NCBI GenBank assembly: GCA_965153355.1
Contig: OZ231126.1
Coordinates: forward strand, 14,818,001-14,882,000
Length of the DNA: 64,000 nucleotides
Direction of reading: 5' to 3'
Origin: Flaccisagitta enflata
Lineage: Eukaryota
Below the pieces are notes generated by a model. It worked only from the letters and a program-made list of their open reading frames with translations. It was not told the DNA's origin and did not search any database. The position numbers and the translations under genes were made by a program. Numbering within the stretch: position 1 is the stretch's first letter; each line of letters begins with the position of its first letter. Below are positions 1-64,000 of the stretch, piece after piece.

Positions 1-60
1 AACTCGACGCCTCACCATGAACAAATCAAGGCCAACACCTCACAGTCGCGCGCGGTTGTT

Positions 61-303
61 AAGACCACAGGACCAAAAGACCAAAAGACTAAAAGACTTA
101 AAGACAAAAAGACCAAAAGAATAAAAGACTAAATGTAAATTGTCTTGAAATAACTTGAAATAACTTAAAATAACTTAAAATGACTTAAAATGACTTAAAA
201 TAACATAGAACAGTGAAAAAAAGCTAACAAAGGCTAAGCATGACAGACCGACCGACCGACCGACGGACAGAGCGGGTCATAGAGTCGCGTGCACGCGACT
301 AGA
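61..303 (-). mobile_element. Partial HINE/DINE-1-like non-autonomous Helentron (family A) with internal short tandem repeats
   Basis: Terminal 18-bp palindrome AGTCGCGTGCACGCGACT at 283-300, (GACC)n/(GGAC)n microsatellite, and tandem units such as TAACTTAAAA; same architecture as copies at 15642 and 24428. Confidence 0.55.
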
Positions 304-409
304 AATCTGTGTAATTCTCTAATTCTAGTAATTTCAGAATATCTTTTATGTTTTTCTAACTTAAAAAAAAAAAAAACTAATCCTTTTCAAACATGAAAAG
401 TCGATTTAA

Positions 410-625
<216 letters not shown>

Positions 626-964
626 CTTTTGATCCAGATGTTGATTCAAAAGATATATTCTTTTTCTTATGGGTACTTTCTTTGTCCTTTCTTCCTGATG
701 TTTTTATTTTGTTCTTTATCTCTTCCTCTATTTTAACGTTTTTAGTCTGGACCACGCAGCTCTACACCTGCGTGGCCGGTCGGTCAGTGAGTCGTCGGTA
801 GGTCCGTCATTTTTGAATTCCGAGCGGTTTTCGCATTTTGCTCTCTTAATAAATGTGCGACTGGATTGCCGTGTATCCGGGCTTGTTTTTCGCGTTTATC
901 GAAATTCGACATCAGGTCTGCCGGGACAGTCGTGACTACATGTTTCGTTTCATATTTTTATTAT

Positions 965-1020
<56 letters not shown>

Positions 1021-1361
1021 TCAAGCACACTAAAAGCACAGAAACAGACTTAGGAACGACATCGAATAACAAAGAAAAGGACAGACAAACATAAGAAATA
1101 TTGAGAAAAAAACAAACAAACAATAGGAACTGTAGGATTCAAACAATTTGACTTGTGTTGATATCAGTGCTACCGATAAGATACCTGAAGAAGAATGAAT
1201 GTCTAGCACCATTGGAAACAATACGATTCTACTTAAGTACGAAATCGTCATCCCACTTTTTTCCCCCATTTTTATTCTTCTTCCCGTTATTTCTTGAACG
1301 ATTTTTATTTTCTATTTTCTCCTTTTATGCATTAACCTTGAGAAATCTCTTACATCGAGTG

Positions 1362-1475
1362 ATGGCAGAGAATTTGAACGCCAGCGAGAATAAAGTGGGA
1401 TTTGATCCCAGCCAAATGTTTCTCGAGGAAATCCAACAAGAAGATCAGCTCAGAAGATTGGAAGCCGCCAAAAAA
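1362..1475 (+). CDS. PPP2R1A: PP2A scaffold A subunit-like (HEAT repeat), exon 1
   Basis: MAENLNASENKVGFDPSQMFLEEIQQEDQLRRLEAAKK resembles human [24 protein letters not shown]; donor gtacga at 1476, phase 0. Confidence 0.8.
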
Positions 1476-2033
1476 GTACGAACTCGTACTGACTACAAGC
1501 AACTCAATAAGGCTCTGGAATTTTTTATCCTTCGGTCCGTCTGTGCGTCCATCCACCTCTCCGTCTGTCAGTAAGTCGGTCTGTCAAAGTAAACCCTTTC
1601 GACACATTGGCGCATTGGCGCATTAAACATGCATCACATTTACAGCAAAGTTGGTAAAAGTCATATCCTCTCGTCAAAAACATGCGTTTTAGTGTGATTT
1701 TCTTACTTCTCGGTCGTGACGGCGCAGACGAAATATGAACGCACCGTTACTGTCGTCCATTGCATGACAAGGAAAATATCTTCCTTTTTTGTGTTTACTT
1801 TGGAAAATCATTGGACGATTAGATTCTTTTCCATTCATTCGGTAGATTCTCCCACTGGCACAGATCCGATTGTCATCTTAGGTCGTGATTTTGATAGGAA
1901 TCTGTAGAGTCTAAGACATTTTCGACCACAAATTTTGCCGTTAGTCGCGGCCACTTAATCAGTCAGTATGTCACTCAGTCGTTCAGTATAAATGTGGATC
2001 GATGAAACTGTAAGTGTACTACATATCATTTTT

Positions 2034-2210
2034 AGTCGCGTGCTACGCGACTCTACACCCTTTGTCCGGTCAGCCAATCCCGTCCGTCTGTCACACTTTA
2101 CTTTTTGGTTTTTGCGTTTTGCCTCACTGCTCCTGCCAAATCATTTGTTGACCTCAGTGCAGCCCTGCCCACCCGCACGACTGGGGAGTAGCCGTGTAAC
2201 AACCCTTGTT
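2034..2210 (+). mobile_element. Short HINE-like element (family A)
   Basis: 5' AGTCGCGTGCTACGCGACT after a T-run, GTCC microsatellite, 3' GCCCACCCGCACGACT..GTAGCCGTGTA..CTTGTT; matches the 8763 and 32019 copies. Confidence 0.55.
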
Positions 2211-3334
2211 TTTATTGAAGAATCAGATACGTAATTCAGCTTTTGAAGCAATGGGGAGAAATAAAAGTTTTTAATTTTGGTTTGATGATTTTTTAAAGTT
2301 GGGTATTTTTGGGCTGGGAGTATACATTTTTTTGATGATCATGGCCACTAAGAAGAAATATTTTCTCTTCAAATGGCATAACAGAATCTCTATGATTATT
2401 GGTTGCGGCGTTAATTTTGAATATTTTTGTTTTCCGCATTTTTGCAAGGATAAATATTTCGTGATCTGACCGCAGACCTATGTGACAGAAAATCGTCAAA
2501 GATATTTGCACAATCGACTCAGCTTTTATGGCGCTGGGCACGCGTTCTCAGTGTGGGCAAGACAGACGGGCAGACAGACAGACAGACAGACAGGCAGAAA
2601 GAAACAGAACTTACTTGCCAAACAAGCGAGACAAACAAATAAACAAACAAACAAAAGAACATACTGAGGACAAGGGGAACCAGGGAACACAAGCGAAGGG
2701 CAGTTGAATAGCAAAAACAGAAAAGAAAGCGATTGATAGGCGTCATGAGATGCACATACAGAAGAACATGCACTGAAAAAAAGAGTCTCCCACTTACGAC
2801 TTTTTCCGGTCGGCGATTAGCCGCCTTTATTGGTATAATACGATTTCTCTCAAGGAAGGCTTGGTCGTAGAATTAGGGCTGGTCCAATCGAGCAGTCACG
2901 GTCTTCTTACAAACGCTCCACTTGAATGTCAGGCTCCGTTTCATTCATCTTAATTCCAACCAAAAATTGAACAAGGCCGGATTCCGGACCTACAAGTAGT
3001 CGCTTGCGGGTGGACAGGGGCAGTAATGCGGGTGGGCAGGGGCAGTTACGTGGGTGGCAGGAGCTGTAATGGGGGCTTCGCAATTGCATGGGCAGTAATG
3101 CTTGGAAATCCCTATATCGGTCGATTTAGCATAACGAACAGACGGACAGTCGGATAAACGGACCGACCTACGGAGACACCCTCGCACGGACGTCATTTGA
3201 CGAATTTGACCCGTCTTTGCCATCTGTCTAATGTCTGTTAAAAAAATTAGTACATGATTCTGTACAGAGAGGCCTCGCAAGCTACAAACCAAGTAATTAA
3301 ATCATTTTATTGTGTGGTCGATCTTTCGAGTCAG

Positions 3335-3465
3335 GTTTTGGCGGTTGCGGCGGTTATTGGAGCCGAACGAACGTGCAGCGAGTTGCTCCCGGTTCTCAAT
3401 TCGGTCGTGGAAGAAGACGAAGAAGAAATACGACTCGAAATAGCTGCAGCACTAGGAAGGCTCGG
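3335..3465 (+). CDS. PPP2R1A: PP2A A subunit-like, exon 2
   Basis: VLAVAAVIGAERTCSELLPVLNSVVEEDEEEIRLEIAAALGRLG vs human [40 protein letters not shown]; cag/gtacgt boundaries, phase-compatible. Confidence 0.9.
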
Positions 3466-3526
3466 GTACGTCATGAGGGGAGAGAGAGAGAGAGAGAGAG
3501 AGAGAGGAACGGATTAGTTGATAGAC

Positions 3527-3584
<58 letters not shown>

Positions 3585-3674
3585 ATGGATAGAGAGATAT
3601 ATAGACATATATATAGACGAAGCGAAGATGACTTAACAGTATCTTCCAAAATTAATTTTCCATTCCAAACACAG

Positions 3675-3738
3675 ACCTTTGATAGGAGGACACGAAAACG
3701 CTTACGTTTTGATTCCCTTATTGGAAAAGCTTGCTAAG
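3675..3738 (+). CDS. PPP2R1A: PP2A A subunit-like, exon 3
   Basis: PLIGGHENAYVLIPLLEKLAK vs [20 protein letters not shown]; cag/gt boundaries. Confidence 0.88.
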
Positions 3739-3971
3739 GTGTTTACGAAGTACTATTTAGATTTTAGATATGTTATATATGACAGGAATAGCCATACTAA
3801 CACATCGCGGTACTCCGCATATTCGTACAAGCACACAATACGCATATTTTCACTACTCACCCCCACTGCATAAATCGCACTAGTCCCTCGCGATGACACA
3901 TTTGCAAAACTATGCTGCCATGCACATAGATACTAACTGGCCATACATTACCATTTTGTTGCCCAACGCAG

Positions 3972-4075
3972 GAAGAGGAGACGGTCGTGCGAGAGAAAGC
4001 CGTCGAGTCTTTGGGTTTCATTTTCAAACATTTGTCCAAGAAATCCGTTCACGATGAAGGTTTACCTCTGTTAAG
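3972..4075 (+). CDS. PPP2R1A: PP2A A subunit-like, exon 4
   Basis: EEETVVREKAVESLGFIFKHLSKKSVHDEGLPLLR vs VEETVVRDKAVESLRAIS; cag/gttcga boundaries. Confidence 0.92.
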
Positions 4076-4713
4076 GTTCGACTCGATAAAGCCGCAAAAC
4101 TAAGATTCGTCAGATTTAGTCAATCGAACACATGTTTTTCTTTAACTGCCCCCGAGTGCCCACAGTGCCCACACCCCCCCCCCGCATCCCCCTCAGCCTC
4201 ATTTTAAGTACACGCCAGACGGGATATCAATGGTATGCCGGTATATGACTAATTTGGAGGATGAGCGCTGAGCAGGTTCAATAAATTGCATTCAATAATT
4301 GAGAATGAGGGCAAGACAGACAGTCGTCCAGCTAAATTTTTGCGATGATTTAGTTCGTTAAATTGCATTTGGCAACTAGGAACGATTGCAATACAGGACC
4401 AGTCGTTAAACTAATTTTAACTATGGGCTGATTCGATAAATTGCATTTTCAGTAAATAGGAATATATTAAATTTAGTAATTTGAAAAAATTAGGAATAAA
4501 GTCAAGAACAGACAACTTGCTAATTCTAGCGATGAGCTGATTCGATGGACTGCGCTTGGCAATTAAATTCAAATCGCGCAAATAAAATAAAATAAACCAG
4601 TGACATAGAGGTCACAATATCGTTGCGGACGGGTGGGCAGGGGCATCCAACCCCCATCCACACCACAACCCACCCCGCGTTTTGTATACTTTTTGTGTAT
4701 GTTTGAGTGTTGG

Positions 4714-5307
4714 GGCACTGCTGAATCACATAAGGTTTGAGACAAGATTGATATTACTATGCGGTTTTTTACATTTTTGCAGAGTTCATAAGTATAGAAA
4801 CCGAGAACCATCAAGTAGAAAATCTTTCCTGAGAACGCTTTTTGAAAAATCAGAAAAGAATTACAGATTTTAACGTTATTTGCTGAAAGTGTTGGGTGAT
4901 TTGACCCGTTTTTGACAGTATGTCTTAATCCCTGATAAAATTAAATTCGTCGATAGATGCTTGCATAGCAGTTTTCTTAAGAAATGAAAAATTCATATTT
5001 TGGGCCACCGTTGTAATTTTATATCAGTGGCTTTAAAAATGAAAATTTTATTTTTTGTGAATGATATGGTGCGACCTATCAAATGAAAGGAATTCGTCCG
5101 AGATTATCATTAATAACTTTAATCGTCGATAAATTCATCAGCGCAGAAAAAATGGTGCGTGTCGCGAAATGGTAAAATGTTGATTTTCGTTCAGCGCCGA
5201 AGACATGTGCTTGATGTCTGATTTGTATACTCAAAAAGAACTGCAATGCAAAAAAACCGCGTAGTAATATCATTCTTGTCTCAAACCTTATGTGAGACAG
5301 CAGTGCC
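4714..5307. mobile_element. Foldback/MITE with long imperfect terminal inverted repeats
   Basis: GGCACTGCTG..CACATAAGGTTTGAGACAAG at left, inverted CTTGTCTCAAACCTTATGTG..CAGCAGTGCC at right; related to the 29539-30156 element. Confidence 0.75.
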
Positions 5308-6051
5308 AGGGTACGCCCCCCTTTTTCTTTTTTTTGACTGTCTAACTTCTTTCTGGTTTTTCAACTCGATGACCGCCGCCAACGGACGGACAAAGTCTCT
5401 TATAGAGTTGCGTGTCCGCAACTAAAAAGGAAGATTCAAAGTGAATCACGTCATCGATTAGCCAAATTCAAAATGCCTGCTGGGAGAAAGCCGTTACCCA
5501 GCAACGCACGCGCGGTCGCGCACCTGATCCAACCAAATGCGCATGAATTTACGCGCATGCCCGATTGAGAAATTTCTTAGTGTCTCATTGAGCGTTGCGT
5601 GTACACTGTACACATACAGCACGCGCGACAACAGTAGCATACCAATGAATATAGCCTCACAGTTATGGTATGATGAGTGGGTAATGGATAAATAGGATGA
5701 CACAGTTGAGCTTCACTAGAGCGCATCTCAAGGGACTGAGCAAAAATATGCTTTATAGTGAAACTGCCTTATTGCCAACAAAGAAATAACTACAAAATCT
5801 CCCATAAGGCAGTGGGTTGCATGCTGTATAAGCGGACACGCCTTTTTAGCGGATGCGCTCCAGCGAAGCTCCACTGTAATTGAAAGGTAAATCGCGTGAA
5901 GTGGGCTTCCACCGGGCAATCAAAATAAGCATAGATAGACTTTTCCATCAAAGCGTTTTTTTCCTTCGCCAGACCCGGGCAAAACATTCTTAAAAACATT
6001 CAATGTAGCTGGTTCATTAGCACCCCCCTCCCAACTATTCATTTTCAAAAG

Positions 6052-6177
6052 GCGGTTGATATCGGGTGAATGGTTTTCGGAGCGAATTTCCGCCGTGGGA
6101 CTGATGCCCCATCTTTATCCGTTAGTCGACACCAATCATCAATCAGAAATCAAGGAAGCTCTGTTCGCACTCTCCAA
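6052..6177 (+). CDS. PPP2R1A: PP2A A subunit-like, exon 5
   Basis: RLISGEWFSERISAVGLMPHLYPLV vs [25 protein letters not shown]; aag/gtatgt boundaries. Confidence 0.92.
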
Positions 6178-6180
6178 GTA

Positions 6181-6563
6181 TGTTGTTGTTGTTGTTGTTG
6201 TTGTTATTGTTATTGTTGTTATTTATTTATTTATTTGTTGTTGTTATTTATTGCTGTTATTTACAGTTGTTGTTGTTGTTGTTGTTATTATTTATTCTTG
6301 TTATTGTTATTGTTGTTGTAGTAGTTATTGTTGTTGTTGTTGTTGTTTGTTGTTGCTGTTGCTGTTGCTATTATTGTTGCTATTGTTGTTGTTTTTGTTG
6401 TTTTTGTTGTTGTTGTTGTTGTGTTGCTGTTTTTGTTGTTGTGGTTGTTATTTAAATTTGTTATTTATTTGTTATTTATTACATTGTTGTTATTAGTTAT
6501 TTATTATGTTATTGTTGTTATTGTTATTATTGTTATTGTTGTTATTGTTATTTATTATTTGTT

Positions 6564-6611
<48 letters not shown>

Positions 6612-6618
6612 ATTGTTA
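6181..6618. repeat. (GTT/ATT)n degenerate microsatellite filling most of intron 5
   Basis: Trinucleotide run starting inside the splice donor. Confidence 0.95.
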
Positions 6619-6661
6619 TGGAAGTCATGGAAGACTGAAGATTCGCTCTGACTCCCTTCAG

Positions 6662-6720
6662 AGATGATTATCCGATGGTGAGGAGCGCAGTGTCAAAGAC
6701 ATCTTCAGCCATGATTGCAG
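6662..6720 (+). CDS. PPP2R1A: PP2A A subunit-like, exon 6
   Basis: DDYPMVRSAVSKTSSAMIA vs DDTPMVRRAAASKLGEFAK; cag/gtgaaa boundaries. Confidence 0.9.
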
Positions 6721-7304
6721 GTGAAAGACGTTATAAAAACCTTATATAAAAAGAAGCAAAAAGAGATATAGATTAAACCAGAAATTACAATTGTAAGATG
6801 ATGCTCACTATAAATCCATTTACTAAAAGAATAGGAAATTTTTACCGTTTTTGTTGGGACGTTGGGAAGTTGTTGGGACATAGATCAAGGTTTACAGTCC
6901 CAAATTTTTAGTTATGGACGCGCAACTCTATACGAATCTTTGTCCGTCCGCCCATCAGTCGCTCCATAACGCACGAATCGAAAATTGGAAAAACGAGCGT
7001 TTAAGAGGTTTTTTTTTGGAGGGGGGGTTGAATGCCCCCGCCCACCCGTCCGCAACGATATTGTGACCCCACGTCACTTTTGTTGCTCTGCAAGGCCGCT
7101 GGTTGTCACTGATGGACATACACGGACGGATGAACGGTCAGACCTACCTGGCTTCAGAGCGCGAAGAGTGAGCCGGATCTCGTCCTGGAGAAAATTTACA
7201 ATTGCGTCAACAAACAAGATTCAAGATTTCAAGATTAATGAATTCTTATTTTTGTTTTTAACAAACACCCTTCCGCGAACTCCCACAACCCGTTTTCATG
7301 TCAG

Positions 7305-7450
7305 TGTTGGATCGGGAATGTCTAAAGCGGGAGATTTTGGACGTGTTGGGTCGATTTCTGACGGACGACTGCGAAGGCGCGAGATGCGGAGTCTTTGCTG
7401 CAATCGTAGCCATGATGACGAAGATCGACGCCGCCGCAGTCGAACAACTA

Positions 7451-7451
<1 letters not shown>
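7305..7451 (+). CDS. PPP2R1A: PP2A A subunit-like, exon 7
   Basis: VLDRECLKREILDVLGRFLTDDCEGARCGVFAAIVAMMTKIDAAAVEQL vs [29 protein letters not shown]; cag/gtgaga boundaries. Confidence 0.85.
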
Positions 7452-7515
<64 letters not shown>

Positions 7516-8430
7516 GTCATGCGCTTGGAGGTTTGGATCTGATTCTGGGAGGCAAAAACTTGGGTTTCAGAGGAAGCATGTCCCAACAGGCAGGCCTCTT
7601 GATTGTTATTTTCTGCCGACAAGCAAAATTTTCCCCCTGTACACTGCTGACTTAACTAGAGGGTGGGGGTCAGTGGATAATGAGGGGGTTTTCCTTTTCC
7701 CTGCAGATACCGCTGGTTACCTGACTTAGGCATGGCAACCGCCCACAAATCCCTGTCAAGTTACCGCCAGCTGTCACCGCCGCCTCGGCTTTCAAGCGAT
7801 AAAATCAGTAGCAAGAACGTCACATTTCGACGCTGTTTGATTTTTTCATTTGTTGAATCATCAATATCCATTTTTTGGTGGGTGGCTACATGAAACCCAT
7901 GATGATGTTGAGAATTTTTACATACATTTATGATTTTCCTTTTTTCAGTTCACAACATAAAGGACTAAGTTTTTAAAATATTTTCAATTCAAACTCACAG
8001 TGTTCCTAATCAACTAAGTTACACAAGAGCAGATATCATAAAACAATATGCAAATGATATCAGTGCTGACTGCAATTACCATCATTTCCATTTCGATCTT
8101 TTTCTGTTTCTTTTCTTGCTTCTCCCTACTCCCCTCTTTTCTTTTTCTTTTTCTTTTTCTTTTTCTTTTTCTTTTTCGTTTTCTTTTTCTTCTTCTCTTT
8201 CTTCTTCTTCTCTTTCTTCTATCATTGGGACCTGCCAACATCTCCCTTTCCCTGCCGAGAAGCGGCGCTGCTCGCTGCTCCAAAATCAAGAGGCCTGCCG
8301 ACAGGATGAAACGGACAGATAGATGACCTTTAGACCTTTAGATACTAGGTCCGACTTGCCGTGATCATTGTTCTTTTAGCCAGTTACCTCTTCAACGCTC
8401 TTACTTATGTTTCTTCTGGAAATTTATCAG

Positions 8431-8528
8431 TGGTGCCACTGGCGGCTCAGTGTGTGGCGGATAAATCGTGGAGAGTGCGTCAGACCGTAGCTCAAAATTT
8501 CCGTCAATTTCAAAAGAACTGCTCCAAG
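8431..8528 (+). CDS. PPP2R1A: PP2A A subunit-like, exon 8
   Basis: LVPLAAQCVADKSWRVRQTVAQNFRQFQK contains the hallmark DKSWRVR; cag/gtagct boundaries. Confidence 0.93.
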
Positions 8529-8762
8529 GTAGCTTTTTTTTAATCAATGGAGAAACAAAACAATCACTGAAACGTTGGTGAAGGCGGTTATCAAATACGA
8601 TATAAATCACTTAAAAAAACCAAAAGAGAAAAATCTGGGAAAATGTGAGAAGTATAGGAAATGTAAACTGTTAATACCGTGGAAACGTTTTGAGTCATAA
8701 CATGTAAGTTTTTAAGATGAAAACGGTTTTCTCTTTATTTAGAATTGTAAGAACTTGTTTTT

Positions 8763-8959
8763 AGTCGCGTGCTACGCGACTTTTCATCCCGCTTTGTTCG
8801 TCCGTCCGTCCGTCTGTCGGTCGGTCGGTCCGTCACATTTTACCTTATGTTTTTTGTTCTATAACCTCACTGCTACAACCCAACTTCCCAAACAATGACC
8901 TCTAATACGGCCCCGGCCCTTCCGCATGCGACTGTGGTAGCCGTGTATCCGGCCTTTGT
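8763..8959 (+). mobile_element. Short HINE-like element (family A)
   Basis: 5' palindrome, (GTCC)n/(GTCG)n, 3' GCATGCGACT..GTAGCCGTGTATCCGGCC. Confidence 0.55.
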
Positions 8960-9140
8960 CAACTCACTTCTGAGAATGGGGGAACCACTCTAGTCCGAAT
9001 CCGATTGTAAAAATGAGGCCAGTAAAGTCTCTATCCACTCAAGTCAGAATCGGACTTGAGTGGTTTGGTAACTCCTTCGGGTTCGGTCTGAGTGGTTCTC
9101 CCAGTGCAAGATCGGACTGGGTGGGGTATCTTTTACTACA

Positions 9141-9225
<85 letters not shown>

Positions 9226-9699
9226 CTTTCTCTGTCTGCTGTATATCCTTTCCTCCTTAAAACTCAGTAATAATTGGCAGGCTAGAAAAAAGGTAAGTTA
9301 ATGTCACGGATTGTGGTGGAGATTACTAAGCAACGATACTTCAGAACTAGACACTACATACACAAGATTTGACCATTGATTGTGATACCAATTATACGCT
9401 CATTGGACTACGATCCAGAGTGGCCAATGCTAATAAGAAAGAAAGAGAGAGGGAGGAAACGCTGTTTTTAAATACTTACGTCATCTTACCTGTTTCCAAT
9501 GCCCAAATCATGAATTATTCTTTTGTATCACTGCCCCAGCTGTTTTATCTTTAATTTCGGTGGCCCGATGTAATCTAAGGCCGGATACGAGGTTACTCAA
9601 GTGTCATGGGGTGGATTAAGAAGCAGTGATAGTCACTAGCCGTTATGGTCAGCAGTGCCCGGTACTAAATGAAATGTGTGTAGGAATGAGATTATGAGG

Positions 9700-10340
9700 A
9701 GGGACAGCGGCCCGGAGAGGCCAATGACCTATGATTCCATGGGCAATTTCACGGTTTGAAAGCTAGGTAAGGAGGGCGGGGCTGAGGAGGCCTGATTTTG
9801 AGTTTGAAGGTCTGATTTGCTGCAGATCTGAGAAGTAGTAATTTTGGGTCTGAAAGGGACTGATTTGGAGGCTGAGGGGTCTAATGTAGGGTCTGAAAGG
9901 GCCTGATTTGAGATGTGGGAGGCCTGATTCAGGATCTCAGAGGCCTGATGTGGAGTCAGAGAAGCCTGATTTGGGTCTGAGAGGCCTGATAGGAGGTCTG
10001 AGACGCTAGATTCGGGGTCTGAAAAACCTGATTTGAGGACTGAGAGACAAGCTTTGATGTCTAGAAGTCCTGAAATGTTAATTTAGGGACTGAGAGGCTT
10101 GATTTGGGGTCTGAAGGCCTGATTTGGGATCTGGGAGCCTGATTTAAGGTCTGCGAGCTTCATATTAGGTCAGAGGCCTGATTTCCAGTGATTTAGGATG
10201 AAAAGGTCTGTTTTGGGGTCCAAGGCCTGATTTGGGTTAAAGGGCTTCATTGCAGTCTGGGAGCTGAAGAGAGGGCGTGCGGGCCAGGCAGGGAGAAAGA
10301 ATTGCCCTATGTGGAATCATAGGTCATCGCGGCCCCAAGT
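9700..10340. mobile_element. HINE-like family B element with degenerate ~21-bp internal tandem repeats
   Basis: GGACAGCGGCCCCGGAGAGGCCAATGACCTATG at left, inverted CATAGGTCATCG..GGCCCC at right, internal (GGGTCTGAGAGGCCTGATTT)n. Confidence 0.55.
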
Positions 10341-11709
10341 GTCATACGGGTGGACAGAAGCAGTGATAAAAAAGGCTATCCAACCATTTTTGCAGGAACA
10401 GTATTGCAAAAACCGCCTGTAAAAGTCAAACACGGCCGGATATACGGCATTCCAGTCGCGGTTGGTTGGGCAGGAGTACTGATGCAAAAACCGTTCGGAA
10501 TTAAAAAACGTTACGAGGGAACGGACGGACGGACCTACCGACCGACCTAATGACAAACACGGCAAGCTGTAGAGTTGCGTGTCCATGACTAAAAACCTGA
10601 GCTCCACCAACGGACCGATGGACCAACCGATAGACCGACTAACGGACATAGCGGGTTATAGAGTTGCATGCAAGCGACTTAAACTTGTTGGTTGCAGTTA
10701 CTACGTCAAAATCAATGAATGACGTAGAATGACTGTGATTATATTGGCCTTATTGTCCCTGTTGATTACCAAGAATCCTCAACAGGTTACCCGTGTATGG
10801 CAACAATTGATTTGTTTGGCCGCAATATGCCAGGTCTAGTTATTGTTGTTGTTGTTGTTGTTGTTATTGTTGTTTATTTGTTGTTGTTTTTGTTATTTGT
10901 TGTTTATTTGTTATTGTTTATTTGTTGTTGTTGTTTATTGTTATTGTTGTTGTTGTTGTTGTTGTTGTTCATTCCTAAGATGTACACGTTTGATAGGCTG
11001 TCATGATGTTATCTGATGATTTAAATAGCCCAGTGGTGAAGGCCTCCATCCATCTGTAAGTCGCTCTGTATACGTCGTGGTGCAGAACAGCATCAAATTT
11101 GACAAATCGTTCTGTTCTGTGATGGAATACGCTGCTATGCAGCGAAATATAATAGCTAAAAACTTAAGTCATATGCATGTAGCCTCTAAATTAAGGTAAG
11201 CAGTTATTAACTGACCAATGGTATTGATCATACTGTCAGTAAAGTCATAACATACTTAGTGAAACAACAGAAAATTCTTTAATAAAGATTGCTGGAGAAA
11301 GTGAGATGTTGCCCATGAAAGAAACCGAATCTATCTCCTGATAAATTTTATGTTTCTAAACATGACCTGTTTCTTAAAGCGTTTAGACTGATTATATGTT
11401 TCAAAATGCAAAATTTTGAATTCAGAGACAGATTCAGTTTTCCTGTGAGGTATGTCAATGCACAGAATCAATTTTTATTAAAATCCATCAGTCTTTTCAT
11501 CCTTTTTTTCTCACATTTCCTAAGCATATGGTACAGAAAACGTTTTTCTATGCAAAAAATTGGTGATTGCAACCACCGTCAGCTTATCTCAATAAAAAAT
11601 CTTTGAATATATGAAAAAAAAATATCGTATAAATCGTTTTGACCTGTCAAATTTTGTATTCGTTTGCACTGTGACATACAATGTTTTTTTCCCCGAATTC
11701 CTGGTCATA

Positions 11710-11824
11710 TGACGACATCGACGACGACGACAACGACGACGACAATTACAACGACAACGACGACGACAATTACAACGACGACGACCATAATGATGATGAT
11801 TATGACGATGATGACGATGATGAC

Positions 11825-11869
<45 letters not shown>

Positions 11870-11877
11870 ATTGATAT

Positions 11878-11913
<36 letters not shown>
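11710..11913. repeat. (GAC)n/(GAT)n microsatellite
   Basis: Trinucleotide runs. Confidence 0.95.
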
Positions 11914-11916
<3 letters not shown>

Positions 11917-14900
11917 GTACTATCTTGACGATGAAAAAAAGCCGCGTTAGATACCGGGTGGACATAGAAAAGGTAGTTCTGTATCTGAATGAAAAGAAAA
12001 CTGTCTTTAACTGCTTATTATATGAATATCTGAAATGATGAATCTCTGAATTTGTACGTATGAATAGAATATACAAATTCAAATTATATAAGATAAACCT
12101 ACAGTGCTTTCACGCTCAAGGAAGAAATCCTGATAATAAGGTTTTATTCATTGGAAAAACATAGGAGTATCATGTTTTCATGAGCGATAAGCACACAAAA
12201 TATTATTTTTAGCATTATTTCCTATTTATAACTAAAAGTGATAATTAGTTATTAATAGTGTTTTGGATGTGCATTTGGTCTTTTACTTAAAAAGTCTTGG
12301 TTTTTACAGTTTCCTAAGACCTACTTTTATTCAACTATCTTTATTCAAACAAAATTTTGTAGAAATCATTGATTTTTAATCAAATCTCAATAAAATTCTT
12401 TAAGTGATCCCTAATTCAATTCAGTTTTCAAAAGATAAAATGAAAAATATTGATCCTCATAAGAAATATTTTCATAATGGAACATGTGAGCCACGATCCT
12501 CATAACTAAGTATTAAGAAAATTTTTACTAAAGAAAATCATATCCTAGAATTAAAGCTACTAGCACAAAACCACAGTATATGTGAAAACAATTTTACGAC
12601 CATGTGGGGACAAAATCAGGCACAGGAAAAGAAATCAAGAGTATCATTTCCACTACCCCTGTATTAAATAGGTACATTGAACCGGATACGGCAATCCGGT
12701 CACGGCCCGAGATTGGGCAGGAGCGGTAATGCGAAAATCTCTCATTCAAAAGTGTTGTGGACCCGACCGTGGACACCACGCCTGCGACAGAGGACCAGCG
12801 CAGATGGACCGACTAACGGCAAAGTGTAGAGGTCAGCGTGTCCGCGTGTAAAAAAAGTCAGTGGTAGAAAAGGAGAAATATAAACTAAGCATGATTTCCT
12901 TGACAAAAACATGGCACAGATGAGTCCATAGATACCGTGAAATTTTGAATGACACGAAATTTTATTTGGGCCTCGAGGCTGGGATTTGGGCCTCATGCTG
13001 GGCTTTGGGCCTCAAGGCTGAGATTTGGGCCTTCATGCTGGGATTTGAGCCTCAAGGCTGGGGTCTGGGCCTCAAGGCTATAACAAAAACAACAACAACA
13101 TATATGTGTTTCAACAACAACAACAACAACAGCAGCAACGTATTGCAGCAGCAACAACAGCAGCAACAAAAATAAATAACAACAATAAAAATAATAACAA
13201 CAACAACAACAATATATATCATATGTGCTGTAGCAACAACCTTAACAACAACAACAACAATAATAATAATAATATCGTGGATGATAATGATGATAACAAG
13301 AAAGACAGTCACCTACAGAATGGCATACGGCAGTACACACTCAAGACTCCTATGATCAAAGAATGGTTTCTGCATATGTGTTGTTGCATGTTTCAAGTCG
13401 TGATTTTCTCTTTCCAAGTCATGTGTTTCATCTCTTCTACAATCCACTATGTCTGTCACGTCTAAATCCATCCATGTCCAGTCTGTCAGTCTGCCTGTCA
13501 GTTGGTCAATCAAGCTGCTGTCCTACAAGTATTTATTCTTTGGCCTTCCTACTCCTGCCCAAATACAGTCCCGCTCATATATTTTGTGTTCCTGGGTTAG
13601 AAAAGATAATTCCTGGATCATTACTGTTTCATATTCATTGTCTGACAAAGTGATGATAGAAAAAACAAACTTTTTCCTTTAATCTCAGCTTATTTCTCTA
13701 TCTACTAATGACGTTCTGCAAGGATCATGTTGAAATTTATTTTGCAGGTAGACTAGGCTCTGATTATGCACCTCCTAATTTTACGATGAAAAGGACACAA
13801 TGTCCAAAGTAAACATCTTTTTTTTTGTGTGTTCCAAACTGTAACAATTATGTCGATTTAATTTTATGTGAAAAGGGATGCACGCACGCGAAAGGACACA
13901 AATCTTGATTGGTAATTTCAGGTCATGAAAATAATGATAATGAAGGGCATGAACATAAGAAGAACAAGTGAGGGAGGAAGAAGAAAACGAAGACAACGAT
14001 GAAAACAAAGAAGAAGAAGAAGAAAAAGAAAAAAGAGGAAAAAACAAAAAACAAAAAAAACAAAAACAAAAGCAACAACAACAACAAAAACAGACAAGAT
14101 GAAAAAGAAGGAAAAGATGAAGATGAAGAAGAAGGACACGGAAGAAGAAGGACGAAAGAAGCAGAAGAAGTAAAAGAAGAAGAACAGGTCATGGGTGTGG
14201 TGTGTACCCGTTGCCCTGCTGTGCATGATTGTGAATTTGAAGGAAAGCAGGGCAGCGGCCCCAAAGGGGACGAGGGTCATAATTACCTGGGGACTTTCGT
14301 TTGTCCGTTGGTCGTCCCATCTGTCGGTCGGTTTGGGCTGAATTCAGGTCTGGGGGCTGATGTAAAGCCAGAAAGTCAGTGAGGGAGCTTGAATGGGCTG
14401 ACAGGGCAGAGGAAGGCTGGATCAAGGCTAGAAAGACCATGAGAGGAGGAACAGCTTGAGATCAGATAGCTGATTTAGTATGTAGGAGGAACATTTTGAG
14501 CCCAGAAGGGTTGGATTTTGAGGCCCTGGAAAGCCAGGTGATGTAGCCCAGATAAGAAGGTCTGAGAGGTAGTAGAGCCTGAGAGGCCAAGTTTGAGGCT
14601 GGAGAGGTTGGTTGAGGCCTGAGAGGTATCTAAGGCCTGGAAGGTCCTAATTGAACCTTGAGAGGCCAGAATTGAGCCCTGAGAGGCCAGAATTGAGACC
14701 TGAAGGCCAGTTTGAGCCTGAGGGGACGAATGGATGGACAAACCTCTGCGAATGGATGGATAACTGACAAACAAAAAAGAAAGAATATGAAGAGGAACAA
14801 CAACGTATATATATATATATATGCTATAACAACACAATACTGCTGCCATAACTGCTTCTGCTGTTTCTGTGCTCTTAACTATACTGCTGCTGCTGTGTCG

Positions 14901-15641
14901 CTATAACAACAACAACAACAACAACAACATTGAATAACATAGAAAATAGCCCCAACGGTCTCAAATATGCCTTCTCATGACTTATAGAAATCACTCCAAG
15001 CAGGGCATCGAGTACCGCTGACCATTTGCGATCCTTGGATGATTAGATTTTTTTTCCTTCTGTCAAATTCCAGCCACGATTCTCAAATCACCGTTTGAGA
15101 ACTAAATCACCGCCTTGAGGTCCAAGTCCCAGCCTCAAAACCCAAATCCCAGTCTCAATGTTGAGGCTTAAATCTCAGCCTCACGCCCAGGAAGCCCCAA
15201 GCTTTATTTGTTAAGAAAAGGCATAGGTTTGAAGAAAAATATCACCGATTCCAAAAAGGGCAAATACTGTCTTTTTTTTTTCAATAATTTTTATCTCAAC
15301 ATTATTCTTAATAATGCAGCCTAAATTATCTGTACCTGATATCCATGAGCAAATAAAGAGCTTTGAATTTTCTTCAAAATAGCGCCAAGAACGAATTTTT
15401 TACTCAATGCGTATGGTTTCTATGTTACAACAAACAAAAAACTCGCAATTCCTATTGTGAATTCTCAAGTTTCTGACAACCAGTGTTCATTCCAATGCCA
15501 TTTCTAAAAGGATAAAGCTAGGACAACCAGCAACATCTCATTTGAAAATTCTTTTGCAGAGCTTCAAAATGGTCATCGATTTTTTATAGTTTTTCTAAAT
15601 TCAAGGTAGATAGAATAAGTTTTCCAAAATCCGCCATTTTT

Positions 15642-17300
15642 AGTCGCGTGCACGCGACTCTACAACCCGCGTTGTCCGTCGGTCGGTTGGTCGGTTCAGT
15701 CAGTCGGTCTGGTTGGTTGGGTCTGCTACCTTTTTGTCATTTTATTTCTTTAAGTCATTTTTAGTCATTCTAGAGTCTGTTCTGAGTCATTTAAAGTCAT
15801 TCTGAGTCATTCTAAGTCATCTGGGTCATTCTCAAGTCATTTTAAGTCATTATTGTCATTTAGTCAATATAGTCCCCTTTCATCTATTTAAGTATTCTAA
15901 GTCATTTAAAGTTATTTTAAGTCATTTCAAGTGATTTTAGGTTATTTCTAATGATTTCAAGGCATTTTAAGTCATTCCAAGTCATTTTAAGTCATTATTT
16001 GTCATTTTAGTCAATATAATCCTTTCATCATTTTAAGTCATTATATGTATTATAAGTCATTATACATCATTTTAAATCATTTTAGTGGTTTTAGTCATTT
16101 TAGTCAATATAGTCATTTCACTTTATATTTACATAATTATAGGTAGTTATAGGTGGTTATACAATTTTGGGTAATCATAGGTAATTATAGGTCATTAAAG
16201 ATCGCTATACAATTACAGGTAATTTAGGTCATTATAGGTAATCATAGGTCATTGTGAAGTATTCAAAGTAATTATAGGTCATTATAGAGTAATTATAGGT
16301 ATTATGCAATTATAAGAGTCATTATTGGTAATCATAGGTCAGTATGTAATCATAGCTAATTATAGGTAATAATAGGTGATTATAGGTAATTACCGGTAAT
16401 TACAGGTAATTATAGGTAATTATAGATCATTATATAATTATAGGTCATTATAGGTCATTATAAGGTCATTATAGGTCATTATAGGTCATTATTGGTAATT
16501 ATAGGTATTATACAATAATGAAAATCTGGAGTAATTAAAGGTAATAATAGATCATTATAAGTAATAAGAATTAATTATGTAATAATAGGTAATTATAGGT
16601 CATTCTAGATAATTATGGGTAATCATAGGTCATTATGAAATTATGGGTAATCATAAGTAATCAAAAGTCATTAAAAGTAATTATAAGTCATTATGTAATA
16701 ATAAATGAAGTATAGTAATCATAGGGTCATTACAAGTGATATATATAAGCAGACAATTATAAGTAATTATAGGTCAATATTCAATTTTAGGTAATGAGCT
16801 AATCATAGGTAATTATATGATGAGTATAGGGGTCATTATGCAGTACAGTTAATTATAGGTAATCATAGGTCATTAAAAGTCATTATGTTATCAAAAGGTA
16901 GTGTAAGTAGATTATGGGTAATCATAAGTCATAATAGGTAATTATTGGTCCATATGTAATTATAGGTAATCATAGGTCTTTATAAGTACTTATAGGTCAT
17001 TATTTAATTATAGGTAATTATAGGTAATTATAGGTCATTATCCAATTATAGGTAACTATAGGTAATCATAAGTCATTGCAGGTGGTTATAGATCATTATA
17101 GTTATTACCTGGTAATTGTGCGTAATTTTGGGTAATCATACCTCATTATAGGTAATCATTGGTCCATATGTAGTATGAGTGTCTGAGTCTTTATAAATTG
17201 CTGCCTGGTCATTATTTGATTATGAGTAGTATATGGGCATCATAGGTAATTATAGTAATGCCAGGTGCGACCTAAGCAGTACTCAGGTCAATAGATGATT
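15642..17300 (+). mobile_element. HINE-like family A element expanded by an internal minisatellite array
   Basis: Starts with palindrome AGTCGCGTGCACGCGACT and a GTCG microsatellite, then ~1.5 kb of AAGTCATT / TAGGTAATTA / TAGGTCATTA ~10-bp units. Confidence 0.6.
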
Positions 17301-19979
17301 GAAAGCTAGGACAACCAGCAACATCTCATTTGAAAATTCTTTTGCAGAGCTTCAAAATGGTCACCGATTTTTTTATAGTTTTTCTTAATTCAAGGTAGAT
17401 AGAATTAGTTTTCCAAAATCCGCCATTTTTTATGTCCCCAAGGTTATAACGCAAATCACAGCCGCGCACAGGCAATTGTTCCCTTCAAGACCGATGTCCC
17501 TCTTACAATCACATCCCTACATCAACTAAATAAGGGGGCATCATAACGCTAAAATTTACACTTTTATGACTACAGTTGAACCCTGCCGGATATGAGGCTA
17601 CCCAAGTAACGTGTGGGTGGACAGGGGAACTGATGACCAACAAGTCATCGAGATCGCACGCGGTCAGCGGTACTCAATACTTTCACTTGGAGTGAATCTT
17701 TGAAGTAGTGGATTGAGCAGGGCAGCGGCCTCAAAGGGCCGATGTCCTGTAGGACACAGGGGTGAATTTCCATACGTCCTGACTCCTGAGAGGGCATATT
17801 TGAGGTCTTTGGAGCACTTTTCCATGATTTTCAATGGGAGTTAGGCAGTTTTTTAATTTTTCATCAATTTGCCATGTTATTCAATGGGAATTTCACATTT
17901 TCCTTTTTCATCAAATTTCCATATTATTCAATGGTAAGTTTGCATTTATCAATTTCATGTTATTCAATAGAATTTTGAAACAAAGCTTTTAGAGAAGAGA
18001 CGGTGGGGCGGAAGGACAGACGGAAGGGTGAGGACGGGCGTGTGAAATGCCCCTGTGTCCCTGCAGGACGCCGGCCCGCTTGGACGCTTCCCAAAAAAAC
18101 TGTAATCGAGCATTTGAGCAGGAGCGGCATAGCAAGAAACGTCCGTAAATGCTTTAAAGGCAAAGTGTCAGCAATGGACTGATAGACTGACCAACCGACT
18201 GACCAACAAATGGACATAGCGGCCTATATAGTCGCATGCACATGACAATAAGTTGTTGGTCCCGTAAAATCACTTTAAAAGAATGGACGGAACACAAAAT
18301 TTTGTGATCACTTTCAACCCTTCAACAGATCAGCCCTTCAACTCTGCAGGGCCATTACCCCTCTCCCTTCCATATTCTGACATATTCCAAGTTAAAGGCA
18401 ATGAGTACCGATGACCATTTTTTATTTGTGCTTATTTTCCTTTCTTTCTTCCTCCCTCTATTTTTATCTTGTTTTCTTATTTTCTTCCATCATTCCATTC
18501 TTTTTGGGCAGCTACCCCGAATGTGACAAGGTCCTGTAGAGCACAGAGAGACTTTCAATCATAAATCACCGTCCCAGTCCCAGTCTGTCTGTGGTACGTC
18601 AGATAAGTCCGTCCCCATGATGCACAAGCCGTCGACGAGGCTAGTCAAACTGTAAGCTGATCAAACAAAATAGTCCAAATCTGTTAAATTAGCCAAATCG
18701 ACAAGAAAAAGCTTTTAAGACCAGGTAAATGGACATATCTGGCTAAACCTGGTCTGGCACAAGTTCTCATCTTAGCCTTTAAACTTAGATTCTGTCCAGC
18801 CATCGAGCATGGGACCAGGTCTGGCGGGACCCAGTTCTAACCTCAAGACACAGGTGCTGGGCGCAAGGGCTGAAATCCTGGCCTCAGAGGACCAAATCCT
18901 GACCTCATTGAAATCTCATGCTCTGGACCAAGAAGTCCCAGTGTCTGAGACAAGATTCTGAGCGCAGGGCGGGATCTGTTTGCTCTGCACTCGACAACAC
19001 CAGTATACAAAAATGGCAAGGGTACCATTGTCCCATAATCTGCCTTTGTCCAGTTCATCTTGATTTTCAATGAAAGTTGGAATAACAAGGCATCTGGACA
19101 GAAGGAAAAGCAAACAAGAGGGCCAAGATGGACAGATAGGCATATGGAAATGAACCATGGACGGACAGATTCCCCATATGTTCTACAGGACAAGTCTATC
19201 AGGGTGTGCCTGTCTATCTCAGCCTTCATACTTTAAAGCAAAACAAGTCCTTACATTACCTACTTTGAGCTGCTGTTTCCTCTTCCTTACCTTTCTCTGC
19301 AGCTTCATTTGTTGTTTTCTTTCTTTTACGTTCTTTTAGATACGCCTGTCAGGGCATCTCTATAAAGGAGTTAGTCCCGTCAAAATAAAATCGTCTGTCG
19401 GTCCATCTGTGCGCTCGTCCATCCGTCTGTCCATCTGTCGTCGTAATTCATCGATCCACTATCGTCCGTTGCGCAAGTGCAAAAACCGCGTTTCTTGACT
19501 GTTTTTGTACCTGGTGATCTATCACTGAAACAAATGATCAGCTTCATCATGTTTTGGGTATACTACTTCAGTTGCTCCATGCTGTCCATCTGTCATGCCC
19601 ACTCAGGCACGGCGGACACTTTTGTTGCCAGTGGGCTTATTTTCATTCTTGACGGACTACAAAGCTCAATCAACAGCATGGTTCAGTATATATTGGTCCG
19701 GAATACACTCATATCTCACCCTTATTATGGCTGCCACATCCCGTACTATTATACACACACAGTTGACAATCAGGCCTTTGTCCTAAACACACCATCGTGG
19801 GCGAGGTTTAGACGGAGGGAGGCTTACATGCTCCAAGTTTCATCGGAATACCGCCAATAACAGTTACTTTTCTCATTTATTATCGTTATTGACTATAACA
19901 GAATTCTGCCTTTAAAAATGTGTGACCGACAAAGAGACAGACGGACAGATAGACTGACATGAGCGCGATTAGACATGCG

Positions 19980-20040
<61 letters not shown>

Positions 20041-20386
20041 CCTTTTTGCCTTTATGCTTTTTCTCAATCCATTTTCAAGAACCGATCTTAGCCAAGACCA
20101 CCACATTCTCAGTGTGATCATAAAATGAGGCAGTGACCAATCCACCTCAGAGGCAGATTCGGCATGAGTGTTTGGCTGTTAACTCTGGTGAGGTCATTAC
20201 TTCTACAGTCCTCACTCTCAAGATCTTCTGAACCAACGTGATCAAATCAATGGAGAGCAAAGAACAAGGGGCCCGATATGTGCTGTAGCGTGCAGGTGGG
20301 CAGCAGGGGATATTACTTTATATCTCTTCTTTATTAGTCTTCTATGTATATCTCTGTCCTTATACAATCTCTCTGTCTCAAATATA

Positions 20387-20455
<69 letters not shown>

Positions 20456-20470
20456 TATATCATTTCTCTC

Positions 20471-20529
<59 letters not shown>

Positions 20530-20537
20530 TTGTTCAG

Positions 20538-20702
20538 CACGTGGTGGAGACCCACGTGTTGCAGTTTTTGGATCAACTGTGCCGCGATGATGAGCAAGAT
20601 ATTCGGGTGATGATGGCCGACCAAATGCAAACCTTCTGCGTAGATTTGGAAGATTCTGCGAGAGTCAGGATCATTCTCAAGAATGTCGTCCCGCTGCTAA
20701 AG
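20538..20702 (+). CDS. PPP2R1A: PP2A A subunit-like, exon 9
   Basis: HVVETHVLQFLDQLCRDDEQDIRVMMADQMQTFCVDLEDSARVRIILKNVVPLLK vs [50 protein letters not shown]; cag/gtctgg boundaries, phase 0-0. Confidence 0.88.
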
Positions 20703-21616
20703 GTCTGGTAGAGAGTCATTCAGTTAGTTTTGATACTAAGGAGTATAATTGAAGGTTATACGATTGTTAAAAGTTTGTCTTCAGTAAATGGTTGACCTGA
20801 ATGCCGATCCCGGGGCAGTTAGTAGCGTCGCTGCTCGGAAGGGAACGCGCGCAATTAAGTGGTCTTGGAAGAAAGAGATAGTTAAGTATTCGAAGGAGTA
20901 AGTAAAAAATGTCAAAAAGAATCTGACGAACGTAAAGAAAAAGAATAAAGAAAGTAAAATAGCGATATAGGTGGTGATTTCAGCGTTAGGAACATAATTT
21001 GCATATTGCAGTTTTGAAATAACCGTTTTCTATCCATTTAATGAAATGATAAATAAAAACTCAATGGGTATCCAAATTTAAAACGGATGTATTGCTACTA
21101 AGCTCAGAAGATAATGAAGCAATGGTTGTGTTTAAAAGGAAACAGTACGGCTTCACATGTTGTAAAGCTCTAAAATTGAAAGCTTACAAAGCATCGAATA
21201 AAATATCTCTGAAATCCAGCCTGTTGGAATCCGAGTATCCGACATCCTCCGACGTCCCATCTGCCGAGGGGTGCATGGTCATTGGCTAACGCAACTGGCA
21301 CATGCTGACCGATTGCATAATAGAGGGCCTGGCCGGGCTGGCCCTAGGCTAAAATCGATATGTCGAAATGCAGGTTGATTAGCGATGCCTTTCAAATTTT
21401 AATTGGTTATTATTGTGACACTTTATGAGGAAAAAGAAAGGAAGAGTCGCTCAGTTGGTGAAAAATCAGTACCCATGGAAGTATGGATGTTCATTTTCTC
21501 CAACATCAATTTTCCCGCGTCCGAGGTATTTTCGGCATAGATGTAAGTTGCGGACAGGCGAGCCGTCCGTTGGTCCATCGGTCAATCTTTTATGGTTTAT
21601 CCTTCATGTCTTTCAG

Positions 21617-21742
21617 GAATTTTCCGTCGATACGAATCGTGTGAGGGAGAGTCTGGCATCAGTTCTCTTCCGTCTCTCCAGTCAAGCTGGCAAGGACGTA
21701 ACGATGGATCATCTCGTTCCCGTCTCCATGGTGCTGATCAAG
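21617..21742 (+). CDS. PPP2R1A: PP2A A subunit-like, exon 10 (last one found)
   Basis: EFSVDTNRVRESLASVLFRLSSQAGKDVTMDHLVPVSMVLIK vs [43 protein letters not shown]; ends at donor gtgggg. Confidence 0.9.
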
Positions 21743-24427
21743 GTGGGGGACTTATCGCTAATTGCAGTTTGCACTTCACTCGATTAGTTGATTAACTGAC
21801 GAGAAATATAGACGCAGATGGATAAGGAATAGCAACGATTTCGATTAAATCTCTCTAGAATGAAGATGAGCGGGCTCGGGCGTGGGGTAGGATCTCCACG
21901 CGATTCACAGATAATATCTGCAATAGCGGATGTCAACGGACCAACAAATTTTATCCATTATAGGCGGATTTCCATTATTTTCAATCGATTTACAAATAAT
22001 ATCAGTCCAAAGGCAGTAAGTGGTCCGCGGTACCCGTGCCCTGCTTGAGCAGTGTGTGATTTAAGTTGGGGGAGAGCAGGGCAATGGCCGTGAAGGAGAC
22101 GAAGTGCTGTAGAACACGGGGGGGAATCTGTCTGTCCGTACGTACGTCTGTACGTCCGTTTGTACCCCCCCCCTCCTCACCCCATCCTCAGGGCTTCGTC
22201 TCCTGTGGGGCCTATTCTGACCCAAATTCATGTTAAATATTTAAATCCAGCAAAATATAGCCCAAATCTAAGCAAGCAAAATGGCCCAAATCTAAGCAAA
22301 ATGGCTAAATCAAACAACATGGCCTGAATCTGATCAGATTCTGAAGTATTAGAGCCATATAGGTCTGAGGGCCATAGATGGACCTCAAAGGCCAAAATGT
22401 GTTTTGTGGTGGCCATATGAATTTAGGCCTGTCTGAATTTGGGCATTTTTATAAATATTGCTTGGATTTGGGCTATTTGGCAGAATTTGGGTCAGAGTAG
22501 ACCCCAAAGGAGACAAAGCCCTGAGGATAGGGGGGGGGAAGGACGGACATATGGACGCATGTACAGACAAAAAGATTCCCCCTGTATTCTACAGGACTTT
22601 GTCTCCTTCGGGGCCGCTACCCAAAAAGCAACTTGCTTGAAGGAGCCCATATAGCGGGGTGTTTACCTGTGCTTCTTTAAAACGCCACACATGCCCCTCA
22701 ATTCACAGTTCATGGGGACATTGTATGAGCCCTAGTCAATTGGGGATGTTAAAATTTGCTCTCGACACTTCGACAGGATGACTCGGCAGAGACACGATTA
22801 AATCTAGTCAAAAATTTGGCTCAGTTGGGAAAAGTCGTTGGTTTGAAAAATCTTTCGACGTCGTTGATACCGAAAGTCATTGAGGTACGTCATTGCATGA
22901 AAAAAGCTGTGAAATTTTTGGAGCAGTAATGCGAGTGGGCAGGGCCGGGGCAGTAATGCAAGTGGGCCGGGGTAGTCTTGCAGGTTGGCAGGGGTAGTAA
23001 TGGATGGGTGGGGAACCAATGCGTCAAAAATCGGCTATCTTAACTTGAGGGAATAACCTCAACTTGAAAAAAAAATATATTGATATTGATGATGTATTGA
23101 AAGCTAGATCTTCGAAAAATTTTGGGTCGTGTTCAGACTGTAATTTACATTGATCATATTGGAAAAACCTAAAATCTCAACCAGAGCAAACCTATCTAAA
23201 AACATACTTACTCACCTTGTTGAGCTGAAAATGTTGATCAGTTGTTGAAGATATCTAAGAGCTGGATTAACACAATACAGATGAAATGACGCTCTATGAA
23301 ATTCATATTATGACCATTTGACACAATCGAGTAAAAGGCACTATTTCACCTACAGCGGAAAGGAGTTGCCCCTTATGAATAGGTATAAGGCCGAAAATTC
23401 ATGCATGAAATATAAATCTCAACTTTTAGGCCAACTTTCAGCACCAAAAGTCAAATATCACCCAAGAGGCTTAGATTTTTGCCTCAAGTCCAAGAGGCAT
23501 TTGATGCTGATGCCGTTCCCACCCCTCCAGCCACACAAATAATGAGCGCATGTCAGTGACTATTACGCTTAGTAAAAAAAAAAAAAAAAAAAAAAACAAA
23601 ACAAATTTTCCAATCACCCTATGCAGTGCGCTGGCATGTTGAAATATGCGGAAGATAGCCAGAAAAAACCAAATTTATGATCCCACGTGACCTAAAACCA
23701 TCAGCAGCAAGACTGCAAAGTTAACAAAGAAATTAAAGAGAAATTCTTGAAATAAAAAAAGCCTTTTATTTTCTTTGTTATTTTCAGAGGGTCGCTGCCG
23801 ATGGTTTTAGGCCACAGAGAGCAATGCAATTTTTCCTCCAGGCTTCTACCATTACTTCACACATTTTCAATCATTGCCATTGGCTGTCAGATAACTTCGG
23901 TCATTTTTTGCTAACCGTAGTCCGTAGTGACTATTGATCACTGACCAAATAATGTTTTTACGACTTTAAGTAATGTACGATATGGCAGAAGAAAATTTAT
24001 CAGTGTATTGAATTTGAGTGTTATCACTTGGGGGTCATTCATGCTCGGTAGCAATTTCGTTACTGACAGATGCAGAGATTGTTCCAAGATTCTGGATGCC
24101 AAAACTTGACCATCATAACGCACAAATTTCCAACTACACCTGAATAGATCTGCTAAACGTACGTCCAACCATATTATTAAGATGGCTAAAACTGTTTGGT
24201 TCACGTTTTTAATCAAATGAAAATTCCGTTTCTTTTTCTCACTTGCATTCTTCAAAAGGTCAAAATAAAATCAATAAAAAGACATGAATAAAAGAAGCAA
24301 AAACATGGTTTCATTATTTGTCAATGAGGTTGATACCATTTTGCAGATACAGCGAGGGGAAGTAGTAGGATACTTTGTGTCAGTCCGAGTATTTGAGTAA
24401 AAACAAACTCTCGACTATTTTGTTTTT

Positions 24428-26168
24428 AGTCGCGTGCACGCGACTCTACAACCCGCTCCGTCGGTCGGTTGGTCGGTCGGTCCGTCCGTCCATCCGTCCG
24501 TTGGTAACACTTTGCTTTTTTGCGTCTTTTTGGGTCGTCTGGAGTTATTTTGAGTCATTTTTTTGTTGTTTTTGGGAATCATTGGTTGCTTTTGGTCATT
24601 TTTGGTCATTTTTAATCATTTTGGTCATTTTGGTCATTTTGGTCATTATGGTCATTAAGGTCATTTTGGTCATTTTGGTCATTTTTAGCCATTTTTGGTC
24701 ATTTTTGGTCATTTTTGATCAATTTTGATCATTTTTGATCATTTTTGATCATTTTTGATCATTTTTGGTCATTTCTGGTCATTTTTGGTCACCTTTGGTC
24801 ATTTTTGGTCATTTTTGGTCATTTTTGGTCATTTTTTTCATTTTGGTCATTTTTGGTCATTTTCGGCCATTTTTGGTCATTTTTGGTCATTTTTGGCCAT
24901 TTCTGATCATTTCTGATCATTTTTGATCATTTTAGGGCATTTTTAGTCATTTTTGGTCATTTTTGGTCCTTTTGGGTCAATTTGGTCATTTTTGGTCATT
25001 TTGGTCATTTTGGTCATTTTTGATCATTTTTGGTCATTTTTGGTCATTTTGGTCATTTTGGTCATTTTGGTCATTATGATCATTTTTGGTCATCTTTGGT
25101 CATCTTGGTCATTTTGGTCATTATGGTCATTATGGTCATCTTGGTCATTTAGGTCATTTTTGGTCATTTTTGGTCATTTTTAATCATTTTTAATCATTTT
25201 GGTCATTTTGGTCATTTTGATCATTTTTGGTTAAAGTCTGCTGGTTAAAGTTTGTTGGTTAAAGTCTGCTGGTTGAAGTCTGCTAGTTAAAGTCTGCTGG
25301 TTAAAGTCTGCTGGGTAAAGTCTGATGGTTAAAGTCTGCTGGTTTAAATCTGCTGGTTTACATCTGCTGGTTTAAGTCTGCTGGTTAAAATCTAATGGGT
25401 TAGGTCTGCTGGTTAAAGTCTGCTGGTTTAAATCTGCTGGTTTAAGTCTGCTGGTTTAAAACTAATGGTTTCAGTCTGCTGGTCTAATGGTTTAAGTGTG
25501 CTGGTTTAAGTCTGCTGGTTAAAATGATATTAAAGATAATTATGGTTTAAGTCTGGTTTAAGTCTGGTTTAAGTCTGGTTTAAGTCTGGTTTAAGTCTGG
25601 TTTAAGTCTGGTTTAAGTCTGGTTTAAGTCTGGTTTAAGTCTGGTTTAAGTCTGGTTTAAGTCTGGTTTAAGTCTGGTTCAAGACTGGTTCATGTCTGAT
25701 TTATGTCTGGTTTAGGTCTGGGTTAGGTCTGGTTTTTGTCTGGTTTATATTTGATTTAGGTCTGGTTTTGGTCTGGTTTTGGTCTGGTTTTGGTCTGGTT
25801 TAATTCTGGTTTGAGTTTGGTTTGAGTCTGGTTTGAGTCTGGTTTGATTAGGGTTTAAGCCTGGTTTGAGCCTGGCTTGAGCCTGGTTTCGGTCTGGTTT
25901 AAGTCTGGCTTACATCTGGTTTATGTCTGGTTTATGTCTGGTTTATGTCTGGTTTATGTCTGATTTCGGTCTGATTTCGGTCTGGTTTAATTCTGGTTTG
26001 AGTCTGGTTTGAGTCTGGTTTGAGTCTGGTTTGAGTCTGGTTTGAGTCTGGTTTGGGTCTGTTTTGGGTTGTGTTTAAGTCTGATTTTCGATAAAAAGAT
26101 ACAATAAGGAGTCAGGTCAGTTCAGTTATTTTTGTCCTGCACGCGACTTTTAGGTGTTGGCCTTGTTT
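24428..26168 (+). mobile_element. HINE-like family A element carrying three successive satellite blocks
   Basis: 5' palindrome 24428-24445, (GTCG/GTCC)n, then (TTTTGGTCA)n, (GTCTGCTGGTTAAA)n and (GTCTGGTTTAA)n, ending GCACGCGACT..GGCCTTGTTTT. Confidence 0.7.
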
Positions 26169-27098
26169 TATTTACATACAGAAACAAGTAACGTGGAGTT
26201 ACAACATTGTCGCGGACGGGGGGGTGGGGAGGGCTGGGCTGGAAATGTGTGTATTAAACCTTTTGACTCAATAATTATGGACTAGCGGACAAACTGACCC
26301 CTTCAAAAGTCCGCAACTTAAAACAAAAGAACTTGTTTGATTATGTTTTGCTTGATTAAAAGTTTGAACCACAAAAAATCCATGATAATTTGAAAGCTCT
26401 GCTAAAGAGCATACAAATGAGATGTTGCTGGTCATTCTTGCTTCATTTGTTCAGGAATGGCATGGTTGCTTCTCATCGCATAATTGTGAAAAACACACAA
26501 AATATATTTGTTAAAAATTGATATCGGTATTAGTTGGGCAGGGGCAGTGATGTCGTTACCACGCAAATGAAAAAAGCCGCCCTCTTTAAATGGATGGTTA
26601 TAAAATTGAATCAAAATAACTTATTCAAATCCTAGCCAAATGGTGCGCTCTTGGACAGCGCATTTATTTGATTGCAGTCAAAATGAAAGATTCATCCCTT
26701 CAGGAAAATTCTTTGAACAATTTTTGTTGTATTTTTCATCAACCAAAAAATAGGTGTGGCTTTTCCATCTTTGTGTAGTAAAGATCAGTCTACTATGGTC
26801 AGACTGTTGATTTCCAGTTCCGCTTAACTTACTTTCTAATACATTTAAGGAAGCAAATATATTGAATCATAACGCGTACAAAAAGACACATTTTTGTTTT
26901 TCATCCTACAGCTACACTAGCCTACAGACTATGAAATGTATATTGAAGCAAGAAAAAAAATCTGAAGAGCTTGAAAAACTGCAAAGAGGGGTAAATATCA
27001 ATGGGAGATTATATCTTATTTTAATGTTTGGTTAGCTGACATGAGGGAAAAAACCTATCCTTATTGCGACAGTCGCCATGACTTCAACACGCCATAAA

Positions 27099-28220
27099 CT
27101 AAACCAACAACTTGGCTCTTTGCGCTGGATCCTTTGGATTCAAGGCCTTCAACTCGCTTGAGTCACCCTTGAACCGGGAGCCGATGCTCTCTGATGAGAC
27201 AATCTTGTCTTTTCCATCATAAAGGAATAAGCTTTGATCCTTGATTGTGTCTCTGACAAATTTTTCCACTTGCTGAAATTTGTCACTTGAGCAGAAGGAG
27301 CTTTCCAAGGTGTCATCAACTGTTGTTATTTGGACCTTGATCTCCCATTCTTCAAAGTGGAATAAATGGGTGACTCTTGTGTCCAGGCTGAGGTTTGTGA
27401 TGTGTGTGGGTTCTGTCAAATGAATCTCATCTGCTAAACATGCTCCCTCTACCCCTTCGTAGAATATCTTGCCTTGGAAATTCTTGTCAAGTTGGAAGAC
27501 TTCAACCACCTTCAACCTGAGAAATTCTAACTGGTTAGAATCCTTCAAATTCTTCTTTTTCATCTCTGCCAGGTCAAGATAGAAAACCGTCTCATATCTG
27601 GTGCCATTAAGCAAGATGACGGTGACTCGCATCAAAGGCAGAGAGGGTTTCAACGACTTATCTGCATTGTACATTTTGGTTTCAGTCTCATTGAACGCTT
27701 CGGCAAAAAGACGCAAATAGGTTTTTTCAGAATGTAACAGGTCAACTTTTGCTGCAAAGCAATGCATGATCAGAGGATCAAACACAGCTCGCAGTTTCGA
27801 CCAAAATTTGTCATCCAGAACCAGGCCGGTTTCATGTGCGACAAGATTCCGCGTCACTCTCACCATCGCGGTGACGCTGCAGGAACCACTGGAACATTCT
27901 TGGTTGTATTCTGGATACTTGTCCATGACGGCCTTCAGCGGGACAGTCCACTCTCCTTTAGTAACTAAAGCGCTGTTTCTTTCCAAGAGAAGAAAACTTT
28001 TAATGTATTCTTCAGAGGACAAATAGCATTTGCACTTGCAGTCTTTTTTGGAGCCTTTGCACTTGCAGGTGTCATTGTGGGGACACTGACTAATATCATC
28101 GAAATGTTGCCTCACTGGACGCACAAAATTGGAGAACTTGTCTCGATTATTCTGACAGAAAGCTGGCAAAAATTTCAAGGTTTTGTCAAAACTCTCTCTT
28201 TCAACAGGATGTGTGGCCAT
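27099..28220 (-). CDS. KEN (IRE1/RNase L-type) ribonuclease-domain protein with Cys-rich insert and probable C-terminal ubiquitin-like domains; possibly the terminal exon of the ROCO gene
   Basis: 373-aa non-repetitive ORF. HP..SFDKTLKF, LERNSALVTKGEWTVPL, Y..SVTAMVRVTRNLVAH and DDKFWSKLRAVFDPLIMHCF are collinear with human IRE1 HPFFWSLEKQLQF, LERGGRAVVKMDW..TVPL, Y..SVRDLLRAMRNKKHH and [20 protein letters not shown] (from memory). Splice acceptor ttttcag at 28242-28248. Confidence 0.75.
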   Translation of the reverse strand: MATHPVERESFDKTLKFLPAFCQNNRDKFSNFVRPVRQHFDDISQCPHNDTCKCKGSKKDCKCKCYLSSEEYIKSFLLLERNSALVTKGEWTVPLKAVMDKYPEYNQECSSGSCSVTAMVRVTRNLVAHETGLVLDDKFWSKLRAVFDPLIMHCFAAKVDLLHSEKTYLRLFAEAFNETETKMYNADKSLKPSLPLMRVTVILLNGTRYETVFYLDLAEMKKKNLKDSNQLEFLRLKVVEVFQLDKNFQGKIFYEGVEGACLADEIHLTEPTHITNLSLDTRVTHLFHFEEWEIKVQITTVDDTLESSFCSSDKFQQVEKFVRDTIKDQSLFLYDGKDKIVSSESIGSRFKGDSSELKALNPKDPAQRAKLLV

Positions 28221-28331
28221 GACAGACTACGTTGATTCAGCCTGAAAAAAATTCAAATGCTGTCATGTATCAGACGCTCCATCGATTAGACTTGGCAAAC
28301 TGAATTGAAAATTCAAATCTTGCAGTCTCAC

Positions 28332-28360
28332 CATGACGGAACCCATAGGCGCCGTGAAAC
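28332..28360 (-). CDS. Candidate 29-nt microexon upstream of the KEN exon
   Basis: On the minus strand: catag|GTTTCACGGCGCCTATGGGTTCCGTCATG|gtgaga, then a 90-nt intron to the acceptor at 28242; coding status unproven. Confidence 0.4.
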
Positions 28361-28389
28361 CTATGTTTGAGCTCAAGATAAGAAAGGGA

Positions 28390-29520
28390 CTGGGATTAGG
28401 TTATTGAGGCTAGGATTAAATATGTAAGGCAGGGATCAGGTTGCTACCAGGATATGGTCTCTGAGGCTAGGATTAGGTCGCTTAGGCCGGGATTAGGTCA
28501 GTGAGGCTGGGATAAGGTCAGTGAGGTCAAGATAAGATCACTCGCTGAAGGCAGGATTAGGTTGTTCAGACTGGCATTAAGTTGCTGAGATTTGGATTAG
28601 GTTTCCGAGGCTGGCATTAGGTTACTGAGATTGTGATTAGATTGCTAAAACTGAAATTAGGTCCCAAAGGCTAGTATTAGGTCGCTAAGGCCACTATTAA
28701 GTTGCTGAGGCTATAAGGTCGCTAAGGCCATCATTAGTTTGCTGATGCTGGTATTAGGTCGTTGATATTGGTGTTATATTGCTGAGGCCAGGATATGGTC
28801 GCTTAGGCCAGTATTAGGTCGCTGAGGCCATCATTAGAGTGCATAGGCTTAGATTAAGTCGCTGAGGCCCCAATTAGACTGCTGAGGCCCAGATTAGGTT
28901 AGTGAGGCCCAGATTAAGTTGGTAAGTCCCAGATTAGGTGCTGAGGCTGGGATTAGGTGGCTGTGGCTTTCATGAGGCTGCTGTCGTGGGCATATTGTCA
29001 CTGACGCCGGCAGGATATAGCTGGAATGAGTTTTCTTAGGCCAGCATGAGGCCATTGAGGCCAAAAATAGCACATTGAGGCCAGGATTTTGTTGCTTATG
29101 CTGGGATTAGGTCCTTGAAGCCAGGATGAAGTGACTAGAGGCTAGGATGAGATTGCTTAGGCTAGGATTAGGTTGTTGAGGCGAGAATGTTACTGAGACT
29201 GAGACATGGTTTAGGTAAGTAAGGCCAGGATTAGATGCTGGCATTAAGTTGCTGAAATTGGGATAAAGTTGCTGAGGCTGAGATCAGGTTGCAGAGGCTG
29301 GTATTGGGTTACCGAGTTGATTGCAAGATTAAGTTGTTGAGGCTAATAAGGTCACTGAGGCTGACATTAGGTCATTGAGGCTGGGATAAGATTGCTGGGG
29401 CCTTGATTGGCTTGCTGAAGCCCGAATAAAGTTGCTGTGGCCAGGATCAGGTTGCTGGGGCTGGCGTTAAGTCGCTGAGGCCAGGATGCAGACACTGAGG
29501 TCAGGATTAGGTTGATGAGG
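28390..29520. repeat. Degenerate ~20-bp minisatellite (GGATTAGGTCGCTGAGGCTG-like)
   Basis: About 50 diverged tandem units; resembles the family B internal repeats. Confidence 0.8.
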
Positions 29521-29538
29521 CTTTAAAAAGGTCCCTGA

Positions 29539-30156
29539 CACTGCTTTCTGACAGAAGATTTGTGACAAGAATGATATCACTCCGGGTTTTTCTGCATTTT
29601 TGTGTAGGTCATAGGCATACAAATCAAGAACTGTCCAGTGGAAAATCATCCCTAGAGCGCATTTTGAAAAAAAGTCAAAAATTAATGATTTTTAGCTTCA
29701 ATATAGATGAATAACTTTGCAGGTTGGTCTGACTAATTTTTTGACAGCATATTGTCAATCCTGATCTAATTCCCTTTCATTTGATAGGTCGCACTATATG
29801 GTTTTAAAAAGAAATAACATTTTCTTTTTTTTTGCCACCGTTACAAAAATTGCAACGGTGGCCTTAAATATGAAAATTTGATTTTTTATCAAAATTATAT
29901 AGTGCGACCTATCAAATGAAAGGGAATTTTATCAGGATTAACAATATGCTATTAAAAAAAGTGTCAAACCAAACTGAAAATTTTTTTGTAAAAAATGAAG
30001 CTAAAAATCATAAATTTTTGATTTTTTTCAAAATGCGCTCTAGGGATGATTTTCCACTTAATGGTTCTTGATTTGTAAGCCTATGACCTACACAAAAATA
30101 AAGAAAAACCCGGAGTGATATCATTCTTGTCACAAATCTTCTGTCAGAAAGCAGTG
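29539..30156. mobile_element. Near-palindromic foldback MITE (~620 bp)
   Basis: CACTGCTTTCTGACAGAAGATTTGTGACAAGAATGATATCACTCCGGGTTTTTC is exactly inverted at the right end; the arms pair toward a centre CCACCGTT..AACGGTGG. Confidence 0.85.
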
Positions 30157-30234
30157 CTGAAGCCACCCTTCTATCCATGTTCCATTTCAGCTTCTCAATC
30201 ATTTCAGTCATAGAATTATAATGTAGGTTTCTTT

Positions 30235-31175
30235 TGAGCAGCGGCCCCAGAGGGGCCGATGACCTCTGATTCTACACAGGACAAATTTATCCAGTTTCCT
30301 TCCGTCCGTCTGTCTGTTCATCCCCCCCAGAAGCCTCAAAACAGGTCTCTCAGACCACAAATGAAGCTCTTTCAGACCCCAAATTAGACCTCTCAGGCAT
30401 TTTAGACCCTAAATCAGGCCACTCAGACCCAAAACTAGACCTCTCAGACCCCAAACAAGACTTCTCAGACCCCGAATCAGGTCACTCAGACCCCAAATCA
30501 GGCCACTCAGACCACAGATCAGGCCACTCAGACCACAGATCAGGCCACTCAAATCCCAAATCGGGCCACTCAGACCCAAAATTAAGCCTCTCAAACCCCA
30601 AATCAGGCCTTCAGACTCCAAATTAGACCTCACAGACGCAAATTAGACCTCTCAGACCCCAAATCAGGCCTTTCAGACCCATATTCAAGCCTTCCAGACC
30701 CCAAATCACACCTCTCAGACCAGCTTCTCAAATCCCACATTTGTCCATTACCCCCAGGCCCAATTCACTCCTCTCTGGCCTCAAATGAGGCATCCAAGAC
30801 CTCAAATAAGGCATCGCAGACCTCAAATCAGGCCCCTTGGCACCAAAATCAAGTCCTCTGGGGCCGCTGCCCCTCTCATCTCATTCCCCAAATTAGGCCT
30901 TTCAGACCCATATTCAAGCCTTCCAGACCCCAAATCACACCTCTCAAACCAGCTTCTCAAATCCCACATTTGTCCATTACCTCCAGGCCCAATTCACTCC
31001 TCTCTGGCCTCAAATGAGGCATCCAAGACCTCAAATAAGGCATCGCAGACCTCAAATCAGGTCCCTTGGCACCAAAATCAAGTCCTCTGGGGCCGCTGCC
31101 CCTCTCATCTCATTCCCACATACACAAACTTAGGGGCATCGGGTTCCGCTGACCATGAAACGCTTTTGCGACTTG
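30235..31175 (-). mobile_element. HINE-like family B element with 21-bp repeats and an internal ~229-bp tandem duplication
   Basis: GCAGCGGCCCCAGAGGGGCCGATGACC terminus, (CAGACCCCAAATCAGGCCACT)n, block 30661-30889 repeated from 30890. Confidence 0.6.
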
Positions 31176-31199
31176 TGATTATGGGGGTAAGCATAATAA

Positions 31200-31772
31200 G
31201 AATAGTCGCAAAAGCGTTAGATGGTCAGCGGTACCCGTTGCCCCTATGTGAGTGTATGTGGGTGTGAGGTGGTTAGTGGGGCAGCGGCCCCGAAGGGGCC
31301 GATGACCTATGCTGATTTTATTTGAGCCTCAAGGCTGGTATTTGAGCCTGGAGGCTTGGATTTGAGCCTGGAGGCAGGGATTTGAGCCTGGAGGCAGGGA
31401 TTTGAGCCTGGAGGCAGGGATTTGAGCTTCATGGCTGGGGTTTGAGCTTCAATGCTGGGATTTAAGCCTCGAGGCTGGGATTTGAGCCTCGAGGCTAGGA
31501 TTTGAGCCTCAAGTGTGGGATTTGGGCCAGAAAGCTGGGGTTTGAGCCTTGAAGCTGGGGTTGGGGCCTTAAGGTTGGAATTTGGGTCTCAATGCTGAAA
31601 TTTGGGCCTCTAGGCCAGAATTTGGGTTAAAGGGCTGGGATATGGCCTTGAGGTGGGATTTGGGTCCCAAGGCCGGGGGGGGGGGACGTAGAAGGAGGAG
31701 AAGAAGGTGAAGGAGAAATTTCCCCTGTGTGAAAGCATAGGTCATCGGCCCCTTCGGGGCCGCTGCCCAAAA
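31200..31772 (+). mobile_element. HINE-like family B element with perfect 35-bp subterminal/terminal inverted repeat
   Basis: GGGCAGCGGCCCCGAAGGGGCCGATGACCTATGCT at 31279-31313 is exactly inverted at 31734-31768; internal (GGATTTGAGCCTGGAGGCAG)n. Confidence 0.7.
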
Positions 31773-32018
31773 GGAATGAAGTATGAAATATGTAGTATTT
31801 TCTTTAAGAATTAAGAATACTGCTGGTTTAGCCATGGCTAGGGAGCATATTCATGTATGACTGCCAAAGAAGCAAAATCCTTACAGAACATACTATTGAT
31901 TTTGAGCAATATCCTCTGTTTGAAATATTCACATTTTAGCAAAAAGAAAAAAAAAAATAGAGATGTGCTTCTATGGCAGCTGCCCTTAATGGAGAATGAA
32001 ACATCCTTCTTTGTTTTT

Positions 32019-32198
32019 AGTCGCATGCATGCAACTCTACAACCCGCTTTGTCCGTCCGTTGGTTGGTCACACTTTACTTTTTTTTATGATTTTATTTCT
32101 TTGACCTTTCGGCTCCTGTCCAAATGGTCTGGTGACCTGAAATATGGCCCGTGCCCACCCGCACGCGACTTCAGTAGCCTCGTATCCGGCCTTGTTTT
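32019..32198 (+). mobile_element. Short HINE-like element (family A)
   Basis: 5' AGTCGCATGCATGCAACT, GTCC microsatellite, 3' GCACGCGACT..GTATCCGGCCTTGTTTT. Confidence 0.55.
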
Positions 32199-32452
32199 AT
32201 TCACTTGAACAGCTCTAGTTTTTTCCCCATTATGTTTGCCCTCATCATCACACGTCTAAACGTATCTCCCACAATCTCCAATGATCTGGTTAACAAAACA
32301 GAGATACAGAATCTAATTGGAGAAAAATTTTTTTGAAAAAGGTAAAAAATGGTTTCCTTCATTTTTTGCATGCTCTGCGCCTAAGGGTTTAGGATTCTCA
32401 CTGCAATGAGATTTGAACTTTTAAATCAATTCGCGGAGATCTATAAAATGAG

Positions 32453-34752
32453 CTATTGATCATGGTGGTAAGATAAAAGCAACATATTCTGACTCAACGT
32501 AATGACAGACAAGATGACGCTTGTTTCAAAATAATCCGCACGTGCCCCTCCAAGGGTTTCTTGATCAATCAATAGTGGAGAAATGCAGCGACTCTCTTTT
32601 GGGTGAAACACGTTCATGATTTTGATCGCCAAATTACTCGGGAAGCAGTACTTTGGATCGCAATTCAATCTCTTCAACCTTTTCCTCTTGCTTCTGGTGT
32701 CATCCTCTAGTGAGTCACCATGAATGGTGGGTTGTGGGTCGTAGTCTCCATGCTCACAATCTGGGTCAAATGAAGGACAAACGAGCTGACAATCCTCATC
32801 TTCCAGGTCAACATTTGAAGTAACCTCATTCAAGATGATCCATGCCAATTCAGGCAAGATTTTGGCATCTGCGAGTGTGACCATGAGATTCAACAGATTA
32901 TCATCTGGGGATTGAGGTTTGTAAACAGCAACTTCAAAGTGACCCACCTTTGCCAGAATGGCATCTTCTCTTGTTCGCAGAATCAGCTTTCCATCCATAA
33001 TTGAAGCCAGCCTTTGCATGACCGATGTTGCTACAGCGAAATTCTTACTCATTGTTCTCTTGCATATCTTTGTCTCTGAGGTAAAGCATACAGTAAGCTC
33101 AAAAAAGGATTTCAACCCCAGGGTGGTTTTGATAAAGGTCTCTACATCCTTATCATCTGCAGTCTTAAAGATCAGATGTGGAATGAAGTACATTTTCATT
33201 CCAAGTACATTCTCATTCATAGGAACGATGATGTTCAAATGAGAGAGAATGAAAAGGAGAGATTCCATTAACAACTCCGACTCAACATTGGATGAACTGA
33301 AATCAAGATCATCAAATCCAATGCTCAAACCTTCGGCACTTCCTTTCAACTCTCTGTGAAGATGTACAAACATTCCTTTGATCAAAGGCAAAGGCAGTTG
33401 GCCATCTTCGTACGCTTGGATAAGCGTATCTTTATCACTGGGTTTCAGCTGGTGAAACTCTGCAAAATTCCCAAGCAGCAATTGCATGGCATGGTAGAAA
33501 AGACTCTTCATAACAACAGCCAACTTTTCAATTCTATGAAAAATGACAGTGCTACCATCGTGCCATATTACGCTCCCTCTTACGCTGAGAGCTTTCAGCA
33601 TCTCAATGACGTCGTAGTCATTTAGTGATGGGGCAAAGGCGCGTAGGTCATCAACTTTGACATATGGTTTATCTTGGTTCTGATTCAAGAGCCAGTCAGT
33701 GGCTTCTTTCCAACTCTCTTGAAGCATGACTGTTGGCAAGTTGGAAATAGCCCTTCCTAAATTGGACTCAAATGTATCAAAACCCTTTAGGTCGTGAGAA
33801 CTGACAAAAGATATAGAGTCAGTGTTAAATACCGGAGGATTTTCCACTTTGCCGACTTGTTTACTCAGCTTTCTTTCTAAACCCTGTTTTTGATCTTCTA
33901 ATTTGGCCAATTCATCAGGATTGTCCGTTGAAGCTTCGATGTCCTTTTCAACCTCTGCCAGTTTTTGCTGCAGCTGTTTTTTTCTATCCTCACGGATTTT
34001 CAGGGGTTTCCCAATTCTCGAATCTAAGAAAGCCAGCAGTTGAGCTTTCATCTCCTTAATTCGTGACGGCCTCTCCTTCTCGTCGATCAAGTCAATCTTA
34101 GACACAACAAACAAGAAATTTGGACTACTGGCTCCATCGAGGATCTTTTCAACCCAGATCCAAGCACTTTCATAGAGTGAATCATCGTCTATAAAATCAT
34201 CTGGGTTCAGGAGGCATATATAGAGGCCATGATGTCGGCACAAGACAGCAAGTGCTGACTCGTACTCTTTGTGACCTCCCAAGTCAATGATTTTCAATAT
34301 CAAATCTTTGAGGTATGCTGGATAAACATCAAAGACCTGTGTCCGATCTTCCAATTTGATTTCTTTTGCCGAGACAATCTTGCCTGCCAGACACTGCCCA
34401 AAGGATGTCTTACCTGCTTCTTGTCTGCCAATGAGCATGACAGTCACATCTTTTGCATCAATCATGGAGTTGGGGTAATTGGTCAAATATTTGATGACGG
34501 CGCATTTTCCCTCATCGAAAACATGCTTGGGAGGGTAAATCAATGGGTTATTGTTCAGTATGGACAGTCTGCCACTCTCATCCAGAAATTTCAACATCTC
34601 CTTTTGGGGCAACTCTGTGATTTTGTTGTTTTGTAAATCGGGGTAAAACCAAGGTCGCAGAATTGAAGGATGTATTGTTTTGATGGAGCAATCAAATGCC
34701 CGCAATGTTGAAAGCCGCGATGAAGGTGGAATGGCAGGCAAAAACTTCAACT
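32453..34752 (-). CDS. ROCO protein, large LRR-ROC(GTPase)-COR exon
   Basis: Acceptor ttttcag at 34753. LRR end and NNPLIYPP..EG..AV..YL cap; P-loop GRQEAGKTS, switch I RTQVFDV, DLGGHKEY, SKID, FVSS; COR-like WKEATDWL..LKALSVRGSVIW..IFH. The 3' end may splice out near 32494 or 32542 instead of stopping at 32453. Confidence 0.9.
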
Positions 34753-35152
34753 CTGAAAATGAGAAAAAAAAAAAAAATTCAAATATGGGTGATCATGTCC
34801 CCCTTTGACTTTCTGTTGACACTTTTCTGTCACTCAGCTGGTCAGTTTTTTCGTCCTCAAATTCAATCAGCACCTACAATGTTAGTCTCATGATTTTTGA
34901 GTGCCCCACCTTGTCATTTTTAGGCTTTTGAGAGTGATTTTTGCATTTCTGCCCCAACTAGCACACTCGATGAGTGCCCATGACTGGTTTTGCTATGTAT
35001 TTAGTCTTACTTTTTCTTGTCTTTGGTGCTTGACAAGTAAATGTCATTGACATCAGTCCAGTTGTAGTTTCAGTCTGTGTAGTCATAACCTGAAATGTGA
35101 TTTTCGAAGTAAATTCCATGCTTTCATTGCTACAACGTGAACACCATCTTAC

Positions 35153-35287
35153 CTTTGTTGCCGTCAAGATGTACGTATTTCAATGGACCATGAAACAGAT
35201 TTGTTGGAAGTGATTCCAAGGAACAGTTTCTTGCACTCAATGCTTTTAGAGACGAGGTGGAGTTAATTGATGGAATGGTCTTTAATC
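35153..35287 (-). CDS. ROCO LRR cassette exon G (135 nt, phase 1-1)
   Basis: GLKTIPSINSTSSLKALSARNCSLESLPTNLFHGPLKYVHLDGNK; cag/gtaag boundaries. Confidence 0.9.
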
Positions 35288-35331
35288 CTGTAAATAAGAG
35301 GACAAAATGATCATCATCATCATCATCGTCG

Positions 35332-35394
<63 letters not shown>

Positions 35395-35678
35395 CCATCA
35401 TTCATCATCAATACATCATCATCGTGGCAACTATGTAAGGAGGGGGGTGTCTGAAAGTGATTGCTAAAAATAAAGGTCTATAACACATTGTTTCGAGTAA
35501 CATGAAATCAAATGCAGGTGGGCAGGGGCAGTGATGTAAAATCACTCTCAAACGACAAAAATACTGAGCATCATTGCCCGTGCCCTCCTGCAATGGACCA
35601 CTAATCAATCGTGCATCCAGCCTTGTCGATATCTTCTTTCATCAATACCAGTTTTGTGGTAAAGCCATCATTTCACAC

Positions 35679-35813
35679 CTTTGTTTTCATCAAGATTAAC
35701 ATTTTCCAATTTGAAATGAAATAGATTTGTTGGAAGAGATTCAAGAGAGCATTTTTTTGCTGTCAGATTCTTGAGTTTAGATGTCGAGGTAAGAGGCGGA
35801 AGAGACCGTAATC
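35679..35813 (-). CDS. ROCO LRR cassette exon F (135 nt, phase 1-1)
   Basis: GLRSLPPLTSTSKLKNLTAKKCSLESLPTNLFHFKLENVNLDENK; cag/gtgtga boundaries. Confidence 0.9.
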
Positions 35814-35902
35814 CTGTAAAGGATGAAAAAAAAATGAGATAAATTGTTTTACTCAAGATTGCTGAGAAAATTGGCTGCACAGTCACATCCTTCAAGTTTT
35901 AC

Positions 35903-36037
35903 CTTCATTTTCATCAAGACGAACATCCTCCAACTGAAGATGGAACAAATTTGTTGGAAGTGACTCAAGAGAGCATTTCTCAGCCATAAGTTTCTTGAGT
36001 TGCGACGATGAAGAAAGATATGGTAGAGACTGTAATC
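35903..36037 (-). CDS. ROCO LRR cassette exon E (135 nt, phase 1-1)
   Basis: GLQSLPYLSSSSQLKKLMAEKCSLESLPTNLFHLQLEDVRLDENE; cag/gtaaaa boundaries. Confidence 0.9.
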
Positions 36038-36125
36038 CTGCAATCGACAACATTAAACGACAAGATTATCATAACTGCAACTACTAATGTCATATTGCCA
36101 TGAATAGTGTAAACAGCTACCTCAC

Positions 36126-36260
36126 CTTCATTTTCATTAAGACAAATTTCCTCCAACTGAAAGTGGAATAAATTTGTTGGAAGTGATTCCAGAGAACATT
36201 TTTCTGCCATCAGTTTTTTGAGTTGTGATGATGAAGAAAGATGTGGAAGAGACTTTAATT
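36126..36260 (-). CDS. ROCO LRR cassette exon D (135 nt, phase 1-1)
   Basis: ELKSLPHLSSSSQLKKLMAEKCSLESLPTNLFHFQLEEICLNENE; cag/gtgagg boundaries. Confidence 0.9.
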
Positions 36261-36315
36261 CTGGAAAAAGAAGGAAGTAAAGGAGATTATCATCAAATTA
36301 TGTCAAATTGCCAAG

Positions 36316-38045
36316 AGCTCACAGCCGCCCAGAGCGTGAAGCTTGTTGACCTAAAACAATTGGCACCAACTTGGATGGTTTCAGAACCCTGATGGTGCAT
36401 ATAACACATATCTAAGAAAAATGAAATCTGTTTTAGGTAGGGGTGAGTCGAGCAATTAATTGCTCGACGATTAATCGAGGAAAGATTTTGCATTGCTTGC
36501 TCGAGGAAAGCAAAAATCCTAGGGGGGAAAAATTTTGTTCTAACAAACCAACCAAAGGATGGACAGACATGACCTATCATAGATTTGCAGGAACGCACAT
36601 AAAAATACAATAGGACAAAAAATATTTTTGACAGACTGATGGATTGACGGAGCTCATAGATGGACTGATAAACCCAAAAAATACTGTTGATTAATCAAAC
36701 AAGCCCAAACTAGCAACGATGCGTCCAGACTGTGTCTCTGCGTATATTGATCATGTGACACATATGGATTGACAGATGGACAAACAGACAGATGGAACAA
36801 CAAGATTAGTATTGGAGGCTCTCAAATCATGTTGTTCTCGCAGTAGATTCAGTGTAGGATCTCGTCGTGGCCGAAAACGGTCAAAAACCGCGGTTTTTGC
36901 ACAGGCGTAACGGACCGACGGACGGACCGACGGACGGACCGACGGACGGACGGACGGATGGACGGACTGACCAACGGACGGACGGACGGACAAACCCTCT
37001 TATAGAGATGCGAGGACGCATCTAAAAATGGTAAATCATAAAGATACTTCAGGGACTCAGTTTTAGAACTTAGTTACAAATATCATCTGATATCAAGCGT
37101 CATCTGACAAATAAAACCTTTTCGCCTTAATCCGTAGTGGCTTTTTTTGGGATGTCGGATTTAGCAAGTAAGCAAGTAAGCTGCCTAGGATCATTTTACG
37201 CGTGACTGCTTACTATCCTCAGGAAAAACTTTAAAAAAAAATGCTTCGTAACTTGTGATCATCTGAGACAAATAATGTTACTTTATTTTGTTCATAAAAC
37301 TGAAAAAAAAAAATAGTATTAATTTGTTCGTGGCCTACTTTGAAATATGTTTTTCTATAAAGTCTAAAAGAAAAACAAGTTCCATTGCGTTACCATTTTT
37401 TTCTTTTTAGAACTATTAGGTGAAAAAGTTATTTAAAATCACTTATCGAACGCTGGAAAAAAATCCTTGTAAATGCTTGAGGATTCCTCGAGGAATTAGG
37501 ATTTTGGGCGATTTATCATCGAGGAAAAATATCAAATCCTCGACTCAGCCCTAGTTTTAGGGCTCTTTTTAAAATATTTGAAAAAAAAAAAATTTTTATC
37601 ATAACTTTGTGATTGAGTTTTTCATTGATTTTTAGTGAAGTTCTGATCTGAAATAGTGGCTTCCGGTTTGTCATGCTATACACTTTTGCAAAAGAGATAA
37701 AAAGTTAATCTTTCCAATTAAATATTGTTTTGTATAGTATTATGACCAAAAAATAACTTTTTATTTCTTTTGCAATAGTATATAGTGCGACGTATCAAAC
37801 TAACCGGAAACTATTATTTGAGATCAAATCCGCACTTAAATTCATTGAAAAAACAAATCACAAAGAGTTATGGTAAAAAATGCAGTAAAAAAGTGCTATT
37901 TTTTTTAATATCTTAAAAAGCGCCTTTAAAAAGATTTCATTTCTCTCAGATATGTGTTCTATGCACCATTAGGGTCATGAAACCACTTGAATTGGCGCCA
38001 ACCATTTCAGGTCAACTAGTGTCACGCTCTGAGGGGCTGTGAGCT
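36316..38045. mobile_element. Long-TIR MITE in LRR intron C-D, host of nested insertions
   Basis: AGCTCACAGCC..GAGCGTGA..GGTGCAT..AACACATATCT at left is inverted at 37923-38045. Confidence 0.7.
36438..37553. mobile_element. hAT-type non-autonomous element with 8-bp TSD
   Basis: TIRs TAGGGGTGAGTCGAG / CTCGACTCAGCCCTA (1 mismatch), flanked by GTTTTAGG at 36430-36437 and 37554-37561; contains a (GGAC)n HINE-like insert at ~36695-37027. Confidence 0.8.
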
Positions 38046-38071
38046 ATACAGTACCATCCATCAAACCTCAC

Positions 38072-38206
38072 CTCTATTACTATCAAGACAAACATCCTCC
38101 AACCGAAAGTGGAACAAATTTGTTGGAAGTGACTGTAGAGAGCAATCTTTAGCACTCAGATGTTTGAGTAGTGATGATGAGGAAAGAGGTGGCAGAGACT
38201 TCAATT
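38072..38206 (-). CDS. ROCO LRR cassette exon C (135 nt, phase 1-1)
   Basis: ELKSLPPLSSSSLLKHLSAKDCSLQSLPTNLFHFRLEDVCLDSNR; cag/gtgagg boundaries. Confidence 0.9.
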
Positions 38207-38446
38207 CTGGAATTGAAGGAGGTAAATAGGATTATCTTTGTCATCACTACTAGAGATGCCCAAGCGGTTGATATTCTTGTTGCTTCCAACGCTTCCTCTT
38301 CTGCCTCTATCTTGCAGTTCAAATACTAGTAGTAGTACCTATCCCACCCGCCGAATTGGAAACGGTCAATTGTTTCCAGATCCCTAACTTACTAACAATG
38401 TAAAGTGGCCAAAAGTAGCCGCATAGTCACACCCTTCAATCTTCAC

Positions 38447-38581
38447 CTTTGTTTTTATCAAGACAAGCATTTTCCAACCGAAAGTGGAACAAATTTGTTG
38501 GAAGTGACTCAAGAGAGCATTCTTTAGCACTCAGATGCTTGAGTTGTGATGATGATGAAAGAGGCGGTAGGGACTTTAAGC
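38447..38581 (-). CDS. ROCO LRR cassette exon B (135 nt, phase 1-1)
   Basis: GLKSLPPLSSSSQLKHLSAKECSLESLPTNLFHFRLENACLDKNK; cag/gtgaag boundaries. Confidence 0.9.
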
Positions 38582-38893
38582 CTGAAAATGATGATCGTCA
38601 ATGATATTGTTGTTACTTTTATATGAATCAATGTCAAGATTAGCGTACCAACAATTTACACAAAATCATAGAAAAGTTCTCTATCAAAGGGATCTAGCTC
38701 TAAATCATGTATAAAGAAAACATATAACCATAGGACCCCTGTAAACTATGGCCGTCACCCCCTCATATCCCATAGAAAGTGTATCAGCAGGGTTCAACCA
38801 AGTGCCCAAGCAGGCAAGCATTGCTTGTAGGCAGCTAGCTTATTCCACAACGACCTCTTTAATATACAAAAAATTTTTTTTGCCAAATCTGAC

Positions 38894-39028
38894 CTTCATT
38901 TCCGTTCAAGTTAATTTCCTCCAGTTTGCTGTTAAACAAATTTGCAGGAAGTGAATCCAATGAGCAGTTTTCTAGCTTCAATATCTTCAGCGAGCATGAA
39001 GACGGCAAAGGCGGAAGTTCCTTCAATC
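38894..39028 (-). CDS. ROCO LRR cassette exon A (135 nt, phase 1-1), the most 5' exon found
   Basis: LKELPPLPSSCSLKILKLENCSLDSLPANLFNSKLEEINLNGNE; tag/gtcaga boundaries; the start exon is not visible. Confidence 0.9.
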
Positions 39029-39065
39029 CTAAGAGGATGAATTTTTCATTCACTAGAATCAACTG

Positions 39066-39115
<50 letters not shown>

Positions 39116-39165
39116 CTGTCAACATCATCATCATCATCATCGTTATTGTCACTTATACCATTTTC

Positions 39166-39198
<33 letters not shown>

Positions 39199-39200
<2 letters not shown>

Positions 39201-39989
39201 TGACATTCTTCACATTCCCCACCATATCCAGGTCAAGAAGCGCTCAATCGGATGCATTCGACTCCGCGGATCCCGAAGAGGAGGAGAGGCTCTCTCGCCG
39301 TCGAAGATTCCAAGATGGCGTCTGCTCGACTGCAGAGTGGAGGAAACTTAGGAAAAGGAGAGAGATCTTCGATCGACGGAGGAAGTGGAGGAACGCGCGC
39401 GCGCGCCGAAAGCGCTGACTTCCGGTTGAGGATTGATGGACTGTATCTCCTCAACCGCTTAGAGGAGAATAGACTTCGACCCCTCTAACGAATTCCCATG
39501 ACGCGACGATTCCATTGATCATTGTTCCATTGCTGCCAAATAATTTCAAATCTCGTGATGCTTTGATTAAATTTGTTATTTATTTCTAGGTTAAGTAAAA
39601 GTAGCTTCCCTGACTCTCTTACTGACATTCGACTTCACAATCTCAGTTAAAGACTCGATTTTGATGCTTTTTCCCCGACTTCCCTGCCCTGCGCCTAGAT
39701 TGGAAACCGTTCGACAACATCCGTGTAAGTCCTTGACCTTTTACCTTTTTGGCGCTTTTACAGAAGTATCCTTCATTGATGTACAGAGTTTGTCCTAACC
39801 TTTTTCTTTTTTCTCTATCCATCAGGATTCCACAAATAGACTGATTTTGCGGACAACTTGACCGCTCATCTCAACAATTCGTTCTAAGCGGGTGTACGTT
39901 CCAAATCATTAGCGCAGCTACGCAGTGGAGTCAGTTCTCGCGATTACGCATCAGGAGCTTGATAAGAAATCAGACGTAAAACGCTCTCA
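39199..39989 (+). repeat. 5' LTR
   Basis: TG..GACATTCTTCACATTCCCC ... GACGTAAAACGCTCTCA, a direct repeat of 50902-51693. Confidence 0.9.
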
Positions 39990-40033
39990 ATTCGTGGAAT
40001 CAAAAACCATCAACGATCCACGCAACGTCAACG

Positions 40034-43000
40034 ATGTCGACCGCCAACAACAACGCCAACACCGACGCGACGTCAATGCCGCCACCTTCGCTGCCCAATC
40101 AACGCAGGAAGGCCTTTCGACCAACCGACTGCGTGTCCATCGTTTCCGACTCGTCCGTCTATGCGGGCGCAATGGACCCCGTAGCCACGACGCTTCGCGG
40201 ATTACGAAAGTCTCTACGCAACACGCGCAACGCCTACATGTCGGCGTTGAAAACCGCCGATACCCTTAACGATGACGATATTTTGGACTTTTACCAAGAT
40301 ATGGACTGCCTTCGAAAGGAAGTGTGGTTAGCGGCGTGGCGATTGGTCAATACGACAAAGACTTACGCACAAGCAGAATCGACGAACAACCCCGACAAAG
40401 CGGCGTCATTGTTGTCGACAGCCGAAAGCTCATTGACGGAGGTACGGAAACTGTGGGACGCATAATGCTTCCACGACAAAAATACTTTTGCGTCGCATCT
40501 GTTCCTGCCAACCTACCACGACATCCACGATGAGTCACCAGAGACTGGAGCAAAACGCGCTCTCGAGATGACGATGGGGTCGTCGACGCATTTCGTCCAA
40601 TCCCTTTCACGACGACGTAAATCAACGCCGAACGTGACCGGCGACGATGAAGACGCGGGAGAGGACGACTTGCCCGTCGGCACGGAAGCAGCGAATCTCA
40701 ATGCAGCGGAGCAACGACACAACGCGCCGCCCCACACGCCAGGCGCGTTAGAAGACGCCGAAGAGATACGCATAAACTTTGAACCTCCAACACCGGTGAC
40801 GCCGGCGAAATCACGTTTTTTGTCGGCCAGAGACGATGAAGACGACGACGCCAGCGACGCAATGGAAACGTCATGGCCGAACGCTGACGCCAACCTCCCT
40901 CCAGGCGCCGTCGGCGGCGCCCCTCCCACGCAAGACCTTCTCAACATGTTACAGCAGTCGATTGCCGACGGCGACAGAGTCGCTCAAGGTGACGCGATGG
41001 TGCAAGTCGTCGGACGTCTCGTCGACGACGTTAACCAAGTTCGACGCTCGATGGCGAGAGAAGCACGCGCAAACACGAGATTCCGTCTCAGCTCGCGCTC
41101 TGTATCTCAACAACGGGAAGAGAACGCCCGGCAGATGACGGCAAACATCGCATTAAACGCAGCCGTTAATGCCCGGACAGACGCGGTCACGGCCGGAATC
41201 GACGAGAGGAAAAGAAGGGAGGAGGAGGAGAGGAGGAAGAAGGAGAAAGAGGAGGAGGAGGAAAGACAACGCATCCACGCTGAAGAAGTGAGAAGGAGGG
41301 CAGAGGAGACAAGAAAGGGGCAGGAGGAGAAAAGGAGGACAAACTTGAAGAACAAGATGGCACAGGAGAAAAGAGAGAAAGAGGAGAAAGAAGAAAAGAA
41401 AAGAAAAGAAGCGGAAAGGAAAGCAGAGGAGGAGAGAAGGAAGGCGGTGGCTAAGAGAGACGCGGAAGAAAGGAAGAAAATGGAGGAGAAGAAAAGACGC
41501 GAAGAAAAGAAAAAGGAGGAAGAGAAGAAAAGGAAAGAAGAGGAGGAGAGGAAGAAGAGAGAAGCGCAAAAGAAAAGTCAGCAAAGACAACTGCCATCCA
41601 AGACGCCGCCCCCAACCGCACGTGAACACCCTCTCCACGAGCAATTGCGCACGAGACAAGATGCAGCGGAGCAAGAAAAGAATGCGATGGATCACGCGGA
41701 CGCAATGGCAAGAGTCCAACAACTGATCAGCGATCTCAACCTGGAAGACAGCGTTGTTTTGCAGACACGTGTCCAGCTGCGCAAATCGACGCCGCCATCA
41801 CCAAGCTCACCCGTCATCGTCCACCAAATCGCGAGTGGTCCTCCAGCTCCGCAAGCATCCCGCAACACACGCGGAAGTCAACGCCCTCTGGTCGACGACG
41901 TCTTCGACGGCGAAGGGTTTGAGCGCGTCGACAGACGGAAGTCGAGAAAGACGCCGCCCCCAACGCCGTCGCCTCCTAGATATCAAAGATGTCAAACCGG
42001 AAGTGACTCCGCGCGAAACGGCCTCGCGCATTCGCAATCCTTCGCCGAGAGGATGAACGCGGTTTCCTTCATCGACAACCCGATTGCCTACAACGCCCGC
42101 GTCAGAGCAAAGGACGTGGGATTGAGGGAGATGCGCGCAGCACGCCCAAGAGAAGCGTATGGATACCTCGAGCCAATCGACTATATCATCGCCAAATCCA
42201 AATTTGAAAATGCCGCCTCTAACATTGAGCTAGACGAAATTGACAAAGTGACTGAATTGGCCAACGTCTTCGCGAATCCAGTGAAGGAAATTATCGACGG
42301 TCAACAACTCATCATCAAGGCGCACAATATGCGCCGCGTCTACAGCACCTTGTGGAAACGCCTGGACGAGATGTTCAACACGAGCGTCAATCCGTTCCAA
42401 TCGGCCGTCGACAGCATCTGCAGGAAAGGAAAGGTTCCAGAAAACGACATGAAAGCCCATCAAGCGTTGATTGGCACGTTGTACAAACTGGAAAGCGTCG
42501 CAGAACTGCTGAATGCAACGGGGGAGTGTGATCGTGACGTCCACATCCGCCGCATCATCAACGCGAGGGTGCCACATATCTCGACGGACTATTGGAAAGC
42601 AAGCGCTCGTGAACAAGCTCGCCACGGCACGGCTTACGGCTTCCAAGAACTCATCGGGGAGGTGAAGCATTGGGTGTCGTACAACAACCTCAAGGAACCG
42701 ACACGCATGGCGCCGAAACCGACGAAGGTTGCAGCGACGGCAGTCGGTCCGGCGACCTTCAAGGAACAGCTCGTCAACTCACCGCCGAAGCAACAACCCA
42801 ACGACATCTGCAATATTTGTGGAGGTCGCCACAACTCCCATTTGTGTCATGTTTTGGAAGCCATCCCATCAGCAGAGGATCGTGTGAAGAAGTTGGCTGA
42901 GAAACGTCTATGCTTTCATTGTTTCTGCCCAAACCATTCAGCGCGGGACTGCAAAGACAAGCCGACGTGCTCATCCTGCAATAAGAGACACGCAACCCTG

Positions 43001-43156
43001 CTGCACGATCGCCAATTCAAGACGAGAGGAAATGGAGAAGGAATCACGTTTAAGACGCCAAATCCTGCCGCATTAGCTGCAGCCGCCGCCGCTCCAAAAC
43101 CGTTCCTCCAGCGCCCCCAAGCAGCTCGTCGACGGACGATCTGTGCATCTGGATGA
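40034..43156 (+). CDS. gag: BEL/Pao Gag (one in-frame TAA at 40463-40465)
   Basis: ORFs 40034-40465 and 40568-43156 share a frame; KE-rich coiled coil; CNICGGRHNSHLC, CFHCFCPNHSARDC and CSSCNKRHATLLH knuckles typical of BEL Gag. Confidence 0.85.
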
Positions 43157-43194
43157 AGGAAGAGTGATGGAGGTGACTCGCTGCCACCTCCGCG

Positions 43195-46100
43195 ATGAGG
43201 ACGGTAGTTGCGGAGGATGATGTCACGCGACCGATTGTCCCTGTAAAGATCACCAACGTCGGACGGCCGTTCCACCGCAGTGTTGGGATGATTGACAGCA
43301 GAGCGGATCGTGACGTTTTATCGCTTCAAATCGTTAAAAAATTAGACTTTACCAACCGAAAAGATGCTGATGCGCGTGCATACGGTCAATTGTGGTGGTG
43401 GAGGAGAAAGTCTTAGCGCCTCTTATCCTTTCATCGATTGACGAGGAATACAATGTCCACATCAGTAACGCATTAACGGGAGAATTGTTGACGGGTGAAG
43501 CGGATATTGCTCCATGCCAACGCGACTTCACCAACCAGTCTCATCTTCGCAACATTCCATTTCCAAAAGCAAATGGTCCTGTCCACTTGATCATCGGCGC
43601 CGCCCATTACGATGCGACGATGCCTGTGGAGGCAAGAAGAGAGGTCCATCGGGATCTTTGACAGCCTTCAGATGTGTTTTTGGATGGACTGTAGCAGGAA
43701 AGAGTGGACGAAGATCTGATGATACCGCTGTCATTAACGCAATCCATGTGGATAACGCGCATTGAGCAAATCTCTCGACCGCATGTTCTACCATGACTTC
43801 GCCATTGTATCGGAGGAAGAAATGGGCCAGTCTGAAGAGAATCGTCGCGCTGTAAAAATGGGTGATGAGATTATATACTTTCACGAGAATTTCCAGAAAT
43901 ATGTCAGCCGCATGTAAGACAGAGAGAAAATCGTCAATTATCAAGTCTGTAAAATGCACGCAATGTATGACGACAAAGGACAAAAAGCTCTCCGATATAA
44001 AACTCTCAACGACCATGACTCAAGGAATGTTGTCTTCAAAGAAATGGACAAATCGTGGACACGGTGTGGCGATAGAGATTGATCCGAAGAACGACGATGC
44101 AGGCATCTCATCGCCACGCTGGTATTTACCCATCCATGTGGTGGAGGAAAGGAAACAAAACGTTGATTTGTCACGATGGACTGCTGAGCATCATGGTATT
44201 TGCCTCAATGAGCTACTGACGGGAGGCCCTATTATCATGAACGTGCTGACTGGAAGTTCTTATGAAATTGGCCATAAAATCGTGTCTTAAGGATGACCTG
44301 ATATTGCTGCGTTATAATGTCCGCGCCCATCCTGGTGACGTGCGATGATTGAGACATATATGTGGCTCTCACTGACAAAGCATGAGAGAAGGTGGTCGTG
44401 ATGCCTTTCTTGGCGCACATTTTTGAATGGTCTCATCAAGTCTCGTCACCAGCTATGTTTTACGCCATCACGCAGAAAAGATCAAACCAGACTTCCCGAA
44501 AATGTCTAATAAATGTTGAGACACATGCCTCTTCTACGCTGATGACGGTTTGTGGTGCGGATTCGAAGCTGGATGAGTGCACTGGTAGTTGAAGCGAAGA
44601 TCTCATCGCTTACGAAGAGCGGCGATTCACCTTAACGGCGGAAGTCGAACGCCGTGGAAGTGATGGACAGGATCTCAATGTCGCGGTCGACTTGAACCCA
44701 ACCGAGGAGCCAAATAAAGGTCTGGGGTCCAGTCGAAGGCTGCCGACGGACTGTTTCTGTATCTTCAGATGCGATCCAGAAGCGTGCAAGAGGGTAGCAA
44801 CAACTCCTCGCGAGTTGGTCTCCATGCAAGCCGACAACTATGATCCACTTGGATTCACAGCGCCTCGCGCCCTTGAAGGGAGAAGGTGTCTTCAGTTGAC
44901 GAGAGCTTCCGAGAAAGGATGGGATTCGACGATGGAGGAGGCGTTGATCAAACGCTTCACCAAATGGTACTCTGCGACTCCATTGCTGATCCAAATTGAA
45001 ATTCCGCGCCATATTGAGTGGGGCATTGTGAAGGCCGGTCGACGAGAAGTTCACACCTTCTGTGACGCCGCCATCCCTGGATTTGGAGTAGTGGGCTATT
45101 GGTTGGTGGAAGATGAGGATGGAACAATCCGCGTTACCATCTTGTGCGCAAATGCCCACGTCGTCCCTCTTGATGCGTCAAAAGCGTCGCACCACAATTC
45201 GGTGCCGAGGTTAGAAATGACAGCGGCAGAGAAAGCGGTGAAACTCAAACTTTTCATCAAGAGAACCATTCCAAAGGTGACCGAGGATATGGTGACGCTC
45301 TGGTCAGATTCAGAGGCTGTGCTGAAGATGATTTTCGACCATAAGTCTAAACGCCCTAGCTTCTTTGCAAACCGACTTTCAAAAATCCATAGCGGCTCAA
45401 GTGATTCTCAATGGAGATGGGTTAATACGGACAACAACCCGCGGACTATTGTCGCGGGGTATTGACGCCGGCGACAAGGACAAATGGGACATTTTCCATT
45501 TCGGTCCAAAGTTTCTCTACCTCCCCAAATCTGAGTGGCCGACAATGAATATTGCGACGGCGCCGGAGGCATCAATCAACGCCGTCGCGACAGGAGCGGT
45601 GGAAGAAGAGGAGGGGGAAAAGGAAAAGGAAATGTTTGCCTATGTAGTGGCTGCCCGTCGCCAGGAGTGGGTGGCGAAATTGCGTTTGATCGCCGTGATT
45701 GTGAAGTGTGCGCAGCGATGGAGACAGAAGGTGAAGGCAAAGACTAGAGCAGCGGCGACGACGCTGCAAAATCCCTACTCTGTATCTATGGCTGAATTGT
45801 ACGACGCTCAACGCCGCTTGATCAACGCAATCCAGTTCAAACATTTCCACTGAGAGATAAATTGGAAGTTGAAGGCAGAGGAAAACGGGCTGCTGATCAA
45901 CGACGTCATGCCAAAGTTATTCGCAAGACCACGCCATCACAATCCGGTTGTCGCATTTATAGCGGGACGACGTAGGAAGCAGACTTGTGAACGCGGACAT
46001 TGGCCATGACGAGAAATACCCGATGATTCTCCCTTCGAAGGATCCGAACGTCGCTTCTCTGATTCGCCACGTCCACTATCAGGATCTCCACGCGGGCCCA

Positions 46101-47164
46101 AAACACGTCTTATGCCAACTGCGACGCTTCGTGTGGATTCTTCGAGGTCTCCAAGCGGTGAAGACAGTTATCCACCATTGCGTCACGTGCCAAAGGAACT
46201 TCAAAGATCCTATGAAGCAACAAATGGCGCCTCTTCCTCAACGACGGCTCATTCCAACAGCGCCCTTCGAGGAGGTGGGACTTGACTGTATGGGTCACTT
46301 CCTGGTGAAACTGAACGGCAGGGCGGATCATAAAGTCTGGGCAGTGGTATTTACCTGCATGGTTTCGAGGGTGGTGCATGTGGAGGTGTTGTTTAAAATG
46401 GACACAGAGGCAATGATCAACGCCATCATTCGATTCGCGGCGAGACGACAAACGGTGCGTCGGTTCATCTCTGACTGTGGCACTAACCTGGTTGGTGCAA
46501 ATCGCTGCCATGAGGAGATGCAGTCGTGAACGTTGCTGCCGACGGTGGCTCCTGCAGCAGCATGGACCCAATGACTTGCCCCTGGGACTCCCATTACGTA
46601 TGCGTATGGAAAGTGGTCGTATCTCCTTTTCAAAAACATTTGGCATCCATTACTTCCGGTCACGTGCTCCATTACGACGTCTTCCAAACGGCAGTGATCG
46701 AGGTGGAAGGAATTCTCAACCGCCGACCTCTCACGCCTTTGAGCGACGACCCTAGCGATACATCGGCGCTGAGGCCGGTGAATATCTTGCATCCGTCTAC
46801 GTTCTCACACTCGTCGGCAGCGATTCTCCCTCCAGAGACCGGAAACGACGCCGTGGGAACGAGATGCCGATGGAGAAACGCACAGGCCCGTGTCGACGCC
46901 TTCTGGAAGGTATGGCGCGCCGAATACCTTCAGTTGCTGCACGCAAGGAGCAAATGGACAAACTCGGAAGTTAACATCAAAAAAGATGCATTGGTCATCA
47001 TCGTTGACGAGACGCTTCATCGGCATCAGTGGTCTTTGGGACGCATCGTCGAAGTGGAAGGATCTGGTGATCATGTCCGGAAGGCACAGATCCTAGGCCC
47101 CGACGGCAAGATCGTCCTCAAGGATCGGTCGAAGATCGTCCGATTGGAGCTGGATTCAGATTAA
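43195..47164 (+). pseudogene. pol: BEL/Pao pol, frameshifted (protease, RT, RNase H, integrase)
   Basis: MIDSRADR protease-like motif; YLPIHVV, CLNELL.GGP and FYADD (44532-44546) of RT; HTFCDA, PRLEM, WSDS, FFANR, WRWV..NP of RNase H; H..HAG..CVTC, GLDCMG, SDCGTN, EGILNRRPL, FWKVWRAEYL of integrase; multiple frameshifts and stops. Confidence 0.9.
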
Positions 47165-47720
47165 AAACGGATAAGTGTGAAGAGAGAGAGAGAAAGTAGA
47201 CCAGAGAGAAGCATAAGTGTTTCTATTTGTAAAGACTATACATGGAAATGAGGGTTTCTTTCTCTCATGAATTTTTTGGTCTTGTTTACTTTTTCTCAGT
47301 CGGTCTGTCTGATATGTCTTTGTGTGTGATTACGGGAGAGAGAGAGGTACATGGTGCCCCCAGTCAGTTGAGAATGTCCGCATGATTGACTGACAATCTA
47401 AATTTTGCCATGCCATTTTAATCTTGTATTGACCATATAGAGGCATTCGTTCGTGCATTTTCCTTTCTGTTTTATCCATATCGTTGACTGTTGAGTGTGG
47501 AGGTCATTTGAGGCAGCCAGATCGAAGAGTCTTTATTTCTTTATCTATGCATACTCATTTAACCTTTCCGTCATGGTCTTTCACGAATATGTCTTCCTGT
47601 TCAGCTGGATTACAATTTCCAGAAATCTGAATTCTTCCAAAACAGGCAAGCTACACTTATCTTACGCTAAAAGCTCTCTGTCGTTATCAGTCGACAACTG
47701 TTGCAGTAAAAAGATCCATC

Positions 47721-50156
47721 ATGTCGCAGCAGAACAACCAAGGCACGCCGGACGAGATCCGCGAAGCGAGGAGGCAGCGACTGGCGCTTGCCCAGGACGA
47801 GTTGGTGAGGGTGTGAGGGAATCAAGGAGAGGGAGAGACGAGGAGGATGGAGGAGGAAAGGGCGAGGGTGGAAGAGGAGAAGAGGAAAGTGGAGGAAGAG
47901 AAGAACAACCCGGAGAAGAAGAGGAGGAGGCAGGAGCAGGAGTCTAGGGCAGCGTCCCTCAGAGAACAACGTCGGCTTCGCGGGTTGCAACAGTCTGCTG
48001 TTGGAGGAGCTGATGACGTCATCGACGGGGTCAGCCATCTCTTCAACAGCTCGTCTTCCGGTGCGTGGACCGCTACGGACCCTATTCCTGCTCGGGCCCT
48101 CAACGCTTCGATGCCAACGCCTTCGCCGACAAGCGCGCCGCCAGTGAAGCGCGCCGTCAAGCCGACGATGCTCCGGGCGGCAAGAAAGGCGAGAAGAAAT
48201 CAAGCTGCCAACGAAAGCTTCGATACGGCAGTTTCGGGAGTGGAAGCGCTCATGGGGGATTCGACGTCGGAGTCAACCACGGACGCCCCCCCGCCGCCAC
48301 GCGGAGCAGAAGGAGTAGAGCGACAAGATTTAAATGACCCTAACAACTTGGACTTTGACGATGACGACGACGACGACGATGACGATGACAACTACGAGAC
48401 TCAGGATGACAGTGAGGGTGATGATATGGACACTCACGAACACGACGGAAGGGGAGAGGGACTTCCTCCCGGGGAGGTTGCTCGACCCGCCCTTACAGGC
48501 CCCCAAGGGGTATTGACTGCTCCTCCTCTTGCTCCCCCAATTCTGCCGCCGCCGCCGCAGACGTCGCAGGCGGTCGTGGAGTCGTCGACGTTACAAGTAA
48601 CGCCGGCCGCAGACTCGACCGCACCGGCGCCGTTTCAAGCATCACCTGACGCGACGCTGGTGATCCCGCCGCACATCAGTGACCTGTCCTCCATCTCGCA
48701 GGAACAAGCTGTCGAATTGGTGAAGATCTACAACGCCCAAGTCGACGCCCTCATCGAGCGGAAGCACACTGCAATGTACCACGACACGCAGCGTCGCTTA
48801 CGTGCGGAGAGAGATGCCCTTCATCCACAAGCCGAGCGAAGGGCATATGTTCCTACGCAAATCATCAGAGACGCATTAGTCGAAGAGGACGGAGAGATTG
48901 CGACGGTTGAAACTCGCGAGACGCTCCAATTGTGTAAAATCATCAACATCAGATCAATTGGAGCAACGGCGGACATGGGAAATGGAACTTTGAGAGATAT
49001 TTCCGTGCAAAGGCTCTCAAATCAGAGAAAAAGACGACGTGAAGGAGCCGCTTGTCTGATCGCGGAGGCCACGCGTTCGACCGGAAGTGGTAGCGATCAG
49101 CGTCAGACGCCCGTGACGCAGGATCCTCCACAACATCATCCGAGAGACGATCGACGAGCCAAAACTGGCGGTAACAATCTACAAATCGAAGTGAGAGAGA
49201 AGAGACGTCGGGTGAGCAAGGGTGGACCGCCGGATGCATCCGCATCGTTGTCATCGACGGTGATGGATGGTCCTGCGAGATTACCACATGATCCTGCTCC
49301 CCGGCTTCCTCCTCCTCAACGCCAGCGGTCACGTGACATTTCACCAATCCGTGTCCCAACTCAAACGACGACGACAACGAACAACCAAGGGGGTGCGCTC
49401 GCAGGGGCAGCCGTAAATCTGCCCCCACCTCCTCCTCCTCCCGTCAACGACGACCAACAGCGACGAGAGGAGCAAAACGCCAACAAAAAGAAGAGAAATC
49501 GTCGTCCGAAAAGGAAGTCTGGGGATGCGTCGACGTCCAACAGGTCGTCAACGTCGACTGCATCCGCTTCTTCTCCTTCACATCGCCCTCCCCAATCGCC
49601 GGAAGACCTTCTGACCGAGAAGATGTTGGCCATCGCCATCAAGGTGCCAAATCACCCTCGGCCAAAGGACATTCAAAAAGTTGTAGACATTCTTCCAGCG
49701 GCATTCTATCCCAACTCATCTCCGATGGATCGCGCGATCCACGCTGCCGATCACGCCGCGGATAGAGCCAGATTGGCGAGGAAGCTCATCGAACAGTACA
49801 CTTTTAGGATGAAAGTTGTCGGTGAGCATGACGCAACGGTTGCTCAGATGGCCCAGCTGCTATCTGACGCGCAGAAGGAAGCTGACCGCGTCCGCGCTGA
49901 GTTCTCTCAGCCCGACGGACAGATGCCATCGACTTCCGGCACTCAACGCCACTCCGCAACGTTGAGCAACCACGCGCCACCTTCCGGCAGAAACCCCCTC
50001 CGCCGCCAGAAAGACCACGCGCCATCCTATGTGGAGGCAAGGGCGGCAGGGGTAAAGGCCGGAAGTAGAGGGTCTCGTCGCCATGATCCCGGCCATCGTC
50101 TTCCCACTTCAATCGCGCGTATCATACCGACGTTTCACGTCGTCGCGGAAGACTAG
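47721..50156 (+). CDS. Extra ORF3 of the retrotransposon, low-complexity and likely disordered, unknown function
   Basis: 769-aa open frame from 47847; an in-frame ATG at 47721 (MSQQNNQG..) is separated from it by one TGA at 47814; lies between integrase and the 3' LTR. Confidence 0.7.

Positions 50157-64000: not shown

Follow-up and report, generated by a model that had tools for sequence, protein, structure and literature searches.

The window (the whole 64,000-nucleotide stretch of DNA analyzed here) carries on its minus strand what we judge, with a probability of about 0.7, to be a single gene for a protein made up of LRRs, a Roc GTPase, a conserved post-Roc region, a KEN-like HEPN domain, and two ubiquitin-like (Ubl) domains, present here as an allele split by a transposon. 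On the sequence comparisons described below, the LRR-Roc part and the KEN-like/Ubl part are one gene, and the stretch from the last LRRs through the stop codon was probably a single exon of ~3.4 kb that is now split in this assembly.

A minus-strand gene interrupted by a TIR transposon

The upstream part of the gene consists of cassette exons followed by the first portion of a large terminal exon:

38894..39028, minus strand: LRR cassette exon 1 (135 nt, phase 1-1, AG acceptor and GT donor)
38447..38581, minus strand: LRR cassette exon 2 (135 nt)
38072..38206, minus strand: LRR cassette exon 3 (135 nt)
36126..36260, minus strand: LRR cassette exon 4 (135 nt)
35903..36037, minus strand: LRR cassette exon 5 (135 nt)
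35679..35813, minus strand: LRR cassette exon 6 (135 nt)
35153..35287, minus strand: LRR cassette exon 7 (135 nt)
32502..34752, minus strand: large terminal exon, 5' part, encoding the last LRRs, the Roc GTPase, and ~430 conserved aa after Roc (presumed COR)

All seven cassettes (repeat family D3, seven copies) are exactly 135 nt long, bordered by AG and GT, and of phase 1-1, each encoding ~45 aa of LRR peptide; their donors are GTRAGT-like, with the hexamer GTCAGA at cassette exon 1. An initial annotation of this DNA had called the same seven exons, the first starting at 39028, and our analysis agrees. Neither the 5' end of the gene nor its start codon was found. The 5' part of the terminal exon lies within a large ORF (P0002; 32453-34792, minus strand, 779 aa) with an AG acceptor at 34753-34754, and the downstream part is an ORF of 375 codons (P0001; 27099-28226, minus strand) whose stop codon occupies 27099-27101. 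A neighboring LTR element carries a Pao-type peptidase and DUF5641; BEL/Pao elements are not known outside animals, and their presence next to the gene speaks for an animal gene.

The two parts are separated by an insertion located where the post-Roc region gives way to the KEN-like domain:

32502..32510, minus strand: target site duplication (TSD) copy 1, 9 bp, abutting the element end
28228..32501, unstranded: non-autonomous TIR DNA transposon of 4274 bp, recognized by its TIRs, TSD, repeats, and absence of a protein family
28219..28227, minus strand: TSD copy 2, the same 9 bp as in copy 1, abutting the other element end

The element ends in 13-nt terminal inverted repeats that are identical at 12 of 13 positions. 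This terminal pattern has exactly two matches in the 64 kb, inverted and at the element ends, and none of 100 shuffles gave two or more matches. With terminal inverted repeats abutted by a perfect 9-bp TSD, the element is a TIR (class II) transposon, and we take the length of the duplication to suggest a Mutator- or Merlin-like element. Inside lie a 26-nt subterminal inverted repeat (I6), tandem arrays of 20-21-nt units, and nested inverted repeats. None of the nine internal ORFs matched a transposase or any other Pfam family, and we therefore classify the element as non-autonomous. The initial annotation had read this stretch as a ~4.2 kb intron with a candidate microexon, which proved wrong: because 28228-32501 is a transposon inserted into a formerly continuous exon, no microexon is needed. 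Removing the element and one 9-bp repeat in silico produced a single 1136-codon ORF with its sole stop at the end, collinear with the relatives described next.

Uninterrupted relatives carry both parts in one frame

An every-protein search with the 375-aa ORF returned 33 relatives at E<=1e-3; all relatives are ORFs called on short metagenome contigs and known from the ORF calls alone. Nine metagenome-derived ORFs, 903-1187 aa long (P0005, P0037, P0006, P0019, P0039, P0041, P0042, P0043, and P0044), carry the Roc and KEN-like/Ubl parts in a single frame, as expected from the earlier proposal that ROCO and KEN belong to one protein, and five shorter sequences (P0018, P0021, P0024, P0025, and P0017) likewise have the KEN-like domain joined to the region that precedes it. 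The transposon-free reconstructed ORF was closest to P0041, with 76.4% identity over 1070 residues (75.9% upstream and 77.4% downstream of the junction) in an alignment free of gaps for 40 aa around the junction; its identity to seven others was 35-69%. P0004, an ORF of 366 aa from a contig of 2196 bp, has its start at the boundary where the downstream ORF of the window also starts, and P0013 and P0007 start inside the KEN-like domain. Since these three begin at or within the domain, some paralogues may have stand-alone forms or introns.

The upstream part is a Roc GTPase with a conserved C-terminal extension

The GTPase was located within P0002 by its family match, by a family profile compared with Roco structures, and by its motifs:

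34091..34441, minus strand: Roc GTPase domain (P0002 residues 118-234; PF08477, 24.9 bits)

The window copy matched the Pfam Roc family PF08477 with an E value of 2.5e-5 and 24.9 bits, under the 27-bit cut-off, but four relatives exceeded that cut-off (P0044, 32.9 bits; P0037, 30.7; P0005, 30.4; P0006, 28.2). A family profile searched against the PDB matched 4wnr_A (E 5.7e-7), 6hlu_A (9.8e-6), 8r4b_A (1.1e-5), and 3dpu_A (5.8e-5), all of them Roco crystal structures (PMC6337361). The window copy also has GxxxxGKT (the P-loop, G1), DxxG (G3), and SKxD (G4, an [ST]KxD motif) motifs, and an NPL-x-x-PP linker lies between the LRRs and Roc. By the PF08477 matches in relatives, the Roco structure matches, and these motifs, the window protein has the Roc domain of ROCO proteins.

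Directly C-terminal of Roc is a conserved region of ~430 aa, which we presume to be COR. The earlier reading of the upstream ORF as an LRR-ROC-COR exon thus stands for the LRRs and the Roc-type GTPase but not for COR, which Pfam matched in none of the 14 sequences bearing the Roc or COR region; matches in the PDB profile search likewise ended at the Roc domain. No protein kinase or pseudokinase family appeared in any Pfam scan of the window ORFs and relatives, in keeping with the initial annotation, which had seen no kinase.

The downstream part contains a KEN/HEPN-like domain

The downstream ORF's N-terminal half was assigned from PF06479 matches in relatives, a conserved motif, and the predicted fold:

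27657..28218 (plus TSD copy 2, 28219-28227), minus strand: KEN/HEPN-like all-alpha domain, residues 1-190 of P0001
27834..27851, minus strand: RNLVAH, an Rx4-6H motif (R126-N127-x3-H131), conserved in 13 sequences

The motif lies within the 375-codon ORF exactly where it had been reported. All 13 sequences keep H131, and conservation reaches at least 90% at R126, N127, E82, N84, T89, G91, W93, S117, and V118. In an AlphaFold2 model of the C-terminal part built from 34 sequences (pLDDT 90.4, pTM 0.87), residues 1-190 are wholly helical, with three helices following the motif and pLDDT mostly above 85; the N-terminal portion of the domain includes a Cys-rich insert. An all-alpha domain with an Rx4-6H motif places it in the HEPN superfamily, of which the KEN domain is a circularly permuted form; the roles of the catalytic R, the following polar residue, and the H have been described (PMC3710099). 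The weak matches to other HEPN models and the HEPN-bearing neighbor clusters given below agree with this placement.

Assignment to KEN in particular, the point on which the initial annotation had asked for a profile match, received a divided answer. The window ORF itself matched no Pfam family at E<=10 and no PDB sequence, but 10 of 40 family members (7 of 34, plus 3 of 6 further relatives) matched PF06479 (Ribonuc_2-5A) at E<=1, and RNxxxH is conserved. PF06479 was the family matched by most members, always on one stretch of the profile, about positions 22-89. P0015 alone exceeded the gathering cut-off (24.5 bits against 23.3); the other nine scored 12.8-22.5 bits. A profile of the KEN-like region matched no PDB chain at E<=10, nor did two individual members, and because these searches were empty, what ties the domain to IRE1 and RNase L is one Pfam model, matched mostly below its cut-off.

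These results bear on an alternative that we consider unlikely, in which the helical domain, rather than being a KEN-type RNase, belongs to another HEPN family or is a non-catalytic helical adaptor that merely happens to retain an RNxxxH-like motif. The missing Pfam match of the window copy, the empty PDB profile search, and the nine of ten PF06479 matches under the cut-off would all fit it, as would weak matches to other HEPN models (HEPN_Swt1, 0.13; pEK499_p136, 0.17 and 0.027) and the language-model neighbors of residues 20-190, a lead that fell among clusters with HEPN families (HEPN_DZIP3 and Swt1; scores 0.90-0.91). However, members match PF06479 more often than any other family, each time along the same profile stretch; R, N, and H are kept across sequences only 27-42% identical; and the three additional helices after the motif resemble the permuted KEN fold (PMC3710099). 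A metal-independent RNase would still be predicted under any HEPN assignment. We retain the KEN-like reading, and the sequence evidence gives the RNase assignment moderate support.

The C-terminus folds as two ubiquitin-like domains

The Ubl-like domains suspected at the C-terminus were confirmed by fold (AlphaFold2 and Foldseek) and number two:

27387..27644, minus strand: ubiquitin-like domain 1, about residues 195-280
27132..27380, minus strand: ubiquitin-like domain 2, about residues 283-365

AlphaFold2 gave pLDDT values of 92-98 across most of residues 195-365. A Foldseek search with the C-terminal model produced 111 matches at E<=0.001; among the 43 listed from ranks 1-50, almost all were di-ubiquitin, ISG15, or OASL Ubl, and the best were linear di-ubiquitin, ISG15, and the tandem Ubl of chicken OASL, with E values from 5e-7 to 4e-5. 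All of the listed matches fell on the ubiquitin-like part of the model. By sequence, the family profile had a weak polyubiquitin match in the PDB (5vix_A, E 0.068). There is no C-terminal Gly-Gly at the end of the window ORF, and the ends of the relatives are variable.

The window allele is probably broken

In the window allele, the frame of the upstream part continues for 15 codons into the transposon and then meets a stop at 32453-32455. Because in silico excision restores one ORF collinear with the relatives, the allele is probably broken, and because the frame ends so soon within the element, the predicted product is most likely a truncated LRR-Roc protein without the RNase and ubiquitin-like tail. 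We consider the allele likely to be a natural knock-out or else a pseudogene of recent origin. RNA depth was zero or near-zero over both coding parts in a poly(A) run (~6% read) and three metatranscriptome contig sets, and one perfect 171-nt contig lay at 34546-34716.

Transposon-derived introns are known in other eukaryotes, and the element might now act as an intron, with cryptic in-frame splicing giving an LRR-Roc-KEN-Ubl protein of almost full length whose linker is slightly altered. Both halves of the ORF are still stop-free, and within 90 nt of the element ends there are 57 frame-preserving GT-AG, GC-AG, or AT-AC combinations, one of which (donor 32506, acceptor 28227) adds only a single codon. 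However, no combination restores the exact original reading, and the exact offsets inside the 9-bp repeat give no GT..AG. Nearby donors are unlike the GTRAGT-like cassette donors, except for a GTCAGA within the terminal repeat (32493) that has the hexamer of the cassette exon 1 donor, and reading on in the required frame from the first AG past the polypyrimidine tract (28241-28243) meets a stop. No RNA joint across the element was seen, at nil coverage. We regard such splicing as quite improbable.

We give still less credence to a scenario in which the insertion left two working genes, a truncated LRR-Roc gene and a stand-alone KEN-like/di-Ubl gene translated from the ATG at 28218-28220 under a transposon promoter. 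That ATG is the third codon of the downstream ORF, in a G-3/G+4 context, and P0004 begins at the same position; kinase-less KEN domains have also expanded independently in Oikopleura and monocots (PMC3710099). Against this, the downstream ORF has no RNA coverage, P0004, which comes from a short contig, is possibly a truncated ORF call, and the ATG falls in the TSD region; since Ile occupies this position in the close relatives P0041 and P0042, it is not a conserved start.

A possible sensor-switch-effector mechanism

For the intact family, as opposed to the probably broken window allele, we propose an NLR-like sensor-switch-effector protein with a putative immune role. A ligand would be sensed by the LRRs, and the Roc/post-Roc module would undergo nucleotide-dependent changes between monomer and dimer. 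Two KEN-like domains, directly behind the dimerizing C-terminal end of this module, would then be brought together to form a composite metal-independent RNase site, with the kinase dimerization of IRE1 and RNase L as the model for their pairing. The RNase would thus be activated by GTPase-driven dimerization, and the tandem ubiquitin-like domains could, like those of OASL and ISG15, serve as a built-in tag for signaling or docking.

Comparison with known systems

The window gene resembles IRE1 and RNase L in its all-alpha domain with an R-N-x3-H motif, in having PF06479 as the best-matching family for the group, and in the position of the KEN-like domain directly C-terminal to a module known to dimerize. 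Like RNase L, it has an N-terminal ligand-binding type of repeat region; in RNase L these are ankyrin repeats. In contrast to both proteins, it has no kinase or pseudokinase, the Roc GTPase and post-Roc region taking that position, and no ankyrin repeats, lumenal part, or transmembrane part; it adds the Cys-rich insert and the two trailing ubiquitin-like domains, and the KEN-like domain of the window copy lies below Pfam detection.

With ROCO proteins (LRRK2, DAPK1, and MFHAS1, and the C. tepidum and M. barkeri Roco proteins) it shares the LRRs, the NPL-x-x-PP linker, and the Roc GTPase. Its COR is undetectable by Pfam or PDB profile, its LRRs are encoded by equal-sized cassette exons, and its predicted output is an RNase-like HEPN with a di-Ubl, whereas ROCO outputs are kinase, death, or WD40 domains. 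The initial annotation had known of no such architecture described for animal ROCOs, and our literature search found no paper combining LRRs, a Roc GTPase, a KEN/HEPN-like RNase, and two ubiquitin-like domains; the words 'nuclease', 'RNase', and 'ubiquitin' do not occur in a Roco review (PMC6337361).

The general layout, in which LRRs are combined with a Roc-type GTPase, COR, and a C-terminal effector that varies, has already been described in bacteria, in the AP-GTPase/COR conflict systems (Kaur et al., 2021, PMC8195603), which are interpreted as sensor-switch-effector immunity proteins. These share with the window family the fast-evolving N-terminal LRRs, the Roc-type GTPase, and a C-terminal effector, but they are prokaryotic. 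The effectors named in the relevant sections of that paper are TIR, DRHyd, caspase, trypsin, FGS, GT4, and EADs, with HEPN/KEN not among them, and no ubiquitin-like tail is described in those sections.

A HEPN RNase effector is also found in the animal DZIP3-type HEPN fusions with NACHT, LRR, Death, or CARD, which are NLR-like proteins with lineage-specific expansions in marine invertebrates (Anantharaman et al., 2013, PMC3710099). There the switch is a STAND ATPase rather than a Roc GTPase, and in Pfam scans the HEPN of the window family matches the KEN model, not the DZIP3 model.

Finally, the C-terminus shares two consecutive beta-grasp domains with ISG15 and OASL: with a probability of 1.00, Foldseek matched it to ISG15 from human, mouse, and sheep and to the di-Ubl of chicken OASL (7sbi_A, E 4.2e-6), at a sequence identity of only 10-14%. 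The window Ubl pair differs from them in having no C-terminal LRGG or Gly-Gly for conjugation, and it sits behind an RNase-like domain, whereas the OASL pair sits behind an OAS-like domain.

A transposon splits a single coding exon

The initial annotation joined two ORFs on the minus strand through an intron and a microexon. The upstream ORF (P0002) holds the last LRRs, a Roc GTPase domain and a post-Roc region, and the downstream ORF (P0001) holds a KEN-like domain followed by two ubiquitin-like (Ubl) domains. The features of this interval are as follows:

32453–34792, minus strand: P0002, stop-to-stop ORF of 779 aa
28228–32501: element of 4274 bp between two copies of a 9-base word
27099–28226, minus strand: P0001, stop-to-stop ORF of 375 aa

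Homology of the upstream ORF to its relatives ends right after the 9-base word, and the identical nine bases stand directly before the point at which downstream homology resumes. The ends of the intervening element are 13-nt inverted repeats (12 of 13 positions identical), a pattern found at these two sites only in the 64 kb and matched twice in none of 100 shuffles. A 26-nt subterminal inverted repeat agrees with the same boundaries. The interior contains 20–21-nt tandem arrays and nested inverted repeats, and none of its nine ORFs matched a Pfam family. Together these features mark the element as a non-autonomous TIR DNA transposon that inserted into a coding exon and produced a 9-bp target-site duplication.

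Removing the element and one copy of the repeat in silico generated a single ORF of 1136 codons, with one stop, at its end. This restored ORF is 76.4% identical across 1070 residues to P0041, a metagenome-derived relative; the two halves are 75.9% and 77.4% identical, and the alignment is gap-free within 40 residues of the junction. Identity to seven other full-length relatives ranges from 35 to 69%. The proposed intron-plus-microexon arrangement was thus replaced by a transposon. The microexon was rejected because taking out the element leaves the two ORF halves directly joined and collinear, and a plain spliceosomal intron was set aside as the primary reading because the element has TIRs and a target-site duplication and no GT–AG pair excises it exactly. 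Apart from this exon model, the initial observation was largely right.

In the present allele, the reading frame ends 15 codons into the element, and the window copy is, judging by its sequence, probably a knock-out allele. There are 57 inexact, frame-preserving splice combinations within 90 nt, so cryptic splicing around the transposon could still occur. The RNA data, from four of five available runs, were one poly(A) run, of which about 6% was read, plus contig sets from three metatranscriptomes; they placed reads and contigs on repeats at 29.5–32.6 kb and 36.5–37.3 kb; both coding parts had zero or near-zero depth in these data, with no joint linking them. One run contained a contig matching 34546–34716 perfectly over 171 nt, which shows that the organism or a very close relative was present in that run and is uninformative on splicing. 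The small word overlaps with the metatranscriptomes are no guide to habitat.

The repeat stretches themselves, at 29538–32575 within the transposon and 36482–37349 in the intron between cassettes 3 and 4, reached depths of hundreds to thousands in the three marine metatranscriptome contig sets and were also covered in the poly(A) run. These are abundant, transcribed repeat families.

LRR cassette exons and neighbouring elements

Upstream of the large ORF on the minus strand lie seven copies of an LRR cassette (family D3), the first starting at 39028. The seven cassette exons of the initial annotation held up: all seven are exactly 135 nt long, preceded by AG and followed by GT, in phase 1-1, and each codes for about two LRR units. 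The large ORF is served by a separate acceptor at 34753–34754, in the phase of the cassettes. Their equal size and phase would allow cassettes to be duplicated or skipped with the frame kept intact. No start codon of the gene was found in the window; an ATG-rich run upstream of cassette exon 1 is in frame with that exon and could conceivably contain it. Trinucleotide microsatellites stand directly before cassette exons 7 and 1 (35280–35454 and 39022–39208, respectively) and would read in frame as poly-Asp or poly-Met.

One further element adjoins the gene:

39202–51696, plus strand: LTR retrotransposon, about 12.5 kb long, lying 174 bp upstream of LRR cassette exon 1

Its LTRs (39202–39992 and 50908–51696) are roughly 790 bp long and 92–98% identical, and its ORFs encode a Pao-type peptidase, an integrase and DUF5641, in separate frames or ORFs. 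The element may lie within the 5' intron or promoter of the gene. GT–AG introns, microsatellites and the LTR retrotransposon mark the window as eukaryotic, and the adjoining BEL/Pao-type element supports an animal origin, since BEL/Pao elements are not known outside animals. Beyond it, two plus-strand ORF pieces (52217–52525 and 55498–55854) resemble by eye the C-terminal nucleotide-binding part of an ABC (ABCB-type) transporter; neither matched Pfam at E ≤ 0.001. A neighbouring gene may end here.

Relatives carry both parts in one protein

A search of every protein with P0001 returned 33 relatives (E ≤ 1e-3). Three of these, of about 1120–1190 aa, carry the P0001-like C-terminus behind an LRR-Roc part matching P0002. 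P0041 (1071 aa), P0042 and P0043 emerged from a profile search of longer proteins, and additional look-ups supplied three further full-length relatives (P0037, P0039 and P0044). All full-length relatives come from short ENA or JGI metagenome contigs of 3.4–4.8 kb. The ORFs of several, for example P0005, P0006 and P0042, start near the start of the window's large exon and therefore look like single genomic exons. The fusion of the LRR-Roc part with the KEN-like/Ubl part in this family is real, as the initial annotation had proposed when it treated the ROCO and KEN parts as one protein. A scan of metagenome contigs with the 375-aa ORF found no relatives, and a word-based search for homologues of similar length found one fragment only.

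P0042 (903 aa), a close paralogue, matches P0041 at 71% identity across 68% of its own length. An internal deletion after an NPF-x-x-PP linker has cost it the complete Roc domain together with part of the region that follows; the KEN-like and Ubl parts are retained, and the C-terminal tail is different and longer. P0042 may be degenerate, or a variant that does without the GTPase. Three shorter relatives, P0004 (366 aa), P0013 (373 aa) and P0007 (390 aa), have ORFs whose start coincides exactly with that of the KEN-like domain or falls within it; their contigs (2196, 2963 and 1555 bp, respectively) leave enough room for more. The family may thus include stand-alone KEN-Ubl genes, introns or further disrupted copies.

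Roc and ubiquitin-like domains

The window copy scores 24.9 bits against the Roc family PF08477, under the 27-bit cut-off, which four relatives exceed. The family profile matches the crystal structures of the M. barkeri and C. tepidum Roco proteins (PMC6337361) at E values of 5.7e-7 to 5.8e-5, spanning the LRR-Roc linker and the G domain, and the P-loop, DxxG and SKxD motifs are intact. The LRR and Roc portions of the proposed LRR-ROC-COR exon therefore stand, with Roc below the Pfam cut-off in the window copy; COR was detected by Pfam in none of the 14 sequences scanned. From its position, the conserved post-Roc region of about 430 residues is presumed to be COR. No kinase family appeared in any Pfam scan, in agreement with the first reading.

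Modelled with an alignment of 34 sequences, the C-terminal 375 residues gave a pLDDT of 90.4 and a pTM of 0.87 (a single-sequence AlphaFold model gave a pLDDT of 35.7). The model consists of a helical domain (residues 1–190) followed by two beta-grasp domains (about 195–365). Among the matches listed by Foldseek against the PDB were linear di-ubiquitin, ISG15 from several mammals and the tandem Ubl of chicken OASL (probability 1.00, E 5e-7 to 4e-5), which bears out the Ubl-like domains first noted here. P0001 ends without Gly-Gly.

The helical domain is probably a KEN-type RNase

The initial annotation read a KEN-like RNase in the 375-aa ORF. The window ORF alone had no match in Pfam, in a sequence search of the PDB or, taken whole, in a protein atlas, and neither a KEN-region profile nor two members searched singly matched the PDB. 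Support comes from relatives: PF06479 is the Pfam family with the most matching members (7 of 34, plus 3 of 6 additional relatives), always on one profile segment (about positions 22–89 of 127), and P0015 exceeds its gathering score (24.5 versus 23.3 bits). Across 13 sequences 27–42% identical to the window copy, R126-N127-x3-H131 is invariant or at least 90% conserved, as are E82, N84, T89, G91, W93, S117 and V118. The conserved W, S-V pair and R-N-x3-H motif also seem to be spaced much as in IRE1. The R-N-x3-H residues are catalytic in KEN and HEPN domains, and three helices are expected after the motif in the permuted KEN version of HEPN, according to PMC3710099; the model has three helices there. 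Language-model neighbours included HEPN families, a lead only. Sequence and model thus lend moderate support to an RNase: a HEPN domain is very likely, and KEN specifically is the favoured subtype with less confidence. A homodimer prediction for the KEN-like domain gave no verdict (score 0.00, with the alignment unused and the partner's own fold uncertain) and speaks neither for nor against binding.

A Cys/Lys-rich insert in the N-terminal part of this domain (28023–28085, minus strand; P0001 residues 48–68) varies in length among relatives, has a pLDDT of 59–75 and may form a small metal-binding knuckle.

A candidate sensor-switch-nuclease and its known counterparts

HEPN/KEN RNases require two Rx4-6H motifs side by side (PMC3710099). 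The KEN-like domain directly follows the post-Roc region, so dimerisation of the Roc/post-Roc module would bring two RNase domains together, as the (pseudo)kinase does in IRE1 and RNase L. Sensing would fall to the LRRs and, on the model of OASL and ISG15, the di-Ubl would serve for docking or as a second output. This candidate mechanism is plausible. We give a probability of roughly 30% to the full reading: an undescribed family of animal cytosolic immune sensors in which Roc-controlled dimerisation fires a KEN RNase, an ISG15/OASL-like di-Ubl adds signalling as another output, diversity of the LRR sensor comes from cassette exons of equal size and compatible phase, and the window holds a transposon knock-out allele of one member. 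That allele would be a natural loss-of-function variant for population or functional comparison.

The literature search, which covered main-text passages, found no eukaryotic protein that combines Roc/COR with a KEN or HEPN domain and no description of a ROCO-HEPN fusion, consistent with the initial view that this architecture was undescribed for animal ROCOs. A review of Roco proteins (PMC6337361) mentions neither nucleases nor ubiquitin. PMC3710099 describes fusions of HEPN RNases with NACHT, LRR or Death domains in marine invertebrates and kinase-less KEN expansions in Oikopleura and monocots. In bacterial conflict systems, LRR, Roc-type GTPase, COR and a variable effector form an established layout (PMC8195603); Figure 6D of that paper or its source data might include a HEPN effector.

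If the reading is correct, ROCO GTPases, of which LRRK2 is the best known, would gain a direct, easily assayed enzymatic read-out in RNA cleavage, which could help to decide how nucleotide state is linked to dimerisation in these proteins. In the proposed family dimerisation would be under the control of a Roc GTPase module, where IRE1 and RNase L use a kinase or pseudokinase and NLRs a STAND ATPase. The KEN RNase would then have been joined to different dimerising switches on at least two occasions, once to a kinase and once to a Roc-type GTPase, and the bacterial immunity layout of LRR, AP-GTPase and variable effector would extend to animals.

Follow-up and report, generated by a model that had tools for sequence, protein, structure and literature searches.

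The window analysed here, 64,000 nucleotides of a Flaccisagitta enflata contig, holds a recently disabled copy of a large sensor-switch-effector family. Members of this family run from an LRR array through a Roc GTPase, COR and two kinase-derived helices to KEN and two ubiquitin-like (Ubl) domains, an architecture that we did not find described in the literature searched. The 373-aa open reading frame (ORF) at 27099–28220 (−), which carries RNLVAH at aa 124–129, had been taken in an initial annotation for a stand-alone KEN-Ubl gene. That annotation was largely right about the domains and wrong about their independence: the ORF continues a 765-aa Roc-COR ORF across a transposon, the paralogues are contiguous over the same region, and the ORF looks stand-alone because of the recent transposon insertion. 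We read the family, with a probability of about 0.65, as an enlarged set of invertebrate LRR sensors that activate a KEN RNase by dimerisation, for which we infer an immune role, activity and expression. The ORF itself is an insertion fragment, and the intact paralogues, such as L021, are the objects worth study.

Table 1. Features of the split LRR-Roc-COR-KEN-Ubl-Ubl gene in the window
Feature	Position	Strand	Remark
ORF	27099..28220	−	3′-terminal third of the large exon in an LRR-Roc-COR-KEN-Ubl-Ubl gene; starts at an internal Met
Ubiquitin-like domain 2	27123..27347	−	No C-terminal Gly-Gly
Ubiquitin-like domain 1	27348..27638	−	
KEN (HEPN-type) RNase domain, aa 22–165	27726..28157	−	
RNLVAH active-site motif (R124, N125, H129)	27834..27851	−	
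Cys/His-rich insert between the first two KEN helices	28017..28091	−	Lowest-confidence part of the model
Last kinase-derived helix and LPxF turn (= IRE1 kinase-ending HPxFW), aa 1–21	28158..28220	−	
9-bp target-site duplication, ORF-side copy	28219..28227	.	Holds the A and T of the ORF's ATG
DNA transposon, non-autonomous, 4,274 bp	28228..32501	.	13-bp TIRs (12/13 match)
9-bp target-site duplication, second copy	32502..32510	.	
Large exon, 5′ two thirds: final LRRs, Roc GTPase, COR, first kinase-derived helix	32502..34752	−	
135-nt two-LRR cassette exon	35153..35287	−	
135-nt two-LRR cassette exon	35679..35813	−	
135-nt two-LRR cassette exon	35903..36037	−	
135-nt two-LRR cassette exon	36126..36260	−	
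135-nt two-LRR cassette exon	38072..38206	−	
135-nt two-LRR cassette exon	38447..38581	−	Found by sequence and tblastn; missed by the exon pattern
135-nt two-LRR cassette exon	38894..39028	−	Most 5′ exon found

An AlphaFold model of the ORF, built from 74 family ORFs (mean pLDDT 91), superposes over aa 18–172 on yeast Ire1 977–1115 (Z 9.5, rmsd 4.1, 126 aligned), in agreement with the KEN domain that had been proposed. The features quoted in that proposal, an R-N-x3-H motif, a Cys-rich segment and two β-strand motifs, are all present in the ORF. The R-N-x3-H motif, here RNLVAH, ends helix 116–128 of the model and can be aligned with its counterpart in the IRE1 exon of the same genome (E 0.0014). 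The HP at aa 4–5, which had been identified as the motif that ends the kinase, lies outside the conserved columns, and paralogues differ at that position. The counterpart of the kinase-ending HPxFW is KFLPAF (aa 16–21), with P19 in 89 of 90 paralogue ORFs; its alignment to the IRE1 exon of the same genome is weak (E 0.045). The Cys-rich insert within KEN is also confirmed; it varies in length, is absent from some paralogues and is a possible Zn site.

A second model, of residues 563–967 of the intact L021 frame (pLDDT 92), places this domain in its full setting. Residues 1–186 of the model match COR-B of LRRK2 (Z 9.2, rmsd 3.5, 145 aligned), LRRK1 and bacterial Roco, the COR-B matches spanning Z 8.3–9.4, and residues 191–382 match human IRE1alpha 794–963 (Z 12.0, rmsd 3.9, 154 aligned) and RNase L 555–714 (Z 8.4). 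The predicted structure of L021 thus has the last two kinase helices and KEN directly after COR, where we take the helices to be those of the kinase and the IRE1 domain boundary to lie near 832. Kinase exons between COR and KEN are ruled out by the structure, in which COR-B extends to ~186 and the IRE1 match begins at ~191, together with the contiguous paralogues. The description of the ORF as kinase-less therefore holds for the kinase lobes, which are gone, and fails for the last two kinase helices, which remain, with a Roco GTPase in the kinase's place. Nor is this a nuclease freed from control, as had been suggested, for intact paralogues carry KEN directly after LRR-Roc-COR and the P-loop is intact in 76 of 76 ORFs of at least 1,050 aa. 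A homodimer prediction for a COR-B–KEN fragment, run without an alignment, gave a score of 0.00 and an uncertain fold, and weighs neither for nor against a dimer.

By sequence, the ORF alone has no match in Pfam or PDB. Pfam Ribonuc_2-5A matches 39 of the 74 members at E ≤ 0.1 (best 4.6e-5), the ORF of the window not being among them; most members score below the Pfam cut-off for KEN, and Pfam ubiquitin matches two of the 74. A profile of the KEN region run against PDB returned neither IRE1 nor RNase L, and one chance match. A search of the ESM Atlas with the KEN part gave HEPN_DZIP3/DUF4559-type clusters at 0.88–0.92, which we treat as a lead to the HEPN superfamily only.

The active site of yeast Ire1 consists of H1061, N1057, R1056 and Y1043, and H1061 is worth at least 7.6 kcal/mol according to the available part of the mutational study, which also describes RNA docked by two RNase subunits and a Y1043F mutant whose rate falls only about tenfold, a tenth of the activity being kept (PMC3149027). 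The catalytic-type residues claimed for the ORF are present in part. The R-N-x3-H triad is conserved, with R124 in 88, N125 in 88 and H129 in 86 of 90 paralogue ORFs, while the IRE1-type Tyr is missing: at the position of the general base (yeast Y1043), 13 residues before the Arg, Gly occurs in 84 and Ser in 3 of the 87 ORFs with the motif, the three ORFs that lack the motif being left out of this count. A Tyr or His anywhere at −16 to −10 is found in only 6 of the 87. A kinase-bearing KEN set from the same genome has Tyr in 17 and His in 4 of 21 modules at this position, so the active site of the Roco-KEN family is altered. RNase activity is nevertheless plausible, since R, N and H are kept.

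Downstream of KEN, the predicted structure contains the two β-grasp domains that had been suggested by eye, at aa ~195–291 and ~292–366. Residues 292–363 superpose on SUMO1 (Z 11.4, rmsd 1.3, 72 aligned) and residues 192–364 on the di-Ubl of chicken OASL (Z 10.4, rmsd 6.6, 150 aligned), and the Foldseek list for the tail is dominated by di-ubiquitin and ISG15. GG occurs within the last 12 residues of only three of 90 ORFs, and without a Gly-Gly end the tail would not be conjugated. The OASL tail docks RIG-I. The family shares with OASL and ISG15 a tandem of β-grasp domains, with ISG15, linear di-ubiquitin and the chicken OASL di-Ubl as top fold matches, and differs from them in sequence (9–13% identity) and in lacking the Gly-Gly end; the common fold proves neither ancestry nor function.

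Upstream of the transposon, the 765-aa ORF at 32453–34750 carries a Roc domain (Pfam) with a P-loop, GRQEAGKT, at 34429 and DLGG at 34285; it runs into the transposon and stops at 32453. Seven LRR cassette exons at 35153–39028 precede it, each symmetric, in phase 1 and coding for two LRRs. Searches for the start codon and 5′ exons of the gene covered the remainder of the window, a further 20 kb outside it and the flanks of paralogues, and found only repeats. Among 36 cassette exons found by pattern, the concave-face LRR positions have the highest entropy, and their pN/pS is 0.47–0.66, compared with 0.16–0.27 elsewhere, the pairs behind these ratios not being independent. At the level of sequence, the ratio on the concave face is raised yet below 1, and so does not indicate formal positive selection.

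The element that separates the two halves is a non-autonomous DNA transposon whose largest ORF has at most 206 codons and whose interior holds nested palindromic and tandem repeats. Its terminal word occurs 162 times in the genome, compared with 62 for a control, and copies often form inward-facing pairs a few kb apart, genome-wide, the paired copies being mostly 2.4–5 kb long. Three other TIR pairs were checked, of which two have 8-bp duplications and one has none. The ORF-side end has at least 40 other copies at 90–99% identity (40 of 162 candidates scored; 41 matches including itself), and with ends up to 99% identical to other copies the element is young. Joined across it, the gene halves have a length of 3,369 bases that divides into whole codons, and are in frame with no other lesion; the intact frame of the ORF is explained by the youth of the insertion. 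The insertion point lies inside a conserved helix that packs on KEN in the model. Removal of the element as a perfect intron is ruled out by its ends, which are not GT-AG. No intact allele of the interrupted locus is present among database proteins, where the best identity is 76–77%. A BEL/Pao-type LTR retrotransposon at 39202–51696 (Peptidase_A17 and DUF5641 matches), with LTRs at 39202–39992 and 50908–51696 that are 92.6% identical, lies 5′ of the first LRR exon found, at a distance of 175 bp, and is a second insertion in or beside the split gene. Together with the introns and the LRR exons, this element marks the DNA as eukaryotic, and we read it as that of an invertebrate animal.

Four marine metatranscriptome assemblies, at a share of 0.06–0.07, and one raw-read run matched the window. 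No depth was found over the ORF in three assemblies and one raw run, 94% of the raw-run reads that aligned running on into sequence unlike the stretch, so that the run may come from another organism. One run has a 171-base contig on the 5′ exon, and the remaining alignments are to repeats; these data bear neither on expression nor on polymorphism of the insertion.

To place the locus among its relatives, the genome (794 Mb, 9 contigs) was searched with the ORF, which gave at least 120 matches at 110 places (147 candidates, 110 scored) and hence at least 110 relatives. Open frames of at least 1,000 codons surround 95 of the 110 places, two of these having a stop inside the match, and the remaining 15, the window locus included, lie in shorter frames. 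Within the long frames the ORF-like part is contiguous with sequence resembling the 765-aa Roc-COR ORF. From 88 loci fetched, we kept 90 ORFs similar to that of the window, many of them only ~30% identical to it. Roc was detected by Pfam in nine of ten paralogues scanned, mostly under the cut-off, and the number of LRR cassette exons varies between copies. Neither the large exon of the ten paralogues scanned nor the LRR exons showed a luminal sensor, TM or ankyrin repeats, the outermost 5′ end of the gene not being found. Two further paralogues, L111 and L112, have short frames across the ORF region (322 and 363 codons), which suggests frequent gene death in the family.

Beyond this genome, the family profile found 52 proteins among 1.84 billion representatives, and the ten examined come from ENA or JGI assemblies and are unnamed or hypothetical. 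Some of these database relatives are 95–98% identical to genes of this genome and others 26–41% identical to the nearest of the 90 ORFs, a mixture suggesting that related species carry the family. A scan of metagenome contigs yielded no confirmed relative among 153 pattern matches.

The genome also holds another set of KEN genes. A search with the PF06479 model gave at least 149 matches, all above the cut-off (150 of 172 candidates scored), at places that differ, by a comparison made by eye, from those of the ORF family; IRE1 itself is among them (L113/L123), a separate IRE1 being kept at G000:C6:6.30 Mb. All 17 long ORFs of this set that were scanned combine LRRs with KEN, ten have a weak kinase match and one (L135) has Roc; a hydrophobic segment lies between the LRRs and the kinase-like part in 14 of 17 non-Roco ORFs. 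Judged by eye, these genes have Toll-type ectodomains capped by Cys-rich segments, and their kinase motifs look degenerate. The TIR domain had no match in 20 proteins of the set that were scanned.

A profile of 21 C-terminal modules from this set matches the ORF family (97.8%, E 1e-12, 266 columns) from KEN through the second Ubl, and also matches yeast Ire1 (E 4.6e-6), human IRE1 (2e-4), RNase L (0.23) and Ubl domains (0.03–0.45). The open frame ends before the second Ubl in about half of the 21 modules. A search of the ESM Atlas with the Toll-type module returned nothing. In a tree of 51 KEN rows, the Roco-KEN rows and five metagenome proteins lie on one side of a well-supported branch and the kinase-bearing rows on another. 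Having no root and a distant outgroup, the tree gives no order of events; the Roco-KEN family is not nested inside the kinase-bearing set, so that descent by kinase loss has no support from it.

Several genes of this set have architectures of their own. L125–L142 (for example G000:C6:4523000-4531000 and C9:21652500-21660500) are long single-frame genes that we read as a signal peptide, a Toll-type LRR ectodomain, TM, a degenerate kinase, KEN and one or more Ubls. L135:1555-6354 and L119 are LRR-Roc-COR-kinase-like-KEN-Ubl-Ubl genes and possibly a second Roco-KEN fusion; L135 has, by eye, two hydrophobic segments around a Thr-rich stretch in COR and a possible N-terminal Ubl. In L122:1480-3390, KEN is followed by SH2 domains, and L115 (G000:C4:63771193-63771330) is a second IRE1-like KEN exon, apart from IRE1. 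The kinase-like match of L132 and L133 lies 400–700 residues ahead of KEN, a spacing that suggests duplicated receptor segments.

In the Roco-KEN genes, a Roco GTPase has most likely taken over the control of KEN from a kinase. We propose that the variable LRR array would bind a ligand derived from an invader or from damage, and that binding would shift the nucleotide state of Roc and hence the monomer-dimer balance of Roc-COR. A Roc-COR dimer would then pair two KEN domains, the job of the kinase or pseudokinase in IRE1 and RNase L, and the paired domains could cut viral or cellular RNA and shut the cell down. For the di-Ubl tail, the probable role is to dock a partner, much as the tail of OASL docks RIG-I, or else to set turnover. 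We borrow the putative monomer-dimer behaviour from bacterial Roco, which is described in the text available to us as a dimer without nucleotide or with GDP and a monomer with GTP (PMC5714945).

A KEN that is a weak or dead RNA-binding RNase, with output through the di-Ubl tail or the GTPase, would account for the loss of the general-base Tyr in 87 of 87 ORFs and for a divergence that takes KEN below the Pfam cut-off, and non-catalytic RNA-binding HEPN domains exist, as stated in the part of a survey at hand (PMC3710099). We regard this as unlikely, given that R, N and H are kept in 86–88 of 90 ORFs, many only ~30% identical to that of the window, and that Y1043F retains a tenth of Ire1 activity in the portion of the work consulted (PMC3149027). 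It is also possible to picture an active, Roco-controlled RNase outside immunity, in stress RNA decay, development or transposon control. A family of at least 110 diverged copies that differ in how many LRR cassette exons they have, alongside a parallel Toll-type receptor set with the same effector, fits receptor diversification instead, and a separate IRE1 is retained in the genome. The origin of KEN in the IRE1 stress pathway, an LRR-face pN/pS below 1 and the varied roles of vertebrate and Dictyostelium Roco proteins, as outlined in the accessible text of a review (PMC6337361), speak for such a role, which we hold to be quite unlikely.

Expression of the 373-aa ORF alone, as an unregulated KEN-Ubl-Ubl nuclease with the transposon end acting as promoter or splice acceptor, appears very improbable. 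The transposon interrupts a conserved helix that is packed against KEN in the model, an in-frame TAG stands three codons ahead of the ATG, and a splice joining a phase-1 LRR exon to the ORF would lead to a stop or the wrong frame. An intact ORF with an ATG and an acceptor-like tract in the transposon end just upstream might seem to allow it, as might the kinase-free KEN expansions that the available text reports in Oikopleura and monocots (PMC3710099); the youth of the element already accounts for the intact frame, and an always-on RNase would presumably be costly. We retain as the likeliest the reading of LRR sensors that activate KEN by Roc-COR dimerisation, in which the 373-aa ORF itself is most likely not made as a protein. 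The KEN-Ubl-Ubl cassette common to the Roco-type and Toll-type genes seems to mark the inside and outside arms of one RNase-based defence. More tentatively, at somewhat less than even odds, innate immunity may have been rebuilt here on an IRE1-derived RNase. In more than 250 genes a KEN-di-Ubl effector would be joined directly to variable LRR sensors, the Toll-type ones at the cell surface and the Roco-type ones in the cytoplasm, and recognition of a pattern would lead straight to the destruction of RNA, with neither TIR adaptors nor 2-5A in between. In the Roco arm the GTPase dimer cycle would replace the kinase as the switch, and the whole would be an invertebrate counterpart of bacterial sensor-NTPase-HEPN suicide systems.

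If true, an independent and massively expanded set of invertebrate LRR sensors with a KEN RNase wired to them would be an invention separate from RNase L-type defence, RNase L being placed near the base of jawed vertebrates in the text available (PMC10400998). A Roco protein with an RNase output would let the Roc-COR dimer cycle, a matter of continuing debate for LRRK2, be read out directly, and would show KEN switching without a kinase should the mechanism hold; receptors that join a Toll-type ectodomain to an RNase where TIR would otherwise stand would form a class of their own, not known before. No Roco-KEN or Toll-KEN protein was found in the literature searched, most subscription papers lying outside it. 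The KEN partners reported in the available part of Anantharaman et al. 2013 are kinase, ankyrin, CCCH, UBI and BRCT, and that text contains neither 'ROCO' nor an LRR-GTPase or Toll-type fusion for KEN (PMC3710099). The same text describes the kinase-free expansions in Oikopleura dioica and monocots, proposed to be antiviral RNases; like the present family they are lineage-specific, kinase-free KEN sets, with one KEN-UBI fusion reported, and unlike it they are described as solo KEN (PMC3710099).

With IRE1 and RNase L (PF06479) the Roco-KEN family shares the KEN fold with the last kinase helices, the R-N-x3-H triad and, as we suppose, sensor-driven activation. It differs in lacking kinase lobes and in having Roc-COR and LRRs, with no luminal or ankyrin sensor seen in genes whose 5′ end was not found, and further in the Cys-rich insert, the Gly in place of the general-base Tyr, the di-Ubl tail and the more than 100 copies. 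Among Roco proteins, three groups are named in the accessible text of a review, none with an RNase (PMC6337361). Bacterial LRR-AP-GTPase-COR proteins carry at least 24 effector domains, and those named in the available text (GT4, TIR, DRHyd, caspase, trypsin, FGS and EADs) do not include KEN (PMC8195603). The brown algal ROCO genes, candidate immune receptors with shuffled LRR exons, have no ribonuclease described in the part of that study available, and resemble the present family in their cassette LRR exons, which here have their most variable positions on the concave face (PMC11378527). The family thus has the LRR-Roc-COR core, intact P-loop and COR-B fold of Roco proteins such as LRRK1/2, MFHAS1 and their bacterial and brown algal relatives, and differs from them in what follows COR, namely a KEN RNase and two Ubls.
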